Positions 1 through 64,000 of a stretch of 64,000 bases of DNA are shown here, in pieces. The stretch is from positions 95,484 to 159,483 of the IMG/VR virus record IMGVR_UViG_3300005573_000054; one strand, written 5' to 3'. This stretch comes from a virus. The notes below the pieces were generated by a model. The model was given only the letters and a program-made list of their open reading frames with translations. It was not told the DNA's origin and did no database searches. The stretch's first letter is position 1. Every line of letters begins with the position of its first letter. The position numbers and the translations under genes are program-made.

Positions 1-853
1 ATGGGTGGGAAATTCGAGTAATCAAGCTGCTGAAGTGTCTGTGACTGGTCACGCTACTTTATCCAATACTGGAGTACTCACGATATCAGATGGAGCAATT
101 ACAGATTCGAAAGTAGCTAACAACGCAGGTATAGCGTGGACTAAAATATCTAAGAGTGGGTCTAATTTAGCAGATTTACAGACGAGAAGCGCGAGTGATT
201 TAAATAGTGGAAATCTAGATATAGCGCGGATGCCCTTGGGGGGAAACTGGGTATTAACTAGCAGTTTAGGTATAACTGGAGCTAATGTTGGTATCGGGAC
301 AACAACACCTCAGGCAAAGCTGGATGTAAATGGGAAGATACGTGCATCACAAGCTACTCAAGCTGGAGAAGTTGTAACAGCAGATAGAACCATTAACACG
401 GGTATTGGTCTTCAGGGTGGAGGAAATCTTACAGCGGATAGAACAATATCTTTAGCGAACACAGGAGTTGTTGCGGGAACGTATGGAGATGCAACACATG
501 TGGGACAATTTACCGTGGACGCACAAGGAAGAATAACTAGTGCAACTGACGTCCAGATAACTGGTGCGTCACCTGTGGGGTCAGCTTTAGGTAGTGGACA
601 TATATGGGTGGGAAATTCGAGTAATCAAGCTGCTGAAGTAGCTGTGACTGGTGACGCTACTTTATCCAATACCGGAATACTCACGATATCAAGCGGGGTA
701 ATTACAGATTCGAAAGTAGCTAGTAACGCAGGTATAGCGTGGACTAAAATATCTAAGAGCGGGTCTAACTTAGCAGATTTACAGACGAGAAGCGCGAGTG
801 ATTTAAGTAGTGGAAATCTGGATATAGCGCGGATGCCCTTGGGGGGAAACTGG
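1..853 (+). repeat. Internal direct repeat in fibre gene (1-250 vs 604-853)
   Basis: Near-identical 250-bp segments 603 bp apart, both encoding WVGNSSNQAAEV...RMPLGGNW. Confidence 0.9.
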
Positions 854-3220
854 ACGATAAGTAGTGATTTAAGTGTACTTGGAAGTGTACTTGTGGTGAA
901 AACAACGGGTAACGTCGGTGTCGGGACAACTAGTCCAGAGGCACTGTTACATGTTCAAGGAAATCTCAAAGTTACAGGACAAACGAACTTTGGAAATGTG
1001 TTTTACACGTGGCCATCGAGCGCGGGAGGTTCGAACCAGGTTTTGTCGACTAACGGAAGTGGAGGTCTAAGTTGGAAGTCAATAAACGACCTTCTTCTTT
1101 ACCCTGTTTCTCAAACCCCGGCACCGAATAGTATTGTTGTTTCAGAGTCTACTGGGAAAATTAATGCAGGATGGATACCAACTGGACCTCTTGGGTGGAT
1201 AGATAGAAAGGAGTATACGCTTTCATCAGGCAATTCAGGATATAGAAGACTTTTTACTTTTGACGGTTCTTCTATGGCTAATTCTACAGAAAAGTCAATA
1301 CGGTTCTGTATTGAGTGGAGTGGTCAGTCACCTGAAAGACGGGGAATGGCTATAGTTAAGGGGTCCGTCTATAAGCAGTATGATGGTACATTTGACCTCC
1401 TTGTTGATGTAGAATGGGAGTGGCATAAAGAAGATGACAATCATTTGGGTGTTTATGATGTTGTCCTATGGAAACCTACAAATTCTTCTGAAATAAAACT
1501 TTCATCATGGGTCTATGCTTACGGTGGTTTAACTGTTACATTGTCATTATTGGAAGCTCCATCGGATATAGTATTACCGAGTAGTTTAGTTGGTGATAAT
1601 GTTAGTAGTTATGATCTTGTTGATAGTAGGTGGCTCTTTACGGATAACATAAATACAGCTTATGCAATGCATCTTGCTAATCCTATTCCTGAGACAGGAA
1701 TACAGCGGTTTTTTGCAACAGCATCACAAACGCCTAGTGGTAGAAGTATAGTCGTTTCAAGATCTGATGGAACGATTGATCCAGGGTGGTTACCAGGTGG
1801 AGGTGGTAGTCTTCCACCAGGAAGCGCTAATCAGACTTTGAGACACGATGGCACTACATGGGTGGCAAGTAGTTTACTTGTAAACACAGGAGCGAACATC
1901 GGTATTGGGACATCGAGCCCATCACAAAAACTTGAAGTTGTCGGTAATATCAAAGTGAGCTCCTCTGATTTAGGAGTAATACTTAATGCTGATAATAGAC
2001 CGCTTATTACTCGAGGGTGGGATCCTTTTAATTCTGGAAAGTATAGTGGAATAGGTAGATGGGGACTGTTTATGGAAGAAACGAAACTCACTATAGGGAC
2101 ACCAGCTATTCCTGGTAATGGAATTGTTCAGTTTGCAAGGTATAGAGATGATAGCACAATTGATCAGGTTACGATGACGTTTGACCCATCGGGTAACGTT
2201 GGCATCGGGACAACAGTGCCAGAAACAAAGTTACATGTTCAAGGAAATCTCAAAGTTACGGGACAAACGAACTTTGGAGGAGTGTCTTACGCGTGGCCAA
2301 CAACTGGAGGAAGTTCAGGACAGGTTTTAACTACTGATGGAAATGGAAATTTGAGTTGGGCTCCAGTTGGTGGTATGGCGTTTGGATGGGCAACGACATC
2401 AGGATCAATATATGGATTAGGTTATTTAGCTGGTTGTGGAGATATAAATAATGCTCTTAAATTCGGTGGGTACTCTTTCCCATATGCTTATGGTTACACA
2501 GAAAAATGGTCAGGTAGTAGTTGGGCTACAACATCGGTATTGAAACAAGGGAGAGATTACTTGGCTGGTTGTGGAAATGTATATAATGCTCTTAGCTTTG
2601 GTGGGGAGGACGTTAGCGGGAACCCGACTGGTACTACAGAAAAGTGGTTAGGTGACTCTTGGCAAACAACAACGAGTTTACTTTGGCTAAGAGAAGGTCC
2701 GGCGGGTTGTGGAGATGTGAATAATGCTCTTAGCTTCGGTGGGCTTAGCTTCGGTGGGTATGACGATACAAGTTATCTTAGTACCACAGAAAAATGGTCA
2801 GGTAGTAGTTGGGCTACAACAACAGCTTTGAATCAAGCAAGAGGTTACTTAGCTGGTTGTGGAAATGTGAATAGTGCTCTTAGCTTTGGTGGGTATGATG
2901 ATACAAGTTATCTTAGTACTACAGAAAAATGGATGGGTAGTAGTTGGACTGTAACATCAGTTTTGAATCAGTCAAGAGCTTATTTAGCTGGTTGTGGAGA
3001 TATATATAATGCTCTTTGTTTTGGTGGGTGGAACGGTGGTGCTATTAATACCACCGAAAAATGGATAGGTACTAGTTGGGCAACAACACTAGGATTAACT
3101 GTAGGAAGACATGGTTTAGCCGGTTGTGGAAGTATTAGTGGTGCCCTTAGTTTTGGTGGAGTCACAGGTACAGATGCAGATTATGGACTTGCTACAACAG
3201 AAAAATGGTGCAGTGCATAA
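1..3220 (+). CDS. Tail fibre / receptor-binding protein (5'-truncated), GNVGIGT-repeat shaft with a C-terminal 6-blade Kelch-like beta-propeller
   Basis: Frame is open from the window edge; the GTG at 5 corresponds to the internal 'HIWVGNSSN' of the repeat copy at 604. Multiple G(N)VGIGT fibre repeats. Six C-terminal ~44-aa GCGxxxxALxFGG...TTEKW repeats. Confidence 0.8.
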   Translation, partial: WVGNSSNQAAEVSVTGHATLSNTGVLTISDGAITDSKVANNAGIAWTKISKSGSNLADLQTRSASDLNSGNLDIARMPLGGNWVLTSSLGITGANVGIGTTTPQAKLDVNGKIRASQATQAGEVVTADRTINTGIGLQGGGNLTADRTISLANTGVVAGTYGDATHVGQFTVDAQGRITSATDVQITGASPVGSALGSGHIWVGNSSNQAAEVAVTGDATLSNTGILTISSGVITDSKVASNAGIAWTKISKSGSNLADLQTRSASDLSSGNLDIARMPLGGNWTISSDLSVLGSVLVVKTTGNVGVGTTSPEALLHVQGNLKVTGQTNFGNVFYTWPSSAGGSNQVLSTNGSGGLSWKSINDLLLYPVSQTPAPNSIVVSESTGKINAGWIPTGPLGWIDRKEYTLSSGNSGYRRLFTFDGSSMANSTEKSIRFCIEWSGQSPERRGMAIVKGSVYKQYDGTFDLLVDVEWEWHKEDDNHLGVYDVVLWKPTNSSEIKLSSWVYAYGGLTVTLSLLEAPSDIVLPSSLVGDNVSSYDLVDSRWLFTDNINTAYAMHLANPIPETGIQRFFATASQTPSGRSIVVSRSDGTIDPGWLPGGGGSLPPGSANQTLRHDGTTWVASSLLVNTGANIGIGTSSPSQKLEVVGNIKVSSSDLGVILNADNRPLITRGWDPFNSGKYSGIGRWGLFMEETKLTIGTPAIPGNGIVQFARYRDDSTIDQVTMTFDPSGNVGIGTTVPETKLHVQGNLKVTGQTNFGGVSYAWPTTGGSSGQVLTTDGNGNLSWAPVGGMAFGWATTSGSIYGLGYLAGCGDINNALKFGGYSFPYAYGYTEKWSGSSWATTSVLKQGRDYLAGCGNVYNALSFGGEDVSGNPTGTTEKWLGDSWQTTTSLLWLREGPAGCGDVNNALSFGGLSFGGYDDTSYLSTTEKWSGSSWATTTALNQARGYLAGCGNVNSALSFGGYDDTSYLSTTEKWMGSSWTVTSVLNQSRAYLAGCGDIYNALCFGGWNGGAINTTEKWIGTSWATTLGLTVGRHGLAGCGSISGALSFGGVTGTDADYGLATTEKWCSA
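2383..3210 (+). repeat. Kelch-like blade array A (6 units of ~132 bp)
   Basis: Recurrent gctggttgtgga...gctcttag(t/c)tt(t/c)ggtgg and acagaaaaatgg...ggtagtagttgg frameworks. Confidence 0.9.
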
Positions 3221-3245
3221 AACATTTAAACGGAGGTATTAAACT

Positions 3246-3608
3246 ATGGCAGTAGTATATGTTAAATTCTTTTGTCAAGGAAATCCAACGAATCCAAATC
3301 AATGCACGACTCCTTGGGATAAAACAATCAAGTGTTCTATTCCAATAAACGGAATACATGAGGGTATATATTACAACCTTATGGTAATGGAGGGAGATGA
3401 AAACCTTATAAAGCAGTGGGTAAACGAGAATGTTGGTAAAGTTCAAATAATAACTAAAGATGAGGCTAACCAATTAGGACAATTACTTGTTCCTCCTGGA
3501 ACTGAGAGAACTAGAGTCGGAATGCCGGATCGAAAGGAACCTGTAACCTACATAGCAACAGAATTCGATGTTGATCATCCAGAGAATTTATGGGTAGTTA
3601 AACAGTAA
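3246..3608 (+). CDS. Small partner protein of propeller fibre (putative assembly chaperone), paralog of 12487..12849
   Basis: GGAGG RBS. Highly similar to 12487..12849, and both directly follow a propeller gene. Confidence 0.7.
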   Translation: MAVVYVKFFCQGNPTNPNQCTTPWDKTIKCSIPINGIHEGIYYNLMVMEGDENLIKQWVNENVGKVQIITKDEANQLGQLLVPPGTERTRVGMPDRKEPVTYIATEFDVDHPENLWVVKQ

Positions 3609-3659
3609 ACCATATATAAAATCTAAACCAAAAATCTAACATTAGGAGGACATTCGAAA

Positions 3660-5123
3660 ATGGACAATGAAGTAAAAGAACTTAGACCAATTCAAAAAAA
3701 CAAAGCGTTAATCTCTAACATCGATGTATTAAGAAACACAGAATTAGTTAAACCAGAAGACTTTGAATTCTTAAAAGATCACGCTGAAAAATTCCAAAAG
3801 AGATTCAGAACAAGATCTTTTTTCAGGTCTAAAACAGAAATGATTGCCGGTGTTCTAAACGACGCTGAACATCCTACTCCAGACAGTAAGTATTGGCAAG
3901 CAATTGGTGAACAAAATGTTCATCTTACAGAGTTAATTAGTCTTTCTTACGAATACAAAAAACTAGAAGCAAATAACGACCTCTTACTAGCCGAAATCGA
4001 AGAACTCGAGGACAAAATATCAAAAGAAACAAATGAAATTAAAATAAAGAAACTACAAGCCAGATTGAAAAAAAAGAGAGTCGAGTTAGCTCAAGCACAA
4101 TTTATAATGGTGCAACAGGTTAAAGTCGCTCAAGAAAGACTAAGAGAGGTAAAAACCTGGGAAGGTATCATCCAAGAGTTAGAGGGACAACTAGAGTATG
4201 GAGATGAGGATTTCGAACTCCATCATCCAAAGAGGTACTACCTAAGATACAAAAATAAAATGGAAAAGTTACAACTACTTGAACCTTCCGCGAAAGAGAA
4301 CGTCGTAAACCACTTTGAAGCATTTTCAAAACTGATCAACGAAAACCCATCTCTTATGAAACCTAATGTTCCACCGGGTCTACCAGGTAGTGCTAGTGAA
4401 GATGTTAAATCATTGGAGGAAGCATCTAAAAATGATGCCATAGTGAAAAAATACTTTGACCACAAAGTCAGAAAAATACTAGTAGTTGCACCTCATAGAA
4501 ATAAAGAAGATGGAAATGTGACTAATTTTAATTTGATGCAAGTTCCTGCTGCTTTCAGCGCATCTTTATTTGAACCTTATGGATATCTAGTAGCAGATGC
4601 TCAAAACTACGCTGTTAAAAAGGCCCTCGACGAAGGATATAACTATATCTTCTTCGTTGAAGACGATGTCTTAATCCCAAGAAATGCTTTAGTGCAGTTG
4701 ATGAAACATAACGCAGACGTTGTAGGTGGTTTCTACTATAGAAAGTATCTTCCTCTTGAATCAGCTGGAATGCACTATAACGAAAATGGAGAACCTTCGT
4801 CTATAGATGATTTTAAGATAGGAGATGTAATTCACAATACTCTTGTTTTGCCTATGGGATGTACATTGATAAAGACGGATGTGTTTAAAGATATGGAGTA
4901 TCCTTGGTACAAAGAAGTCCAGGTGAGTGGTAAACCAGCTCTTACCTCTGATACTTATATCTGTGAAAAATTTAGACAGAAGAACATTGATGTAATTACT
5001 GATACGGGTGTTCAGTGTTTACATATAGATAAAAAAAGAGGGATAATCTATGGGCATCCTGATATCGTCGATCACATCACTAATACAATACGAGAAGCGT
5101 GGAGAGAATATTTCGCTCGGTAA
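3660..5123 (+). CDS. Coiled-coil phage domain fused to GT2 (GT-A) glycosyltransferase
   Basis: N-terminal heptad-rich region with HPTPDSKYWQ. C-terminal AQNYAVKKAL...YIFFVEDDVLIP (DxD-type), ADVVGGFY, MGCTLIKTDVF, SDTYICEK, DTGVQCLH. Confidence 0.75.
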   Translation: MDNEVKELRPIQKNKALISNIDVLRNTELVKPEDFEFLKDHAEKFQKRFRTRSFFRSKTEMIAGVLNDAEHPTPDSKYWQAIGEQNVHLTELISLSYEYKKLEANNDLLLAEIEELEDKISKETNEIKIKKLQARLKKKRVELAQAQFIMVQQVKVAQERLREVKTWEGIIQELEGQLEYGDEDFELHHPKRYYLRYKNKMEKLQLLEPSAKENVVNHFEAFSKLINENPSLMKPNVPPGLPGSASEDVKSLEEASKNDAIVKKYFDHKVRKILVVAPHRNKEDGNVTNFNLMQVPAAFSASLFEPYGYLVADAQNYAVKKALDEGYNYIFFVEDDVLIPRNALVQLMKHNADVVGGFYYRKYLPLESAGMHYNENGEPSSIDDFKIGDVIHNTLVLPMGCTLIKTDVFKDMEYPWYKEVQVSGKPALTSDTYICEKFRQKNIDVITDTGVQCLHIDKKRGIIYGHPDIVDHITNTIREAWREYFAR

Positions 5124-5136
5124 CATCTGAAGGGGT

Positions 5137-5526
5137 ATGATGATTTTTAAATTTCTTTCTATTCTTAAAACTACAACACTGATTTCTATTGTGGTATGTC
5201 TCTTCTTAAGTGTATTCTATATAAAGCACCTAAGAAAAGAGGTCGACCAGTACAAATCTCTTTATAATACATCACAATACCAACTTGAGACGTGTAAGTC
5301 GACCAATAAAGAGCTTCTTGAGCAGATCTCTGTACAACGTCAAGACTACGAAGTCAAAGTAAACTCACTTCTCAGGAAGATTAAAGACCTGAGTTCAAAA
5401 ACTCCTGTCATTCAAATTCCTAAAGATGTTCCAAAAGAATCAAAAATAACCCAAGAAGAATGTTTGAAAATGGGAGTAATGCTCGATGACTTTGAGAACG
5501 CTATTAAAACGCTTGATTCTCACTAA
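5137..5526 (+). CDS. Putative inner-membrane spanin (Rz-like)
   Basis: N-terminal TM segment followed by coiled coil. Overlaps a lipoprotein gene and lies next to holin and lysin genes. Confidence 0.6.
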   Translation: MMIFKFLSILKTTTLISIVVCLFLSVFYIKHLRKEVDQYKSLYNTSQYQLETCKSTNKELLEQISVQRQDYEVKVNSLLRKIKDLSSKTPVIQIPKDVPKESKITQEECLKMGVMLDDFENAIKTLDSH

Positions 5527-5764
5527 CCTCATCATTATCATTACTCTCATTTTCTTTGGGTGTGCTTCTCCAAAGTTACAACCGGCGGTTATTGAAAAAC
5601 CTGTAATGATGAAATGCCCTATTCCGGATATACCTAAAGCCGATATTAAACCTATTCCACCTAACGCTTCGTACTTAGAGAAGCTTCAAATCATTCTTAA
5701 CAACTATATACAACTTTACCAAGAGAATATTCTTCTTCGAGAATCAATTAAGTTATGCAAATAA
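5486..5764 (+). CDS. Putative outer-membrane spanin (Rz1-like lipoprotein)
   Basis: Basic N-terminus, hydrophobic stretch, lipobox-like IFFG-C, Pro-rich mature part. Overlaps the 3' end of the upstream gene. Confidence 0.65.
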   Translation: MTLRTLLKRLILTNLIIIITLIFFGCASPKLQPAVIEKPVMMKCPIPDIPKADIKPIPPNASYLEKLQIILNNYIQLYQENILLRESIKLCK

Positions 5765-5781
5765 CTTGGAGGTATTATCCA

Positions 5782-6042
5782 ATGAAGCGTTTTCTAAAAA
5801 GATATAGCGTTGATATTTTCTTTTCGGTTTTGTTTGTTTTCTTGACGTATATCATTTCTGTAGTAGGCCAAGAGAATATTGCAGTTGTTTTTAGAAAAGT
5901 AGCGGTGTTCTCCGCGTGGTCAGTAATGTGGTATTTAAGTAGGATTCTAAAGGTTGGGTTTGTTGAGTGGTCTGAAGAGGATAAGAAGAAGTATTCTTAT
6001 GTGTATATGATCTCTTCTGCTTTAATATTTGCTCTTGCCTAG
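5782..6042 (+). CDS. Putative holin
   Basis: Small protein with about three hydrophobic segments, immediately upstream of the lysin. Start moved to the ATG after GGAGG (ORF track gives 5755). Confidence 0.55.
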   Translation: MKRFLKRYSVDIFFSVLFVFLTYIISVVGQENIAVVFRKVAVFSAWSVMWYLSRILKVGFVEWSEEDKKKYSYVYMISSALIFALA

Positions 6043-6060
6043 ACTCGCTTTGATCTAAAG

Positions 6061-6690
6061 ATGCGTAATTTTTTTTCCTGGATAATTTCGATATTCGCCA
6101 CAGTATTGTTTTTGTTTCCTTCATATGCATCATCTAATGACAGATGTAGATCAATTCAATCTCTTATAGAACAAAGCCACAAAGCCATTCTTGGAGAGGA
6201 ATATCCTTGGTGGTATGGTGTTGGCCAAGCTAAAGTAGAATCAAACTGTAAGTGGATTGCTTCCCAAGATGGTTATGGTAGTATCGGATATTTTCAATTA
6301 ACTCCAAAATTTCTTGATCCTATTATCAGACCACTCTATCCTGATTATACGAAATTCAACAGTCCACATCACTTTTACGCGGCTGCTACTTATATAAAGA
6401 TTCTGTGGAATGAATCACCTTCCCCTGTTTTGTGGGTTATTTATCAACAATATAATGGTGGGTATTGGGTGGTTAAGGAGTGTAAACGAGCTAAGTCGTG
6501 GACTTGGGAGTATTGTAAACGAGAGTGTAGGAGATCTGACGTCTGTGTAAAGTTACAGGGAGGAAAGTGTTTTCAGCATAGAAGTTCGTGTGATATTAAC
6601 TATGAGTATAGTTTAAAGGTCTTTGAAAATGGTTCTCTCTATAGACCTGATTATGTAAACGAAGATCAGCTTTTGTATTCATATTGGTAG
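6061..6690 (+). CDS. Lytic transglycosylase (SLT-like) endolysin with signal peptide
   Basis: QAKVES (catalytic Glu), GSIGYFQL and YNGG motifs. N-terminal signal-like segment ending SYA. Cys-rich C-terminus. Confidence 0.75.
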   Translation: MRNFFSWIISIFATVLFLFPSYASSNDRCRSIQSLIEQSHKAILGEEYPWWYGVGQAKVESNCKWIASQDGYGSIGYFQLTPKFLDPIIRPLYPDYTKFNSPHHFYAAATYIKILWNESPSPVLWVIYQQYNGGYWVVKECKRAKSWTWEYCKRECRRSDVCVKLQGGKCFQHRSSCDINYEYSLKVFENGSLYRPDYVNEDQLLYSYW

Positions 6691-6702
6691 AACATATTAG
6701 AG
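6690..6702 (+). promoter_or_regulatory. Candidate phage promoter, GAACAWA motif
   Basis: GAACATATTAGAG, 38 nt before ATG 6728. One of at least nine similarly placed copies. Confidence 0.5.
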
Positions 6703-6727
6703 CGTACATCGTTTAGGGAGGGTTAAA

Positions 6728-7006
6728 ATGGGAGCATTTTATGAGGAAGGCGTAGAAAGTACTATACTCGTTTTACGAGAACGTTCTAGCGTATGGATTG
6801 TTTCCACCGGAAAAAAGGAACCTACTAATTATCCTATCGTAGAACGTATCTACTGGTTTGATACATCTTCTGATGCTATCGTGTTGAAGAGGAAATTTTT
6901 GAGACAAAAAGAATGGGAAGTAGTAACTGAAGAAACCGATCAAGACTACTCTATTGTTCTCAAAAAGGCGAAAGATTCTCTTGATACGTTTCCTTTAAAA
7001 GATTAA
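6728..7006 (+). CDS. Hypothetical protein
   Basis: ORF with GGGAGGG RBS. Confidence 0.6.
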   Translation: MGAFYEEGVESTILVLRERSSVWIVSTGKKEPTNYPIVERIYWFDTSSDAIVLKRKFLRQKEWEVVTEETDQDYSIVLKKAKDSLDTFPLKD

Positions 7007-7024
7007 GAGAAAGCGAGGTCTAAA

Positions 7025-7246
7025 GTGCCAGCTAGAAGCGAGTCTCAAAGACGTCTTTTTGCTATGGCTTTGGCTTATAAAAGAGGGACTCCTCTTAGAA
7101 AAGGCCTTTCAAAAGAGATTCAGAAGACTGTTAGAGAACTTTCTAAGCTTCCTGAAAAGAAACTAGAATTATACTCAAGAAAGACGAAACCTCTACCCCA
7201 AAAGGTAAAAAAGAAGATTATTGAACTTATAGAGATTTTCCTTTAA
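7025..7246 (+). CDS. DUF3008-like small basic protein
   Basis: MPARSESQRRLFAMALAYKRG resembles the MPAKSKAQQ...ALxAKRG family start. Confidence 0.55.
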   Translation: MPARSESQRRLFAMALAYKRGTPLRKGLSKEIQKTVRELSKLPEKKLELYSRKTKPLPQKVKKKIIELIEIFL

Positions 7247-7264
7247 AAAAGAGAGGTTATTAGG

Positions 7265-9796
7265 ATGCCTACAATTAGATTAAAACGAGGAACACGATCT
7301 CAGATCTTATCAGGGAGTTTTCTCGAAGGAGAACCTCTGTTCTCAACTGATACTATGGAATTGATTCTTCAGGGAGTTTCTTCTAAAGTAATCTTAGCAA
7401 GAGCTGATCTAGATAATGTCGAGAACGTGGCAATTCTAAATAAGATAAAAGAAGTTGATGGAACAGGATCGGGACTTGACGCTGATACAGTAGATGGATT
7501 CCATGCTAGTCAAACACCTACAGCAAATCAGATTCCCGTTTTAGATTCAAACGGAATCTTGAACCTATCTTATGGAGCGAATTTAGCGATAAGTTTAGGA
7601 AAAGTTGGGATCGGAATAAGTTCTCCAAGTCAAAAATTATCGGTTTCGGGAAGAATTCAGATAGGTGACGACAATGAGTTGTCTGTTGCTGGTACTGTTC
7701 GCTGGACTGGAACAGACTTTGAAGGATATACTGGGAGTGAGTGGGCGTCTTTTACTACGTCAGGTATTACACCGAGTCCACTAGAAGAAGTTATTAAAGC
7801 TTCTGGAGCCACATTATCTGATTCAGAGGTACGTAATACTATAATTAATAATTATGGTCAAACCAGTCATATAATTTACACACTTCCAGTGGCGGCGGCT
7901 GGAATGAATTTTACTATCATTATAGGGTCAGGTGGAGAAAGTTCAGATTCTTCACTGTCGAATATTGGAAAAGCTCTTAGAATTGAACCAGATTCATCTA
8001 ATTCTATTTACTTTAATAATGTCGATGCTGGACGTGGTACTAACGTTGGAGCACCTTTGGCTATTAAAGGTTCACAGATAAAGTTTACTTCCTTTAAGAC
8101 GGGTTCTTCTAACTGGAATTGGTTGGCAGTGACGAAAGGTCTAGGATGGGATGTATGTGTGAATGTGTGGTCTATAACGTCGAGTTTAAACCAAGCAAAG
8201 AACCAATTAGCTGGTTGTGGAGATATGAATGTTGCTCTTAGTTTTGGTGGAAACACAGGTAGTACTGTTAATACTACAGAAAAATGGTCGGGTAGTAGTT
8301 GGGTTACAACATCAGCTTTGAATCAGGCAAGAGGTTACTTGGCTGGTTGTGGAAACGTAAATAATGCTCTTAGTTTTGGCGGGTGGAACGGTGCAAGTTA
8401 TCTTAGTACCACAGAAAAATGGTCAGGTAGTAGTTGGGCTACAACAACAGCTTTGAATCAAGCGAGAAGCAATCTAGCTGGTTGCGGAAATGTGAATAAT
8501 GCTCTTAGTTTTGGTGGGTGGAACGGTATTGCTGTTAATACCACCGAAAAATGGTCAGGTAGTAGTTGGACTATAACGTCGTCATTAAATCGAGCAAGAA
8601 CTGAGCTTACCGGTTGTGGAGATATAAACAACGCTCTTAGTTTTGGTGGGTGGAACGGTACAAGTTATTTTAATACCACAGAAAGATGGTCGAGTACTAG
8701 TTGGGCCACGACATCGGTTTTGAATCAAGCAAAGTCTGGTCTAGCTGGTTGTGGAAATGTAGATAATGCTCTTAGTTTTGGTGGATATACAGGTAGTACT
8801 GTTAATACCACAGAAAAATGGTCAGGTAGTAGTTGGGTTATAACATCAGTATTGAATCAAGCAAGAACTGAATTTACCGGTTGTGGAGATGTAAACACTG
8901 CTCTTAGTTTTGGCGGGTTGGGTAATACAAGTTATCTTAATATTACAGAAAAGTGGTCACCTTTCACTCCTAATTTCGTTACTGCTTGGAGAACAGCTAG
9001 TAGAATGAATCAAGCGAGAAGCAGTCTAGCTGGTTGTGGAGATGTGAATAATGCTCTTAGTTTTGGTGGGTGGAACGGTATTGCTGTTAATACCACCGAA
9101 AAATGGTCAGGTAGTAGTTGGATCACAACAACAGTTTTAAACATTACAAGAGTTGCCTTGACTGGTTGTGGAAATGTGAATAATGCTCTTAGCTTTGGTG
9201 GAGAAACAGGTGTAGGTAGTCGTGTTAATACTACAGAAAAATGGTCGGGTAGTAGTTGGGCTACAACATCAGTATTGAGCCAAGTAAAAAGCCAATTAGC
9301 TGGTTGTGGAGATATGAATACTGCTCTTTGTATTGGTGGGACCCCAGCTGGTGGTGCCGTTACTGGAACTACAGAAAAATGGTCGGGTAGTAGTTGGGCT
9401 ACAACATCATCGTTGAATCAAGCGAGATGTGCTCTAGCTGGTTGTGGAAATGTGAATAGTGCTCTTAGTTTTGCTGGGTGGGACGGTACAAATTATTTTG
9501 AGACTACAGAAAGATGGTCGGGTAGTAGTTGGGCTACAACATCAACTTTGAATCAGGTAAAACGTGATCTTGCCGGTTGTGGAAATGTGAATAATGCTCT
9601 CTGTTTTGGTGGGTGGAACAATACAAGTTATTTTAATACCACAGAGAGATGGTCGGGTAGTAGTTGGGCTACAACATCATCGTTGAATCAAGCGAGATGT
9701 GGTCTAGCTGGTTGTGGAAATGTAAATAATGCCCTTGGTTTTGGTGGAAGCACAGGTAACTACGTCGGTACTACAGAAAAATGGTCAGGAGTATGA
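7265..9796 (+). CDS. Receptor-binding protein with N-terminal KRGT (Mtd-N-like) anchor and two tandem 6-blade Kelch-like propellers
   Basis: IRLKRGT...GEP...TDT start, LDADTVDGFHAS motif, and 12 blade repeats split 6+6 by the linker SPFTPNFVTAWR. Confidence 0.8.
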   Translation: MPTIRLKRGTRSQILSGSFLEGEPLFSTDTMELILQGVSSKVILARADLDNVENVAILNKIKEVDGTGSGLDADTVDGFHASQTPTANQIPVLDSNGILNLSYGANLAISLGKVGIGISSPSQKLSVSGRIQIGDDNELSVAGTVRWTGTDFEGYTGSEWASFTTSGITPSPLEEVIKASGATLSDSEVRNTIINNYGQTSHIIYTLPVAAAGMNFTIIIGSGGESSDSSLSNIGKALRIEPDSSNSIYFNNVDAGRGTNVGAPLAIKGSQIKFTSFKTGSSNWNWLAVTKGLGWDVCVNVWSITSSLNQAKNQLAGCGDMNVALSFGGNTGSTVNTTEKWSGSSWVTTSALNQARGYLAGCGNVNNALSFGGWNGASYLSTTEKWSGSSWATTTALNQARSNLAGCGNVNNALSFGGWNGIAVNTTEKWSGSSWTITSSLNRARTELTGCGDINNALSFGGWNGTSYFNTTERWSSTSWATTSVLNQAKSGLAGCGNVDNALSFGGYTGSTVNTTEKWSGSSWVITSVLNQARTEFTGCGDVNTALSFGGLGNTSYLNITEKWSPFTPNFVTAWRTASRMNQARSSLAGCGDVNNALSFGGWNGIAVNTTEKWSGSSWITTTVLNITRVALTGCGNVNNALSFGGETGVGSRVNTTEKWSGSSWATTSVLSQVKSQLAGCGDMNTALCIGGTPAGGAVTGTTEKWSGSSWATTSSLNQARCALAGCGNVNSALSFAGWDGTNYFETTERWSGSSWATTSTLNQVKRDLAGCGNVNNALCFGGWNNTSYFNTTERWSGSSWATTSSLNQARCGLAGCGNVNNALGFGGSTGNYVGTTEKWSGV

Positions 9797-9821
9797 ATTA
9801 ATTAGACGGAGGTGTTAAGTC

Positions 9822-9860
9822 GTGGCAATAGTGTATGTTAAATTCTCGTTACGGACTTGA
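9822..9860 (+). pseudogene. 12-codon stub of the 120-aa propeller partner gene
   Basis: acggaggtgttaagtc-GTGGCAATAGTGTATGTTAAATTCTC matches the RBS and start of 12487..12849, then diverges and stops (VAIVYVKFSLRT*). Confidence 0.75.
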
Positions 9861-9900
9861 ACTATATGAACGAAGGTCAATTTCCACACTTTTATTAGTA

Positions 9901-9915
9901 GAACATATTAAGATA
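9901..9915 (+). promoter_or_regulatory. Candidate phage promoter, GAACAWA motif
   Basis: GAACATATTAAGATA, 38 nt before ATG 9939. TAGAACATATTA is shared with the 6690 copy. Confidence 0.5.
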
Positions 9916-9938
9916 AATATCGCCCGGAGAGAGTTAAA

Positions 9939-12461
9939 ATGACCACGATTAGATTAAAACGAGGAACACGATCTCAGATCTTATCAGAGAGTTTTCTCGA
10001 AGGAGAACCTTTGTTCTCGACTGATACTATGGAGCTGATTCTTCAAGGAGTTTCTTCTAAAGTAATCTTAGCGAGAGCTGATCTAGATAACGTCGAGAAT
10101 GTGACAATTCTAAATAGATTAAAAGAGGTTGATGGATCAGGATCGGGACTTGATGCTGATATAGTAGATGGATTCCATGCTAGTCAAACACCTACAGCAA
10201 ATCAGATTCCTGTTTTAAATTCAAATGGAATCTTAAATCTATCAAATGGAGCAAATTTAGCAGTAAGTTCAGGGAAAGTTGGAATTGGAATAAGTTCCCC
10301 AAGTCAGAAATTAACAGTGTCAGGAAAAATTCAGATAGGTGATGACAATGAGTCGCCTACCGCCGGCACCATTCGGTGGACTGGAACAGACTTTGAAGGA
10401 TATACTGGGAGTGAGTGGACGTCTTTTACTGCGACAAATTCACAAAAAGAAATCATCAAAGCTTCTGGAGCTACATTATCTACTTCAGAAGTACGTGATA
10501 CTATAATTAATAATTATGGTCAGACCAGCCATATAGTTTATACACTTCCACTAGCTTCTGCTGCAATGAATTTTACTATCGTTATAGGATCCGGTGGAGA
10601 AAGTTCAGATCCTTCGCTGCCGAATGTTGGAAAAGCCCTTAGAATTGAACCGAATTCATCTAATTCTATTTATTTTAATAGTGTCAATGTTGGACGTGGT
10701 ATTAATATTGGAACACCATTAGCTATCAAAGGTTCACAGATAAAGTTTACTTCCTTTAAGACGGATTCTTCAGTCTGGGATTGGTCGGTAGTAACAGAAG
10801 GTCCAGGATGGGATACATGTGTGAGTGTATGGTCTATAACGTCAAATTTAAACCAAGCAAAAGGTCAGTTAACTGGTTGTGGAGATATAAATACTGCTCT
10901 TTGTATTGGTGGGGCCCCAGCTGGTGGTGTTGTTGTTGGGACTACAGAAAGGTGGTCGGGTAGTAGTTGGGTTATAACATCATCGTTGAATCAAGCGAGA
11001 TGTAGTCTAGCTAGTTGTGGAAATGTAAATAGAGCTCTTGGCTTTGGTGGTTGGGATGGTATAAATCTTTTTAACAGCACAGAGAGATGGTCAGGTAGTA
11101 GTTGGGCTACAACATCAGCTTTGAATCAAGCAAGACGTGAACTTGCCGGTTGTGGAGATATAAACGACGCTCTTAGTTTTGGTGGGTGGAACGGTACAAG
11201 TTATCTTAGTACCACAGAAAAATGGTCAGGTAGTAGTTGGGCTACAACAACAGCTTTGAATCAGGCGAGAAGCAATCTAGCTGGTTGCGGAAATGTGAAT
11301 AATGCTCTTAGTTTTGGTGGGTGGAACGGTATTGCTGTTAATACCACCGAAAAATGGTCAGGTAGCAGTTGGGCTGTAACATCGGTATTGAATCAAGCGA
11401 GAAGTTACTTGGCTGGTTGTGGAGATGTAAACACTGCTCTTAGCTTTGGTGGAGGCACAGGTAACTACGTCGGTACTACAGAAAAATGGTCAGGTAGTAG
11501 TTGGGTCGTAACATCGGTATTGAATCAAGGGAGAGATGCTTTAGGTGGTTGTGGGAACGTGAACACCGCTCTTAGCTTTGGTGGAAGCACAGGTAATTAC
11601 GTTAGTGCTACAGAAAAATGGTCACCTTTCACTCCTAATTTTGTTTCCGGTTGGAGAACAGCTAGTGGAATGAATCAAGCAAGAGGTTACTTGGCTGGTT
11701 GTGGAGATGTAAATAATGCTCTTAGCTTTGGTGGAAGCACAGGTAGTACTGTTAATACTACCGAAAAATGGTCGGGTAGTAGTTGGATCACAACAACAGC
11801 TTTAAGCGTTGCAAGAGCTGACATAGCTGGTTGTGGAAATGTGAATAATGCTCTTAGCTTCGGTGGGTATGACGATACAAGTTATCTTAGTACCACAGAA
11901 AAATGGTCAGGTAGTAGTTGGGCTACAACAACAGCTTTGAATCAAGCAAGAGGTTACTTAGCTGGTTGTGGAAATGTGAATAGTGCTCTTAGCTTTGGTG
12001 GGTATGATGATACAAGTTATCTTAGTACTACAGAAAAATGGATGGGTAGTAGTTGGGCTACAACATCATCGTTGAATCAAGCAAGAGGTTACTTAGCTGG
12101 TTGTGGAAATGTGAATAGTGCTCTTAGCTTCGGTGGGTGGTCAGATAGTGGTGCTGTTGGCATCACAGAAAGATGGATGGGTAGTACTTGGGCTACAGCA
12201 TCATTATTAAATCAAGCAAGAAGTGATCTAGGTGGTTGTGGAGATGTAAATAATGCTCTTAGCTTTGGTGGGAGTGATGGTATAGATTTTTATTATAATA
12301 TCACGGAGAAGTGGTCAGGTAGTAGTTGGGCTACAACGTCAGTATTAAATCAAGAAAGAAGTGATCTAGGTGGTTGTGGAGATGTAAATAATGCTCTTAG
12401 CTTTGGTGGAAACGTTGATTTTAATTATCTTGGTGTTACAGAAAAATGGTTTGGAATATAA
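9939..12461 (+). CDS. Paralogous receptor-binding protein, KRGT anchor plus two 6-blade Kelch-like propellers
   Basis: N-terminal ~295 aa closely similar to 7265..9796. Twelve blades in 6+6 arrangement with the same linker but different loops. Confidence 0.8.
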   Translation: MTTIRLKRGTRSQILSESFLEGEPLFSTDTMELILQGVSSKVILARADLDNVENVTILNRLKEVDGSGSGLDADIVDGFHASQTPTANQIPVLNSNGILNLSNGANLAVSSGKVGIGISSPSQKLTVSGKIQIGDDNESPTAGTIRWTGTDFEGYTGSEWTSFTATNSQKEIIKASGATLSTSEVRDTIINNYGQTSHIVYTLPLASAAMNFTIVIGSGGESSDPSLPNVGKALRIEPNSSNSIYFNSVNVGRGINIGTPLAIKGSQIKFTSFKTDSSVWDWSVVTEGPGWDTCVSVWSITSNLNQAKGQLTGCGDINTALCIGGAPAGGVVVGTTERWSGSSWVITSSLNQARCSLASCGNVNRALGFGGWDGINLFNSTERWSGSSWATTSALNQARRELAGCGDINDALSFGGWNGTSYLSTTEKWSGSSWATTTALNQARSNLAGCGNVNNALSFGGWNGIAVNTTEKWSGSSWAVTSVLNQARSYLAGCGDVNTALSFGGGTGNYVGTTEKWSGSSWVVTSVLNQGRDALGGCGNVNTALSFGGSTGNYVSATEKWSPFTPNFVSGWRTASGMNQARGYLAGCGDVNNALSFGGSTGSTVNTTEKWSGSSWITTTALSVARADIAGCGNVNNALSFGGYDDTSYLSTTEKWSGSSWATTTALNQARGYLAGCGNVNSALSFGGYDDTSYLSTTEKWMGSSWATTSSLNQARGYLAGCGNVNSALSFGGWSDSGAVGITERWMGSTWATASLLNQARSDLGGCGDVNNALSFGGSDGIDFYYNITEKWSGSSWATTSVLNQERSDLGGCGDVNNALSFGGNVDFNYLGVTEKWFGI

Positions 12462-12486
12462 ATTAATTAAACGGAGGTGTTAAGTC

Positions 12487-12849
12487 GTGGCAACAGTGTA
12501 TGTTAAATTTTCTTGTCAAGGAAGTCCAACAGATTCAAGTAAATGTACGACTCGTTGGGATGAAACAATTAAATGCTCTATTCCAATTTGTGGAACACAT
12601 GAGGATATGTATTATAACCTCATGGTAATGGAGGGAGATGAAAACCTTATAAAACAGTGGGTAAATGAGAACACTGGTAAAGTTGAGATAATAACCAAAG
12701 ATCAAGCCAACCAATTAGGACAATTACTTGTTCCTCCGGGAACGGAAAGAACTGGCATCACGAGATGGGAGCAAGAAGAGCCTGTAACCTATATAGCAAC
12801 AAAGTTTGATGTCGATCATCCAGAGAACTTATGGGTAATTAAACAGTAG
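12487..12849 (+). CDS. Small partner protein of propeller fibre (putative chaperone)
   Basis: Paralog of 3246..3608. GGAGG RBS, GTG start. Confidence 0.7.
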   Translation: MATVYVKFSCQGSPTDSSKCTTRWDETIKCSIPICGTHEDMYYNLMVMEGDENLIKQWVNENTGKVEIITKDQANQLGQLLVPPGTERTGITRWEQEEPVTYIATKFDVDHPENLWVIKQ

Positions 12850-12883
12850 ATTAAAATCGGTATATTTATAAGGAGGTTGAGAG

Positions 12884-13171
12884 ATGGCTATTCAGTATTC
12901 TTTTTCAAGAGTAGAATTGTTTAGAGACAAAGTTACTAACGACGTAGTTAAATTAGTTATAGGAATGACGGCTCGAGATGAAGAAACAGGTGTATCTTCT
13001 TATATAGATACAGTTCATGTTTTACCTAAACCAGTTGCTTCGTTGACTAATGACGAAATAAGGGAAATATGTCTAGAAGTGGCTCAGAGGAATGAATGGT
13101 ATTCGATATTATATGGTCAAATACAGGCGCTTATTAATCAACCAGTACCAACTGAAGTAACTGATATCTAG
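12884..13171 (+). CDS. Small tail-fibre-associated hypothetical protein
   Basis: AGGAGG RBS; lies in the fibre cluster. Confidence 0.55.
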   Translation: MAIQYSFSRVELFRDKVTNDVVKLVIGMTARDEETGVSSYIDTVHVLPKPVASLTNDEIREICLEVAQRNEWYSILYGQIQALINQPVPTEVTDI

Positions 13172-13184
13172 AGGAGGTTTGTAG

Positions 13185-13439
13185 ATGAACGTAAAAGTAT
13201 CTTTTTCCGAAAAAAAAGACAATGATGGTAAGATTGTAGGGTTTATAGCAGATTTTACTGCAGAAGAAGGAACTTATAATTCGACTTCTTCTTCTGAAGT
13301 AGGCTTCGATAGTCCAGTGGATTCAATAGATGGAAAGGAAGTATTGAAAAAGTTAGATTTAACCTCAATCATTAAATCACTTAAAGACGATCTTGTAAAC
13401 AAAGGTGCAAATATAACTAAGTTAACAATTTCCTTGTAA
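13185..13439 (+). CDS. Hypothetical protein
   Basis: AGGAGG RBS; lies in the fibre cluster. Confidence 0.55.
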   Translation: MNVKVSFSEKKDNDGKIVGFIADFTAEEGTYNSTSSSEVGFDSPVDSIDGKEVLKKLDLTSIIKSLKDDLVNKGANITKLTISL

Positions 13440-13489
13440 ATCTAACTTTTCCTATATTTTGGTAATACAAGAGAGGAACTTGATCGAAG

Positions 13490-16400
13490 ATGTCCACATA
13501 CACACGATTTCCTATTCAAGTAGCGTGGTTTGGAACGGTTGAACCAGGGGATCCACCTGATGGTACAATATGGATCGATACATCAATAACTCCTCCTTTT
13601 GTAAAGGTATGGGATGGTTCGAGGTGGAGAGCTTTTGCTTCACTTTACGAAGCTTCTTTTACAATATCACCTACACCTCCCTTAGATCCTCTAAAGGGAT
13701 TTCTCTGGGTTGATACCTCCGCATCTCCAATTCTCAAAGTTTGGGATGGATCTACTTGGAAAGAAGTCGGAGGATCTGGACAAGGTCAATATCTAAACGC
13801 CGATACACTTGATGGGTTCGACGGAACATATTATTTAAGTAGAAGTAATCATACAGGAACCCAGACTCCTAATACAATAAGCCCTCAAGGCCCTGGAAGT
13901 GGTCTTAACGCAGATTTAGTAGATGGATTCCATGCCAGTCAGACACCTTCGGCAAATCAGATTCCTGTTTTAAATTCAAATGGGATCTTAAATTTATCAA
14001 ATGGAGCAAATTTAGCAACAAGTTCAGGGAAAGTCGGGATTGGGTTAACAAATCCACAGTATGAGTTAGATGTCCTCGGAGATCTACGAGTTTCAGGACA
14101 GACAAACTTCGGAGGAGTGTCTTACACGTGGCCACCGAGTGTGGGAGCTTTGAACCAGGTTTTGTCAACTAACGGAAGTGGAGGTCTAAGTTGGAAGTCA
14201 ATAAACGACCTTCTTCCTTATCCTCTTTCTCAAACCCCGGCACCGAATAGTATTGTTGTTTCAGAGTCTAGTGGGAAAATTAATGCAGGATGGATACCAA
14301 CTAGACCCTATGGGTGGATAGATAGAAAGGAGTATACGTTCTCATCATCAGATACAGGATGTAGAAGACTTTTTACTTTTGACGGTTCTTCTATAGGTGA
14401 TGAAACAGAAAAGTCAATACGGTTCTGTATTGAGTGGAGCGGTCAGTCACCTGAAAGACGGGGAATGGCTATAGTTAAGGGGTCCGTCTATAAGTGGTAT
14501 GATGGTACATTTGACCTCTTTCTTGATGTAGAATGGGAGTGGCATAAAGAAGCTTCCGATGATTTGGGTGTTTTTGGTGTTTTTCTATGGAAACCTGTAG
14601 GTCTTTCTGAAATAAGACTTTCATCATGGATCTATGCTTACAACGGTTTAACTGTTACATTGTCATTATTGGAAGCTCCACCGGATATAATGTTACCGAG
14701 TAGTTTAGTCTACGAAAATGATGATGTTAATAATTTTGAACTTCTTGATGATAGGGGTTTTCTTACGTTTAGTATAAATACAGCTTTTGCAATGCATCTT
14801 TATGATCCTATTCCTGAGACAGGAATACAGCAGTTTTTCGCAACAGCATCACAAACACCTAGTGGTAGAAGTATAGTCGTTTCAAGATCTGATGGAACAA
14901 TTGATCCAGGGTGGTTACCAAGTGGTAGCGGTAATCTTCCACCAGGAAGCACTAATCAGACTTTGAGACATAACGGTACTACGTGGGAAGCGAGTAGTTT
15001 ACTTGTAAATACAGGAACGAACATCGGTATTGGAACGACAAATCCAGGAAGTGAGTTAGACGTAGCAGGTACTGTTCAACTCAGAGGGTCTATAGTAGGG
15101 ATAGGGTTATATGTCGATCCCTTCGGTGATGTCGGCATCGGGACAACGACACCAAAGGGAAAATTACAAGTGGTAGGAAATGCGTATATAGATGATAGGC
15201 TATTCGTTAGAAGTGGAAGCGGATGGCCAGGTTCACCAGCCATTTCTCTGGCTATAGGAGATTATGATACAGGATTCAATTGGATTTCAGATGGCAATTT
15301 AGCAATTTACACTAACAACGCTGAAAGAATAAGAATTGATTCTTCTGGCAACGTCGGTATTGGGACGACGGTACCAGGAGCGAAGTTACATGTAAATGGA
15401 AATCTCAAAGTTGAGGGACAAACGAACTTCGGAGGAGTGTCTTACACGTGGCCAACAAGCGCTGGAACTCCGGGACAGGTTTTGACTATTGGTGCAAATG
15501 GAAGTCTAAGTTGGTCTACAGTTAGTGGTGGTGGTAGTCTCCCGTCAGGAAGCGCTAATCAGACTTTAAGACACGATGGCACTTCATGGGTAGCAAGTAG
15601 TTTACTTGTAAACACAGGAACGAACATCGGTATTGGAACGACGACACCAGGAGCGAAGTTACATGTAGCGTCTACAGGTGAAGCTTTAAGAATTATGCCT
15701 AACACAATGGTTACTGGGGAATACACATCTATTTCCTTTAGAGACCCTGACGGAGGAACAGGGCCTATGGAAATTCGTTATACAGATGATGGTTCTCCAG
15801 ATCTAGCAATTTTAGGTGGTAACTTTGGTATTGGAACGACAAGTCCAACTGGAAAATTGCATGTTTCGGGAGGTAATGCAATATTTGATGGCAACGTTGG
15901 CATTGGAACGACGGCACCTGGGGCGAAACTTGAAATTTCAGGTGGAGCATTAGCAATAAATGCAAATTACTTCTATTTAGGAGCACCGGGTGACACTGCA
16001 CACTATATTAAATATGCGGGAACCAAAAACGGTATAACTGATTCTGACATCTTTAGTTTTAACAATGCATTACAGTTTGCTTATTTAGACTCTTCACCTC
16101 GCATGGTAATTTTAGGACCAAGCGGCAACATCGGTATTGGAACGACGGTACCAGGAGCGAAGTTACATGTAGTTGCAGCGGGTGGATTCGGTAACGAGCC
16201 TATTCGGGTACAAGCTAATAATACGTTCTTTAGTGGTATAGACGCTGGAGGTACACAGCGCTTTGCTATTAATAATGATCCAGGTCCAGTATTAAGTTTT
16301 AACGGTTACGATACTAATTGGTTTAACTTTATGACTGTGAGTAATACTGGTAGTAGAACAGTTTCATTTAATGCTGGTAATGTCGGTATTGGGACGACGG

Positions 16401-17605
16401 ACCCGACTGAAAGATTAATGGTTAATGGAAATATTAAATCGGTGAATACTGATACTGATAGGATTTATTATCGTTTTATACAGGCTCCCAGCACCAATTT
16501 ACATTTGGATACATCTGGACTTTCTTACGGTCTTTATTTAAATCATTTCCAAAATGGTAATGTTTACATGGGACCAAACGGTAGTTGGGTTACGGTTAAA
16601 AATAACGGTAATGTCGGTATTGGGACGACGGACCCAGGTCAAAAACTTGAAGTTGTCGGTAATATCAAAATGACTTCTTCCAATCTCGGAATAATGCTTG
16701 ATGCTCAAACTAGACCATTTATTACTCGTGGATATGATCCCTTTACATCTGGAAACTATACTGGAGCGGGTAGATGGGGACTATTCTTAGAGCCTGATGG
16801 ACTTGTTGTTGGAGTACCTGCTATCTCTGGTCATGGATATGTTTATTTTGTAAGGTACAATGAAAATAGTTCAATAAATCAAGTCACGATGACGATTGAC
16901 CCATCGGGTAACGTTGGTATTGGGACAATAAGTCCAACCACTAAATTAGATGTAGTTGGAGATATTTTTGCTGAATTTGGAAATGATACAACACGAATAG
17001 TAGGGATTACAGGTTTTAGTAGCGGAAAAACTGGAATACTTCGTTTTGCAGATCAATTCAATCAATTAGAAACCACATATGGTGGAAACATGATTTTAAA
17101 AGGATATCATTCGGTTGAATTGGTCGGTTCTTCTGGCAATAGTTCATCTGATAAAGTGTTAAGAGTTAAGGAATATACAACAGATAGATTAGTTATTGAT
17201 AAGGGAGGAAATGTCGGTATTGGGACAACTAACGTAACAAATATTTTGACGGTTGTTCAAGGTTCTTTAACAGATCCTATAGCGGACGCTTGGCTCTCAT
17301 ACAGCTCAAAAAGATGGAAAACAAATATAAGAGAGATCTCTGATGCTTTAGAAAAAGTGATGTCACTAAAAGGTGTTTACTTCAACTGGAAATCTGATAA
17401 TAGGCCAGATATTGGTATGATCGCCGAGGACGTTGGAGAAGTTTTCCCTGAGCTTGTCGAATATGAAGAAAATGGAGTGGATGCGAGGTCACTCGATTAT
17501 TCAAGACTTGTTGCAGTTTTAGTCGAGGCAATAAAAGCACAACAAAAAATAATTCAAAACCAAAGTGAACGTCTTGCTAAGTTAGAGTCAAATCTAAATG
17601 TTTAA
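13490..17605 (+). CDS. Long tail fibre with C-terminal peptidase S74 intramolecular chaperone
   Basis: Many GNVGIGT repeats. C-terminal SSKRWKTNI...LKGVYFNWK...IGMIAEDV...FPELV...LDYSRLVAVLVEAIK followed by coiled coil. Confidence 0.85.
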   Translation: MSTYTRFPIQVAWFGTVEPGDPPDGTIWIDTSITPPFVKVWDGSRWRAFASLYEASFTISPTPPLDPLKGFLWVDTSASPILKVWDGSTWKEVGGSGQGQYLNADTLDGFDGTYYLSRSNHTGTQTPNTISPQGPGSGLNADLVDGFHASQTPSANQIPVLNSNGILNLSNGANLATSSGKVGIGLTNPQYELDVLGDLRVSGQTNFGGVSYTWPPSVGALNQVLSTNGSGGLSWKSINDLLPYPLSQTPAPNSIVVSESSGKINAGWIPTRPYGWIDRKEYTFSSSDTGCRRLFTFDGSSIGDETEKSIRFCIEWSGQSPERRGMAIVKGSVYKWYDGTFDLFLDVEWEWHKEASDDLGVFGVFLWKPVGLSEIRLSSWIYAYNGLTVTLSLLEAPPDIMLPSSLVYENDDVNNFELLDDRGFLTFSINTAFAMHLYDPIPETGIQQFFATASQTPSGRSIVVSRSDGTIDPGWLPSGSGNLPPGSTNQTLRHNGTTWEASSLLVNTGTNIGIGTTNPGSELDVAGTVQLRGSIVGIGLYVDPFGDVGIGTTTPKGKLQVVGNAYIDDRLFVRSGSGWPGSPAISLAIGDYDTGFNWISDGNLAIYTNNAERIRIDSSGNVGIGTTVPGAKLHVNGNLKVEGQTNFGGVSYTWPTSAGTPGQVLTIGANGSLSWSTVSGGGSLPSGSANQTLRHDGTSWVASSLLVNTGTNIGIGTTTPGAKLHVASTGEALRIMPNTMVTGEYTSISFRDPDGGTGPMEIRYTDDGSPDLAILGGNFGIGTTSPTGKLHVSGGNAIFDGNVGIGTTAPGAKLEISGGALAINANYFYLGAPGDTAHYIKYAGTKNGITDSDIFSFNNALQFAYLDSSPRMVILGPSGNIGIGTTVPGAKLHVVAAGGFGNEPIRVQANNTFFSGIDAGGTQRFAINNDPGPVLSFNGYDTNWFNFMTVSNTGSRTVSFNAGNVGIGTTDPTERLMVNGNIKSVNTDTDRIYYRFIQAPSTNLHLDTSGLSYGLYLNHFQNGNVYMGPNGSWVTVKNNGNVGIGTTDPGQKLEVVGNIKMTSSNLGIMLDAQTRPFITRGYDPFTSGNYTGAGRWGLFLEPDGLVVGVPAISGHGYVYFVRYNENSSINQVTMTIDPSGNVGIGTISPTTKLDVVGDIFAEFGNDTTRIVGITGFSSGKTGILRFADQFNQLETTYGGNMILKGYHSVELVGSSGNSSSDKVLRVKEYTTDRLVIDKGGNVGIGTTNVTNILTVVQGSLTDPIADAWLSYSSKRWKTNIREISDALEKVMSLKGVYFNWKSDNRPDIGMIAEDVGEVFPELVEYEENGVDARSLDYSRLVAVLVEAIKAQQKIIQNQSERLAKLESNLNV

Positions 17606-17644
17606 CAATATTCTGGTTAAAATAAAGGAGGAAAGAAATTACAA

Positions 17645-18583
17645 ATGGCTACTTTTTCAAGATTTCCCGTTCAGGTAGCATGGTCAGGATCTACGGAACC
17701 CGGAGATCCTCCCGATGGATTTGTCTGGATAGACACATCAGTAACACCCCCTATAGTAAAAATATGGGATGGTTCTAGATGGAGGATAATAGGAGGGTAT
17801 GACGAATCTCTAATCAAACATCCTTTACTGGTTAGCGATGTAGCTCCAGAACCACCTCCTAGAGGATATCTCTGGTGTGATACCTCTTTTCAGAATCCTG
17901 TAGTTAAAGTATGGAATGGTACAAATTGGATTCCTATAAGTGGTAGTGGTGGTTCTCAGGGTTGTAATCTTTCTTATGTTAACCTCAATGAGGTCGATCC
18001 TGACGATCCTATTACTCTTAACCTATGTGAAACTGGTATCTTGTATTTTACGGAGAATAACATTTCTGCACGTATTCCAGTTATTATGGAACAAGGTAGT
18101 GTATTTGAGATGATAGTATCGACTATGAAACCATGGACTTGGGATACGACTTCAACATTTATACTCAGGCCTGAAATGTCTCTACAAAGTTCTCCTTCAG
18201 TGCCAATTCATCTTTACTATAAAGTTCTTAAACTGGATAATACTGTAGTAACAGAAATGGGAGCAATAAGTGACGACGTGACGCCGGGATTCGTATTAGG
18301 AAAAGGAGTTATTTTTGGAAAATATGTTTTTGGTAATGTTCGAAAGAGAAAATTTCTCCATGGTACATCTCAAGCATATTATTCCTCTCAGGCTCCAATA
18401 ACATTCTTTGTATCATCAGAATGGGTAGATTATAATGAAGAATATACGTGGGAAGGAATAGGAGAGATTCTTGCTAAAGCTGATTATCAATCCGACACAT
18501 TGTATAATTTATATAATGGATTTCTTATAATACGAAAAATCGCTTCTAACGTTACTTATCCGTGGGTCTTTTCAGAATATTAA
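17645..18583 (+). CDS. Short fibre/spike protein with shared RFPxQxAW N-terminal anchor
   Basis: N-terminus paralogous to 13490 and 19799 (P..P..G..W.DTS....KIWDG..W repeats). Confidence 0.65.
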   Translation: MATFSRFPVQVAWSGSTEPGDPPDGFVWIDTSVTPPIVKIWDGSRWRIIGGYDESLIKHPLLVSDVAPEPPPRGYLWCDTSFQNPVVKVWNGTNWIPISGSGGSQGCNLSYVNLNEVDPDDPITLNLCETGILYFTENNISARIPVIMEQGSVFEMIVSTMKPWTWDTTSTFILRPEMSLQSSPSVPIHLYYKVLKLDNTVVTEMGAISDDVTPGFVLGKGVIFGKYVFGNVRKRKFLHGTSQAYYSSQAPITFFVSSEWVDYNEEYTWEGIGEILAKADYQSDTLYNLYNGFLIIRKIASNVTYPWVFSEY

Positions 18584-18596
18584 AAGGAGATTTCCG

Positions 18597-19778
18597 ATGG
18601 CAATCCAAATTCAAAACAGTGATAAAGTTGATATTCTCTTTGTGGGTAATACAGGGTATCCGTTTTCTCACTCTGGTGTCGGAACGTTTATACGGACACT
18701 TATTCAAGAAATGCCTTCATTGACGTTTGGCATTTTATCCTTGATGAGTGGTAACGCTTCTTCAATTATATGGGATCTTCCTGGAAATGTTCGTTTCGTG
18801 GCTTCACAAGAAGTTCCAAGAAGTTTGGAACCACATAAGATTTCAACTTCGGGTGTAGAAGATTTCATGAAGGAAACTATAAATGAAATCTTTCCCAAAA
18901 TTTCTCCCAGAATAGTTCACGCAGTTTCACCAGAGTATTCTGGGTTGTTTGCAAAAACTCTTAAATTGAATCATAGTATTCCCGTTGTTTACACGGAACA
19001 TTACGATATTATTCAGCTTAGGGAAGCAATGAAAGATCTTATAATAGAAGAGGATAGATCTACATTCGATCCTATTTTTGAAGAGTCGAGACGATGTCTA
19101 TATAATTTTAGTGACATCGTAGTACTTGTAGATAATGTTTCCATGGAGAAGTATTTGAAACTTGGTGGAAGAGAAGAAAAGGCTCGAGTAATCTCGAATG
19201 CTGTTAATGTTAACTTGTTTTCTCAATATGTGAAAGATTTTTCTGAAAAATCTAATGTGGTTGTTTATGTTTCAAGGTCTTCTCCTCACAAAAACATCGT
19301 TGATTTTATTCAAGTTATCAAAATTCTTAATGAAAGAGATAGTTCAATAGAAGGTCTTCTTATCGGTATAGGAGAAAGAGAATCTTTACCTTATGAGTTT
19401 GTTAAAGTTATTCCTTTTACGAGTAATACTATTGAACAGCTTTCTAAAGCGAAAGTGTTCCTTTCAACTAGTAGATATGAAACGAATACTATTGCTGTTT
19501 TAGAAGCTTTAGCTTGTGGAGTTCCTTGTGTTTTAACAAATGTAGGTAGCCATGAAGAGATAATTTATGGAAAAACGATTGAGGATAAGCTTAAAGGTTA
19601 TTGTGGGTTTATAGTAAGAGTCGGAGATATAGATCAGATGGTTGATTCAGTTTATAAGTTGTTAAATGATGAGAAGTTGTGGATGAAATATAGAGATGTT
19701 GGTCTACAAAGAGTTTCGTCTCAATACTCTATTGATAAAATGGTTTCAGAGTACTTAAAAGTATATACTTCGTTTTGA
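18597..19778 (+). CDS. GT4 (GT-B) glycosyltransferase, PelF-like
   Basis: GYPFSHSGVGTFIRTLI, YTEH, ISNAVNV, SR..PHKNI, SRYETNTIAVLEALACGVPCVLTNVGS, and a PelF-like EDKLKGYCG insert. Confidence 0.8.
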   Translation: MAIQIQNSDKVDILFVGNTGYPFSHSGVGTFIRTLIQEMPSLTFGILSLMSGNASSIIWDLPGNVRFVASQEVPRSLEPHKISTSGVEDFMKETINEIFPKISPRIVHAVSPEYSGLFAKTLKLNHSIPVVYTEHYDIIQLREAMKDLIIEEDRSTFDPIFEESRRCLYNFSDIVVLVDNVSMEKYLKLGGREEKARVISNAVNVNLFSQYVKDFSEKSNVVVYVSRSSPHKNIVDFIQVIKILNERDSSIEGLLIGIGERESLPYEFVKVIPFTSNTIEQLSKAKVFLSTSRYETNTIAVLEALACGVPCVLTNVGSHEEIIYGKTIEDKLKGYCGFIVRVGDIDQMVDSVYKLLNDEKLWMKYRDVGLQRVSSQYSIDKMVSEYLKVYTSF

Positions 19779-19798
19779 TCAAAATAAGGAGTTAAAAG

Positions 19799-20221
19799 AT
19801 GTCAGGGTATACAAGATATCCAATACAAGCCGCGTGGACTGGTTCGGTACCTCCAGGAGAACCACCAGAGGGTGCTATCTGGGTAGATACATCTGAAGTT
19901 CCTTATGTAGTAAAGATCTGGGATAGGACTCGCTGGAGAGTAATTAGTCAGATTCGACGCGAAGCCCTAAGAATTAGTTCGATACCTCCTGATTCTCCCG
20001 AAGTTGGAGATATATGGTGTGATGTTTCTTTACCCGTTCCAACCTTGAAGATTTGGGATGGTCAGGATTGGATCGATATTAGAAGTCATGTAGACGCGGA
20101 AACGTTGAATGGATTTCATGCTTCGGAAGTTCCTCTACCGTATACAATACCCGTGTCAGGCTTCGATGGTTATATTACGTGGAACTGGTTGCCTCCTGTA
20201 TTAGATGGAGGTCAATTATAA
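19799..20221 (+). CDS. Fibre adaptor protein (RYPIQAAW anchor, DAETLNG motif, C-terminal LDGGQL)
   Basis: Consists almost only of motifs shared with neighbouring fibre proteins. Confidence 0.6.
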   Translation: MSGYTRYPIQAAWTGSVPPGEPPEGAIWVDTSEVPYVVKIWDRTRWRVISQIRREALRISSIPPDSPEVGDIWCDVSLPVPTLKIWDGQDWIDIRSHVDAETLNGFHASEVPLPYTIPVSGFDGYITWNWLPPVLDGGQL

Positions 20222-20252
20222 AAAAGTATTTTTAGAAGGAGGATGATGAGTT

Positions 20253-21275
20253 ATGCCGAAAATTTTAATCAAAAGAGGGACAGTAGGTCCAGGTACTACT
20301 CTTGATCTAGGTGAATTGGCGTTCCGTCATGACACCAATGAACTGTTTATTGGTAAGGGTGTAGGTAATCAACCAGTAAAAGTTTCCACTTGGAAAGAGT
20401 ATCACACAGATTTCTCTATTCTGGTTGCTAATACCGCAGAAACTCCCGAGAGCATCACTATACCAACGAATACTGTTTTGGGTCGTACAACTGGTAGTAT
20501 TACACCTCTGAGTGGTTCTGCTGTCTGGGATATTATTAATGGATACAACGAAACCAATATCAATGTTAACAGCAAAAGAATTACAAACCTTGCTAATCCC
20601 GTTAATGCTTCAGATGCTACCACAAAGTCTTATGTTGATAGCCTCGTTTCCGTAGGTCTTACTTTCCATGAAGCCGTTCTTACGAAGTCTCTATCTTCTC
20701 CACCTGCTAATCCAACAACAGGGGCTCGTTACTGGATTGGTGAATCTCCTTCGGGGGATTGGTCTGGGCACGCATATCAGATTGCTACCTGGAATGGAAC
20801 CGCATGGATATTTGAAGAGATGACCAAGGGTGATACAGCATACGTGATTGATGAGTCAGTGTTCTATTTCTATGATCCAGATGCTACAGGTGATAAGAGA
20901 AGACAACTTTATACGGGTATAGGTAACCACGCTGCAACACATCATGCAGGTGGTTCTGATCCTATCGATGTAAAAGACCTTGTTGATTCTGGTAACAACC
21001 TATTGTTCCACGCATTCTCTGCAAAGGGTCAGATTCTTGTAGGAACAGGAAATGGTACCTGGACTGCTCTTCCTGTTGGTTCTGATGGTCAATTTCTTGT
21101 AGCCGACTCAAATGAAGCCTCTGGAGTTAAATGGTCGACAAATGTATATACTACTTTCTTGAACCTAACTGACACACCATCATCATATACTGGTTCAGAA
21201 GGTTATTTTGTGAGAGTAAATTCTACTGGTACGGCCTTAGAGTTTGTTAATGTAATAGATGGTGGAACACTGTAA
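20253..21275 (+). CDS. Tail fibre/adaptor protein (KRGT N-terminus, C-terminal IDGGTL)
   Basis: ILIKRGT...LGELA...TNELFIG, ITNLANPVNASDATTKSYVD fibre motif, FLNLTDTPSSYTG motif. Confidence 0.7.
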   Translation: MPKILIKRGTVGPGTTLDLGELAFRHDTNELFIGKGVGNQPVKVSTWKEYHTDFSILVANTAETPESITIPTNTVLGRTTGSITPLSGSAVWDIINGYNETNINVNSKRITNLANPVNASDATTKSYVDSLVSVGLTFHEAVLTKSLSSPPANPTTGARYWIGESPSGDWSGHAYQIATWNGTAWIFEEMTKGDTAYVIDESVFYFYDPDATGDKRRQLYTGIGNHAATHHAGGSDPIDVKDLVDSGNNLLFHAFSAKGQILVGTGNGTWTALPVGSDGQFLVADSNEASGVKWSTNVYTTFLNLTDTPSSYTGSEGYFVRVNSTGTALEFVNVIDGGTL

Positions 21276-21290
21276 TCTTTAACGTTAAAA

Positions 21291-21325
21291 CAACCTGCTA
21301 TCTTTATTTGTAAGGTAGCAGGTTG
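21291..21325. terminator. Intergenic stem-loop
   Basis: caacctgctatct-N9-aggtagcaggttg, a 13-bp stem with one G-U pair. Flanked by A-runs, with no U-tract on the + strand. Confidence 0.5.
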
Positions 21326-21409
21326 AAAAATCTCCAATCACTCTATCAAAAAATTACATAACCATGTTACGCAAAAACATAAATTCACTTTTAATAAGGA
21401 GTTTTCAAA

Positions 21410-21841
21410 ATGAAAGAAAGTATGGAAGAAGGAGTAGTTGCGACTATAATAAGTGATGAAAATGAGAAAGCTGTTCTCTCTGTCGATGATTTGATAATGA
21501 AGATAGGAACTCTTACTGTAGAAAAGTTGGAACTTGAAAAGAAAATAAGCCAGGTTTCTAAGACTTACACCGAGATTATAGAAAAATTGACACAGACAAC
21601 TAAAGACTTCGAGTTGAAAAAACAAGAGTATCAGAATTTAATGTCTAAGTATAGTGAGGCGATTGAACAGTTAGATCAGGAAAAACGGAAAACTAATTCT
21701 CTCAATAAAGAAGTTGAGAGATTGAATAGTGAAAATAAACGTCTTCGAGAAGAGAACTCTCAACTTTCAGAGATAATACAGAATCGACAACAACAAATCT
21801 CAAGTCTCGAAGAAAACATACGTAAATTAGAACAAAGATAA
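21410..21841 (+). CDS. Coiled-coil hypothetical protein
   Basis: Continuous heptad pattern; AAGGAG RBS. Confidence 0.6.
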   Translation: MKESMEEGVVATIISDENEKAVLSVDDLIMKIGTLTVEKLELEKKISQVSKTYTEIIEKLTQTTKDFELKKQEYQNLMSKYSEAIEQLDQEKRKTNSLNKEVERLNSENKRLREENSQLSEIIQNRQQQISSLEENIRKLEQR

Positions 21842-21872
21842 AAAAATAAAACCATATGGAAGGACTCAAATC

Positions 21873-22241
21873 ATGAAAGGAAAAATCCAAATCTTTGAGT
21901 TCTGGTCGAAAGAAGTTGGAAATATGAATATTGTGACTAAGTTTTTGGTAGATCTAGTTCAACGCATAGGAATGACCCCTCATGGATATCCTCAGGTTAT
22001 TCCTTATCCTAAAGAAAATTTAGGGAATACTGTGATTAGTTCTTTTGTGGCTTATCAACCACTATATGAAAGTTATGTTGTTTTCGATAATTGGGTTGAT
22101 TTAAATTATGCGAATCTTGTTGTAAATTCTTGTAAAGACTATGATTCTAGTATTGTTGAGCAAACTATTATAGAACACTTTGCTTGTGAGGAAGTGAGGT
22201 CACTAGAACCAGTATTCTATACTGGAGAAAAGGAAGTTTGA
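21873..22241 (+). CDS. S-adenosylmethionine decarboxylase (SpeD)-like pyruvoyl proenzyme, divergent
   Basis: FLVDLVQRIGMT...QPLYES-YVVFDNW...YANLVVNSCKDYD aligns by eye to the IxES-HISIHTW...YxxxDxFSCKxFD pattern. Confidence 0.6.
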   Translation: MKGKIQIFEFWSKEVGNMNIVTKFLVDLVQRIGMTPHGYPQVIPYPKENLGNTVISSFVAYQPLYESYVVFDNWVDLNYANLVVNSCKDYDSSIVEQTIIEHFACEEVRSLEPVFYTGEKEV

Positions 22242-22318
22242 AAGTTCCTTTGGTAAAAAAGAACAAAAAAGATATGATCATATGACAAAATCAATTAAAA
22301 CAGAGGAGGAGTTTTAAC

Positions 22319-22639
22319 ATGAAGTGTACATTTGTTGATGTTGTCAATCTTTCATTAGAAAGACGTTCACAGTCATGGCAGGATTTTCGTCAACTTAAGA
22401 TGTCCACACAACAGGCAGTAAAGATTGTTCGTCTTCTTTCTGAAGTAAACAAGAAGGCGGAAGAGTTTGATAAAATGCGACAAGAGATTATAGAAAACGA
22501 ATCAATTACCGATAAAGCAGCTGCTATTAATGAGCTTTTACTTCAGGAGGTTGAAATTGACTCTGGTTACATTGAACTTCCTGAGGAGGCTCCGTTTTCA
22601 GTAATCGAAGTGTTAGCACCATTTTCCAAACAAGATTAA
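22319..22639 (+). CDS. Hypothetical phage protein
   Basis: GGAGGAG RBS; preceded by GAACAAAAAAGA at 22261. Confidence 0.6.
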   Translation: MKCTFVDVVNLSLERRSQSWQDFRQLKMSTQQAVKIVRLLSEVNKKAEEFDKMRQEIIENESITDKAAAINELLLQEVEIDSGYIELPEEAPFSVIEVLAPFSKQD

Positions 22640-22654
22640 ATAGAATATTATTAG

Positions 22655-22692
22655 AGAATAATGTGCCCTTCCAGGCGCATTATTCTTTTCTG
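22655..22692 (+). terminator. Intrinsic terminator
   Basis: agaataatgtgcc-cttcca-ggcgcattattct stem followed by a T-rich tract. A GAACA motif follows at 22715. Confidence 0.65.
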
Positions 22693-22760
22693 TTCTCGCC
22701 TTTGTTAAACATTTGAACAAATATCGATAAGTTTTTATCTTTTTAACTGGGGGAATCCGA

Positions 22761-23087
22761 ATGCCTATCTCTTTAACAAGTGGTATCTTGGCTGCAGCGA
22801 AACCTACAGCAAATAGCTTCCAAGATTTGTGGACTTGTCCTTCTGGAAAAAGCGGAACATTTTCTATTTACGTCTCCAATTTGGGGAGCAATTCTTGTGA
22901 AATTTTTATAAGAGCGGTAAAGTCAGGAGATACTCCTGGAGATCAGCATGTAATCCTCCATACAGTGATGCCTGGAGTTAGCTCGTGGAATCTTACAGGT
23001 ATTGCTTTAGGCTCTGGTGATAAGATTCAAGTAATGTCTAATACCGGTAACACGAGTTTTGTTCTTATGGGTGTGTTAACATCGTAG
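22761..23087 (+). CDS. Small beta-rich virion/tail-associated protein
   Basis: LWTCP...IYVSN...GIALGSGDKIQV pattern typical of small fibre-associated phage proteins. Confidence 0.5.
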   Translation: MPISLTSGILAAAKPTANSFQDLWTCPSGKSGTFSIYVSNLGSNSCEIFIRAVKSGDTPGDQHVILHTVMPGVSSWNLTGIALGSGDKIQVMSNTGNTSFVLMGVLTS

Positions 23088-23099
23088 TGAGGTGATATT

Positions 23100-23423
23100 A
23101 TGTCTGTGTTGATTCCCCTTTTTAACTGCTACGTATCTCAAACTCCGCCTCCTCAAGCCGTTTTGGGAACTCTATGGCTTGATACAAACACCAACGAATT
23201 CAAGGTCTGTACCAACCCTGACACTAATACTTGGTATGTTATCGATATCGACGTATCCAATACTCCACCACCAAATCCCAGTATTGGAGATTTGTTTGTC
23301 AATACTTCGTATTCACCACCTCTTCTAGAGATATATTTAGGTCCAAGTTCAGGTTGGGTAGTAATTTCAAATGAATATAATGAGATACAGTCAATAGCGT
23401 TAAACTTTTTCTGTATTTCTTAA
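23100..23423 (+). CDS. Small fibre-type protein with P..P..GxLWxDT repeats
   Basis: Two repeats resembling those in 13490, 17645 and 19799. Confidence 0.55.
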   Translation: MSVLIPLFNCYVSQTPPPQAVLGTLWLDTNTNEFKVCTNPDTNTWYVIDIDVSNTPPPNPSIGDLFVNTSYSPPLLEIYLGPSSGWVVISNEYNEIQSIALNFFCIS

Positions 23424-23435
23424 AAAGGAACTAAT

Positions 23436-23738
23436 ATGTCACTACCAGAAGATGTTGAAAAGATAATTAAAGGTCATTTTGAGTCTTGTGAAAATAAGTT
23501 TAGACTCATAGTTTCGGAAGCTATTGATTCGAAATTAGTAAGAGTTAATGATACAAAAGTAGATGTTGATATTTGTAGAACGAAACACGAAGCAGTTCAC
23601 GCAAAAATTGATTCTCTTAAAGAAGAAATCCGTGAGTTGCAAACTCACGTGAAGAAAACAAATTTTATGTTAATATCAACTCTTATAGGTTTTATATTAT
23701 CTCTTATTATGAATGTTTTTAGTAGACTTTTAAAATAA
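23436..23738 (+). CDS. Coiled-coil protein with C-terminal TM helix
   Basis: Heptads followed by FMLISTLIGFILSLIMNVF. Confidence 0.55.
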   Translation: MSLPEDVEKIIKGHFESCENKFRLIVSEAIDSKLVRVNDTKVDVDICRTKHEAVHAKIDSLKEEIRELQTHVKKTNFMLISTLIGFILSLIMNVFSRLLK

Positions 23739-23746
23739 AAAAAGGA

Positions 23747-23953
23747 GTGTATCTCTTGGATGCTCAAGCTAAATCTTTAGATTCACACTCACTAGAAGCT
23801 AGTTTAGACGAGTTAAACAAAAAAATTCTTACCACAATAGATGATATACAGAAAGACCTCAAGCGTCTTAAATTCAGATTAAAAATAATAAGAATATCTT
23901 CGTTTTCTCTTAATATTGCTTATTGTATTATGTTAATTAAAATGTTTTTCTAA
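23747..23953 (+). CDS. Small coiled-coil/membrane hypothetical protein
   Basis: AAGGA directly upstream; hydrophobic C-terminus. Start uncertain. Confidence 0.4.
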   Translation: MYLLDAQAKSLDSHSLEASLDELNKKILTTIDDIQKDLKRLKFRLKIIRISSFSLNIAYCIMLIKMFF

Positions 23954-23992
23954 TTTTACTAAACTCTCAATTAACAATAAGGAGAAACCCAT

Positions 23993-24730
23993 ATGTCCAA
24001 ATTCGACCATCTCCGGTATAAAGACGTGTTACTTTGGCTTCAATATGTAGTTGATCATCTTCAGGATTCAGAGTCATACAGGAAAGGACTCGCAAAAGAG
24101 CTTTTATACAACTATTACCCCAAAGATGTCGTCGAAGAAGGTTTTTTTGACAAAGGTCCCACAATAGAGACTATCCTCGTGGACTTCTATGATAATACCC
24201 TATCAAAATTTCCTCCTGTAGTCGATCTTGTACTTCTTGAGTCTGTGTTGTTATTCGGAAGTAGGTGGAGTGAGAGACCTATTCTTAGAGCACTAACTCA
24301 GTGTATTAACTATAAGAAGCTTGATGATCCCATGTTTTCAAAAGACTTTTCTCGAAAAGAAAAGGTTGTTGATCCTGAGATAATCTCGTTTTTATGGAAT
24401 CTTTCTTTGAAAGACAGGTTCATCTTTTGTATCTTATGTCTCAGTGAATATCTCACTACTACTTCATATCTAATTAAAATCGGGAAAAGAACTTCTTCAG
24501 ATCTAATAAAAATAATTGGATATAAAATTACTTCATTAAAGAAGTATCTTTTTGAAAGATTCATTTCGTCGAAAAATTTCGCAGAAATTCGTCAAAACTT
24601 TTTATATAAAGAAGGTCTCCTTGAAACTCCAGGAGTTCCTATAGTAAACGATTTTATTGACAACAACGTTATTGACCAAGAGAACTCTTCTCAAGATCCA
24701 GATTTTTCAAAGTTTTTCCAAAATTCTTAA
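23993..24730 (+). CDS. Hypothetical protein
   Basis: AAGGAG RBS; 245 aa. Confidence 0.6.
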   Translation: MSKFDHLRYKDVLLWLQYVVDHLQDSESYRKGLAKELLYNYYPKDVVEEGFFDKGPTIETILVDFYDNTLSKFPPVVDLVLLESVLLFGSRWSERPILRALTQCINYKKLDDPMFSKDFSRKEKVVDPEIISFLWNLSLKDRFIFCILCLSEYLTTTSYLIKIGKRTSSDLIKIIGYKITSLKKYLFERFISSKNFAEIRQNFLYKEGLLETPGVPIVNDFIDNNVIDQENSSQDPDFSKFFQNS

Positions 24731-24751
24731 TAAACAACAAGGAGGTTTCTT

Positions 24752-25627
24752 ATGACATTGCCCAGTACCCCATTGTTTTCTCCAGACGTTCTAAAAAGCT
24801 TTGAATACCCAAAATATGAAGTTCTTCTTCCGGGATTCAAACAACAGAAGACAGTACTCGTCACAAGTCTTCTTATCAAAGATGAAATGGAACTATCTTC
24901 TATTTCTACAGTAACGGAACACAAGTGGTTTGAAGAAATATGTAGGCTTGCGTTTAATAAGATTGTTGAAGGAAGAAAAGAGTTGTTCCCTTTAGGGTAT
25001 GATCAGTTTCTTGAGATGTGTAGCATTGACGATAGAGATGCGTTGCTCTTGGGAATTATTCATGCGACGTATGGAAACGACTTAAGTATCACCTTTAACT
25101 GTAATTCATGTTCTACTCCCAACGAACTGAAATTTCCTTTGAGTGAGTGTGTTCAAGTGACTCTACCTAAAATCCCTGAAGGAGTTGAGAAATATACCGA
25201 TGTTACAACGTCCTTCGAGATGGACGTTCCTTTTCACGTAAAAGCTACATTGAAAGTTCCCTCTCTTATAGAGTATAAGAGGTGTCTGGAATATGTGGAT
25301 AAAGTTTGTTCCTCTGAGAGCAAGAGGAGAGGATTTATGGCAAGTATTTTTCCCATGTTGACATGTCTACAGAGCCTTGAACTGCAAAGCACTGATCTGA
25401 ACATTCCCAGTATTCAACTCTCAAAGAATAATATGATTGACCTGGTTTCCCACTTATTGTCAATGCCAAAAAATTTTAAGAAGACCTTTTCATCAAAGAT
25501 ACGTGAGATAAATCCTGAAGACGTTGGAATTAAATTGCAGATGAAATTTACTTGTAGAGAGTGTGGAACCCTGAATGATGTTTCTCTTACGATTGTTGAC
25601 CTTTTTTTCCAAATGATCCTAAGTTAG
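24752..25627 (+). CDS. Baseplate hub assembly protein, T4 gp26-like
   Basis: PKYEVLLP, LLIKDE, DRDALLLGI..ATYG and two CxxC motifs (CNSC, CREC). Confidence 0.7.
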   Translation: MTLPSTPLFSPDVLKSFEYPKYEVLLPGFKQQKTVLVTSLLIKDEMELSSISTVTEHKWFEEICRLAFNKIVEGRKELFPLGYDQFLEMCSIDDRDALLLGIIHATYGNDLSITFNCNSCSTPNELKFPLSECVQVTLPKIPEGVEKYTDVTTSFEMDVPFHVKATLKVPSLIEYKRCLEYVDKVCSSESKRRGFMASIFPMLTCLQSLELQSTDLNIPSIQLSKNNMIDLVSHLLSMPKNFKKTFSSKIREINPEDVGIKLQMKFTCRECGTLNDVSLTIVDLFFQMILS

Positions 25628-25647
25628 CTAAGGAAAAGATATATAAT

Positions 25648-25851
25648 GTGTTTGAGATGGTAGCTTCCTTTCAGAAGTTAACTCAAACTACTTTCTCTGA
25701 TATACTTTTTTTACCAGTCCCGTTTTTGACGACTATAAGTGATATCATAGTTAAGCGTGAGAAAGTCCTCCTTGAGCAACTAGAGAAAATCACAGAACAG
25801 AGAAAGTCTTCCTCGAAAGAAGTTAATAGATTGACAGCTCTTGGTTTGTAG
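25648..25851 (+). CDS. Small baseplate assembly protein (T4 gp51-like position)
   Basis: Follows the gp26-like gene; FSDILFLPV pattern. Confidence 0.4.
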   Translation: MFEMVASFQKLTQTTFSDILFLPVPFLTTISDIIVKREKVLLEQLEKITEQRKSSSKEVNRLTALGL

Positions 25852-25908
25852 AGATCTAATTTTTGAACAAACGAAAGAGCTTATGTCAAACTTCTCGGGG
25901 TAGAGTTC

Positions 25909-26322
25909 GTGGATATTTTTGAAGAAAATTCTCCTATAAAATTAGCAAGAGTTTCAGAGTTTAAATCTCCAATATACGATTATCTTACACTCTTTGAAGT
26001 AGACGCTGTTATAGACCACATCCTTAAAATACTCTCTTGTCCTAAGGGGACTTATGTCTTTGATCCCGAGTTCGGATCTGATCTTCTTACCTACGTCTTT
26101 CAACCCCTTGATGAACTAACGATTACTTCTATTAAAAAAGAAGTTGAAAGAGTAATAAAATCTCATTCGAGAATATCTACTTTTTCTGTTATCGTAACTC
26201 CTAATATTACAGCAAACAAGGTTGATATAGATATTACTCTAACGTTCTCTACTGGTCAGACGAGAAACGTTGGACTAGTTGTTAACAGAAACGCTCAGTC
26301 CATCTCTGTCTTAGGAGTATAA
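25909..26322 (+). CDS. Baseplate wedge subunit, T4 gp25-like
   Basis: ILSCPKGTYVFDPEFGSDL..YVFQP motif. Confidence 0.8.
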   Translation: MDIFEENSPIKLARVSEFKSPIYDYLTLFEVDAVIDHILKILSCPKGTYVFDPEFGSDLLTYVFQPLDELTITSIKKEVERVIKSHSRISTFSVIVTPNITANKVDIDITLTFSTGQTRNVGLVVNRNAQSISVLGV

Positions 26323-26328
26323 TATTTA

Positions 26329-27231
26329 ATGCCTGGAAACACTTTAGGTTCCAACTTTTTCAATGATAAAAAAATTGTCTCTATAGTAAAATGTAAGAAG
26401 TGGGTAACCGATGACCTCCCACTTGCAAGAGAATTTATGAAAGTAATCCCTCATCTTGAGGATTCTGTCTTTTTTTCATTTAAGAAAGGAGAGTCTCTTA
26501 GGTCCCAGCTTCAGAAGTTTTTTCTAAAAACTAGTGAAAAGACATCAGGTTTCAACTCAATAGCTGGTCTTGCTACCTCAGACTTTATCCTCGTTAACAC
26601 GTTTTTTAGGTCAGGTCTGGCTAACGAAGAAGAAGTTCTACATACTCCCGTTCCAGTTAGGTTTAGAGCATGGGCTGTTTTGTTCCACGAATTAACCCAT
26701 TTTATCTGTAACCAGTCTAATTATTTATTTCTTAAGAGCAAAGATAAGTTATTTGAATTTTACTTCGAACTCTATTCCAAATGTTTTTCTTCGAGTAATC
26801 TATCTCAATACCCAAAAAGTATTGCTGGGTTGTATGTTGATCTTCTTCGTAGTGCTACTTCCGGAGAATCAGAAAAACTTCATAATACGTTATATAAAAA
26901 TCTGAAGTCGTTTTTGTTGAAAAACTCATCAAAAGCCTCTGATAAGAAGCTTCTTGAACAGATTCTTGAAGTAGCGAATATCCTTAATAGCGCTAAAGCA
27001 GAGTCAGTAGCAATGGCTCTCCTTAAGAGGAAGTTGCTTCAAGAGACTTTTAGACAGGTGTATGATCAAGTGTTTAAACTTGGTAATGTTGCTACTAGAA
27101 CTACATTGTTTGGACAAGAGATTCTTATCCCTTCTGAGGTTCTTGCTGTAGTAGCTGGAGATGTCATCTTTAAGAATAAGTATTCGATGGTTATTTGTAA
27201 AAGTATCCTTCAGTATTTTCTTGAGGGGTAA
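26329..27231 (+). CDS. Zincin-like metallopeptidase
   Basis: VLFHELTH (HExxH) plus downstream EVLA as a candidate third ligand. Confidence 0.5.
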   Translation: MPGNTLGSNFFNDKKIVSIVKCKKWVTDDLPLAREFMKVIPHLEDSVFFSFKKGESLRSQLQKFFLKTSEKTSGFNSIAGLATSDFILVNTFFRSGLANEEEVLHTPVPVRFRAWAVLFHELTHFICNQSNYLFLKSKDKLFEFYFELYSKCFSSSNLSQYPKSIAGLYVDLLRSATSGESEKLHNTLYKNLKSFLLKNSSKASDKKLLEQILEVANILNSAKAESVAMALLKRKLLQETFRQVYDQVFKLGNVATRTTLFGQEILIPSEVLAVVAGDVIFKNKYSMVICKSILQYFLEG

Positions 27232-27327
27232 GAAGATGAATTTGTTCTCTATAGAGTATATGGAGGGTGGAAAGTATTAAAATTAGTTTAAATAATGAAA
27301 AATTTCAAAAAGGAGGATTCAAAAGAA

Positions 27328-28077
27328 ATGAGTAGTGTTTTGTGGTTAGATGATGATTGGGATGGTTATCTTCTTGAGGCAAAGATGAGGAAAAGGGCCG
27401 CGAAAAAGAGAGCAATAAAGAGAGCTCTTCGTAAAAAGGCAATGAAGAAGCTTGCTGAGGCTTATCACTATTTGGCGCTTCTTGAAAATGAAAATCCAGA
27501 AACAAATCCAACAACAGATTCACCAAAACTTTCTGATGAACAAATCAAAGAACTACATAAACAAAGGGAAACAGAGGCCAAAGGTGCACTCAGAGAGTTA
27601 GTTAAAAAGTTTGCAGCAGAACACAATCTCACAGATGACCAGATAAATGCGACTGTTGATAGATTATATGACGCGTGTATGAAAGATTTTATACGTGCAT
27701 CAATATCCAAAGAAGATGTGTTGAAATTTATGAAGGGAGAAGGTTTCTTCAAGAGATTATGGAATAAAGTTGTAGCAGGGTTTAAATTCTTAGGAAAACC
27801 TTTCACTAAGATTGCAAAGTTCGTTAAAGATCAGTGGAATAAAGACACTCATAAGTGGTGGAGAAGAATAGGTCTAATCGCAGCTGCTTTAGCAGTAGTA
27901 GTATTGCTTATACTTGGTCGTAGGTATATTTGGGCCTTTTTAAAGTTCTTGGGGGGACTTGCAAAAAGAGGTTTCGATGCCGTAAAGAATTTCTTTGCAA
28001 GGATATTTGGTGGAAACAAGAGTGCTGAAGAGATTCGAAACGATGTAATCAACGTCGTCTCGTTGTACGATATGTAA
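27328..28077 (+). CDS. Putative internal virion protein with C-terminal TM and basic amphipathic helices
   Basis: AGGAGG precedes ATG 27328. Contains YLLE and ALLE motifs and the TM segment IGLIAAALAVVVLLILG. Confidence 0.55.
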   Translation: MSSVLWLDDDWDGYLLEAKMRKRAAKKRAIKRALRKKAMKKLAEAYHYLALLENENPETNPTTDSPKLSDEQIKELHKQRETEAKGALRELVKKFAAEHNLTDDQINATVDRLYDACMKDFIRASISKEDVLKFMKGEGFFKRLWNKVVAGFKFLGKPFTKIAKFVKDQWNKDTHKWWRRIGLIAAALAVVVLLILGRRYIWAFLKFLGGLAKRGFDAVKNFFARIFGGNKSAEEIRNDVINVVSLYDM

Positions 28078-28093
28078 CAAGCAAAAGGGTGCT

Positions 28094-28753
28094 TTGTATG
28101 TTATTAGTGCAAAGCACCCCACGTTGAAGGAGCAAATAATTATGGGTTTTTATACAACGTCTCTACTCTCAAGACCTCTCTTTGAGTATATACACAAAAA
28201 AGCTCCACGGTTAAGTAATATTATAAATAAGGGTATGGAAGTGGGTGCTATGGCTCAAGACGTATTATCTATGTATAATGCATACAGTAGCGTTAAAGCG
28301 GTTTACAGTTTAGCCAAAACTTTCATTAAACTACGCAAGGAATCTGAAAAGAAGGAAACTAAAGAAACGGATACTGAATCAACCGAGCTAAAAGACGAAG
28401 ATTTTTTTCTTCCAGAGGACGAATCTACACCTTCTTCATCAATACTTGAAGCTTCTATGAATTCCAATCTTTCTCGCAGTAGAATAGTTGCGAGTGCTCT
28501 TACAAAGAAGTTCGAACATATTAATCCAAAAATGTCCGATTTAATGCGAAAAACAATTCAACTTGCTGTGAAGTTACCTCCTAAAGAGCAACAAGAGATT
28601 TTAACTGGAGTAGCTTCAATAGCTATAGGTAGTTCTCTTAGACAAAAAGGAGCGTCACCGGAAGCAGCTCAAAAGGCAACCCTTCTTACCACAGCTTCTA
28701 TGCTTAAGGGAAGATGGGATCTTGTTAAAAAACTCACTAAAAAAGCATCTTAA
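28094..28753 (+). CDS. Hypothetical (possible internal virion) protein
   Basis: Acidic linker ending SILE. True start may be about 28142 after AAGGAG. Confidence 0.5.
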   Translation: MYVISAKHPTLKEQIIMGFYTTSLLSRPLFEYIHKKAPRLSNIINKGMEVGAMAQDVLSMYNAYSSVKAVYSLAKTFIKLRKESEKKETKETDTESTELKDEDFFLPEDESTPSSSILEASMNSNLSRSRIVASALTKKFEHINPKMSDLMRKTIQLAVKLPPKEQQEILTGVASIAIGSSLRQKGASPEAAQKATLLTTASMLKGRWDLVKKLTKKAS

Positions 28754-28772
28754 CCCTTTTTAAATAACATAG

Positions 28773-29453
28773 ATGACAAATTTCTTTGATGTCTATAGGC
28801 AAAACTATTATGTTCAGAAGTATATACAACTTCTTCATGATAAGTATCGTATAGTTCAACGTATTATCACTACAGACTATTTTCTGTTCGATGTATCATC
28901 CTCGACATTACAAGTAGAGTTACTTCAAGGTGGAAGTTACCAGGAGATTGGACCCTATTCTCCTATAAAGTATATTTGCGTAAAGGGATGGCCACTTTCG
29001 TTATTTTCGAACTACACAATTTCATCTGTAGGAACTGAGTTTGGAATAGTTAACGAGACAGAACTTGAATGTCTCTTTACTTATTACGAAGGTTGCTTTA
29101 AACCCTCCTTACAAGACCTTGTTGTTATAATGTTTGGAGTGGAGTCCCAAGAACATAAATATTATCTTCCTGTGTTTCGTGTAGCTAATATAGAAGTAAT
29201 GTCTCTTTATAAGTCAAGTTTCTATAAGTTGAAGTTGGTAACGTCAGGAAAGAGATATCACGATCTGCGGAATTATTGGAATCAAGTTGTACAGACGTAT
29301 ATCTTTGATGAGATGTCAAAGAAGATATTACCTCCTGATTCTTATCGTCTCATCAATGAGATACGATTAAGAAAAAGAAATTATGTGGATGAACTCAGTG
29401 TTGAAAAAACCATAGGAAATTATATCTCTTCATTGGGTGTTACTGGACTTTGA
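28773..29453 (+). CDS. Hypothetical virion protein (possible neck/head-closure)
   Basis: FKPSLQDLVVI...VFRV..IE...FYKLKL weakly resembles the gp14-like beta-barrel pattern. Confidence 0.35.
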   Translation: MTNFFDVYRQNYYVQKYIQLLHDKYRIVQRIITTDYFLFDVSSSTLQVELLQGGSYQEIGPYSPIKYICVKGWPLSLFSNYTISSVGTEFGIVNETELECLFTYYEGCFKPSLQDLVVIMFGVESQEHKYYLPVFRVANIEVMSLYKSSFYKLKLVTSGKRYHDLRNYWNQVVQTYIFDEMSKKILPPDSYRLINEIRLRKRNYVDELSVEKTIGNYISSLGVTGL

Positions 29454-30399
29454 AAACTTTATAGGAGAACTATCTCTAATGTTGAGAGAAGAGATCGAGA
29501 AAAACGTAGTTATCCTTGAGACACTCGAGTCGACGTTTATTACTTATTCCCGGGGAAGCGTTGTTTACCAACAGTTTTACAGTACGTTTCTAAAAGTAGT
29601 TCCTAAAGAGCTGATACAGAGTGGATGGGATATAATTAAAGAGTACTTCTCTCAGAGACTTCCTAAACTGCTTTCTTCGCCTTACGCAGGTTACTGGTTT
29701 TATTGCGTAGATCTTGCGTATAGAGCGATTGATAGGAATTATCAGCTTGTTACCGAATTTCTCCGACGGCTTAATAGAGTTTACACACTTATTCATATAA
29801 ATTCACTTGTATTTAAATTTATCCCACACCATTTCGATCCTGAGACTTGGAACAAAGCGGTTATTTCTTCGAAAGTAAAATATCTTAAGATGGGTCATGA
29901 GTTTGTAGCAGATGTTTTTTCAAAGTCGTTGACTAAACGTCTTGAAGAGAAATACTTCAATATGGGAAGAAGAGGGCTTATAAAAGCTTATTTTGAGCTT
30001 CGACATAGAGTAGCACAGATGATTAAACATGTTATTACTACGTATTATGTTCTAGCTCGAGTTAAACAGTCGAAGACCTCAGTTAGTAATGAGCAATACG
30101 TTAGTAGATCACTTATCTTCCTTCACCAACTTTCTTTGAGTCCTCCAGAGATTCAAGAAGACTTCGTCTCTCAGTTGCATGAGTGTGAAGCCATCACAAG
30201 AAAGTTTATCGAGAATTTTTCGAATATCAACCAGCAGAGTTTAGAATTTGTTGTTAGGAATATTGTTCAAGGAGTGTCAGACGTTTCATTCTATCTCAAT
30301 AATATTACCTTCAAAGAAGTTGTTGATTCTATTCAAGAAGAGCTTTCACCCGAAGTAGTAGAATGTATTATAGAAATTATTAAAAGGTCAATTAGGTAA
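29437..30399 (+). CDS. Hypothetical protein
   Basis: 320-aa ORF in the operon. Confidence 0.55.
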   Translation: MLLDFENFIGELSLMLREEIEKNVVILETLESTFITYSRGSVVYQQFYSTFLKVVPKELIQSGWDIIKEYFSQRLPKLLSSPYAGYWFYCVDLAYRAIDRNYQLVTEFLRRLNRVYTLIHINSLVFKFIPHHFDPETWNKAVISSKVKYLKMGHEFVADVFSKSLTKRLEEKYFNMGRRGLIKAYFELRHRVAQMIKHVITTYYVLARVKQSKTSVSNEQYVSRSLIFLHQLSLSPPEIQEDFVSQLHECEAITRKFIENFSNINQQSLEFVVRNIVQGVSDVSFYLNNITFKEVVDSIQEELSPEVVECIIEIIKRSIR

Positions 30400-30412
30400 G
30401 AAGTAGGTTGTT

Positions 30413-33400
30413 ATGGCTACTTTTATTCCGTCTCTTGCCACTCGATCGCTAATATATGCTGCAAAGTATGTTCCATCGAAAATTCTATCGAGAAAGAGAG
30501 AACCTTCTGAATCTCCGCTTTCTCGGAAGCTTTTAGGTGAAAGTAGACGGATTAAAGCATTAATTCCTGTAAATATTTCACGGCTAAGAGCGCTTCCAGA
30601 GAAACTTGAAATCTCTAGACGTGAGTTGAAAACACTGTCAGTAGCTTCTGTTTCTCCAGTAGTCGCGGCTTTCCAGTCGCTAGTTGCCGATGAGCAAGAC
30701 GTTATCTCTGCAAATTTTGAAAAGCAAAATGAAATCATCTCTGAACAAGTGAGAGAGACAAAAGGCATTAAATTCTTTCTTGAAGAGAAGTTGTCTGGAG
30801 TGATCGGTAGTGGTTTTTGGGAGTATCTGGGTATTAGTAAAGGTCTGCTAAAGAAAGGGTTTGTTGCTTGGCTTGCTTCTATACCTATACTTGAACGATT
30901 CGCCTTTCAACCTGGATTTAGTAAAGGACAGCTCGTAAGTGACGCGCTGAGACAGTTTACCACGACTTTGTTAGGTAAAGGTAGTGTAGTATCAGGAATT
31001 GCGTCAATTTTCGCAGACACTTTTATAGGAAAATTCTTTGAGAGACTTTCAGAGCCAAAGAGTGCTTTCGGAAAACGTCTATCTGCATTTTTCAAGTTTA
31101 TAGAGACAATGCCTACTAAGGCACCGCTATTGACTGATGTTTTGCTTAGACAACTGTACTCAAAATCACCCTTTTTGGGTATGGCTGGAAGCGCTCTTGG
31201 AGGTATGAAACCATCACAAACTCTTAAATACCTGTGGATGCCTCGACTTATACCTGGATGGTCGTCTCTGCCAATTATACAGATGTTCATTGAAGGATTT
31301 CAGGCAAGTCTTAAGAAAATCCTTGAAGCCACTGAGAAAGCAAGAGAAAAGCTTCTTTCGTCTTTGGAAAGTCGTTTTACTAAATTACAAGAAAGCACCT
31401 CAAATTTTCTTGATAGATGGTCGATAGGGTTTTTCAAGAGGTTCTCGAGGTTTCTTCTAGAAGAAATTCCTAGACGGATATCTGCGAGAGAGACTCTTAC
31501 TAAGGGTCTCGTTAGATCTCTGTTGCTTATCTCTCCCGAGTATAGAATGGTTGAGGGTTTAGTGACGGGAAAGACGTGGCAAATTATATATGGACAGTTT
31601 GGTAAAAAATTTCCAGTATTGTATAAAGTCTTGAACATTGGTAAGTTTGTCGAAGATCTAGTCTTGTTCCCTTTGAAAAAAATCTTCCAGTTTCTTGATG
31701 AAAGGACAAAAGGCTTCTTATCGAGACTACGCAAGAGGATTCAAGATATCTTTAGTTTTATTATGCGAAGTATGTTCATAATGAGCTCTGATTTGTTAAA
31801 AGTGTTTTCCTCTAAGATCGTACCAGAGGTTCTAAAGTTTGTCTTGGTTAAGATTCCATCTACTTTTTATAAAGAAATGAGAAAGATTTATGAGTCAGAG
31901 TTTTTCGTCTTTGTGAGGAAAAAGTTTAAAGAATTGTTCCAGGAAGTAAAAGGTGGCTTTTTGAAACTGGTTAGTGTAATAGGAAAACCATTTTCCAAAA
32001 TACTTAAAGGAATAGGAGGATGGTTCTCTAAACCGTTTGAATTAATCAAGGAAAGATTTCCTGGAATTTTTGGAAAAGTATTTGAGAAAGTTCTTGTACC
32101 TTTGAGAAAAATTGGTGAGACCCCAATCGGAAGATATTTGAAGAGCGTGCGTGAGAGGGCTCTTAAGAGAGAGGCAGAAAGACAACCTCTATTAGGAGCT
32201 ATATGGCAGGAGATGAAGGGTCTTCGTGGAGATTTTACGAGTGAAGTGATGAAGAAAGTTTCTTCTTTGCTTGAAGAGATTAGACAAAAAACTTCTGATG
32301 TTGCTGGTGAGGTTTCTTCTTCGAAGGGAATTCTACAAAAGGTTCTTGAAAAGTTTAGTTCTGTGATAGAAGAATCGTGGATTAGAGTGAGGCAAGTTTT
32401 GGGTCAAGAGCCACCTTATTATAAAAGTAAAAGATCTGAAAGTTACGTATATACTAGTGAAAGAGCGTTTGAGAAAGAACGGAAGAAACTTCTAGAAGAG
32501 AAAAGGAGGCAGTTAGAAAAAGGAATTGTTCTGTCGAGTCACGTTCCTACTACTGAACCTGTTAAAAACGAATTTAAGGAAAATTCAGAGAAACTTACAG
32601 AGAAAGTTAAAAACAACTTAGAAAAAGGGATCGTTCCTGACATTCATAGTAAACCAATACACGAAGAAGAACAGACAAAGGGTCCAGAGAAACTTACAGA
32701 GAAAGTCAAAAACAACCACAGTAAACCAACACGCGAAGGAGAACAGACAGAGGGTCCAAAGAAAACAATATACGGTAGGCTTAGAGACAGGTTTACGCAG
32801 ATACTTCAAAGAAAACTTTTCGGCCAAGAAGAACTTTTCTCTCAAATCACAAACCTCCTTTCTAAAACAGTAGGACATCTTAGAGATATTAGTAAGAATA
32901 CTGGAGAAATGAAGGAAACGAATAAGTTCTTCAAGTGGCTTAAGAAATGGTTACTCTCTAAAGAGTTTCTCGATGTGATATCGAAAGTGTTCTCAGGGAT
33001 ATTCTCTATAGGCAAAACCGCATTTGAAACCGTAGGAAATATCTTAAGTTCCGCAGGTAGTTTCGTTCTTGGAAGAGTCTTAGGAAGGGGTAAAAGAGGA
33101 ACTGTAAAAGCTCCTCCTTCGACAAAAGGAACAAAAGTTCCTTTCCTGAAAAAGCTTCCTAAGCTTCCCTTAAAAGGAGGAGCACTAGCGTTTATGGGGT
33201 ATGATGTTCTTAGCACGTATTTACAGTCGGGAAGCGTTGCAAAGACCGCCAAGAACTTCTTCTTGGGTAATACTGAGGTGAGATCATTTGGTGGTCGTAT
33301 GGGAAACGCGATTTCCCAGGGTCTTCAGTATGCCGCTTTGGGTTCATTTTTTGGACCTATGGGTGCACTTATTGGAGGTCTGGCAGGAGCTGCTGTAGGT

Positions 33401-34474
33401 GCTTTTGCTCCCGAGATAAAGAGTCTCTTCGGTGGGTGGAGATCTTCGTCTGTACCAACAAGTTCTAGAGTGACCGGTAGAGAAAAACCTATATCGGTGT
33501 CATATGCTCCAAGAGAGGCAGCAACAAGAGGACTCGGAAAGATTAGTGAAGAACAACTCGAAAACCTGAGGAAACAGAACTTTGGTGTGTTAACTGCTTT
33601 GGGAGAAACAGGGACCACAGACTTCTCTAAAGGAATGTCAGTAGTGTCTACAAGACCAGGTGATGTTTCATATGGAACTTTCCAGTTTACCCCAGAAACT
33701 ATGAAGAGGTTCTTGGAGCGATCTGGATTTTCTGACATGTTCTCAGGTCATGTTGTAGGAACTGAGTCTTTTAGAAGAAGATGGCAAGAGATAGTAAAGA
33801 GTAACCCGGAAATTGAGAAGAAGTATTATGAGTTTGCTATGAATGAGTATCTTATACCTGCTCAAGAGCAAGCCAAGAAACTTGGTATTGATATAGAGGG
33901 TTCGAGAGCACTTAATGAAGTCTTATTCTCGAGAGCAATCCAACATGGAGTTGGTGGTCTTTCTCGGATTATGGAAAGGGCATTTAAGGGACTTTCTCCA
34001 GAGGAAATTAAAACTCTTTCTAAAGAAGAGATAATCACAAGAATCTATAAAGAGATTATTAATAACGCAGATAAGTATTTTTCGAAACGTCCACCCAGAG
34101 AGATACAAGCCACTGTAAATAGACTCGTGAGAGAGCATGATACCTCAATAAGGTGGCTTAAAAAAGAAGAAGAGGAACAAAAAATGGCTTCTGTTGAGTC
34201 CAAGGCACTGAAGAAAACAACAGAGGATATGAAAAAAATAGAAGAAGAAAGACAGGCTCTTGAGCATAAGTCTCGAGAAGAGGAGAAACAGAAGGAAAAA
34301 GAGGAGAAAAAAGAGAAAGAAAAACAAGTTTATCCTCAACCACAGATTACCCCAGTCAATACGGGAAATATAGTTAGTACAAGTACTGTCGTTAACCAAG
34401 TTAACCCTGTTCCTTCCACTCCCTATCTTTATCCCGAAACAACACCTTGGTCGTGGGTTCCAACAAGAGGATAG
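30413..34474 (+). CDS. Tape-measure-like protein with C-terminal peptidoglycan hydrolase (VgrG3-C/lysozyme-like) domain
   Basis: Long amphipathic helical region and GxxxG-rich segment (GPMGALIGGLAGAAVG). GETG...VSYGTFQF...SRALNEVLFSRAIQHG...NRLVRE motifs. Confidence 0.7.
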   Translation: MATFIPSLATRSLIYAAKYVPSKILSRKREPSESPLSRKLLGESRRIKALIPVNISRLRALPEKLEISRRELKTLSVASVSPVVAAFQSLVADEQDVISANFEKQNEIISEQVRETKGIKFFLEEKLSGVIGSGFWEYLGISKGLLKKGFVAWLASIPILERFAFQPGFSKGQLVSDALRQFTTTLLGKGSVVSGIASIFADTFIGKFFERLSEPKSAFGKRLSAFFKFIETMPTKAPLLTDVLLRQLYSKSPFLGMAGSALGGMKPSQTLKYLWMPRLIPGWSSLPIIQMFIEGFQASLKKILEATEKAREKLLSSLESRFTKLQESTSNFLDRWSIGFFKRFSRFLLEEIPRRISARETLTKGLVRSLLLISPEYRMVEGLVTGKTWQIIYGQFGKKFPVLYKVLNIGKFVEDLVLFPLKKIFQFLDERTKGFLSRLRKRIQDIFSFIMRSMFIMSSDLLKVFSSKIVPEVLKFVLVKIPSTFYKEMRKIYESEFFVFVRKKFKELFQEVKGGFLKLVSVIGKPFSKILKGIGGWFSKPFELIKERFPGIFGKVFEKVLVPLRKIGETPIGRYLKSVRERALKREAERQPLLGAIWQEMKGLRGDFTSEVMKKVSSLLEEIRQKTSDVAGEVSSSKGILQKVLEKFSSVIEESWIRVRQVLGQEPPYYKSKRSESYVYTSERAFEKERKKLLEEKRRQLEKGIVLSSHVPTTEPVKNEFKENSEKLTEKVKNNLEKGIVPDIHSKPIHEEEQTKGPEKLTEKVKNNHSKPTREGEQTEGPKKTIYGRLRDRFTQILQRKLFGQEELFSQITNLLSKTVGHLRDISKNTGEMKETNKFFKWLKKWLLSKEFLDVISKVFSGIFSIGKTAFETVGNILSSAGSFVLGRVLGRGKRGTVKAPPSTKGTKVPFLKKLPKLPLKGGALAFMGYDVLSTYLQSGSVAKTAKNFFLGNTEVRSFGGRMGNAISQGLQYAALGSFFGPMGALIGGLAGAAVGAFAPEIKSLFGGWRSSSVPTSSRVTGREKPISVSYAPREAATRGLGKISEEQLENLRKQNFGVLTALGETGTTDFSKGMSVVSTRPGDVSYGTFQFTPETMKRFLERSGFSDMFSGHVVGTESFRRRWQEIVKSNPEIEKKYYEFAMNEYLIPAQEQAKKLGIDIEGSRALNEVLFSRAIQHGVGGLSRIMERAFKGLSPEEIKTLSKEEIITRIYKEIINNADKYFSKRPPREIQATVNRLVREHDTSIRWLKKEEEEQKMASVESKALKKTTEDMKKIEEERQALEHKSREEEKQKEKEEKKEKEKQVYPQPQITPVNTGNIVSTSTVVNQVNPVPSTPYLYPETTPWSWVPTRG

Positions 34475-34484
34475 GAGGTTAGAG

Positions 34485-35540
34485 ATGCCTTTCCTGAGTA
34501 GACTTGGTAGGTTAAACTGTGTTTCTGTAAGTCTTGATTCAATGACAACGTTTGTTGCTGGTCTTCCACCTATAAGCGAAGGAACGAGTTTTCCTGCAAG
34601 TGAGTTGGTGCTTGCTCAGAGAGGGATATCATCGTATCTCCTTGTTCCTTGTGATATAGCAGAAGATAAAAAGATCACGGATGTAATTTTAAGCTTTAAT
34701 ATAGATATGATTCAAGAGAAAAGGGATATCCCAAGTATACTGTTTTTTACCACAGAGCGACCTACTATCTCTGTAGATGTTAACAACGATCTTTCTCCGT
34801 CAATTTTTGAACAACTTCTCCAATACTCAAGTAGAGTTACGGAGATAATACAGGCTTTGAATTTACAGAAAACAGTTGAGCAGATTCTTGAAGGAATTCC
34901 TGGGTTTGGAGATTTGTTACATGAGACGAAGGGTGGAGTTTTAAGTTCACTTTCGAAGGTGATCGCGGGACGTCTTGCTGGTTATGCGTCTACTTTTCCT
35001 CAGGTGTGGAGAGGAACAACTGTGAGTAGAGAGTATAGCTTTAATATAAACCATCAAGTTTGGCTTTCGGAAGATCCTGTTCAGGAAACTCGAGATTTTC
35101 TCTCATGTTTTGGAAGATTTGTGTTTCCCAGGTCTCTTGGCTCAAAAGATGAATCTCATGTCAGTGAATCAATACAGACTATTGGTTCAAAATCAGGATC
35201 AGAGGCTCAACAAGATGAAATCACTCATTTCTGGCATCTGATGTTTAAGTTTCCGTATTTTTGTAAACTTCTTGACGCTAGAACAGGTGAAACTCTTGTA
35301 AATGTGGGTATGGTCGATACGGGTAGTATAAAACTTGATCCAGGTGATTCTCTGTGGTCTGGTACTCCAGCTGTTTTGAGAGTTTCGTTTTCTGTGAAAC
35401 CTCTTCTTCCTATTATTATTAATACTGGACAGGAGCAGAGTTCTGGTAACGTCACTACAATGGACGAGTGGATACAGGCTGTTAGTGGTTCCACAGGAAG
35501 AGTTTCTTCACCTTTTATTGATGCTCGTGGAGATATCTAG
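34485..35540 (+). CDS. Putative baseplate/tail-tube initiator protein
   Basis: Directly follows the tape measure. FPQVWRGTTVSREYSF and P...V.FSVKPL pattern. Confidence 0.45.
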   Translation: MPFLSRLGRLNCVSVSLDSMTTFVAGLPPISEGTSFPASELVLAQRGISSYLLVPCDIAEDKKITDVILSFNIDMIQEKRDIPSILFFTTERPTISVDVNNDLSPSIFEQLLQYSSRVTEIIQALNLQKTVEQILEGIPGFGDLLHETKGGVLSSLSKVIAGRLAGYASTFPQVWRGTTVSREYSFNINHQVWLSEDPVQETRDFLSCFGRFVFPRSLGSKDESHVSESIQTIGSKSGSEAQQDEITHFWHLMFKFPYFCKLLDARTGETLVNVGMVDTGSIKLDPGDSLWSGTPAVLRVSFSVKPLLPIIINTGQEQSSGNVTTMDEWIQAVSGSTGRVSSPFIDARGDI

Positions 35541-35629
35541 TTAAAATATAGTTGTTCTTTCAGAAAAAAATCGATAACACATTTCACCATTTTCCAATTT
35601 TTTTACTTGAAGAAAGGAGTATTGAAGCT

Positions 35630-36622
35630 ATGAGTAATGCCCTTGGTTTGTTGTGGATAAATAAATATAGACCGTCTTCATTGGATGAGATCGTTCTTCC
35701 TGAATCAGTTAAAGAGGTCGTTATGTCGTGGATTGAGGAGCCTGAGAGTTTACCACATCTTTTGTTTATTGGACCTCCTGGTTGTGGAAAAACGACTCTC
35801 GCTAATATCATTGTGAAGTCCATTTTGAAACATGCATCAGATTATATGTTTTTGAATGGGTCTACAGAAAGAGGACTTCAAGTAGTAAGGGATGATATCA
35901 GAGAGTTTATAAGGTATGAGCCTGTGTTTAGTCGTATAAAGATCTTGTTCATTGATGAAGCTGATAATTTGACTCAAGAGGCGTTTAAGGCTCTGAGAGC
36001 AGAGATGGAAAGTGTTACAACTTGTAAGATTATGATGACTGGAAATTTTGATGTGTTTCCAGAGCCTTTGAAATCGAGGTGTCAAGTTATTTATTTTAAG
36101 CCACTTCCTAAAGACCTCGTTTACCAAAAGGTGAAAGAAATCTTCACAAAAGAAAATATCTCCTATAGAGAAGAAGACCTAATAAAACTTATAGACATGT
36201 TTTACCCAGACCTTAGAAAAATAATTAATTACTCTCAGTTGGCGTGTTCTTCGCAAAGCAGTAACAATGAATTTGATATCGATAAAGTTCTTAAGATAAT
36301 GGGTTCTGATGATAGACTTTCTCAGTTATTGTGTGATCTACTTAAAGAGAATCATACGAGGGAAGAAGAGATTTTGTATAACCAGATTCTCTGTTACGTA
36401 GACGAAAATCAACATCTTGGTTCCTCTTTGTTTTTGAAAGTAATTAAAGACGCTTCAGAGAAGTTTAAGTCGATTCCCGAGTATGTTCCAGTAAGACTTC
36501 AGATGGGAAAATACGCTAACATAATCAAAGATTCTCCAATCCCTTCTTTGACTTTCCTTGAGCTTATAACAAAGATTAGGTACCTTAAGAAAGTACTTCA
36601 GCTTCGTAAAGTGAGTAGATAA
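35630..36622 (+). CDS. Clamp loader ATPase subunit (RFC small/T4 gp44-like)
   Basis: LWINKYRP, GPPGCGKTT, LFIDEAD, SRC and PDLRKIIN motifs. ATG 35630 follows AAGGAG. Confidence 0.9.
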   Translation: MSNALGLLWINKYRPSSLDEIVLPESVKEVVMSWIEEPESLPHLLFIGPPGCGKTTLANIIVKSILKHASDYMFLNGSTERGLQVVRDDIREFIRYEPVFSRIKILFIDEADNLTQEAFKALRAEMESVTTCKIMMTGNFDVFPEPLKSRCQVIYFKPLPKDLVYQKVKEIFTKENISYREEDLIKLIDMFYPDLRKIINYSQLACSSQSSNNEFDIDKVLKIMGSDDRLSQLLCDLLKENHTREEEILYNQILCYVDENQHLGSSLFLKVIKDASEKFKSIPEYVPVRLQMGKYANIIKDSPIPSLTFLELITKIRYLKKVLQLRKVSR

Positions 36623-36623
36623 T

Positions 36624-37742
36624 ATGTTACCCGTGGAAATAGTAGAAAGTATCAAGAAGAGTCTAGAGAAGATAACGGGAAAGAGTGTGAAGATGACGTC
36701 GTCTGGAGAAATAGAGTCTCGATGTCCCTTTTGTGGTGGGTCATTGTCGAGAGTGTTTAAGAGGCAATTTTACCTTGGGGTTTCTCAAGCGCCATTTCTT
36801 TTCTACTGTTTTAGGTGTCAAGCAAAAGGAACTCTTGCAGATCTTATAAGATTTTTATCAAGCAAAGGTTTCACATTATCTTTGCCAGAAAAAGCTCCAG
36901 GGAGAACGTCAGAGAAAGTCTCAGAAGGTTCTAGAAGTAAAGGTGAAACTAGTTTCTGGGAAAATTACATCGCTGTTGAAGGGACTAAGTCGAAATTATG
37001 TGACCGATGTAGAGAATATCTTCTACAAAGAATTGGAAGTTTTATCACTCAAGAAACCCCTCTTTCCCTTAAAAACGAGATCTTTGATTGGTTCTTTTGT
37101 TGTAAAGACGTTAGTAGAATTTTTTCGAAACCCTTAAACATGATTGGGGTTCCTTCTGCGTTTGCATCGTATATGATACTTAGGAGCAACTCTCTCGAAA
37201 GCAAGTTTTTTAAGTATACTGCATTATCAGGAAAAAACGATCGAAAACCTAAAGATTTTCCAGTGCTTTTTTACGAAAACAACGCTTCAGGTAAGGACAC
37301 AAACGTAGTTATTTTTGCGGAAGGAGTGTTTACAGGAATTGGTGGTCTACTCCAACTCTATAACACACTTTTCAAAGAATACTCGAAGCTCTTCTTGTTT
37401 ATAACCTCGGGAAAGTCAAATTACTCAAGTTGTTTTGAATTTGTGCCTGTTTTTCTTAGAGTAACGAATCCTGAAGAACCGCTTACTGAGATATACGAAA
37501 AGACTGATGTGTTTGTGTTAAGCGATAATGATGTTGAGAAAGAGTATTATCAAAAGAAAGTCGCGAAGAAGATAAGTCTCTTAAACAGGGTTTTCTTTGT
37601 GAAAGGAGTGAATATTGTTTACCCGGAAAAGTATAAAGGAAGTGTAAAAGATTTCGCCGATCCCGTTTCCTCTATAACGAGATTCGTAATAAAACCAGAA
37701 GACTATGAAGTAAGGAGGATAAATTATGATAGAAAAAGCTGA
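36624..37742 (+). CDS. DNA primase (T4 gp61/DnaG-like), divergent
   Basis: Zn finger RCPFCG...CFRC; TOPRIM-like FAEGVF and SDND. Confidence 0.7.
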   Translation: MLPVEIVESIKKSLEKITGKSVKMTSSGEIESRCPFCGGSLSRVFKRQFYLGVSQAPFLFYCFRCQAKGTLADLIRFLSSKGFTLSLPEKAPGRTSEKVSEGSRSKGETSFWENYIAVEGTKSKLCDRCREYLLQRIGSFITQETPLSLKNEIFDWFFCCKDVSRIFSKPLNMIGVPSAFASYMILRSNSLESKFFKYTALSGKNDRKPKDFPVLFYENNASGKDTNVVIFAEGVFTGIGGLLQLYNTLFKEYSKLFLFITSGKSNYSSCFEFVPVFLRVTNPEEPLTEIYEKTDVFVLSDNDVEKEYYQKKVAKKISLLNRVFFVKGVNIVYPEKYKGSVKDFADPVSSITRFVIKPEDYEVRRINYDRKS

Positions 37743-38391
37743 TATGTTCCAAGAGAAAGATAATGAACTCAGTATGTTTGAGTATCTGAGAGAGTACTAC
37801 GAGTTAAAGACGGAAAAACCCTTCGACTATAGGTTACTCCAAAGGAATGAACTTTCTCTCCAAACAAGTTATAACATTCCACCTCTTGAGCTCGATAATC
37901 CTATGTTAACAAAGACTCTGGGAATGTGTATCTTGACAGAGACATTCGTCAAGAAGTCTTATGTCTTTAACCCGAGTGTCTTTAAGTCTCCTAAAAACTT
38001 TGTTCAAATAGAAAGATGGACGTCTCCAAACTACGTCTCTCATAATACATTCCTATGTAACTTTAGTGTCTATATTGGAGATATCCAGATTTTGACAATC
38101 TTTGATGTTCACCCTGAACACTTCTTTTATCAAGCAGAGAATGCGTATAAGATCTCACATTATTGTTATGATGCGACTTGCTTCGCATTCCTTGAGGCAA
38201 GGCTTATAGATGTGTTCAAGCAGGAGAATTCAATCACAATCTGCTTCTTATCCACGATCAATGAGAACCTCTTCGCATGGTCTCGGTATACACTCCTTAG
38301 ATATGGAAGCATACCTGCTCAGAAGTTATTCTCATCATGGTTAAGAAAATATAAATATAGACTTCGACGTTTGGAGAAACCAAATGTTTGA
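37726..38391 (+). CDS. Hypothetical protein
   Basis: AGGAGG RBS. Confidence 0.6.
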   Translation: MIEKADMFQEKDNELSMFEYLREYYELKTEKPFDYRLLQRNELSLQTSYNIPPLELDNPMLTKTLGMCILTETFVKKSYVFNPSVFKSPKNFVQIERWTSPNYVSHNTFLCNFSVYIGDIQILTIFDVHPEHFFYQAENAYKISHYCYDATCFAFLEARLIDVFKQENSITICFLSTINENLFAWSRYTLLRYGSIPAQKLFSSWLRKYKYRLRRLEKPNV

Positions 38392-39610
38392 CGATGATGT
38401 CAGACTTTTTGTCTCATGTCCTTTCATAACGATCATCAAGAAGTGTCAACAGATATACAAGGATGTTTCTTCAGTAAGTTTTCTCGTAGACCTTAGATCT
38501 ATGGCATTAGGTAGATTTAAGTTTCAAGATAAAGTGTTTGAAGCTGATTTACCTGATTTGTCAGTACGTGAGTGTATTAACATTCTTACTCAAGTAGGAA
38601 ATACTCTTGAGTTTTGTAGGTCACAGAAGATTTCAGTTGATTGGTGTTTGTTTGATTTTTCGGGGGAAAAAGAGATCTTTAAATTACAGGAGATTCCACT
38701 GGAAGAAAAGCGAGAAAATCTCTTGGAAGAAGATCCCTCGAAGTGGGTATGTATACAGCTAACAAGAAAAGTTTACGAGGCCTCGAAGGATTTGCTCAAA
38801 AATTTGTGTAAGTATTCCCATTGTTTGAATCTCGTAGAGGGAAAAAATATCAACGCTCAGGTTTTGATGTGGCTTTCTTATTTTGTGAGAAGGTCTCTTA
38901 ATGAAAATAGGATCTTTATAATAGTTTCGGGAACATGGGATTACCTTTCGTTTTTTGATGATCAAAGGGTACTTCAGTATCAAGTACAGAGACGATTGAG
39001 AACAAGCTTAGGTGATCAGAAGGTTTCTCTTTACAATAAAAATAGTATTCAGGAGAAGATTGTAGAAAGATACAATATTGATGATCTTCGAGATCTTAAT
39101 CTTTTGTTTAATTTTGAAAGCTTTTTTCATGCCTTGTGTGGCTTTAAAAATACTATTCCTCCAATTATAAAAAGAATAGGTTTCAAAAAATGGGTGAATA
39201 ATCTGAGAGATACACTGGAGCAATTTTCTTCAAAACGTGATCTTTACCTTGATTTAATCAAAGGAAATAGTGTTAGGAATATACTAGAGAGTAAAGGTGT
39301 AGATATTACTAGACTTATTAGGCGAATCGTAGTGCTTGATGATGAGATATTATCTCGAGTACTACTAGATTATTTATCTCAGATCGATTCTCGTTTTCAA
39401 AAGTTTAGGTTCTATGTTAATGATATAACTGTTTCTTTAAAAGAGTATCTTTCTCAGGGAGTTCAGAACGTCTTAAAAGAAAATGCGTCTATAATATCGA
39501 GTCTACCTCGTAAAGAAAAGCTTTCTGATCGTAATGTAAGTGACTTCTTGAATTGGATTCAGACCAAACTAGATGAACCAAATCTTTCCTGTATCAGAAA
39601 TATTTTCTAG
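38384..39610 (+). CDS. Degenerate 5'-3' exonuclease/T4 RNase H (FEN-like) protein
   Basis: FLVD, IIVSGTWDYLS and ALCG.KNTIPPI..RIG.K echo the S.D.D and LxGDxSDNIPG.xGIG.K motifs, with acidic residues missing. Confidence 0.35.
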   Translation: MFDDDVRLFVSCPFITIIKKCQQIYKDVSSVSFLVDLRSMALGRFKFQDKVFEADLPDLSVRECINILTQVGNTLEFCRSQKISVDWCLFDFSGEKEIFKLQEIPLEEKRENLLEEDPSKWVCIQLTRKVYEASKDLLKNLCKYSHCLNLVEGKNINAQVLMWLSYFVRRSLNENRIFIIVSGTWDYLSFFDDQRVLQYQVQRRLRTSLGDQKVSLYNKNSIQEKIVERYNIDDLRDLNLLFNFESFFHALCGFKNTIPPIIKRIGFKKWVNNLRDTLEQFSSKRDLYLDLIKGNSVRNILESKGVDITRLIRRIVVLDDEILSRVLLDYLSQIDSRFQKFRFYVNDITVSLKEYLSQGVQNVLKENASIISSLPRKEKLSDRNVSDFLNWIQTKLDEPNLSCIRNIF

Positions 39611-39622
39611 AAGAGAGATCAA

Positions 39623-40330
39623 ATGTTAACTCCTATCTTTTGTATCGATTGGATTAAAAAGAGGTTAGGAGTACCTTATACTCCATTTGAACTTGAAGAC
39701 AGTGATCTTGCCTTCTGGCTTCAATATACAGTCTCGGAGTTTTCAAGGTACTCCCCAAGAAAGACCATTGTCCTTCTTGATGTTGAGCAGTGTAAGACAG
39801 ATGAAGAAAACGTCTTTGTAATCCCTATTGCTGATAAGATCTTTTCTGTTTTAAATGTCTATACGAGGTTTATGAATATTTTGGTTAGTGGACATCCTTT
39901 TGCTGTGTTTCCTCGGTATAGCTGGCAACATCTTGAAGATTTTATCCTTTCTTCAGATTTAGCTGCAAATGCATATAAGTTTTCTTCTTTGAATTTTACG
40001 TTCGAGTTTCTTCCTCCAAATAAAATAAGAATAACTGGAGATGTTGCTCTTAAGAAGGTTGAGCAGTATGTAGTTGAGCTTGAGATTGAACATGCCTCAG
40101 ATTTGTCAACAATACAACCCGAGTTTGAGACGATTTTCTTAAAGATGTTTCAACGAAATGTCTTGAAAGAGATTTCTAGTATCAGGATGTCGTATAAGAC
40201 GTTTTCTACTCCTTTCGGAGAGATCGAACTTAACCCAGAGTATATAGAAGAGCAGATAGCGAAGCTTGATGAAGAGATAAAAGAGTTCATTGATAATATT
40301 AACCCTGGAATAATAGTTGTGAGAGGGTAG
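39623..40330 (+). CDS. Neck/head-completion protein, T4 gp13-like
   Basis: WIKKRLGVP...ELED...FSRY N-terminus; GEIELN; C-terminal IIVVRG. Confidence 0.6.
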   Translation: MLTPIFCIDWIKKRLGVPYTPFELEDSDLAFWLQYTVSEFSRYSPRKTIVLLDVEQCKTDEENVFVIPIADKIFSVLNVYTRFMNILVSGHPFAVFPRYSWQHLEDFILSSDLAANAYKFSSLNFTFEFLPPNKIRITGDVALKKVEQYVVELEIEHASDLSTIQPEFETIFLKMFQRNVLKEISSIRMSYKTFSTPFGEIELNPEYIEEQIAKLDEEIKEFIDNINPGIIVVRG

Positions 40331-40332
40331 AG

Positions 40333-41367
40333 ATGAGTTATGCGTTTGTTGACCTCTTAGAGCAAAATATCTTCAATCTCGAGATGAGAGATAGAATAAT
40401 TGAGTTGTTTAGGTCGTTTAAAGAGGGTGAGATCGATGAGTTGAAGTTCGTAGGAGAACTCAAGGAAATAGCGACTAGTCTATTACAAGATGTCGGTGTA
40501 GAGACTGTCCCTGATCTTCTGTTAAGAGATAATATCAGGTTTATGGCTACAGTGACGCATTTTGTTTCCAGAACAATTATTTACATCTCAACTATAGCCA
40601 TTAAAGAGCTTCCACCTGAGGTCAGTGCTTCAGGATTTCTCTTTGAATTAGGAATATACTACTTGACAGCAACACAAAAGCAAGTTAACATTTTCTATAA
40701 AGTTAGAAATGCTCTTTCTATATTGATGGGATTCCTCTTTACGGGTTCGGGATTGCTTGTGATGGCTAGAGTTTTCTACGAGATCTTTAAGGCATTCTCA
40801 AATAGTCAAGCAAAGACTTCCGTTGATAATTTCTTCTCGTCACCTTCTACGAAGAAGTTTATCAGATACCTCTTTGTTGTGACTCTTATTTCGATAGGAA
40901 TGTTTCTCTTTTGGACGGGACTCAGTAGAGCATTTTTAGGAAAACCATCGAAAGATATGATTTTTGTGTATAAATTGGGTCTAGTGTCAGCATGTATGCA
41001 ATATTTCCAATATACTAAGAATGTTACGACGATGCTTTTATTTCCTAGTAAGATAGTTAATACTATCGTCTCTTTTGTCATCAAAAACTTTTCCCCATTT
41101 TCTGTTAATAGGTCAACTCAGGCCTTGAAGCCAAAAGCTATTCTTAATGCGTTTGGAGAATTTTACAAACGGCATCTTAAAGAAAAAACAAATCTTACCC
41201 CAGAAGAGATTGATCTTCTTTCGAAAGAATATGAGCAGTTGAAAAAGAGTGTCGATGAAAAGACTCTTAATGGATGGGTTGGTGAGTTGATGGAAATAGT
41301 AGGAAGAGTTAAGATTAAACCACCTCCTACTGTAGGTCAGATAGAGTTCTTGGGAAAACCCGAATAA
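40333..41367 (+). CDS. Membrane protein, M48/zincin-like without HExxH; paralog of 41428..42564
   Basis: Shared motifs ELxxEVxAxxxLxxLG and KDxxFVYKLG; two TM segments; N-terminal LLE. Confidence 0.55.
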   Translation: MSYAFVDLLEQNIFNLEMRDRIIELFRSFKEGEIDELKFVGELKEIATSLLQDVGVETVPDLLLRDNIRFMATVTHFVSRTIIYISTIAIKELPPEVSASGFLFELGIYYLTATQKQVNIFYKVRNALSILMGFLFTGSGLLVMARVFYEIFKAFSNSQAKTSVDNFFSSPSTKKFIRYLFVVTLISIGMFLFWTGLSRAFLGKPSKDMIFVYKLGLVSACMQYFQYTKNVTTMLLFPSKIVNTIVSFVIKNFSPFSVNRSTQALKPKAILNAFGEFYKRHLKEKTNLTPEEIDLLSKEYEQLKKSVDEKTLNGWVGELMEIVGRVKIKPPPTVGQIEFLGKPE

Positions 41368-41427
41368 TTTTAGAGATCAAACTTTAGAGAAAATATTTTT
41401 ACTTAAACCTAAAGGGGGAGTAGTATA

Positions 41428-42564
41428 ATGAGAAAATCATACTATCGTCTTTTAGAAGAAGTATTTGATATTGAAAAGCGGAAACAGATTATTAACATTT
41501 TTGAAAATTTCAGAAATGGAAAGATCACAGAGCATGATTTCATTGAACAGTTGGAAGGATTTTCTCAAGTTTTATTGGGAGAATATGCGAAAGGAAGATC
41601 AATACCCTTAATTAGGGTTGCAAAAGATGCTAGTTATATTGTTTTGGTCGATCTTCCGGGACGTGATCAGAAGGCAATTGTAGTTTCAGAACGTGTACTC
41701 TCGGAGTTAGGTTCTGAAGTAACGGCAGCTGCATATTTGTACTGCTTAGGAGCCGCTCTTTTCTATGGTAGGTGGCGGAGGTTTTTGAAGTGGTCTATGA
41801 TAGGTACTTTTTCAGTAGGGGGACTTTCATTTATTGCGAGTATTGTACGAGGTGCAATAGTAGATTTTAATGTGTCTGGTGTAGGAGATATGGTAACTGC
41901 ATTTAAAAAGATAGCAAAGGGTGATTATAGCTCTAAAAATATAATCCATCATAAAGATATGTGGTTTAAAATATTTTTTTGGGTGTTTTTAATTTCGTTT
42001 GCTGTTTTCGCTGTTTTGGGACTTATTTGGATTTTTGGTAATGTCTTTTCTAAAGGACTTCTCTCGAAAGACAAGTTTTTCGTGTATAAACTTGGTTTCG
42101 CGGGAGATCTAGCAAAATATTTTGATTATGTAAAAAAACTGCTGACTTCGTACGTTTCCGACACCAAACTTATGGCCGCTATGGCCCGAGATTCATTTGA
42201 AGAATATGTGTCTAAGTATGGATTCTCGGAAAAAGCTCCTATAATTTCTACGGAAAATCTACTTAAGGGATTTAGGAAGTTTATTAAGAAACAGTCGTCA
42301 CGTTTAGGATTATCCTCAGAAGATAAAGAGATAATAGGAAGGCAGATGTTATCACTTGAAGAACTTTCCAGACGTGAAGAAATGGATAGTTTTATTACTG
42401 AGAATATAGTTCAAGCGTCAGGGAAGATAGTAAGTAGCGCATCAGTGACGAAAGAACCAAGGCAATCACCTGGATCTTGGACTAGAGATGCAATGTTTAA
42501 TATTGGTGGAACGGTTTTGCGTTCTGTGGCGTCTCAAGTATTCGGTGAACGATATTACGAATAA
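41428..42564 (+). CDS. Membrane protein, M48/zincin-like without HExxH; paralog of 40333..41367
   Basis: Same shared motifs, TM segments and N-terminal LLE as 40333..41367. Confidence 0.55.
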   Translation: MRKSYYRLLEEVFDIEKRKQIINIFENFRNGKITEHDFIEQLEGFSQVLLGEYAKGRSIPLIRVAKDASYIVLVDLPGRDQKAIVVSERVLSELGSEVTAAAYLYCLGAALFYGRWRRFLKWSMIGTFSVGGLSFIASIVRGAIVDFNVSGVGDMVTAFKKIAKGDYSSKNIIHHKDMWFKIFFWVFLISFAVFAVLGLIWIFGNVFSKGLLSKDKFFVYKLGFAGDLAKYFDYVKKLLTSYVSDTKLMAAMARDSFEEYVSKYGFSEKAPIISTENLLKGFRKFIKKQSSRLGLSSEDKEIIGRQMLSLEELSRREEMDSFITENIVQASGKIVSSASVTKEPRQSPGSWTRDAMFNIGGTVLRSVASQVFGERYYE

Positions 42565-42567
42565 ATT

Positions 42568-42987
42568 ATGTTTCTAGAACTATGGAGTCCTGGTCGTAAA
42601 TATCGGTTTGTATTTCATAAACACAAGGCAGAAAAAGCAGGACTCCACTACGATCTTAGAATCGAAAACAATAAAGGAACTCTTTCAAGCTTTGCGGGAA
42701 GAAAGTTGAAGTCGTGTTTCTTTGATAAATTTACCCGAGTAGCAGTGTTTCCACAAGCAGACCATCATATCTCGTGGCTTAAGTTTAAAGGGACTTGGGA
42801 AACGGGATATGGGAAAGGGAAATTTACTGTTGAAGACCATGGTGTTGTGACAGTTATAAGCGTAGGTGAGAATACTATATGTTTCGATTTTGTAGGAAAA
42901 AGGAAACTTGTTAATGGTCAGTTTTGTCTTCTCCGTCTAAGAAGTGATATGTATCTTTTCTTTCGAAAAAACAAGATCAGTAAATAA
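42568..42987 (+). CDS. Stand-alone LigD-type DNA 3'-phosphoesterase domain
   Basis: FVFHKHKA..AGLHYDLRIE, LSSFA, DH...W..F.G...GYGKG....DHG. Confidence 0.85.
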   Translation: MFLELWSPGRKYRFVFHKHKAEKAGLHYDLRIENNKGTLSSFAGRKLKSCFFDKFTRVAVFPQADHHISWLKFKGTWETGYGKGKFTVEDHGVVTVISVGENTICFDFVGKRKLVNGQFCLLRLRSDMYLFFRKNKISK

Positions 42988-43004
42988 CATCTGAGAGGGA
43001 AAAA

Positions 43005-43835
43005 ATGACACAAAGAGTTATGGAAGAATTATTACGAGATGAAACAGATTTTATGCTTCTAGAGGAAATACTGTGCTCTCTAAAAGGAGTAAACGTAACT
43101 GATTACAGATATCGATATACCCCTCATATGAAACGAGAGCTGTTTTGGTTGTTTATTGAGGGTAAAAGAAACATTGATCCTTTGAAAGCGATGGTTCTCG
43201 AGCAGAAACTTTCTCTTTCAAGATCGAGAAAAAGATTAGGTCTCGTTCTGGAGGAAAATGGTGCAAAAGTCAAACTTTCGGAAGACCAATCTGAAACACT
43301 TAAGGAAATTCTTATTAAACTCTCGGCGGTATTACTTAAAGAAAAGGACGATCAATCATATGAAGAAGTAAAGAAAGAGTTAAATACTCTTTTCGAGAAG
43401 GCAAAAGCTCCAGAAGGATATGCGGAAAAAGTATTTGAAGAACAGAAACGTTTACGTCTTCCCCCCAAAACATTACAGAAACTCATTCGTACCGTAAACG
43501 AAAAAATCGAAGAGAAACTCAAAGTCAGCGATCCAAAGTCTAATCTAGCAAAATTCTTGAGATGGCTTCAAGAGAACGTAGTACTCGGTACTAACATACA
43601 GAGATACGGATTCATTGCGGCAATTATTATCACAGCAATTCTCATTCTATTTCTTATGTCTAAGATTCCTGTGATAGGAAAACTTTTTAAATTCTTGTTA
43701 AAGATTATCTTTTTACCTCTTACCCTTCTAGTGAAAGGACTTACGTTCATTTTAAAGAAATTAGGTATCATGACACCAGAAGAAGCAAAACAGACAATTA
43801 ATAACGTTCAACAACAAAAAGCGGCTATAGCATGA
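43005..43835 (+). CDS. Putative internal virion protein with C-terminal TM/amphipathic helices
   Basis: MLLE and VLE motifs; TM GFIAAIIITAILILFLM. Architecture resembles 27328..28077. Confidence 0.5.
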   Translation: MTQRVMEELLRDETDFMLLEEILCSLKGVNVTDYRYRYTPHMKRELFWLFIEGKRNIDPLKAMVLEQKLSLSRSRKRLGLVLEENGAKVKLSEDQSETLKEILIKLSAVLLKEKDDQSYEEVKKELNTLFEKAKAPEGYAEKVFEEQKRLRLPPKTLQKLIRTVNEKIEEKLKVSDPKSNLAKFLRWLQENVVLGTNIQRYGFIAAIIITAILILFLMSKIPVIGKLFKFLLKIIFLPLTLLVKGLTFILKKLGIMTPEEAKQTINNVQQQKAAIA

Positions 43836-44203
43836 TCCCGATAGAGTCTCCTTCCAAAAATAACAACCAAGAAGAAGATCAGTGTTTATGCGAAGATATA
43901 TTCGATATTGAAATTATGTCGTTTGTCATGAGTAACGAGATTATTTCCATGTTTTGTCGTTTTTTAGTGGAAAAGAGAGCATTATCGCTTCTCTACACAA
44001 AGTTCCGTGATAAAATTTTTTATTTGTATCCTGGTGCAATTTCAAATATAATAAACACGATTAACGAAGAGGTTGTTAGGATTGTGTATGAGATCGAGAA
44101 CATTGAAGAGAGAATATATTTTCTTAGAACGAAGTCATGTTTGTTGATTCAAGAAAGGTTTGAGAAAGAGCTTAATAGAGTAGTAGCAGAAAGACAAAAC
44201 TAA
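43832..44203 (+). CDS. Hypothetical protein
   Basis: ATGA overlap with the upstream gene. Confidence 0.55.
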   Translation: MIPIESPSKNNNQEEDQCLCEDIFDIEIMSFVMSNEIISMFCRFLVEKRALSLLYTKFRDKIFYLYPGAISNIINTINEEVVRIVYEIENIEERIYFLRTKSCLLIQERFEKELNRVVAERQN

Positions 44204-44231
44204 CATTTTGACATTTTGAAAGGAGGTTACA

Positions 44232-45587
44232 ATGACAACTGTAATTTCAATTAAGGCTAATCCACAAAAGAAGGACGAGGCACTTATCAGTTTTAAAGAC
44301 TTTAGTCCCGTCACTGTGACGGCAACAACAGCAACCTGTAGAAAGATTGAGTCCTTAGAGCAGTACTGGAATATCTTCTATGAAAACATTCCAACCTTTA
44401 AGGAATACGTTCATGGAATCTTTGACGAATCCCATAAACAATTATCGAATCGAGAACTTATCAATATAATCACTAATGTTACAAAAGATTGTGTTGAATA
44501 CCTGATTGATACGTATGACATCAAGATTAGTTCTTGGTGTGATTCCTCAAAGAGGACAAAGACGAGTTTCTTCGTTGATGAGCAAGAAGCAGAGATGATC
44601 TTTGAGTTCGTTGTTTCGCTTATCGTTTCTTTCCCATATTTCTTCAACATAAAAGAAATAGGAGATGCAATAACTGATAAATACCGCAAAGTGATTAGCA
44701 CCCTATGGAAGCTCAGTATTTCAAGGATGAAATTTGACGATTACAAGCAAGCGCTTATTGTCTTTAAATGTCTACTATCCGAAGAGGCAACGTACCTTAC
44801 GAATTTTATCCATGTAGTCTTTTCACTTCTTACAAGTTGTAACATCTCAAAGGTTTCAAACTTCTTTGGGTATTTTGTGAGTGTCATCTCAGAAAGTTAT
44901 CAATTCACAATAAAGAGTTTTCCTGAGACTCAAGTACCTCCAACTACAATAAGAGACCTCCTTATGAGAAGAGAGTCTCATAGTAAAGATCTTATAAGTG
45001 TTATATCGACTACGTTGTTAGTGTCAAAGACTCTATCGCTTGTGCAAAGCAAATGTAGAGCAATCAAAGAAAGTATCAAGACTCCGTTGGGAATTATCAC
45101 TGGAGATATCTTTAGGCAAGTCTTTTCGATTGATGAAGCAGTTCTAAATAGATATACGCTTGAGTTTCAGTACTTGATGTATTTGCTGTGTAAGGGAAGT
45201 AAAAAATTAAAGAGTCTATATCCTCACGCAGTTGATCTTTTTAGAGTAGCCGCAAAGACCCCAGAAGTAGTAAAAAAGGGGAGAAGTTCTTTCTTATCAC
45301 TAAAGTCACTGTTAATCAAGCATGACCTTCCGTATATTGATATTCTTTTAAGACGACTTTCAAAACTGTCTCATTTAAAGAACTTTGAACAACTTATCTA
45401 TATGGACACAGGAAACCCCTTTGAAAAGAACGCTCTTTACAAAGGGATAGTTGAAATGGTGGATTTTTACACAAAGGTTGTAGTAGATGATGATTCAGAT
45501 GTAGTTGATGAACTTAAGAGATGTCTATCAAAGATTGATTTTAGAATCCGTTCCTCAGAAGACCTTTTGTCCTTAAAACTTGTGTAA
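44232..45587 (+). CDS. Hypothetical helical protein; candidate sigma-like promoter-specificity subunit
   Basis: AGGAGG RBS; 451 aa, predicted helical, adjacent to the RNAP genes. Function is inference only. Confidence 0.4.
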   Translation: MTTVISIKANPQKKDEALISFKDFSPVTVTATTATCRKIESLEQYWNIFYENIPTFKEYVHGIFDESHKQLSNRELINIITNVTKDCVEYLIDTYDIKISSWCDSSKRTKTSFFVDEQEAEMIFEFVVSLIVSFPYFFNIKEIGDAITDKYRKVISTLWKLSISRMKFDDYKQALIVFKCLLSEEATYLTNFIHVVFSLLTSCNISKVSNFFGYFVSVISESYQFTIKSFPETQVPPTTIRDLLMRRESHSKDLISVISTTLLVSKTLSLVQSKCRAIKESIKTPLGIITGDIFRQVFSIDEAVLNRYTLEFQYLMYLLCKGSKKLKSLYPHAVDLFRVAAKTPEVVKKGRSSFLSLKSLLIKHDLPYIDILLRRLSKLSHLKNFEQLIYMDTGNPFEKNALYKGIVEMVDFYTKVVVDDDSDVVDELKRCLSKIDFRIRSSEDLLSLKLV

Positions 45588-45595
45588 AGTTGTTC

Positions 45596-45624
45596 GAGGG
45601 TAAGGATTCCTTACCCTCTTTTAT
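45596..45624 (+). terminator. Intrinsic terminator
   Basis: Perfect 10-bp stem gagggtaagg-att-ccttaccctc followed by TTTTAT. Confidence 0.8.
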
Positions 45625-45631
45625 CTCATAT

Positions 45632-45645
45632 GAACAAACATAGAA
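45632..45645 (+). promoter_or_regulatory. Candidate GAACAWA promoter for the RNAP operon
   Basis: GAACAAACATAGAA lies between the terminator and the AGGAG RBS of ATG 45660. Confidence 0.5.
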
Positions 45646-45659
45646 CAAGGAGAGTAAAG

Positions 45660-45863
45660 ATGAGCAGAAAGAAAACTTATAAGAAAAACCTCGAAAATGA
45701 AATGGCTTATCATGAAGTCTTCTATGATAAGCGAGGTAAACCCATTCACGTCTCTTATGAGAGTACAGCAGATGAAATAGGTAGTAGTAATGATGAGGTG
45801 TCCGAGCTCATAGAACAAGTTCTAAAGGTGAAAAAGAGTTTAAGGAAAGATGCAACTTATTAA
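45660..45863 (+). CDS. Small hypothetical protein leading the RNAP operon
   Basis: AAGGAGAG RBS before ATG 45660; overlaps the beta' start. Confidence 0.55.
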   Translation: MSRKKTYKKNLENEMAYHEVFYDKRGKPIHVSYESTADEIGSSNDEVSELIEQVLKVKKSLRKDATY

Positions 45864-48800
45864 CATCAATGAAGTAAAGACTTATGGTGTTGTTACTTCT
45901 CCTAAGGGTTACGACCCTAAGACAAAGACCCCTGATCCCAGAGGTCTCTTTAGTTGGGAAATCTTTGGGAAAACAATCCTGGAAAGGTCCAGTAGGTTTG
46001 GAAAGATCGAATTACCTGTTGGTGTATTTCATCCTATTTTCTTTGAAGTTCTTAAAGAAAAAGAAAGATCTCTTATAGAAAAAGTCCTTTCAAACAAACC
46101 CTATATAATACACAAGAATCAGGTTACTTTCTTTGAAAATCCCTCAGAGGCTTCTTCGAAGGGAGTAGACCCAAGTACTCTTCTCTATGGGATCTATTCG
46201 ATCATAAAGAATTACAGAAGTATCTTCTCTAACACAGAGAAACCTGATATTAGAGAGTATATAATCAAATATGATGCCAGTACTTTAATAGTAAATAGTA
46301 TTCCAGTAATTCCTCCAGTTTTTAGAGGTGATAGTCTAGAGGGAAGTACTCATCCTCTTAATAATCTCTACGCAAATCTCATTAAGTATTCGTTTAGGTT
46401 TACATCAAGAAAACTCTTTGATGAACATAATCCAATATTCGGATTGTCTTGTAACTCAATCCAGATAATGGTCCATGAGATATTCCTATTTCTTATGAAT
46501 ATGTATCGAGGGAAACAAGGGATTCTTAGAAGGAACATTGCCGGAAAAAGGATTGATTTTTCCGCTCGAGGAGTAGCAAGTGGAGATGTCTCTGTTCCTC
46601 TTGATCATGTTAAAGTTCCTGTAAGGCTACTGGTTAAAATCTTTGAACCATTTATTATCAAGAGGTTTATCAGAGAGTTCAATGTCAGTATAGATGATGC
46701 TTTGAGGATAATAGAAAAGATCTATTATTACCCCCATACTCCAGAGCTTATTAAAGAGCATCCCGAGTATAAACGCTACATAAATGTGGTTGAAGAAGAG
46801 TCTAGAGATCAGATTGTCTTGATTAAGAGAGATCCTGTTATTCATAGACTTGGTCTTAGTGCTATGAAGGTTATTCCATCATATGAAAATACGATCTGTG
46901 TAAACCCTTTGGAAACTTCAGGGTTCAATCTAGATTATGATGGAGACACTGTAGCAGTGTTTGCGTTGAATTCAGTAGAGGCAAAGAGCCAAGTACAGAA
47001 ACTTCTTAATCCTTATCATCCTGCAGATCCACAGCGACTTAAGTATACCTGGAACAAAGACTACTCATTTGTCTTTAAAGCAGTTACTTTAGATGCCCCA
47101 GAAGAGTTGATTAATCTGGAGACGAATTCTTTAGTAAAAGAGATCTGGTCTCAGACCAATGTAAACGTTGAAGGATCAAAGTATAAAGTTACAAAAGGTC
47201 TAGAGTTGGTGTTTAAGTGTCTTCCCGAGAAGTCTCGCTCAAAGAAAGTCTTTGAAGACGTCTTCTATAACATCTGGAAGAAAAATAAGTATCTTGATGG
47301 GGGTGAGACTTCTACTCTCCTTCTTCGATACCTTTCCGTAGAGGACGTGAAACAATTTCTTACTACGTGTTCACAGAAACTCTCTGAGTATATAACTTAT
47401 TTCTCAGAGTGTCTTACTCTCGCTGATCTGATAACCTCAGAGAGGATTAATAAAGTATTTAGAGAAGAAATAACAAAATTGAAATCTTCTTCAAAGTCAG
47501 ACACAGAGTTTCTCGAGAAACTCTCTTCTCTCTATAAAGAGTGGTCAGAAAACATTGTCAGGGAAGCTTCAAAGAAAAGTTCTATTAAGAAATCAATAAC
47601 TACAAACAGCGTTAAGAAAGTTCAACTCCTCCAAATTCTTTTAGCAAAAGGTTTCGTAGAAGATTGGAAGAAACAAGTGAAATTTATAACGTCTAATATT
47701 GGTTCGGGGTTCTCTGAAGATGAGTTTATACTGTCAGGGCACTCTGCAAGACTAGGTATTGCCTATAGAGTTATAAAGACTACAGAACCTGGTGTTTTAC
47801 ATAGACTTCTTAGCATTGGACTGAGTAGTGTCAAGTTGTCAGAGAGTAATCTTAAAGACTGTGGTACTACGAGGTATATTAATATAAAAAACTGTAATAA
47901 GTCGCTTCTGCAACGTCTTATAGGTAGGTATTATGTTGATGAAGTTGGTAAGTTGAAAATAATTACTGAAGATGATATTCCTCTTCTTGAAGGAAAGAGT
48001 ATCGATCTTAGGTCACCTATAACATGTAAGTCTCCTCAGATTTGTTTCACCTGCTATGGAGAAGGAGTTAACTTCTGGAATACAAAAGAAATAGGGCTCC
48101 TTGCGGGATTAAGTATTGGAGAAAGAATGTACCAGGAGATGATGAAAGTCTTTCATCTGGGTGGAGTTACACAAGTTTCGTTCTTTGATCCGTTCGAGTT
48201 CATGGAAAAAGAACTAAAAATGGATACTAGAAAAATAAAGTCGGTTCTTGAGTATAATCCTTCCTCTAAAAAAATGATTATAAAAGGTGAAGACTTCGAG
48301 GTTAGAATTTCTACAGAGTTGTTTGAAGATTTAGCAAAGACAATAAGCAAAATCGATGAACCAGTAAGTGTAGAAGTCTCTGAGTTGATCGTTAGTGTGA
48401 AGACGAAAGATGGAGAAGAGGATCTATTATTTGTCCCTGGACGATGTATGATTTTCGTTGAACCTCATAATGTTATAGGGTATGATAGGAGTGAAGATCC
48501 TCCCAAAATTGTGTTAAAGTTTATCTCCTCTGATAAAGGTAAAGAATTGATCAGTATGCTACCAAGCAAAGGTGGTATTGATCGAAGTATAATGCTTTGG
48601 AAGTTGATTGTTACTCACTCGTCGAAACTCCCAAGGATGAGAGAAAACGAGTTGCTTATGTTGATGTTTAATGCTGTGAAAGATCTAGGTAAAGTCGCTC
48701 TTGTTCATTATGAGGTACTTTTAAGTCACCTGTTGAGGTACCGCCAAGATATAAGAATACTAGCAAGACTTCATAGTCCCTATGATCCAGTCCTCGTCCC

Positions 48801-48957
48801 TATAACAAAGACTATCCAGCTTGACCATCCTCTGTTAGGCGGATTCTTTAGTGATATGAAAAAGAATATTAAAAGAGGCGTGATTTCTTCCACAAGTACA
48901 GTTTCGTTTCATAACCTTGATAACACGCTTCTAAGAGTGATCTCGGGAGAAGAGTAA
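45850..48957 (+). CDS. rpoC: Phage multisubunit RNA polymerase beta'-like subunit
   Basis: GLFSWEIFG, GKRIDFSARGV, RDPVIHRLG, catalytic NLDYDGD, bridge helix ARLGIAYRVIKTTEPG, LRSPITC..ICFTCYG and trigger loop SIGERMYQEMMKVFHLGG. Confidence 0.95.
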   Translation: MQLININEVKTYGVVTSPKGYDPKTKTPDPRGLFSWEIFGKTILERSSRFGKIELPVGVFHPIFFEVLKEKERSLIEKVLSNKPYIIHKNQVTFFENPSEASSKGVDPSTLLYGIYSIIKNYRSIFSNTEKPDIREYIIKYDASTLIVNSIPVIPPVFRGDSLEGSTHPLNNLYANLIKYSFRFTSRKLFDEHNPIFGLSCNSIQIMVHEIFLFLMNMYRGKQGILRRNIAGKRIDFSARGVASGDVSVPLDHVKVPVRLLVKIFEPFIIKRFIREFNVSIDDALRIIEKIYYYPHTPELIKEHPEYKRYINVVEEESRDQIVLIKRDPVIHRLGLSAMKVIPSYENTICVNPLETSGFNLDYDGDTVAVFALNSVEAKSQVQKLLNPYHPADPQRLKYTWNKDYSFVFKAVTLDAPEELINLETNSLVKEIWSQTNVNVEGSKYKVTKGLELVFKCLPEKSRSKKVFEDVFYNIWKKNKYLDGGETSTLLLRYLSVEDVKQFLTTCSQKLSEYITYFSECLTLADLITSERINKVFREEITKLKSSSKSDTEFLEKLSSLYKEWSENIVREASKKSSIKKSITTNSVKKVQLLQILLAKGFVEDWKKQVKFITSNIGSGFSEDEFILSGHSARLGIAYRVIKTTEPGVLHRLLSIGLSSVKLSESNLKDCGTTRYINIKNCNKSLLQRLIGRYYVDEVGKLKIITEDDIPLLEGKSIDLRSPITCKSPQICFTCYGEGVNFWNTKEIGLLAGLSIGERMYQEMMKVFHLGGVTQVSFFDPFEFMEKELKMDTRKIKSVLEYNPSSKKMIIKGEDFEVRISTELFEDLAKTISKIDEPVSVEVSELIVSVKTKDGEEDLLFVPGRCMIFVEPHNVIGYDRSEDPPKIVLKFISSDKGKELISMLPSKGGIDRSIMLWKLIVTHSSKLPRMRENELLMLMFNAVKDLGKVALVHYEVLLSHLLRYRQDIRILARLHSPYDPVLVPITKTIQLDHPLLGGFFSDMKKNIKRGVISSTSTVSFHNLDNTLLRVISGEE

Positions 48958-51900
48958 TGGCTGATAAGAAGAAACCAGCAGTAAAACTTAAGAGTGTACA
49001 AATCAAGTCGTTTATCCCTCTTGATTTTGGAGAAAAAGTTCATATCTTCATGTTAAGAGATAAAGATCTTCCTCTTGAAAGAATTGCTAAGGCTTTCAAG
49101 CCTTTCGTGAAGAATAGGATTGGATTGAAAGTATATAGAATGCAGAGGGTGGTGGGGTCATATGTGGTTCAGAGGATTGCTCAGTTTCAGCCATTGGGTA
49201 CTATGAGGTGGACTCCTAAATATGAGTGGTCAGAGTTATCAAGGTATAATACTGTTATTGAAGATATCTCTCCTATAGTGTTTAGAATTGATGCTTACCC
49301 TGCTATAGCTCCTATCTGGAGTACAGTTTTACCTTTTAAGACGGTTCAGGCAAATAGAAGACCAATATTAATGATTGTTAGAGATATCTCCTCTCCAGTC
49401 TCTTTGTCTATTTACAAGACTTTGCTAAACGTGTATTATAGAGTGGTTAGAGGTCAACTTTCATTCGGGTTTATAATCTGTTGCTTTATCACTCCAAAGA
49501 ATTCGTGTAGGTGGATAATCTTAAAGACCCCTGAAGACGAGGGGTCTTCTATAGAGATGAGGTCGATTAGAATTCTAGTGAGGCTCTTAAAGTCCTCTGA
49601 GAAGAAGAGTGTGGTCTCAGATCATGAAAAGTTGCTTCAAGAGGTTGAAGACATTGTACATAAAGCTGTAGAAGAAGATGAGAAAGAAGTGGAACAGCAG
49701 AGAGTCTCTCAAAGTCTCCACCTGGGAAAACAAGAAGTTTCCAGAGAAGTTCATATGGCTGGTAAAACTATAAAGACGTTTGAGAGAAAAGAACCCGAGA
49801 TAGTCAAATACGGGAAAAGACATGAGAGTCAGGCTGTAAAGCAACTTTCTAAGTCGTTGCTCAATACCGAAGATAAGAAAAAAATAGTCAAAGTTGCCTC
49901 AATTAAAAGCTCGAAAGAGACGTTAGATAAAATACATGATATAGTGAAGCAGAAGATTGTTAAGAAAGTCAGTGTGCCTGAAGTAAGTAAAAAAGAGTTG
50001 AAAACCATAAGTGCTCAGTATGAGATGATAAAACAGGATGTACTTGTAGCCGAGAGCACAAAAGAAGATTCTTTCAACTATATTAGGGAAAGAAGCCCTT
50101 TAAAGACGGTAGTAAAGACAGCTTCGAGTAATTTTCTCCTTAACAACAAAGTGTCGACTATTCCCGATCACGCTAGAGCGACATGTGAAGAGGGACCTGA
50201 TTTATTGACAAGTCTTATACAACACGCAGTTGTTTCATTGGGAATGATTCTAGAAAAAGTAGAGAAAGAAAAATACACATATAAGTCGCTTGATAAGACT
50301 CAAGTCAACGCGGGTCAGAAGATAACCTATTACATCAAAGACGGTGACATCACCCATGAGGCATCATTTTTCCTTCCTTCAGTAGATCAACACGGAAGAT
50401 TACTTCTAAACAACCGATACTATACACTTACTTCGCAATTATTTCCAAACCCTTTTAAGAATAGTGTACCCGGAGTCGTAAAGATCTTTACCTTAAAAAA
50501 CTCAATTACCTTTGAGTCGAGAAAGAACTACACTCAAGTAAGGATTGCAGGAGCTACACTAACTCCACCCTTCCTTGTATGTCTTTTGGGAGCAGGAGAG
50601 TCAACGTTTAAAGAGCTTCTTAAGAAATACGGAATTGACTACGTGATAGAAGATGTAGATAAGTTTCCAAAACGACCTTCAAACGTCTATATGTTTCCCT
50701 TATCAAAGACAAAGAGGATCATCTTTAGAAACCTTGATACACCCAAGAAGAAAAGACTTATTCAAGATCTGTTTGTAGCCACAAAGTTAATATATGTTTG
50801 GGAAAAACTTCTTGATTATGAACCACTGTCGCAAGATTGGTGGGCATCATGGTGTAATATCCTCTCTGACAATGTTAACAGTGCATACTACGTTAGACTT
50901 ATATCGAGAATTATCATCGATCCAATAACAGCAAAGTTACTCAAACAGAAAGGTCTTCCTTCCCAGTTGAATGAGTTGCTTCTACATGTCTATGATAAAC
51001 TTGTTGAAGATCCTAACCTGTTGACTCAAGATAAGATAGATATAACAAATTTTAGATTAAGAACGTATGAACAGATTGTCCATCTTGCATATGAGATGTT
51101 CCTTGAGCAGTTGCTCCTTTATGTAAGGAATAGGGACGTCTATAACTTTAGAAAACCTCTTAATATAACTCCGTGGACGATAATTAGTAGATTAGTAGCT
51201 GGATTTAGTGGGTTAAAGCTAAGAGAGTACGTTAATCCTGTAGAAGATGTTACATCAAGAAGTCGTCTTGATTGGAGAGGACAGGGAGGAATAATAGAAA
51301 GAGCAGTTACGATGGATCAACGAGGTCTTCATGATTCGTATAGGGGTCTTGTAGATCCTGTTGATACCTCGGAAGGAGAGTTGGTGGGAGTTTCTCAACA
51401 GGCTGCAAACGCGTTTGATGTTATTACTCATACGGGTATTATTAACACAGAGGTCAAAAAACTTGCGTCAAAGGGACAACTGCTTGGTCCTACTATTAGT
51501 TGTATACCTTTCTCCAGGTTTAATGAAACTACTCGACTTCTTATAGCCTCGTCTCAGCTTAAACAGGCGATTAGAGTCGAAGATATACAGCCTCCCGCAG
51601 TGATGTCAGGTTACGAATCTATTATTTCCGTGTTTGCTTCCGATGAGTTTGTTAAAAAGAGTCCTTGTTCCGGAAAAATAGAAAAAATCACTCTTAACGA
51701 AGTTGTGATCAACTGTGATAATAATCAAGTCCATACGATTAGTCTGGAGCCTGTTTTTGGAAGAAGTGGTTATGGACATCATTCATACCTTGAGTATTCA
51801 CTCTGTGAAGATGTTGCTCCTTCAAAGAGAGTATCATCTGGTCAGATTATAGCTACAAGCCCATTCTTCCATGAAGAATTCTACCAATATGGTAGTAATC

Positions 51901-53231
51901 TTCTTGCAACGTTTCTCTCCTACAAAGGATACACATATGAAGATGGCATTGTGATCTCAGAGTCTACCTCTAAGCGTATGTCAAGTAAACATGTTCATGT
52001 TTATAGGTCATATCTTGAACCAACTGATCGTCTGTTGAGTCTTGGAATTTCAGATGTTGGTAGTATTGTTGAACCAGGTGATGTTCTGTTGACAGTAGAT
52101 TCAAAGGAGTTTTTTAAGTACCTTGATTCTGAATTGTTTGAGAATACTGAAGTCGTAGCAAGTAGCACTGGGTATAAAGTTGTTAGTAGTTGCAGAGGTC
52201 AAGTTAAGAGAGTGAGTATATATGTGACTCCCTCCTATGAGATGGTAATCATTAAAGACCAAAAGGCAAAGAAGTTTATTGTGGAAAAAAAGGATTCAGT
52301 AGTTTATTTTAAGAACAAGCCACTTCAGGGTCTTTATATAGAGATTGAAATAATCTTCGATCTTCCAGTAGGATTGGGAGATAAGTTTGTTTCAAGACAT
52401 GCTAATAAGGGAGTTGTTGCAGCTGTCCTCCCTGATGATGAGATGCCTTTTTCGAAGTTTCACAAGAGGAATGTTGATATTATCTTTTCTCCAGCAGCTG
52501 TTATAGATAGAGCAATAACAGGTCTAGTTTATGAGATGTACATGAGTAATATCAGTTTTGTCCTGGGAGAATATTGGCTTAAGAATGCCTCAAAGGGTTC
52601 TCTCGATAAGACAGAATCACTTTTTAGACATCTACAGATGTGGGATAAACAATCTCAGTTTTACAAAAAGTTTCTGGATGATCTTTTTATAAACCCAGTT
52701 CTTCAGAAGAAAGTGACGTCGCTGTGTAAAAAGACAAAAGGATTGTTCCCACTTCATGTCTTCCCATGGGAAGAGCCAAGTCCACAGGAAATAGCAAAAG
52801 TCTGTCATCTTCTTAATGTGCCTATTAACTACGATCTTGAAGTTTTGACTTCTGATGGAAGAAAAGCCAAGCTTAGCACTGTTGCAGGTTTTCTGTATGT
52901 TATTAAGTTGGAGCATGTTGCCTCTCTTACCAAGTTGAAAGGTAGAAGTATAGGACCATATAATGTTAAGACAGGACAACCAATAGCAGGAAAGCAAGGA
53001 GGTCAACGTCTTGGTGAATTTGAGACGTTTAGTCTTATCTCGTGGGATGTTCCTGATGTTATAAAAGAACTTCACATAGACAATGCGGCATTGAAGAGGA
53101 AGATGTATATGTCGATAATAGAGAAAGGTTCAGTTTCACTTAAGGACATTTACACAGAAGCCAAACACGTATCGAGCAAGGCAGTTAATTTCTCTGATGT
53201 TATCCTTAAGTCGATGTTATTGAAAGCGTAG
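48957..53231 (+). CDS. rpoB: Phage multisubunit RNA polymerase beta-like subunit with N-terminal extension
   Basis: DPVDTSEG, SCIPF...QLKQA, GYTYEDGIVISE, GDKFVSRHANKGVV, YVIKLEH, GGQRLGEFE. Confidence 0.95.
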   Translation: MADKKKPAVKLKSVQIKSFIPLDFGEKVHIFMLRDKDLPLERIAKAFKPFVKNRIGLKVYRMQRVVGSYVVQRIAQFQPLGTMRWTPKYEWSELSRYNTVIEDISPIVFRIDAYPAIAPIWSTVLPFKTVQANRRPILMIVRDISSPVSLSIYKTLLNVYYRVVRGQLSFGFIICCFITPKNSCRWIILKTPEDEGSSIEMRSIRILVRLLKSSEKKSVVSDHEKLLQEVEDIVHKAVEEDEKEVEQQRVSQSLHLGKQEVSREVHMAGKTIKTFERKEPEIVKYGKRHESQAVKQLSKSLLNTEDKKKIVKVASIKSSKETLDKIHDIVKQKIVKKVSVPEVSKKELKTISAQYEMIKQDVLVAESTKEDSFNYIRERSPLKTVVKTASSNFLLNNKVSTIPDHARATCEEGPDLLTSLIQHAVVSLGMILEKVEKEKYTYKSLDKTQVNAGQKITYYIKDGDITHEASFFLPSVDQHGRLLLNNRYYTLTSQLFPNPFKNSVPGVVKIFTLKNSITFESRKNYTQVRIAGATLTPPFLVCLLGAGESTFKELLKKYGIDYVIEDVDKFPKRPSNVYMFPLSKTKRIIFRNLDTPKKKRLIQDLFVATKLIYVWEKLLDYEPLSQDWWASWCNILSDNVNSAYYVRLISRIIIDPITAKLLKQKGLPSQLNELLLHVYDKLVEDPNLLTQDKIDITNFRLRTYEQIVHLAYEMFLEQLLLYVRNRDVYNFRKPLNITPWTIISRLVAGFSGLKLREYVNPVEDVTSRSRLDWRGQGGIIERAVTMDQRGLHDSYRGLVDPVDTSEGELVGVSQQAANAFDVITHTGIINTEVKKLASKGQLLGPTISCIPFSRFNETTRLLIASSQLKQAIRVEDIQPPAVMSGYESIISVFASDEFVKKSPCSGKIEKITLNEVVINCDNNQVHTISLEPVFGRSGYGHHSYLEYSLCEDVAPSKRVSSGQIIATSPFFHEEFYQYGSNLLATFLSYKGYTYEDGIVISESTSKRMSSKHVHVYRSYLEPTDRLLSLGISDVGSIVEPGDVLLTVDSKEFFKYLDSELFENTEVVASSTGYKVVSSCRGQVKRVSIYVTPSYEMVIIKDQKAKKFIVEKKDSVVYFKNKPLQGLYIEIEIIFDLPVGLGDKFVSRHANKGVVAAVLPDDEMPFSKFHKRNVDIIFSPAAVIDRAITGLVYEMYMSNISFVLGEYWLKNASKGSLDKTESLFRHLQMWDKQSQFYKKFLDDLFINPVLQKKVTSLCKKTKGLFPLHVFPWEEPSPQEIAKVCHLLNVPINYDLEVLTSDGRKAKLSTVAGFLYVIKLEHVASLTKLKGRSIGPYNVKTGQPIAGKQGGQRLGEFETFSLISWDVPDVIKELHIDNAALKRKMYMSIIEKGSVSLKDIYTEAKHVSSKAVNFSDVILKSMLLKA

Positions 53232-53241
53232 GAGGAAGTCA

Positions 53242-53805
53242 ATGGAACACACTATAGTAGACCACTCTTATCCCCTTTCAGAGATTGACGAAGAGATACT
53301 TCAAAACGAAGAAGAACTTCTTAGGTATGAAGATACCTCTACAGTTACGTTGTTGTTAAACCTCCGTTATATGTTTAGTGAGTATGTTAATGAAGTTGTT
53401 AATCTTGATATAGACACAATGATGTTCGTAAGGATAAGATGGCCTTTTCTGGAGAAGCTCTTGTCAAGAGCAGCTTCTACCACTGACGTTTACTCCGCTA
53501 TTTTTATCAGTGATGTAGTTGCCTTGTGTAGGTCCTTCGAGAAAGAGGGTTGGTGTTTAAGAAAACTTAGATCGTCTGTGGAAACATCATCAAAAACTCT
53601 TCAGCAAGTCGTATGTGAGTTTCTACAAGATGTGTATAATCTCTATTCCAAGTCAACACTTCTTTCCTATGAAGAGTGTGAAAAAGAAATCGATGACTTC
53701 ATAAAGAACCATTGGGAGGATGAGACGCTTACAAGTGATGAGAGGCAAAGACTCAAGGAAGTACTTCGTATATTATGTATGATTCCAAAGGAGGTTGATA
53801 ATTGA
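53242..53805 (+). CDS. Hypothetical protein
   Basis: AGGAGG RBS. Confidence 0.6.
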   Translation: MEHTIVDHSYPLSEIDEEILQNEEELLRYEDTSTVTLLLNLRYMFSEYVNEVVNLDIDTMMFVRIRWPFLEKLLSRAASTTDVYSAIFISDVVALCRSFEKEGWCLRKLRSSVETSSKTLQQVVCEFLQDVYNLYSKSTLLSYEECEKEIDDFIKNHWEDETLTSDERQRLKEVLRILCMIPKEVDN

Positions 53806-54209
53806 TGATAGAAAAAGAGGCTCAGAGTCTGAGAAAAGAAGAGATCGAGAAGAATAAACAAAAACTCAAGACACATGTAGGATCTCTTGAGGAAGTAGAA
53901 AAAGGTCTTAGAGAACTCGTTCTTGGAAGTATTTCCCAACAAATTCCAGAAACAAAAAAGTTTCAGTATTACAGAATAAAGAGTATAGAGATGCTTACTA
54001 ACTCCTATGAAAAGGTTCTTGACCTTGTCTTGAAGTATAGACAGGCTATACACTCGATGGAGAGTGAGTTGTTAGATAGAGAGTTGTCGGAGAGTGATGT
54101 AAGTCGTAGCTTTGGTCCAGATATGTGGCTGGATCTAATCAAGAATAGTAATCTTCAAGACGAAAGTCTAGAAGACGTACAGACTGAAGAAGATATAGTT
54201 GTTCCATAA
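53802..54209 (+). CDS. Hypothetical helical protein
   Basis: AAGGAGG upstream; translationally coupled to the previous gene. Confidence 0.55.
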   Translation: MMIEKEAQSLRKEEIEKNKQKLKTHVGSLEEVEKGLRELVLGSISQQIPETKKFQYYRIKSIEMLTNSYEKVLDLVLKYRQAIHSMESELLDRELSESDVSRSFGPDMWLDLIKNSNLQDESLEDVQTEEDIVVP

Positions 54210-54236
54210 TAACATCTTACCATTCAGGAGGTAAAC

Positions 54237-55379
54237 ATGAGTAAAATTGTACAGGATGTCTATGAGGTCCTTCAAAACACCTTTACGAAGAATCTCGACT
54301 TGGTTGTTGTGGATGAAAATAATGAGAGAAGACTTCCAACTGATTTTCCGTTGATTGATAAATTCGTTTTTGGTGGAGGTATCCCGATAGGAACGTTTAT
54401 TATGTTCGTGGGACATCCGGGATCATTTAAATCCACGTTTGCTGGAAGTCTTTGCGCTATGGCCCAGAAGCAGGGTGCTATTATTATCTATCTTGATGCA
54501 GAGGCATCTACTACCCAGTCACGTCTTCAAAATCTTGGTATGAAAGATGTAAAACCACTGACTGGAATTACTGTGGAAAAAGTAAATGGGCTTCTTTTAA
54601 ATATTGCGAAGTTGAAGAAAGAGAAAGAAGAACTTAAAGAAGTTCCTTTTATAGTTGTGTGGGATTCTGTTGCCTCAACACCTTGCGAAGCAGATCTTTC
54701 TACAGATGATATAACAAAAACGATTGGTCTTAAGTCTCGACTCTTAAGTAACTTTATGCCTAAGTGGATCAACGAAATACTTCCTAAGAATAACATCTCT
54801 ATATTCTGTATCAACCAGTTAAGAGAGAAAGTTTCTTTGGGAATTACCTCTCCGAGTATTCAGCTTAAGAATCTTTCAAGTGATAAAACTCTACCTGGAG
54901 GAAATGTAATCCAGTACTTGTCAACAGTGATATTCGAGCATAAAGTTAGATCTGTGTTTGATAATCAACTTTCTCCTTATGGGTTTAGATGTAGTCAAGT
55001 AGAGGTGAAAACTGTTAAGAATAAATACTTCGTTGATGCTCTAAAGTTTAACTTTATCTTCTCTCCTGTAGCAGGGCTTAATACTATTTATAGTGAGTTT
55101 GAGTTTTTAAAGTCGTGTAAAAAAGTAGTCTCTAAGGGTGGTTATTGGTATATCGGTGATATGGATGTTAAGTTTAGATTAAAAGAGCTTCAAAGGCTTG
55201 TGACTGTAGAAGAAGACTTTAAAATGAAATGGAAAGATACTGTTGAAACTACTATTGAAGAAGTACAGAAAACTCTTACTTCAGGTGGGTTTGTTGAGGG
55301 AATAATTGGAGATGATTCCAATGGAAGTGTTGAGTCAGAAAAAGAAGAAGTTGAAAGAGGTGAAAGTTTTCTAGAATAA
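54237..55379 (+). CDS. uvsX: RecA/UvsX-like recombinase
   Basis: GGGIP, Walker A GHPGSFKST, YLDAE, VVWDSVA, INQLR, PGG, KNK. Confidence 0.9.
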   Translation: MSKIVQDVYEVLQNTFTKNLDLVVVDENNERRLPTDFPLIDKFVFGGGIPIGTFIMFVGHPGSFKSTFAGSLCAMAQKQGAIIIYLDAEASTTQSRLQNLGMKDVKPLTGITVEKVNGLLLNIAKLKKEKEELKEVPFIVVWDSVASTPCEADLSTDDITKTIGLKSRLLSNFMPKWINEILPKNNISIFCINQLREKVSLGITSPSIQLKNLSSDKTLPGGNVIQYLSTVIFEHKVRSVFDNQLSPYGFRCSQVEVKTVKNKYFVDALKFNFIFSPVAGLNTIYSEFEFLKSCKKVVSKGGYWYIGDMDVKFRLKELQRLVTVEEDFKMKWKDTVETTIEEVQKTLTSGGFVEGIIGDDSNGSVESEKEEVERGESFLE

Positions 55380-55424
55380 TGAACAAAAAATAGAAGATGT
55401 TATTGAATATTTAGGAGGGTCTTT

Positions 55425-55898
55425 ATGTCTCTCGAAGGACAAATAAGAAAGATTATTAATTTCGAAACAAAAATTCTTTCGAATCTGGTTTACGGAAGAC
55501 CAACTATATCTAGAAAAGAAAAGGTGGAGCTTTTGAAACTTCTTGAGGCATCTTATTCTCTTCTTACTCCTACGGAAAAGAAAGCGAGGCTCCAACTTCT
55601 AGAAGGTCTTAGAGTAAAATCTGAGAAACTGAGGGAAACCGAAAGTTTTTCTGATTTCCAGTCTCTATTTGCTGTTACAGAAGAGTTGAAGAAGTATGTC
55701 TTCGAGAATATTAGTGGAACTAGTCATTCAGTTAAGTTACTCAAGGGACCTAAGCATGCTCAGTTCACATTAACGTTTAACTACCTTGTTCCATTTTCAA
55801 AGAAAAACGAGATAAAAGAGCAGAATGATGTCAGTAATCTTACAAAGATGAGGACTCTTGCGAGATCCCTTGGAAAGATTATTTTCTATCAATGTTAA
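55425..55898 (+). CDS. Hypothetical protein
   Basis: AGGAGG RBS; preceded by GAACAAA at 55381. Confidence 0.6.
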   Translation: MSLEGQIRKIINFETKILSNLVYGRPTISRKEKVELLKLLEASYSLLTPTEKKARLQLLEGLRVKSEKLRETESFSDFQSLFAVTEELKKYVFENISGTSHSVKLLKGPKHAQFTLTFNYLVPFSKKNEIKEQNDVSNLTKMRTLARSLGKIIFYQC

Positions 55899-56833
55899 AA
55901 GAATATCTCAAGAACAAAACTATAGAAGAAGTTTTCTCTAAAGATGATAGTAGTTTTAAAACAACTTCTTCCTCCCACAAACATGGTCTACCTCCCAGTG
56001 ATCTAGAGGTTGAGCAGGAGACGAAAGTCTCTTCTCTTCCTCTAGACACAAACAACAACCACTTAATAGAAACAATAGATAACTACTTCGAGTTGTTCTA
56101 TAAAGATCTTAGGAAAGATGCATTTGCTCAGTCTCTAGCGTACCCTTCTGATCTTGAAAAGGGTTATACGATAACAGAGTTGAGTGACTGTCTCCTCAAA
56201 GTGTATTTTTTGAGGAAGCAGAAGGAGTTGATAAAAAGGAATATCTTTTTTATCAATGAAAACAACGTCTTTGAAACAATCCAGCTGTATGCTATAAAAG
56301 GTACAGCGACTCATAAGTTTGTAGAAGAGAAACTTAAGAAGATCCTCTCGAATAAACTGTCAAATGATATCCTTCTTGAACCTTCTCTTTCCCATGAAGA
56401 GCTTAATATACGAGGAAGAGCTGATATCATATGTCCTGATCAGAAATTAATAATCGAGCTTAAGTCTAAAGATAAGCCGTGCAATCCATCTACATCCGAT
56501 GGATTACAGTATAAGATTCAACTCTACTTACAGATGTACCTCGCAAGAAATGGTCTAGTTCATGGAGTTATCGATGAAAATACTCTTCAAAAGATCCGGC
56601 AAGTCCAGTATGGAGTTCTGTGGTTTTTCTTTCCAAAGAAGTACTATATAGTTGAGTGGGATGAAGTAAAAGTACAAGGTTTAATTGATAGAATCAAACT
56701 TCTTAGCACACTATTGTCGCTTCCTTTTCAAGAAGTCGTTTCTCTAAGAAAAGATAGCTTAAAATTGTTGATGAATAAGTCGTTCTGCTTCTTTTGTATT
56801 ATCGATCATACATGTAAGAAGATTCTTTCTTAA
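55892..56833 (+). CDS. Cas4-like PD-(D/E)xK exonuclease with Fe-S cysteines
   Basis: SDC..KVYF, GTATH, RGRAD, IIELKS, QLYLQ and C-terminal CxxCxxxxxC. Confidence 0.8.
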   Translation: MLKEYLKNKTIEEVFSKDDSSFKTTSSSHKHGLPPSDLEVEQETKVSSLPLDTNNNHLIETIDNYFELFYKDLRKDAFAQSLAYPSDLEKGYTITELSDCLLKVYFLRKQKELIKRNIFFINENNVFETIQLYAIKGTATHKFVEEKLKKILSNKLSNDILLEPSLSHEELNIRGRADIICPDQKLIIELKSKDKPCNPSTSDGLQYKIQLYLQMYLARNGLVHGVIDENTLQKIRQVQYGVLWFFFPKKYYIVEWDEVKVQGLIDRIKLLSTLLSLPFQEVVSLRKDSLKLLMNKSFCFFCIIDHTCKKILS

Positions 56834-56878
56834 AATTTTACGGAACAAATAAAAAGATAGCTTCAGGGAGAACTGAAA

Positions 56879-57904
56879 ATGACTCTTTTTGGAGATGTTT
56901 ACTTAAAGACTAAAGAAAAACTAATCGTTCAAATTCATCTTCCTGTTACAATTTCCAATATCGTTGAGTATTCCGCGAATATTGAAAAGCTTTGCAAATA
57001 CTATGAAAGGTTGTGTTCCTTCGTCTATACTTCGGTAGTAATGTCTAATATTAAACGTAGTCCCATTCGACGAGTTTCTATTGGTGTTCATAAGATGATT
57101 AGGTTTCTTGCCCCACTTACTGCTTTGGTAGCACCAGCGTTAGTAGCGTACACTCTTAAAAAATCTGGTTATTCCTTCACACAAATTTTAGCTAGACTAT
57201 TTGGTAAAATTGACGTAAAAGACACACAAGGTAATCAACAGGGTCAATCTAAGGGCAAGGGAGAAAACCCACAAGGTAATCAACAGGGTCAATCTAAGGT
57301 CACGGGAGAAAACCCACAAGGTAGTCAACAGGGTCAATCTAAGGTCACGGGAAGGAGTCAACAAGGTAGTCAACAGGATCGACCTCCTCAGGGTGCGACA
57401 GGAAACCTACAAGGTAAACACTTATTTAATAATCTTCTAGAGACTTTTGAAGGTGGTGCCTCTAGTTCTAAGATTGGCGTTACTGAAGTAGTTATCGGTG
57501 AAGATATCAGTATCCAATATTTCTCTCACATAACAGCGAAACCTCCAGATGCTTCGGTAAAGGATATGTTAACGAATAGTTTCGTTGTAAACCAGAAAGC
57601 TCTTGTTAAAAAAGAGACAATGTTCCTCTCTACTACATCAGAAGTACAGATGTTTGCTCTAAGGATACCATGCGCTATTATCTCGTCTTCAGAACTTGAT
57701 GAAGTCGAGGGATTGAAATGTAATCTAATGATCGTTGATTTTACTAATGATATTATAAGAACGGAAATGTTGAAGATGGAAGGTTCTCTTGCTAAGACTG
57801 TGACGTTTGTAACTCGGTTGTCTGAAATCGATAGAAAACCAGATAAAGAAAGCATTACTCTTAACACATTACTCGATCTTATGAGAGGAGTAAAGAAGGT
57901 ATAA
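56879..57904 (+). CDS. Hypothetical (probable virion) protein with Gln/Gly tandem repeat
   Basis: Preceded by GAACAAATA at 56843. Hydrophobic segment, repeat linker, then LLE. Confidence 0.55.
   Translation: MTLFGDVYLKTKEKLIVQIHLPVTISNIVEYSANIEKLCKYYERLCSFVYTSVVMSNIKRSPIRRVSIGVHKMIRFLAPLTALVAPALVAYTLKKSGYSFTQILARLFGKIDVKDTQGNQQGQSKGKGENPQGNQQGQSKVTGENPQGSQQGQSKVTGRSQQGSQQDRPPQGATGNLQGKHLFNNLLETFEGGASSSKIGVTEVVIGEDISIQYFSHITAKPPDASVKDMLTNSFVVNQKALVKKETMFLSTTSEVQMFALRIPCAIISSSELDEVEGLKCNLMIVDFTNDIIRTEMLKMEGSLAKTVTFVTRLSEIDRKPDKESITLNTLLDLMRGVKKV
57226..57377 (+). repeat. 45-bp tandem repeat (about 3.4 units; QG(N/S)QQGQSK..GENP)
   Basis: Units start at 57226, 57271, 57316 and 57361. Confidence 0.9.
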
Positions 57905-58527
57905 TGGAAGTAGCGTTAGATATTATAGAAGAGTCGGAAGATAAAGTACTTCTTCAAGACTGTTCTGATCTTCTTTATGTAAGTTCATTTTTTAATGAGA
58001 AACAGGAGTCGAATTTTATCAAGAGTTGCGAAAGGCTCATTAGAAGTAGTTATGAATATAGAAAGTGGCTTAAAGAAGTGAAAGACACTCTGAATATCAA
58101 CTCATGTCCTTACACTGAAGAAGACGTTAATAGTGGAGTCTCGATAGAGATTCATCACCATCCATTGACTCTTTGGGATGTCTGTATCTGTTGTTTTGAT
58201 GAGTTGATCTTGGATAAAGGTGAAGTTACCTCATTTGATGTTGCAAAGAAGGTAATGGAGCTTCACTTCCAGATGAATGTAGGGTTTATCCCTCTTATAA
58301 AGTCACTTCATGAAAAGTTTCATGAGGGTGAAATGTCAATACCAATTGATTGGTGTTATGGAAATTGGAAAGAGTGTTACGAGAAGATCGTGAAAAGACC
58401 TGAGATAAAAGAGAAGCTTGAGGTTCACTCAAAAATAACTCTCGATCACTTAAAAGAACAAGGTTTATTTAAACAGATTGATTGGCCTACTTCTAGTTGT
58501 AAGATCTCTTTAATCAAGGCAAACTAA
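57904..58527 (+). CDS. HNH-like protein
   Basis: CPYT...IEIHHHP...IPL..SLHEKFH. Confidence 0.5.
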   Translation: MEVALDIIEESEDKVLLQDCSDLLYVSSFFNEKQESNFIKSCERLIRSSYEYRKWLKEVKDTLNINSCPYTEEDVNSGVSIEIHHHPLTLWDVCICCFDELILDKGEVTSFDVAKKVMELHFQMNVGFIPLIKSLHEKFHEGEMSIPIDWCYGNWKECYEKIVKRPEIKEKLEVHSKITLDHLKEQGLFKQIDWPTSSCKISLIKAN

Positions 58528-58534
58528 TAAGATA

Positions 58535-58897
58535 ATGAACGCTCTTGAACAGTCGACTCAACTTTCCCAACAATTATCTGATCCAACCGTTCTTTTTCCA
58601 GAGTTTGCCATTGAAAAAGACGTAAGGATAACAACACCTTATATCACTTATGTCTTTAAGTTTCTTCCTCGTTTTCTTATGTATTCTTCACTCTATAGAA
58701 TGACAGACCGGTGGCAGTATAGACCTGATTATGTTAGCTATGATATGTATGAAACCACTAATCTGTGGTGGTTGATTCTGTATGTTAATAGAGTTCCTTC
58801 GGCCATAGAGTTTACAATGTCAAGATGTCCTAATGTAATTGTTCCTTTTAAAAACGTTGTAGAAAACTTTATGAGAGAGACTCTCTTGAGGAGATGA
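58535..58897 (+). CDS. Baseplate wedge protein, T4 gp53/LysM-like
   Basis: YRPDYVSYDMY....LWWLILYVN. Confidence 0.8.
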   Translation: MNALEQSTQLSQQLSDPTVLFPEFAIEKDVRITTPYITYVFKFLPRFLMYSSLYRMTDRWQYRPDYVSYDMYETTNLWWLILYVNRVPSAIEFTMSRCPNVIVPFKNVVENFMRETLLRR

Positions 58898-58900
58898 ATT

Positions 58901-59752
58901 ATGGCGTTTTTCTCTACGTGGAGTAGTATCCTCGAAGTTTCTTTTCTGGTCCCTGAAAAAGAAGTGATAAAACTCCGAAAGAATGAGACGTTTAATAAAC
59001 TTGTGGAAGAGCGTCTTTTCTCTATTGACGATAGGTTAAAGACGTTTTTTGAAAAGAATGAAGACCTGTTGTTTTCTGTAGTATGTTATAAACAAGGAGA
59101 GAAAAGAGAACCAACGTATTTGTTTTGTCCAGAGCTTCAAACTGTAGTGATAAACCTTGATGAAAATTTCAGTAATGTTCGTCAGTACACTGTTGTAGGT
59201 TTGTTAGTACCCAAAGTGTTAAAAGTAGAGATTCTTAAACCTTCGAAAACAATTTCAAGAATTCCAACTTTCGCCAACTCTTTAGCAAGAATCTTCTATA
59301 TTGTTAATAGAAGACCTCTTGAGCAAGAACAATTTGTCCAAGAGGCTTTTATATGGTTTATATGTCATTACCTAAGAATCGCAAAGCAACAACACGTTAG
59401 TTTCAATGAAGTAGCTAGTTTTGCCTCTACGAAACTTCCAATTAGTTATTTTGTGAAAGACCAGATCAAGAATATCATATCAGATGTGAACTCAAAAGGA
59501 GTATACAACAGTAAAGTGTTTCTTAGCTCTACAGCAGAAAAGCTTTTCCAAAGCACTTATGATATGATATTATCAAGTTTACTCTCGAGGTTTGGCTCTG
59601 ATATAGTAGCGGCTCTTGATGAACCTTTTTATCTAGTGTTGAAAGTCTTTCTTGACAACCTTTTCGGAGTTGGTAATACTCATACCTACATTGATAAATC
59701 CAGTCTTTCATTGTTTAACTCTATCTTCTTGACGTCTCAAGTAGTTGCTTAA
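58901..59752 (+). CDS. Hypothetical protein
   Basis: 283-aa ORF in the operon. Confidence 0.55.
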   Translation: MAFFSTWSSILEVSFLVPEKEVIKLRKNETFNKLVEERLFSIDDRLKTFFEKNEDLLFSVVCYKQGEKREPTYLFCPELQTVVINLDENFSNVRQYTVVGLLVPKVLKVEILKPSKTISRIPTFANSLARIFYIVNRRPLEQEQFVQEAFIWFICHYLRIAKQQHVSFNEVASFASTKLPISYFVKDQIKNIISDVNSKGVYNSKVFLSSTAEKLFQSTYDMILSSLLSRFGSDIVAALDEPFYLVLKVFLDNLFGVGNTHTYIDKSSLSLFNSIFLTSQVVA

Positions 59753-59776
59753 ATTTTAATACATTGGAGATTCCAT

Positions 59777-60499
59777 ATGCTTCATTTTGCCTCCGCTGTA
59801 GTACGTGATAATGTCGATGAGACAGGAAAAGGTATTATTAAAGTCTCACTTGTTGATGAAGATCCCTCTATGCAAAAGATCTATACCGCGTACCCTATTT
59901 TCCAGGTTATTGGAAATGAAGCAATATCCTCGGGAGAGGCTCATATGGGAACATATTTTGTCCCTCCTGTGGGATCTCTAGTAGCAGTGTTATACGATAC
60001 ATCAAGGTCAGGTGGAGAATTGTATTATTTTGGTTGTCTTCTTCCAAGACAAGATAAGAGTGCTCTTCCAGAAAGTTCATTACAAGATGCTCAGAAAAGA
60101 GCAGTTTTGTTTAGATCGTCAACAGGTCAAAGTATTGTTATTTCACAGTCAGATAACGATAGAGGAGTAAGGATTACTGGTTCGAAAAGACAGTACGATA
60201 GGACTTCTCCTGGAGGAAGTGTTGTCCCTGTGAAGGGAAATCAAAGTTCGATCGTTATCGATGATAAGAACGATGAAATTCACATTTATAGCTTGAAGGC
60301 TATAACTCTGTATACCGATGGTGGTTATATAAGACTTGATTCAAGTGGGAATTTAACAATTAAAGTGAAGACTTATTCACTCTCGTTTAGCTCAGGTGTT
60401 ACTTCGGGAGGTTCCCTTGTGGAGAATGTCTCCGCTGTAAGATCTGGATGTAGGTGTGGAGGAAAAGCCGCGGCATCTAATTATGCAGATTGTTGTTAG
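59777..60499 (+). CDS. Central spike protein, gp5/VgrG OB-fold
   Basis: VVRDNVDETGKGIIKV, YFVPPVGSLVAV..D....YYFG, beta-strand repeats and a Cys-rich C-terminus. Confidence 0.75.
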   Translation: MLHFASAVVRDNVDETGKGIIKVSLVDEDPSMQKIYTAYPIFQVIGNEAISSGEAHMGTYFVPPVGSLVAVLYDTSRSGGELYYFGCLLPRQDKSALPESSLQDAQKRAVLFRSSTGQSIVISQSDNDRGVRITGSKRQYDRTSPGGSVVPVKGNQSSIVIDDKNDEIHIYSLKAITLYTDGGYIRLDSSGNLTIKVKTYSLSFSSGVTSGGSLVENVSAVRSGCRCGGKAAASNYADCC

Positions 60500-60564
60500 T
60501 ATTGATCATCTTTCACAGAACCAGCAAGAACGAGTGAGAAAGTCTGAGGTATCGTAGAGAAAAA

Positions 60565-61107
60565 ATGAATATTCCAAAATCAATAAAAAACATTTGTTTA
60601 AGAATTGTTGGTAACGAGTGGGTTAAATTTACAATCAACATCTTGAAGCTTATTGGAGTAGCTCCTTTTGTGTGGATTATAAGAGGTCTAAACAGGATAG
60701 TGGTCGATGTTTCTAATTGGAAAGATAGAAGGTTACGAGAGTCTCAAGTAAAACGTCAACTGTTACTCAATCAGCTAGTGAATGAACATGTGAATGTCTT
60801 ATTTCCAGCTGTGAATACGTTATTTCTTGAGGCATATAGTATCATCTACGCTCGAGATGTACAAGTCTATGTGGCGAATAAGATCTCATATATAGAGTAT
60901 GATGGTCCAGAGTTTCTGTTGTTGACCCAGAAGTTCTTTGATCAATTGAAAATAGTTTCAGGGAGCGTTGTTTATAGGTCGCTTATAAAATCATGGGGAA
61001 GCGAGAGTCTTTTTCAGCAATATGTTGTGATATGGTTGTACACTAAGATCTTGAATGATCTTGCTGTAAAAGTAGCACAGTCATTACCCAGTAGTACAAT
61101 CGATTAA
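60565..61107 (+). CDS. Hypothetical protein
   Basis: 180-aa ORF with a hydrophobic N-terminal segment. Confidence 0.55.
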   Translation: MNIPKSIKNICLRIVGNEWVKFTINILKLIGVAPFVWIIRGLNRIVVDVSNWKDRRLRESQVKRQLLLNQLVNEHVNVLFPAVNTLFLEAYSIIYARDVQVYVANKISYIEYDGPEFLLLTQKFFDQLKIVSGSVVYRSLIKSWGSESLFQQYVVIWLYTKILNDLAVKVAQSLPSSTID

Positions 61108-61142
61108 AACACATTTAACATAAACAAAGGAGGTTTTTTAAC

Positions 61143-61880
61143 ATGAATAGAAAATACACAAATCCTCCCATTGTGGAAGCTGTTTGTAAATTCAGGTTAA
61201 CTCCCGAGACAGAATGGGATCTCACAATACCAGGGTTGCTTTATGGGAAATTAAAAGAAGTATTTCCTCAGAAAGAGCAATATGTTATACAAGAGGTGGA
61301 ACTTACACAAGGGTCAGAAGGGTTACAAAAGCGGATCCGTACGAGTGAACGTATCATGTTCTTTACCAATGATAGAAACATGCTCGTACAAGTAGGTACT
61401 CGGTTATTAGTGGTTAACGCGTTGAAATCGTATCCTCATTGGGAGGGTTTTAAGTCTTATATTGAGATGGCTTGGAGAAGTTTGCAGGATACTGTAGAAG
61501 TACGTGGTCTAGAGTGTGTAGGTTTGCATTATGTCAATCATATTGAGTTGCCCTCTCAGAGTGTAGAGTTGTCTGAATATTTTGAGTTTTACCCATCTGT
61601 GAGTCGTAGGTTTTCCCAACAGATGTCGTCTTTCACTGTGAGTGTAGAGCTCTCCTACGCTGATGGTAGAGACTGTTGTCGTGTACGACTCGCTCCCATC
61701 GTAGGTTCAGAAGGTAAAAGCTTATTCTTGCTCGATATAGACTACTTCGTTGAGCGATCATGCACCGTGGAAGTAGCAAACGCTCTTGCTTGGATCGAAG
61801 AAGCTCACGGTCGAGTAAGAGAGATCTTCGAAGGGTGTGTCACCGACAAGTTGAGGGAAGTGTTTGCAAAAGAGGCGTAG
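61143..61880 (+). CDS. TIGR04255-like protein
   Basis: YTNPPIVEAVCKFR, YPHWEGF, VGLHYVN.I, LLDID, H......FE..VTD. Confidence 0.75.
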   Translation: MNRKYTNPPIVEAVCKFRLTPETEWDLTIPGLLYGKLKEVFPQKEQYVIQEVELTQGSEGLQKRIRTSERIMFFTNDRNMLVQVGTRLLVVNALKSYPHWEGFKSYIEMAWRSLQDTVEVRGLECVGLHYVNHIELPSQSVELSEYFEFYPSVSRRFSQQMSSFTVSVELSYADGRDCCRVRLAPIVGSEGKSLFLLDIDYFVERSCTVEVANALAWIEEAHGRVREIFEGCVTDKLREVFAKEA

Positions 61881-61934
61881 CTGTTGCTCGGTAGCGTGAC
61901 CAGCTAAGACATACCAGATATATATACTAGCAAG

Positions 61935-61965
61935 CCGGTAACAGTGTTACCGGTGGTGTTTTTTT
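61935..61965 (+). terminator. Intrinsic terminator-like hairpin
   Basis: ccggtaac-agt-gttaccgg followed by a T-run. Confidence 0.6.
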
Positions 61966-62007
61966 CGTTGCTCTCGCTAGCCGGTGTTAGCGACATACAC
62001 AAACAGT

Positions 62008-62022
62008 AGATATATATAATAG
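62008..62022 (+). promoter_or_regulatory. Candidate early promoter AGATATATATA(A/C)TAG (second copy at 61916-61930)
   Basis: 15-bp motif duplicated with one mismatch in the largest intergenic gap. This copy contains TATAAT. Confidence 0.55.
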
Positions 62023-62090
62023 AAGAGAGACGACGAGTACAGTTTTTTTAATCGTCGCCTTTCAAAAAAAAATCAGAGAAGGAGGTGCGT

Positions 62091-63512
62091 ATGTACATTG
62101 TCAATTATCTCAAGGCAGGCTACGCCTGCCTGTGGGTGCAAACCCACGAAGAATCAAGGGCTATTTCAAGTATATCTGAACAAGCCGCAGATTACTTCAA
62201 GTTCAGCTGGGATATTTCAAGAGGGTTCCAAGACCACAGTACGGGACAAGTTCGTCTACTACAAGACCCGCTGAAGCCGCTTCAAGAGATTCCCCAGCTT
62301 CCCGAGTCAAGCATTATTTTTCTCAAGGACTTCCACAAGTTCATCGGTGCAGTCGAGATATTCAGAACGGTCAAGAACCTCATTCCAGTTTTGAAGGCAA
62401 CAGACAAACACATCATTTTTGTTTCTCCAGTTGTCAACATACCAGTAGAGTTAGAGAAGGATATTACTCTAGTCCACTTCGAGCTCCCTAGTGTTCAAGA
62501 AATCATAGACATTGCAAGTCGTATTGTACAAGAGAATGACCTTAAGATCAAGGTTGACGAGAAAGCGCTAGCGGCAGCCAAGGGTCTTACTTTACAAGAA
62601 GCGGAAAATGCTCTAGCGCTCAGTCTAGTCCAAGAGAAATCATTTTCTAAGAAAGTCATCGAGAATGAGAAACTTCAAGCTATCCGCAAGAGTGGGCTCA
62701 TGGAGTTATACGAGCCTGTTCAAGAGGATCAATTAGGAGGTCTAGACAACCTGAAACAATACATCAAGAATCGTAAACGAGGTTTTGAAAATCAAGACTT
62801 ACCCACTCCAAGGGGTATTCTCTTGGTAGGTCTCCCAGGAGCAGGCAAGTCTCTTTCTGCTAAGGTAATTGCAAGTGTCCTAGATTTTCCATTGATAAGA
62901 TTGGACATCTCTAGTTTGAAAGGTTCTCTAGTTGGAGAGAGTGAAGCAAAATTGCGTCAAGCTCTTGCTCTCGTCGACGCGGTCGCACCATGCGTGGTGT
63001 GGATCGACGAGATCGAGAAAGCTTTAGGTGGAGTCCAGTCAAGTAACAAGACAGATGGTGGTACTACAAGTGCGATGTTTGGATATCTTCTGACCTGGAT
63101 GCAAGAGAGTAAGACTCCCAAGTACATCGTTGCTACAAGTAATGATATCGAGGATTTATTAACAATCAGTCAAGGCGCACTTTTGAGGAGGTTCGACGAT
63201 GTATTCTTTGTTGATCTTCCGACAGTGCAGGAAAGACAAGAGATATTGACAATTATGAACAAGCGTTATAAGACAAATTACTCAAGTGATCTCTGCCTCA
63301 GGATGGAGAATTGGACTGGGGCAGAAATCGAGAAGTTTGTAATTTCAAGTATTTTCGATGGAGTCGAGGAAGCATTTAGTAATATCAAGCCTATCTATCT
63401 CCAGAATAGAGATAAGATTGAAAAAGCAAGAGAGTGGGCTAAGTTTAATGCAAGGTTTGCTAGCAAGATTGATAAGAGTAAGGAAATAAAAGAAAGGAGG
63501 ATTGCGATATGA
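62091..63512 (+). CDS. Ycf46-like AAA+ ATPase
   Basis: THEE.R, FLKDFH, LGGLDNLK, GLPGAGKS, SLVGESE, WIDEIEK, RRFD. ATG 62091 follows GGAGG. Confidence 0.85.
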   Translation: MYIVNYLKAGYACLWVQTHEESRAISSISEQAADYFKFSWDISRGFQDHSTGQVRLLQDPLKPLQEIPQLPESSIIFLKDFHKFIGAVEIFRTVKNLIPVLKATDKHIIFVSPVVNIPVELEKDITLVHFELPSVQEIIDIASRIVQENDLKIKVDEKALAAAKGLTLQEAENALALSLVQEKSFSKKVIENEKLQAIRKSGLMELYEPVQEDQLGGLDNLKQYIKNRKRGFENQDLPTPRGILLVGLPGAGKSLSAKVIASVLDFPLIRLDISSLKGSLVGESEAKLRQALALVDAVAPCVVWIDEIEKALGGVQSSNKTDGGTTSAMFGYLLTWMQESKTPKYIVATSNDIEDLLTISQGALLRRFDDVFFVDLPTVQERQEILTIMNKRYKTNYSSDLCLRMENWTGAEIEKFVISSIFDGVEEAFSNIKPIYLQNRDKIEKAREWAKFNARFASKIDKSKEIKERRIAI

Positions 63513-63877
63513 TAAAACTTGCAAATTTCACTCTTCATGATCAAGTTGCTTATATAGACAAGTGGAGAGAGTTTGGATTCGAGATGGATCCAACTCCAAG
63601 AGCTCCATTGATCAAGTTTGAAGAACAAGAATGGACAGAAGACAAGATTCTAGACTCTGTGAAAAGAACTCTCACAGAAATTAAACAAGAAGGTTTCGAG
63701 GCCATTATGATTGGGGGTCTCTCCAACTGTATGGCTTATGCATGGTTTCTAGCTCACAAGCTTGGACTTCGAGTGATCATGTCCAAGACACCAAGACTTA
63801 GGACACCAGACGGCAAGTTCGTCTTCAAGTTAACTGGTTGGCAAGAGCTTTTACCACCAGAGGAGGTTAATTTATGA
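63509..63877 (+). CDS. Small Rossmann-like protein, Csx20-like (candidate ring nuclease)
   Basis: NFTLH, AIMIGG, KLGLRVIMSKTPR, DG...F...GW.E pattern. Confidence 0.4.
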   Translation: MIKLANFTLHDQVAYIDKWREFGFEMDPTPRAPLIKFEEQEWTEDKILDSVKRTLTEIKQEGFEAIMIGGLSNCMAYAWFLAHKLGLRVIMSKTPRLRTPDGKFVFKLTGWQELLPPEEVNL

Positions 63878-64000
63878 GCCATACGATGAACATCCAGCTC
63901 GAGCTGCATGATCAAGACGCTCTTCAAGAGGCTTGCAAGAGACTGAACTTACAAGTAAAACAGGGTAAATTCAAGTTATACTCTTCAACAGAAGAAGGAC
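63874..64000 (+). CDS. DUF1257-like protein (3'-truncated)
   Basis: MSHTMNIQLELHDQDALQEACKRL; AGGAGG RBS; a usual neighbour of Ycf46-like ATPases. Not in the ORF track. Confidence 0.6.
   Translation, partial: MSHTMNIQLELHDQDALQEACKRLNLQVKQGKFKLYSSTEEG

Follow-up and report, generated by a model that had tools for sequence, protein, structure and literature searches.

Two tail-fibre genes of one virus carry the same internal module, and the two copies differ at dozens of amino acids and at almost no silent sites. Which process can alter a protein at so many positions on DNA that is otherwise nearly identical is the question raised by this locus. The window analyzed here is a stretch of 64,000 nucleotides of the IMG/VR record IMGVR_UViG_3300005573_000054, which is 159,483 bp long, is estimated to be about 50% complete, and derives from a large (jumbo) bacteriophage with two tail-fibre paralogs. 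The initial annotation of the window had proposed either very strong diversifying selection combined with micro-tract gene conversion or an unknown codon-targeted mutagenesis. The reading favored here, at a probability of roughly 0.55, is homogenization of the module by gene conversion together with selection for different receptor specificities, with no new mutagenesis machine.

Module-bearing genes and the predicted fold

The product of gene 1 has a full length of 1415 aa, with module copy A at residues 688-941, and matches the PHROG tail-fibre families phrog_9942 and phrog_18345. The C-terminal part of gene 2 is a Peptidase_S74 intramolecular chaperone (Pfam PF13884, E=3.7e-15). The fibre genes match PHROG tail-fibre families with E-values down to 3e-44, and baseplate genes (T4_baseplate, GPW_gp25) are situated downstream of gene 2. 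Family similarity and the structural-gene neighborhood mark both module-bearing genes as encoding tail fibres or receptor-binding proteins. A variant of the upstream linker motif, which is a common fibre motif, recurs 3' of the core, and the two form a direct repeat on either side of it (Table 1). An independent assembly (ENA ERZ27247228 k141_684251) contains copy B at 100% identity; this second assembly is about 99.9% identical to the record (99.98% over 15.7 kb) and therefore adds no population information.

Table 1. Positions of the two module copies and associated features in the window
Feature	Position	Strand	Remarks
Tail-fibre gene 1	2..3220	+	5' end cut by the window; from ORF list
Tail-fibre gene 2	13490..17605	+	1371 aa; module copy B at residues 222-477
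Copy A, recently homogenized tract	1034..1795	+	254 codons: 5' linker, beta-sandwich core, 3' linker
Copy B, recently homogenized tract	14153..14920	+	256 codons
Copy A, variable core	1184..1708	+	175 codons; 46 replacement, 3 purely silent
Copy B, variable core	14303..14833	+	2-codon insertion TACGAA (Tyr-Glu) at 14711-14716
Upstream linker motif SIVVSESTGKINAGWIP	1130..1180	+	translation
Downstream variant of linker motif, SIVVSRSDGTIDPGWLP	1745..1795	+	translation
Older paralogous 5' flank	902..1033	+	pairs with 14021-14152; dS 0.58, omega 0.57
Older paralogous 3' flank	1796..1912	+	pairs with 14921-15037; dS 0.54, omega 0.16
Exact block, 204 bp	2744..2947	+	equals 11853-12056 in another fibre gene, 100% identity

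For the copy A core, the AlphaFold model predicts a beta-sandwich over residues 56-200 of P0001, with pLDDT of 70-83 in a model whose overall mean is 56. The best structural matches listed are C-terminal beta-sandwich domains of tailspikes and tail fibres (Z 6.8-8.6), and no C-type lectin is among the fold matches listed for this model (mean pLDDT 56). The structurally closest Atlas cluster is one annotated with PF03406 (Phage_fiber_2). The predicted structure points to an orphan beta-sandwich resembling tailspike C-terminal domains, which is probably a glycan- or receptor-binding knob and may be expected to bind a structure on the host surface. Variable residues are enriched in predicted loops (23/59 vs. 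15/88, p=0.004, with secondary structure from the model of mean pLDDT 56), and a dense patch of variable codons lies toward the C-terminal side of the module.

In an exhaustive phmmer search of 1.84 billion representative proteins, only the two own copies match the core, and matches of P0001 to other proteins are confined to the linker region, with the best stretches falling in residues 1-78. Searches by word index, at near as well as at fragment lengths, returned only the proteins of the window and the second assembly. Neither peptide patterns nor a 50-nt scaffold pattern gave a match in IMG/VR, and a scan of JGI metagenomes gave none either. Look-alikes from a protein language model scored below 0.9 and were uninformative.

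Differences in the core and the homogenized tract

Codon-by-codon alignment of the cores, 1184-1708 with 14303-14833 (175 codons), revealed 46 replacement codons, three purely silent codons and one 6-nt indel. Within the pair first annotated, 1220-1708 and 14339-14833, the reported 44 amino-acid-changing and two purely silent codons (AGT/AGC at 1319, GTT/GTC at 1589) proved exact, as did the single 2-codon indel, an insertion of TACGAA in copy B at 14711-14716. The recently shared tract is longer than initially annotated (Table 1). The other features noted by hand were reproduced as well: the variable codons cluster (27 runs vs. 34 expected, p=0.004), 35 of the 46 replacement codons keep their third base, and adjacent double changes at positions 1 and 2 number 13, vs. 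4 and 5 in the other phases. As for the controls, the 120-aa paralogs differ at the claimed 23 purely silent codons, and the domain shared by 1898-2212 and 16613-16927, said to show many, differs at 22. Silent differences affect 2% of the unchanged codons of the core vs. 20-32% in four other paralog pairs of the cluster, and control pairs within the same genes have an omega of 0.2-0.5.

In total, 71 nucleotide sites of the core are variable, with a transition:transversion ratio of 45:26 and a distribution over codon positions 1/2/3 of 32/25/14, in which third positions are under-represented (p=0.03). No replacement is found in 129 of the 175 codons, and 19 codons have been hit two or three times. 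Because 11 third-base differences are hidden within replacement codons, the phrase "only 2 silent changes" understates silent change; NG86 counts 10.5 synonymous and 60.5 nonsynonymous differences in the core. The replacements include N>D five times, Y>F three times plus a Y>C, and S>N twice. Their mean BLOSUM62 score is +0.17, vs. -0.84 for unfiltered mutation; they are conservative and of a type suited to adjusting charge or hydrogen bonds.

NNY codons prevail among the variable ones (odds ratio 3.9), and codons changed at position 1 or 2 tend to be changed at the third base as well (p=0.0014). The third-base T:C ratio is equal in variable and invariant codons, and the Y-versus-R effect at the third base is not significant within four-fold boxes; the NNT pattern, which resembles the product of a diversity-generating retroelement (DGR), arises from amino-acid composition. 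A "next base T" effect is present in codon phase only, a search for a DNA-context hotspot gave no neighbor-base effect outside codon phase, and the substitution matrix is symmetric, with no directional mutation bias between the copies. By their distribution over codon positions and the phase of the double changes, the changes are codon-phase aware, which fits selection on the protein and not a DNA-context hotspot.

The core lies in a tract that is poor in silent differences throughout. Purely silent differences number 8 in the 254 codons of the tract and 17 in 83 flank codons (about 0.03 per codon within the tract vs. about 0.2 beyond); counted over unchanged codons, they amount to 8/205 in the tract and 185/836 in the controls. 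NG86 dS is 0.06-0.15 in the linkers vs. 0.54-0.58 in the adjacent flanks, with sharp borders, and about 0.04-0.09 in the tract vs. 0.43-0.59 over the remaining paralogy. Isolated differences in the tract show an ordinary ratio of 7 replacement to 6 silent. Elsewhere in the cluster, the 204-bp block has no mismatches; identity is about 0.25 immediately upstream of it, 0.83 and 0.77 in the next two bins downstream, and about 0.3-0.4 within about 100 nt. Many exact blocks of 40-100 bp are also shared between the fibre genes of the cluster. The 204-bp block testifies independently to gene conversion or cassette exchange in the cluster at a very recent date, and gene conversion is demonstrably active among its fibre genes. 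Both signs by which conversion was judged, a low-silent tract set against paralogous flanks and independent tracts in the same family, were found. A genome-wide "silent-site freezing" was considered and rejected, since framework codons of the 27-aa ankyrin-like repeats, which lie upstream in the contig, are saturated at their third positions.

The suggestion that micro-tracts were converted from divergent donors did not hold up. No donor copy was found in the 159-kb record, and within the window the variant patches have short matches only at chance level, which gives no sign of a templated origin. Unchanged codons adjoining replacement codons are silently different in only 2/43, where about 22% are expected, and those sandwiched between replacement codons in 1/16.

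Selection and its alternatives

The dN/dS of the pair is not significantly above 1 (NG86 1.67, Fisher p=0.12; GY94 ML 1.51, LRT p=0.25), which counts against a reading by selection; the value is only 1.5-1.7 because of the 11 third-base changes that fall in replacement codons. The signal resides in heterogeneity from codon to codon and not in an excess over the domain as a whole. A two-class codon model with a class of omega > 1 beats the nearly neutral model (LRT 25.7, p=4e-7). Since a neutral class about 30-fold faster, comprising about 18% of codons, fits as well as a class with omega about 74 (lnL -930.5 vs. -930.6), this LRT shows heterogeneity beyond uniform-rate neutrality and not selection as such, and for site models very strong selection and a ~30-fold rate at a subset of codons are inseparable. 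Neutral simulations calibrated on silent differences (400 runs) gave a mean of 12 replacement codons (maximum 26) and 0.5 multi-hit codons, vs. 46 and 19 observed, and the replacement-only pattern is far beyond chance. When selection was simulated at 60-70 tolerant codons, all four summary statistics were recovered, among them the 11 third-base changes within replacement codons. For the variable class the implied omega is very high (roughly 7-30, according to which silent-site clock is used), and this again counts against selection. Diversifying selection plus gene conversion, as initially proposed, is nevertheless the best-supported reading through the silent-poor tract, the 204-bp block and the two-class model, although not through pairwise dN/dS.

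The favored course of events would be as follows. Two fibre paralogs carry the same internal module, predicted to be a beta-sandwich and bracketed by the repeated linker motif. The module lies in a tract of about 760 bp that would have been made identical in both genes fairly recently, by the homologous exchange or gene conversion that is at work among the fibre genes of the cluster, and this event would have reset the silent sites. The tract background would since have evolved normally, as its isolated differences suggest, and about 46 codons, concentrated in the predicted loops and the dense C-terminal patch, would have been driven or kept apart by selection for two binding specificities. 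Hot residues would have been hit repeatedly, hence the many double changes at positions 1 and 2. The pattern, the recency of the tract, the conversion activity in the cluster and the rejection of neutrality and of a DGR are observations; that selection on binding specificity accelerated the replacements, and that the domain binds a host surface structure, is what we infer.

A mutagenic origin has two forms. In a classical DGR, both copies would be variable regions, with the template repeat and reverse transcriptase in the unassembled half of the genome. The changes at positions 1 and 2 of NNT/NNC codons do look like AAY diversification, the estimated completeness of the contig is only about 50%, and weak, sub-threshold Mtd_N-like N-termini occur in neighboring fibre genes. 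However, the core has 127 adenines that the two copies share unchanged, including 81 at codon positions 1-2. Adenine-specific mutagenesis is clearly absent; the initial annotation had already remarked that third-position adenines are untouched. Adenine occurs in either copy at only 40/71 variable sites (31/71 are without it), where about 92% would be expected had template adenines been the source of both copies, with a mutation rate that the invariant adenines allow. Transitions are in excess, 18 of the 46 variable codons depart from the form NNY with the third base in common, the variable stretch of about 500 bp lies in the middle of genes for 1415- and 1371-aa proteins and not in a short 3'-terminal region, and no chain of the C-type-lectin type is among the fold matches listed. 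A PF00078 (RVT_1) search of the 159,483-bp record, itself an estimated half of the genome, gave no reverse-transcriptase candidates and detected the controls, and blastn and tblastn against the window and the whole record found only the two copies. A DGR is ruled out by the adenine statistics, the transition excess and the lack of a reverse transcriptase or third copy in 159 kb, and its probability is negligible. A hitherto unknown codon-targeted mutagenesis, independent of reverse transcriptase, could instead have raised the mutation rate at a subset of module codons. The fast neutral class fits as well as positive selection, the third-base changes are tied to changes at positions 1 and 2, and NNY predominates. 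Against this, the almost complete lack of silent changes rules out hypermutation of the whole region, there is no DNA-context motif other than in codon phase, the spectrum is ordinary, symmetric between the copies and like that of old controls, the replacements are strongly filtered to conservative ones, third positions are still under-represented, and copy B is unchanged in the second assembly. We know of no codon-phase-aware mechanism other than the DGR. The initial proposal of such mutagenesis thus fits the data and is not needed for the pattern; we regard it as improbable, and as slightly more improbable still the fuller version, in which the process would rewrite codons (mainly positions 1-2, NNY, loops), leave the surrounding DNA untouched, and have the paralogs as two of its outputs.

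The differences may also be old. The modules would then be as old as the remaining paralogy; frequent short conversion tracts would have erased all neutral differences, and selection or intramolecular co-adaptation would have rejected the overwriting of about 46 codons. Statistically, the replacement codons cannot be told from those of old paralog pairs in the fraction of codons changed (0.26 vs. 0.27), multi-hit share (41% vs. 47%), transitions:transversions (35:22 vs. 233:131) and mean BLOSUM (0.17 vs. 0.07), as expected if they are old rather than newly selected, and this counts against the favored reading. Third-base differences within replacement codons occur at 24% vs. 38% in pooled old pairs (37-42% individually), not a significant deficit (p=0.07), and as the short exact blocks show, conversion in this cluster commonly runs over tracts of 40-200 bp. 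Conversion would, however, have had to end within 1-3 nt of about 50 borders, as the adjoining and sandwiched codons show; neutral-looking K>R, V>I, D>E and M>I persist at normal frequency where erasure is expected as at silent sites; and simulated recent selection already explains the third-base changes. Such maintenance of old differences is an unlikely explanation, though one to be taken seriously. Neutral drift or decay of one copy after duplication would agree with a single-ratio dN/dS of 1.5-1.7, which is statistically compatible with 1. It has very little probability, given the coexistence of 129 codons without replacement and 19 with multiple hits, the rejection of the nearly neutral mixture, the limit of 26 replacement codons in neutral simulations at the silent-site clock, the frames open over 1371 and 1415 codons, and the conservative replacements. 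Silent sites fixed by a function at the nucleic-acid level, as an RNA structure or an overlapping gene, would explain the missing silent changes without recency. Folding z-scores are only -1.5 and -1.1, the structures differ between the copies and have no Rfam match, the five alternative frames each contain 9-36 stops, and 71 nucleotide changes are tolerated, all of which makes this explanation most improbable too.

Significance and relation to known systems

The locus is a striking example of an already known kind of process. The nearly identical DNA scaffold with its roughly 46 differing codons marks candidate specificity-determining residues of an uncharacterized receptor-binding domain, and would offer host-range work and fibre engineering a ready map of tolerant and fixed positions. 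Cassette exchange with selection can supply one virion with two related, distinct adhesins. Two methodological cautions follow: dN/dS is overstated when purely silent codons are tallied, and to pairwise codon models site-specific selection looks the same as hypermutation at particular sites. A targeted mutagenesis that needs no retroelement would, if true, be a new class of diversity generator.

Among known systems, DGRs such as that of Bordetella phage BPP-1, with its target Mtd, and relatives also act on tail fibres and vary NNY positions 1-2 on an identical scaffold. In contrast to these, the present case has no adenine specificity, no template repeat or reverse transcriptase in 159 kb, an internal variable stretch of about 500 bp, no C-type lectin among the fold matches listed, and conservative rather than library-like replacements. 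In cassette-based antigenic variation, as in Neisseria pilE/pilS and Borrelia vlsE, multiple silent donor cassettes are used. Conserved framework DNA with variable mini-segments and the involvement of gene conversion are common to both, whereas no silent donor archive is seen here: no further copies of the pilS/vls type were found in 159 kb, and the two copies lie in full-length, apparently expressed genes.

Receptor-binding proteins of phages evolve in arms races, as in the hypervariable segments of T4-like gp38/gp37 and in lambda J in coevolution experiments. There, too, replacements are concentrated in loops of the host-recognition domain, and fibre genes are cassette-exchanging mosaics. 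The present comparison differs in that it is between paralogs within one genome and not between phages, that the module is internal to the fibre and not at its tip, and that it is without sequence relatives in the 1.84 billion representatives or the collections searched. Divergent selection on converting duplicates, known from "islands of divergence," is similar in that conversion keeps or resets DNA identity and differences survive only where function changes, with replacements dominating. The differences lie in the grain, individual codons being dispersed across about 500 bp, in the extreme proportion of 46 replacement to 3 silent codons, and in the object, a phage receptor-binding module present in two copies only, without an outgroup.

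The phage and its fibre cluster

Tail-fibre, baseplate, tape-measure-like and multisubunit RNA polymerase genes together mark the source virus (IMG/VR record length 159,483 bp, of which the window covers bases 95,484-159,483; completeness estimated at ~50%) as a jumbo-type bacteriophage. Two large genes match the beta and beta-prime families of phage multisubunit RNA polymerases, consistent with a jumbo phage that has its own RNA polymerase. A glycosyltransferase gene (Glycos_transf_1/Glyco_transf_4, precomputed annotation) is situated two genes downstream of fibre gene 2. The N-termini of an 843-aa and an 840-aa fibre paralog weakly match Pfam Mtd_N (E-values 1e-4 and 7e-4, under the gathering score), the domain at the N-terminus of the protein that the DGR of phage BPP-1 diversifies; no component of a DGR was found. 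The same phage was assembled independently as a 56-kb contig (L006, ENA ERZ27247228 k141_684251), which ends inside the repeated fibre region. Over 15,690 bases it differs from the window at 3, and the two amino-acid differences in fibre gene 2 lie within a GIGTT junction motif.

Positions of the features discussed (window coordinates unless another record is named)
Feature	Position	Paired position	Remark
Fibre gene 1	2-3220		cut by window; full product 1415 aa (P0005)
Fibre gene 2	13490-17605		product 1371 aa (P0004); Peptidase_S74 chaperone at C-terminus
Collinear paralogy	902-1912	14021-15037	fibre genes 1 and 2
Low-silent-divergence tract	1034-1795	14153-14920	inside collinear region
Variable core	1184-1708	14303-14833	copies A and B; 175 codons
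17-aa motif, before core	1130-1180	14249-14299	copies A and B
17-aa motif, after core	1745-1795	14870-14920	copies A and B
6-nt insertion in core		14711-14716	copy B
Internal repeat of fibre gene 1	2-250	605-853
204-bp block	2744-2947	11853-12056	fibre gene 1; 840-aa fibre gene
Mtd_N matches	7265-7370	9939-10040	843-aa; 840-aa paralog
Glycosyltransferase gene	18597-19778
RNA polymerase gene pair	45850-53231
Second assembly L006	11916-27605
27-aa repeats	~41,400-59,600 of the whole viral record (G000:C1)		upstream of window

The shared tract and its variable core

The module shared by fibre genes 1 and 2 (copies A and B) lies in a region found collinear by DNA and codon-by-codon alignment. Purely silent codons number 8 of 254 in the tract versus 17 of 83 in its flanks, and NG86 dS is 0.06-0.15 in the tract linkers versus 0.54-0.58 just outside. 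The core contains 46 replacement codons and 3 purely silent codons. Codon-by-codon alignment reproduced exactly the counts of the initial annotation for 1220-1708 (44 replacement codons, two silent codons, one 2-codon indel), and the silent codons in its two control pairs (23 and 22) were also correct.

Core differences at codon positions 1, 2 and 3 number 32, 25 and 14, the third base is kept in 35 of the 46 replacement codons, and adjacent double changes occur 13 times in phase 1-2 versus 4 and 5 times in the other phases. Variable codons are clustered along the sequence. Isolated differences (no other within 6 nt) have an ordinary replacement:silent ratio of 7:6, so that the clustered ones account for the whole anomaly. 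The replacements are far more conservative than unfiltered mutation would give (mean BLOSUM62 +0.17 vs -0.84, P<0.002). Whatever their origin, they have passed selection for a working domain.

No sequence relatives of the core were found in 1.84 billion representative proteins, among which matches to the module cover only the linker region beside the core, a motif common in fibres. In an AlphaFold model (mean pLDDT 56, moderate; core residues 56-200 at 70-83) the core is predicted to form a beta-sandwich of about nine strands. In structure comparisons it is matched best by the beta-sandwich domains at the C-terminus of phage tailspikes and fibres, with carbohydrate-binding modules next (VIA Z scores 6.8-8.6, borderline by the tool's own note), and the nearest Atlas clusters are tail-fibre clusters. 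On this model, variable residues are concentrated in the predicted loops, where 23 of 59 residues vary compared with 15 of 88 in strands (p=0.004).

The core is bracketed on both sides by a directly repeated 17-aa motif, S-I-V-V-S-x-S-x-G-x-I-x-x-G-W-[IL]-P. Unrelated fibre proteins contain as many as 15 similar motifs, and this one might serve as a junction at which modules are exchanged. Elsewhere in the cluster, two fibre genes share a 204-bp block at 100% identity, which drops to ~25% immediately upstream and to ~30-40% within ~100 nt downstream. Many more exact blocks, 40-101 bp long, connect the Kelch-like repeat regions of three fibre genes. These blocks suggest that gene conversion or cassette exchange took place very recently.

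Tests of selection

Four further paralog pairs of the cluster have omega of 0.2-0.5 and silent differences in 20-32% of their unchanged codons, versus 2% in the core. The internal repeat of fibre gene 1 (93.6% identical, dS 0.15, omega 0.29) is a recent duplication with a wholly ordinary substitution pattern, and thus a useful internal control. The initial annotation had proposed very strong diversifying selection, to be judged by pairwise omega. On that measure the claim fails, the core giving values not significantly above 1 (NG86 1.67, p=0.12; GY94 maximum likelihood 1.51, LRT p=0.25), because 11 third-base differences lie inside replacement codons and count in part as synonymous. The proper test is one for heterogeneity among codons, in which a two-class mixture outperforms a nearly neutral one for the core pair (LRT 25.7, p=4e-7). 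A class with ~30-fold higher rate at omega=1 fits as well as one with omega ~74, and codon models on two sequences cannot separate selection from site-specific hypermutation.

Origin of the pattern

We favour, with a probability of about 0.55, recent homogenisation of the tract followed by rapid adaptive divergence of the two copies. Neutral drift is highly improbable: in 400 fully neutral simulations on the silent-site clock, replacement codons averaged 12 with a maximum of 26 (observed, 46) and multi-hit codons averaged 0.5 (observed, 19). The core replacement codons are nevertheless indistinguishable from those of old paralog pairs in fraction of codons changed (0.26 vs 0.27), multi-hit share (41% vs 47%), transitions:transversions at positions 1-2 (35:22 vs 233:131) and mean BLOSUM62 (0.17 vs 0.07), the missing silent differences being the sole anomaly. 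This match suggests a rival, that the differences are old and have been kept by selection, with frequent conversion on a fine scale wiping out every neutral one, and short conversion tracts (the 204-bp block, many exact blocks of 40-100 bp) are abundant. We consider it clearly the less probable. Silent change occurs in only 2 of 43 unchanged codons adjoining replacement codons (~22% expected) and 1 of 16 sandwiched codons, and conservative replacements that are probably close to neutral have survived at their normal frequency. Moreover, recent selection simulated at 60-70 tolerant codons yields the 11 third-base changes and 19 multi-hit codons without added assumptions.

Mutational explanations fare worse. 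The NNT look of the variable codons prompted a test for a DGR, but 127 adenines of the core are identical in both copies (81 at codon positions 1-2) and only 40 of its 71 variable sites have A in either copy. The transition:transversion count of 45:26 and the symmetric base-exchange matrix also tell against a classical DGR, and neither an RVT_1 match nor, at DNA and protein level, a third module copy was found in the 159-kb record, itself ~50% complete; this origin is barely credible. That variable codons are so often NNY (odds ratio 3.9) reflects amino-acid composition (N, D, S, G, Y, F), and the effect is not significant inside four-fold boxes; the third-base T:C ratio is equal in variable and invariant codons, the 'T downstream' association appears only in codon phase, and no short templated donors for the variant patches were found in the window. 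A codon-targeted mutagenesis of unknown kind is improbable. Constraint on silent sites is very unlikely: RNA structure was judged absent (folding z -1.5 and -1.1), and the module copies gave no Rfam match and no overlapping reading frame.

Elsewhere in the record, a 27-aa ankyrin-like repeat (GW[TS]VAHEQA..GW.TED.EIL.L...) is present in 44 or more units spread over several genes. Third positions of its framework codons are saturated (diversity 0.5-0.6), which excludes a genome-wide effect; in contrast to the fibre module, these repeats therefore diverged long ago and under purifying selection. The remaining weight falls to assembly problems or causes not thought of.

Common to both leading readings, conversion or cassette exchange would reset the DNA or keep it identical, and the surviving differences would be due to selection on protein function. 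The case is striking but not categorically new: it is a further example of divergent selection acting on phage receptor-binding protein paralogs that undergo gene conversion, a phenomenon already known.

Follow-up and report, generated by a model that had tools for sequence, protein, structure and literature searches.

In the window, the 64,000-nucleotide stretch of a virus record analysed here, a gene for a 451-aa protein lies directly upstream of genes encoding the two large subunits of a bacterial-type RNA polymerase (RNAP). Does this locus encode a self-contained transcription module, or does the upstream protein direct a different enzyme? As a whole, the window is best explained, with reasonable probability, as carrying some of the transcription machinery of an uncultured jumbo phage with two bacterial-type RNAPs, as phiKZ and AR9 have. 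The source record is 159 kb long (CheckV completeness ~50%), and tail, tape-measure and virion genes are present in the window. The locus contains the following features.

44232..45587, + strand: factor gene, encoding a 451-aa candidate sigma-like promoter-specificity subunit (P0001), placed in the gp226/gp68 structural family by predicted models
45596..45618, + strand: terminator-like hairpin (10-bp stem with 6 G-C pairs, T-run), directly 3' of the factor-gene stop codon
45632..45638, + strand: GAACAAA promoter-like motif with an AACA core, 5' of the small ORF, beta' and beta
45660..45863, + strand: small basic ORF, 67 aa from Met11, its last 14 nt running into the beginning of beta'
45850..48957, + strand: unsplit beta', 1035 aa, assigned to the virion-polymerase type ("type A"), with Pfam PF00623 and PF04998
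48957..53231, + strand: unsplit beta, 1424 aa, type A, with Pfam PF04565 and PF00562

A first-pass annotation had described beta' and beta as single genes with beta' first, and this is the arrangement found: neither frame has internal stops, and the end of beta' shares 1 base with the beta start codon. The Pfam domains are RNA_pol_Rpb1_2 and Rpb1_5 in beta' and Rpb2_3 and Rpb2_6 in beta, and identity to bacterial subunits is ~25% over the conserved parts. Beta' carries the catalytic motif NLDYDGD with all three Asp residues, and the catalytic motifs of beta are likewise conserved. The N-terminal Zn finger of beta', reported as missing, is deleted (the ribbon corresponding to E. coli C70/C72/C85/C88) and the second Zn site is retained. 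As in other jumbo-phage polymerases, an alpha subunit is not recognisable for the type A enzyme, in agreement with the first reading (no PF01000 match in the 159-kb record, which is ~50% complete). The segment NPVEDVTSRSR, singled out for lacking the conserved His of the rifampicin pocket, aligns to E. coli 519-529 and has S767 in place of H526. The pocket is further altered at S531 (D772), D516 (E757), Q513 (K) and I572 (S). Because it is not conserved, we expect from the sequence that the enzyme is rifampicin-insensitive.

The small ORF between the motif and beta' is the Met11-start form of a 77-aa frame that opens at 45630, and GGAGAG precedes 45660. A PHROG search gave only a weak match, to phrog_21321, and ORFs of differing sizes occupy its position in relatives.

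Phylogenetic analysis (LG+G4 for all trees) rules out recent capture of the subunits from bacteria, since the bacterial clade excludes them with 100/100 support for both; they are not nested within RpoB or RpoC. A single-sequence search for related loci with P0003 returned no relative, and an alignment (A2, for beta') was needed. In the beta' tree, a bipartition with 97/97 support unites type A with phiKZ gp180+gp80 and the virion beta' of AR9. A first beta tree of 14 rows was unresolved, and the beta tree groups type A with the virion polymerases at 96/99. PHROG profiles of both the gp180 and gp55 families match beta', and beta scores 157 bits with phrog_3148 (gp178 family) versus 104 bits with phrog_3295 (non-virion). 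The gp149 family (phrog_3233) matches beta residues 1339-1423, and beta is a single-chain counterpart of the phiKZ proteins gp178 and gp149 that is extended at its N terminus by roughly 250-380 aa. Deletion of the first Zn site (Zn1) in beta' is common to type A and the virion polymerases.

Elsewhere in the same record, outside the window (record positions 29314-36491) and ~105 kb upstream of the type A pair, is a second beta'/beta set split into four or five pieces ("type B"). With PHROG scores calibrated on phiKZ, all three pieces scored match non-virion profiles 40-90 bits better than virion ones, and its beta is interrupted at a point no more than ~12 residues from where the AR9 non-virion beta is. 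Four relatives (G001-G004) each have two polymerases, and related IMG/VR genomes encode both types, mostly unsplit. Thus, the locus is half of a two-polymerase system, and its description as a self-contained, minimal module is not supported. Trees, PHROG scores and Zn-ribbon loss place the window pair, as far as sequence can tell, in the virion-polymerase lineage of phiKZ and AR9 and the split set in the non-virion lineage. We also considered a conserved gene of ~290 aa located 5' of type B as a possible factor for type B itself. A Rossmann-type GxGxxG motif, seen by eye in the consensus of the relatives, suggested a ThiF/E1-like protein, and we rejected the idea; this genome's 282-aa ORF aligns poorly with that gene (14-23% identity).

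The types could instead be swapped, the unsplit pair being the non-virion counterpart and the split set the virion enzyme, with long branches misleading the trees; in that case the factor would make up one AR9-like non-virion holoenzyme with the neighbouring core and the late promoters. The branches are long, and AU tests that joined type A to the non-virion polymerases did not formally reject this topology (p-AU 0.107 for beta' and 0.065 for beta). Moreover, the C-terminal half of beta' scores slightly higher with the gp74 (non-virion) profile than with the virion one (99.7 versus 80.2 bits), and the window pair sits amid replication genes. The split set, and not type A, adjoins the prohead protease, as the virion polymerase genes of phiKZ (gp178-180) do. 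We nevertheless regard the swap as unlikely: support for type A with the virion polymerases is at least 96-97% in both subunit trees, type A has the Zn1 deletion and a long beta in common with gp178-type subunits, and the profile scores of all three type B pieces, together with the position of the break in their beta, run against it.

The 451-aa protein had been compared in size with AR9 gp226 and phiKZ gp68 (464 and 521 aa) and described as helical. Sequence searches did not identify it: Pfam (E up to 1), PHROGs and PDB phmmer returned nothing, tblastn against phages returned nothing useful, and there was no match to the Pfam profiles for sigma-70 region 2 or region 4. Sigma70 region 2 (PF04542) is absent from all of the 159-kb record (CheckV ~50% complete). 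Only 6 relatives were found among 1.8 billion representatives. The gp226/gp68 family is extremely divergent, and hhalign gave a probability of <1% for homology between the factor and gp226/gp68; it also gave nothing useful for P0001 against phiKZ gp177 and JD-Fnp4 gp85. HMM searches of AR9 and of three phiKZ regions that include gp68 (~127 of 280 kb) gave no match.

Structure was more informative. Two AF2/AlphaFold models were made from separate alignments, one of P0001 (A1, pLDDT 71) and one of a distant subfamily with roughly 16% identity (A4); pLDDT is 71-72 across the two. The P0001 model has an N-terminal domain (~1-230) containing a sigma-2-like part (~113-228), a low-confidence linker (~229-253) and a C-terminal domain (~254-451). 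In Foldseek searches of the PDB, the top three matches of P0001 were 7um0_A, 8que_B and 7s01_A (E 2e-3 to 1e-2, the next match being at 0.8), and gp226/gp68 again took the top three places for the subfamily model (E 2e-5 to 5e-4), with the next matches across both models at 0.5-0.8. VIA-align superimposed P0001 on 7s01_A, which is AR9 gp226, the 464-aa non-virion subunit (PMC9209446), with Z 11.3 over 333 residues (model 1-416 versus 2-464), and the subfamily model with Z 20.0 over 374 residues (model 1-461 versus 4-464). 7ogp_B matched the C-terminal domain of the P0001 and subfamily models at Z 5.5 and 6.4, respectively. Within subfamily residues 112-249, ~25 sigma-2 domains match by VIA-align (Z 5-8.3, rmsd 2.2-3.7 A), including T4 gp55, SigB, RpoS, sigmaK and ~20 more; the equivalent part of P0001's own model (113-228) reaches only Z 3.3-3.7. 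In BFVD, 18 proteins of ~500 aa match, and all of the viral matches come from jumbo phages that encode an RNAP.

These matches could reflect only a chance likeness of helical proteins, in which case the 451-aa protein would be no transcription factor and its position an accident of gene order. The models are only moderately confident, a Z of ~13 can be attained by helical models by chance according to the aligner's own note, and hhalign did not find homology. We consider this very improbable, given that two separate models and two aligners converge on the same top matches and the next match lies far behind, that a Z of 20 across 374 residues is above the aligner's helical background, that true sigma-2 domains match one sub-domain, and that viral matches are so restricted. 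A gp226/gp68-like, sigma-like predicted fold that includes a sigma-2-like domain is thus well supported, with the family link resting on predicted structures of moderate confidence (pLDDT ~71). We infer that the protein is the promoter-specificity subunit of this phage.

Which core, then, does the factor serve? A factor-family gene occurs 5' of type A beta' in L008, L032, L033, L048, L050, L058, L061, L070 and G002-G004. It adjoins type A in every relative examined, across ~25% protein identity, and each genome has one detectable family member and none beside type B. Since the gene always accompanies type A and never type B, its position favours pairing with type A. The self-contained module that was first proposed is the strong form of this pairing: the protein would be the specificity subunit of the adjacent core, made with it, packaged as a holoenzyme and active in transcription after injection. 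Such a subunit would fill a gap, as no specificity factor is known for any virion polymerase (PMC7598289, PMC13282480). However, the helicase-to-RecA block retains its whole gene order in relatives, so adjacency is weak evidence of partnership. Furthermore, gp226 and gp68 belong to the non-virion enzymes of two very distant phages, and the hairpin, the best-scoring terminator-like site in 40000-56000, stands with the promoter-like motif between the factor gene and beta'.

The motif belongs to a genome-wide set. On the + strand there are 45 copies of GAACAWA, and 16 are intergenic compared with ~2.3 expected (intergenic sequence being 5%), a sevenfold enrichment; on the minus strand there are 22, of which 1 is intergenic. 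Most copies lie 32-66 nt 5' of a start codon, and they head structural genes, both polymerase clusters and the window beta'-beta pair. Upstream of the type B cluster is the element TATTATATATAA. In three distantly related genomes a GAACAWA motif is placed 3' of the factor gene; in L032, GAACAAA lies in the gap before beta'N, and in L008 in the gap before a 234-aa ORF that precedes beta'. In G004 and L032, AT-rich TATA(T/A)AT-type motifs were seen by eye 5' of the factor gene. There is none 5' of the factor gene in the window, where only a GATCAAA variant at 41375 precedes it; a late-type variant as the nearest motif to this unit speaks for the self-contained module. A sigma-70-type promoter scan was uninformative (57 sites versus 43 expected). 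The AR9 late promoter, A(-11)ACA-6N-T-A/G(+1), is read by the gp226 holoenzyme (PMC5449584), and the promoter classes proposed below are inferred from motifs alone.

Weighing these points, we favour the non-virion-type core as the partner of the factor over the adjacent type A core, at about an even chance. The factor would use its sigma-2-like domain to dock on a beta' clamp, and would read AACA-core GAACAWA elements. The programme would most likely be AR9-like, with AT-rich TATATAA-type promoters driving the non-virion-type genes early and probably the factor gene as well. Factor and non-virion-type core could then read GAACAWA promoters, leading to late expression of the type A beta'-beta genes for packaging. 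Service to the adjacent type A core is possible but clearly less probable, as is the packaged module built on it: GAACAWA elements stand in front of structural genes, and an injected enzyme is not expected to read these first. It is equally tentative that the protein is the long-missing virion-type specificity subunit, packaged with its neighbouring core, and that the phiKZ and AR9 virion enzymes also use an undetected gp226-like sigma relative; if the module did exist, those polymerases may have an unrecognised sigma-like subunit. That the factor serves both cores seems improbable. The earlier proposal that factor and promoter are both visible here therefore stands as regards the sigma-like fold and the motif at 45632. 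Its view of the enzyme as self-contained and minimal is not supported; the factor may serve the other polymerase, because the phage has two, because the pair is of the virion lineage and gp226/gp68 are non-virion subunits, and because hairpin and motif separate factor gene and beta'.

The favoured reading bears on work with the virion polymerase of jumbo phages, for which no structure, reconstitution or initiation factor is reported in the literature cited here. Part of the difficulty is that the enzymes investigated so far are divided into at least five fragments. In the type A lineage there are two intact genes with near-bacterial catalytic motifs, and beside them a gene for a sigma-like factor and a putative cognate promoter, which together would offer a small set of parts for expression and testing. 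The locus also touches a question raised in reviews, the origin of the two jumbo-phage polymerases. Both lineages occur unsplit, beta' then beta, in one phage clade, so that, judging from these sequences, the virion/non-virion divergence appears older than the splitting of the genes, and the fragmented state of the phiKZ and AR9 enzymes would be derived. If the predicted assignments are correct, the gp226/gp68 family and AACA-core promoters extend far past cultured phages.

How does this lineage compare with known systems? Multimeric-RNAP-encoding Caudovirales (mReC), whose beta/beta' genes were used as phylogenetic markers by Weinheimer and Aylward 2020 (97 contigs; PMC7481178), resemble this record and its IMG/VR relatives in being uncultured tailed phages, some >200 kb, with alignable beta/beta' outside the cellular clades. 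The virion-related genes of the window and the branching of both subunits agree with that description, and the lineage probably belongs to the published mReC phages, matched by description. A term search of that text found no mention of whether the genes are split or intact, of a pair of enzymes in one genome, of virion/non-virion types, of phiKZ or of a sigma-like factor. Some cultured phages, namely Cobetia phage Carin-5, Yersinia phage YerA41 and Fusobacterium phage JD-Fnp4, also have unsplit genes in beta'-then-beta order. The unsplit beta' of JD-Fnp4 groups with the virion type. Like the window, Carin-5 and YerA41 have a small gene, beta' and beta on one strand, and Carin-5 shares NLDYDGD; its proteins are an annotated "RNA pol sigma factor" (196 aa), beta' (1083 aa) and beta (927 aa). 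Unlike type A, their subunits branch beside Bacteria, with a short beta (~925 aa) and Zn1 kept, and one beta'-like and one beta-like gene were detected in each record. Their upstream protein (~200 aa) matches no Pfam sigma family, so Pfam does not support the Carin-5 annotation.

The phiKZ virion RNAP consists of gp180/gp80/gp178/gp149 and a piece resembling SPN3US gp244; the virion polymerase of AR9 is compared likewise (PMC7598289). Type A is sister to, or nested within, these enzymes in both subunit trees and shares their loss of the beta' N-terminal Zn ribbon. As in phiKZ, beta is long with an N-terminal extension, beta' precedes beta (gp180 to gp178), and alpha and omega are absent. It differs from the phiKZ enzyme in comprising two polypeptides rather than at least five and in being known here from genes alone, and its catalytic and bridge-helix motifs are far nearer the bacterial consensus than those of gp178/gp180.

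AR9 gp226 and phiKZ gp68 are promoter-specificity subunits of non-virion RNAPs (PDB 7S01/7UM0 and 7OGP/8QUE; PMC9209446, PMC8287921, PMC13282480). They differ from the candidate factor in lacking detectable sequence similarity to it, and its gene lies 5' of the virion-type core, not the non-virion one. The cores of the window phage are unsplit or otherwise split, and binding and promoter reading by its factor are predicted. In common are the similar length, two domains joined by a flexible linker, a sigma-2-like sub-domain, structural similarity along the full length (Z 11-20) and restriction of the gene to phages that encode beta/beta' themselves. With AR9, the window phage also shares an AACA-core motif in its genome that resembles the AR9 late promoter.

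The polymerase locus comprises four co-directional genes, and the ORF map and translations agree with the earlier layout:

44232-45587, + strand: P0001, the 451-aa factor, without a match in the Pfam search
45630-45863, + strand: small frame of 77 aa, likewise without a Pfam match
45660, + strand: Met11 start of the 67-aa form of the small ORF, with a GGAGAG ribosome site upstream
45850-48957, + strand: P0002, beta', 1035 aa (Pfam Rpb1 domains 2 and 5)
48957-53231, + strand: P0003, beta, 1424 aa (Pfam Rpb2 domains 3 and 6)

The Pfam assignments bear out the identification of both large subunits. Alignment with Salmonella RpoB and RpoC, taken from a record mislabelled 'phage', confirms that all three Asp of the NLDYDGD motif are kept, that the N-terminal Zn ribbon of beta' is deleted while a second Zn site is kept, and that the rifampicin-pocket His is gone (His526 to Ser). 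Further pocket residues of beta are changed (Ser531 to Asp, Asp516 to Glu and Gln513 to Lys), and we infer that the enzyme is insensitive to rifampicin, as is known for jumbo-phage enzymes (PMC10299810). Residues 1-380 of P0003 (48957-50100) form an N-terminal extension with a low-complexity stretch rich in Lys/Glu (approximately 210-380); it gave no family match and no visible likeness to the N-terminal extension of phiKZ gp178. In the phages collection, OR846602.1, OR844998.1, CAKLQH020000005.1, AFYI01000006.1 and others carry ordinary bacterial rplJL-rpoBC operons. These records represent host contamination or mislabelled contigs and inflate 'phage' matches to beta and beta'.

The window forms the final 64 kb of an IMG/VR record of 159,483 bp (about 50% complete by CheckV), with almost all genes on one strand and tail-fibre, tape-measure, clamp-loader, primase and UvsX-like genes around the locus. 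The UvsX/RecA-like recombinase (54237-55379) lies two genes after beta, an order kept in the metagenome contigs L032 and L033, and behind it lies a protein (55892-56833) with a match to a PHROG whose label is 'CRISPR/Cas system associated'. The annotated lack of an alpha gene extends to this whole, half-complete record, where domain searches found neither an alpha domain nor a sigma-70 region 2. Outside the window, the same record encodes a second polymerase set (G000:C1:29314-36491, equivalent to L007 3315-10492), directly after an S77 prohead protease gene. It too runs beta'-then-beta, as beta'N (437 aa), a 212-aa ORF, beta'C (672 aa), betaN (436 aa) and betaC (644 aa). Thus, this is a jumbo phage with two polymerases, like phiKZ and AR9, and this alters the first-pass reading of a self-contained module with a minimal enzyme: the sequence observations and the sigma-like fold of that reading stand, and the self-containment is not supported, given a split, non-virion-type set elsewhere in the record.

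To assign the two enzymes, we used PHROG families labelled by phiKZ subunits (non-virion: gp55, gp74, gp71-73, gp123; virion: gp180, gp80, gp178, gp149). The split set (type B) scores far higher on non-virion than on virion families (89.9 vs 50.5, 110 vs 20.6 and 119.8 vs 36.9 bits). The window's beta reaches 157 bits on the gp178 family vs 104 on the non-virion family, and its final 85 residues match the gp149 family. The N-terminus of the window's beta' matches the gp180 family (99.7 bits), and its C-half slightly prefers the gp74 profile. In a maximum-likelihood tree of beta' (31 rows), the window protein and its metagenomic relatives fall together with Fusobacterium phage JD-Fnp4 and the virion beta' of phiKZ and AR9, and a 97/97 bipartition sets them apart from Bacteria, Carin-5/YerA41, RHph_Y65, the non-virion enzymes and the split set together with the unsplit orthologues of that set. 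The beta tree (20 rows) again recovers a clade of type A (the window's unsplit polymerase and its relatives) plus virion enzymes (96/99). No type A protein has the Zn1 ribbon, nor does either virion enzyme; the ribbon is kept in type B, phiKZ gp55, Carin-5 and Bacteria, and the AR9 non-virion beta' also lacks it. The opposite pairing escapes formal rejection in AU tests (p 0.107 and 0.065). On these sequence comparisons, the window pair very probably belongs to the virion-polymerase lineage. Bacteria form a separate 100/100 clade that excludes the window genes; thus, the subunits are not nested within bacterial RpoB/RpoC.

Among 1.8 billion representatives, P0001 has no more than six relatives. 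For two of them, P0127 on L033 and P0130 on L032, the contig is long enough to show the gene immediately before a type A beta'; the contigs read for P0129 and P0006 end too soon. The family profile also recognises 481-aa proteins that precede other type A clusters (hhalign probability 95%, E 4e-8; HMM matches). Weak matches inside type B beta (G004:C1:18718-18936 and G003:C1:113569-113826; E ~1e-3, 14 bits) are probably noise. The AlphaFold model of P0001 (pLDDT 71) is helical apart from a small sheet at the N-terminus, and its linker near 229-253 is disordered. The sigma-like reading of this gene gains support from Foldseek against the PDB, which ranks entries of gp226 and gp68, the promoter-specificity subunits of the AR9 and phiKZ non-virion polymerases, on top (7um0_A, 8que_B and 7s01_A; next at E 0.8). 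An independent aligner places 7s01_A first (Z 11.3 over 333 residues), then 7ogp_B (Z 5.5), with all others at or below 4.5. Chain 7s01_A is confirmed as the 464-aa AR9 non-virion subunit gp226 (PMC9209446), which is present only in holoenzyme entries.

The 481-aa subfamily, folded from an alignment sharing no member with that of P0001, replicates this result, with an identical top three (E 2e-5 to 5e-4; next 0.5) and Z 20.0 over 374 residues against gp226. Its residues 112-249 match about 25 true sigma-2 domains, among them T4 gp55, SigB, RpoS, sigmaK, SigW, sigma-32 and sigma-28 (Z 5-8.3), and gp68 matches the C-terminal domain of the model at Z 6.4. Against BFVD, the model has 18 matches, all to ~500-aa proteins of RNAP-encoding jumbo phages. 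By sequence, hhalign found no link between P0001 and gp226 or gp68; the predicted structures make it highly likely that P0001 is a member of their structural family.

Signals that could separate the factor gene from the core genes, and related motifs, are as follows:

45596-45618, + strand: terminator-like hairpin, 10-bp G+C-rich stem and T-run, starting 9 bases past the factor stop codon
45632, + strand: GAACAAA, downstream of the hairpin
6690, 9901, 22261, 22715, 25865, 45632, 55381 and 56843, + strand: intergenic GAACAWA, with eight more upstream in the record
G000:C1:55340-56602 (accessory block), 92594, 99096 (window 3613) and 157402-157496 (window 61919-62013): TATATAA-type motifs, clustered in the accessory block and present in a few other gaps

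On the coding strand, 16 of 45 GAACAWA copies are intergenic, although intergenic DNA is 5% of the genome, compared with 1 of 22 on the other strand: a sevenfold, strand-specific enrichment. Most copies lie 32-66 nt upstream of a start codon, and the genes behind them include portal, protease, tail-fibre and both polymerase clusters. A GAACAAA copy is likewise present downstream of the factor gene in L032, where it sits in the gap that precedes beta'N, and in L008, ahead of a 234-aa ORF preceding beta'; the beta' of these two relatives are ~25-28% identical to the window's. With the AACA core known from AR9 late promoters, A(-11)ACA-6N-T-A/G(+1), GAACAWA is a candidate class of phage promoter; in AR9, the gp226-containing holoenzyme reads the late promoter on the template strand (PMC5449584).

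Another motif class is AT-rich (TATTATATATAA, TATATAA); it precedes the type B cluster, occurs as well in a block spanning 55-57 kb of the record and possibly represents early promoters or host-type -10 boxes. Upstream of type B, two GAACAAA (29188, 29248) accompany TATTATATATAA (29281). By eye, the region upstream of the factor gene has clear TATA(T/A)AT-type motifs and no GAACAWA in G004 and L032, is AT-rich without a clear motif in L033, G002 and G003, and shows no AT-rich motif in L008. In the window, the factor's unit is preceded only by a GATCAAA variant (41375-41381, GATCAAACTTTAGAG), the nearest promoter-like element upstream of the factor gene. It sits in the 60 nt of non-coding DNA that lead up to gene 41428 and resembles, as a variant, the GAACAAAC-TAGAG form found before the portal gene.

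The hairpin and motif form a boundary that sets the factor gene apart from the core genes. The factor would confer promoter specificity for GAACAWA, and the beta'-beta pair would be expressed from a promoter of this type. Because of the gp226/gp68 homology, the AR9-like promoter pair and this boundary, we favor a non-virion-type core as the partner of the factor, at about even odds. The adjacent type A core is a less probable partner, favored by the factor gene always adjoining type A and by each genome having only one detectable factor. If the factor did serve type A, it would give virion polymerases a sigma-like subunit, and this would be new. Reviews up to 2026 know no initiation factor for these polymerases and regard the origin of the two jumbo-phage enzymes as unresolved (PMC7598289, PMC13282480).

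Metagenomic relatives of P0002 form ~40 clusters of ~1000 aa each, on contigs of up to 292 kb, and four IMG/VR genomes (357 kb, rated complete, 255 kb, 149 kb and 83 kb) have two beta' genes apiece. In G002-G004, the type A cluster opens with a gene of 481-528 aa and a small ORF, after which come beta' (~1005 aa; in G002 divided as 783+230) and beta (~1360 aa), and the type B cluster has unsplit beta' (~900 aa) and beta (~1040 aa). Upstream of the latter, a ~290-aa gene (L143 12048-12929, L145 7068-7943, L147 12361-13263) has by eye a GxGxxG Rossmann-type motif, suggesting a ThiF/E1-like protein; the 282-aa ORF at the same place in this genome aligns poorly to it (14-23% identity). Both polymerase lineages exist intact within the clade, so fragmentation in phiKZ, AR9 and this genome's type B is derived. 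In L032 (11465-15766), beta is whole and the break in the type A beta' comes immediately behind the catalytic domain, at the site used in phiKZ, AR9 and cyanobacteria, with a 268-aa ORF between the halves; this looks like an intermediate stage of fragmentation.

The value of the locus is mostly practical, in that it supplies both core genes intact, along with a factor and a candidate promoter, for an enzyme class so far without reconstitution or a solved structure. Beta'-then-beta order with few or no splits is also found in the cultured phages Carin-5, YerA41 and JD-Fnp4. The window's lineage fits the published mReC phages; term searches of the mReC paper (PMC7481178) turned up no mention of a sigma-like factor, of split genes, of two enzymes or of virion types. 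The locus is a variant of a known system, unsplit and with a very divergent factor family, from a published but barely analysed lineage.
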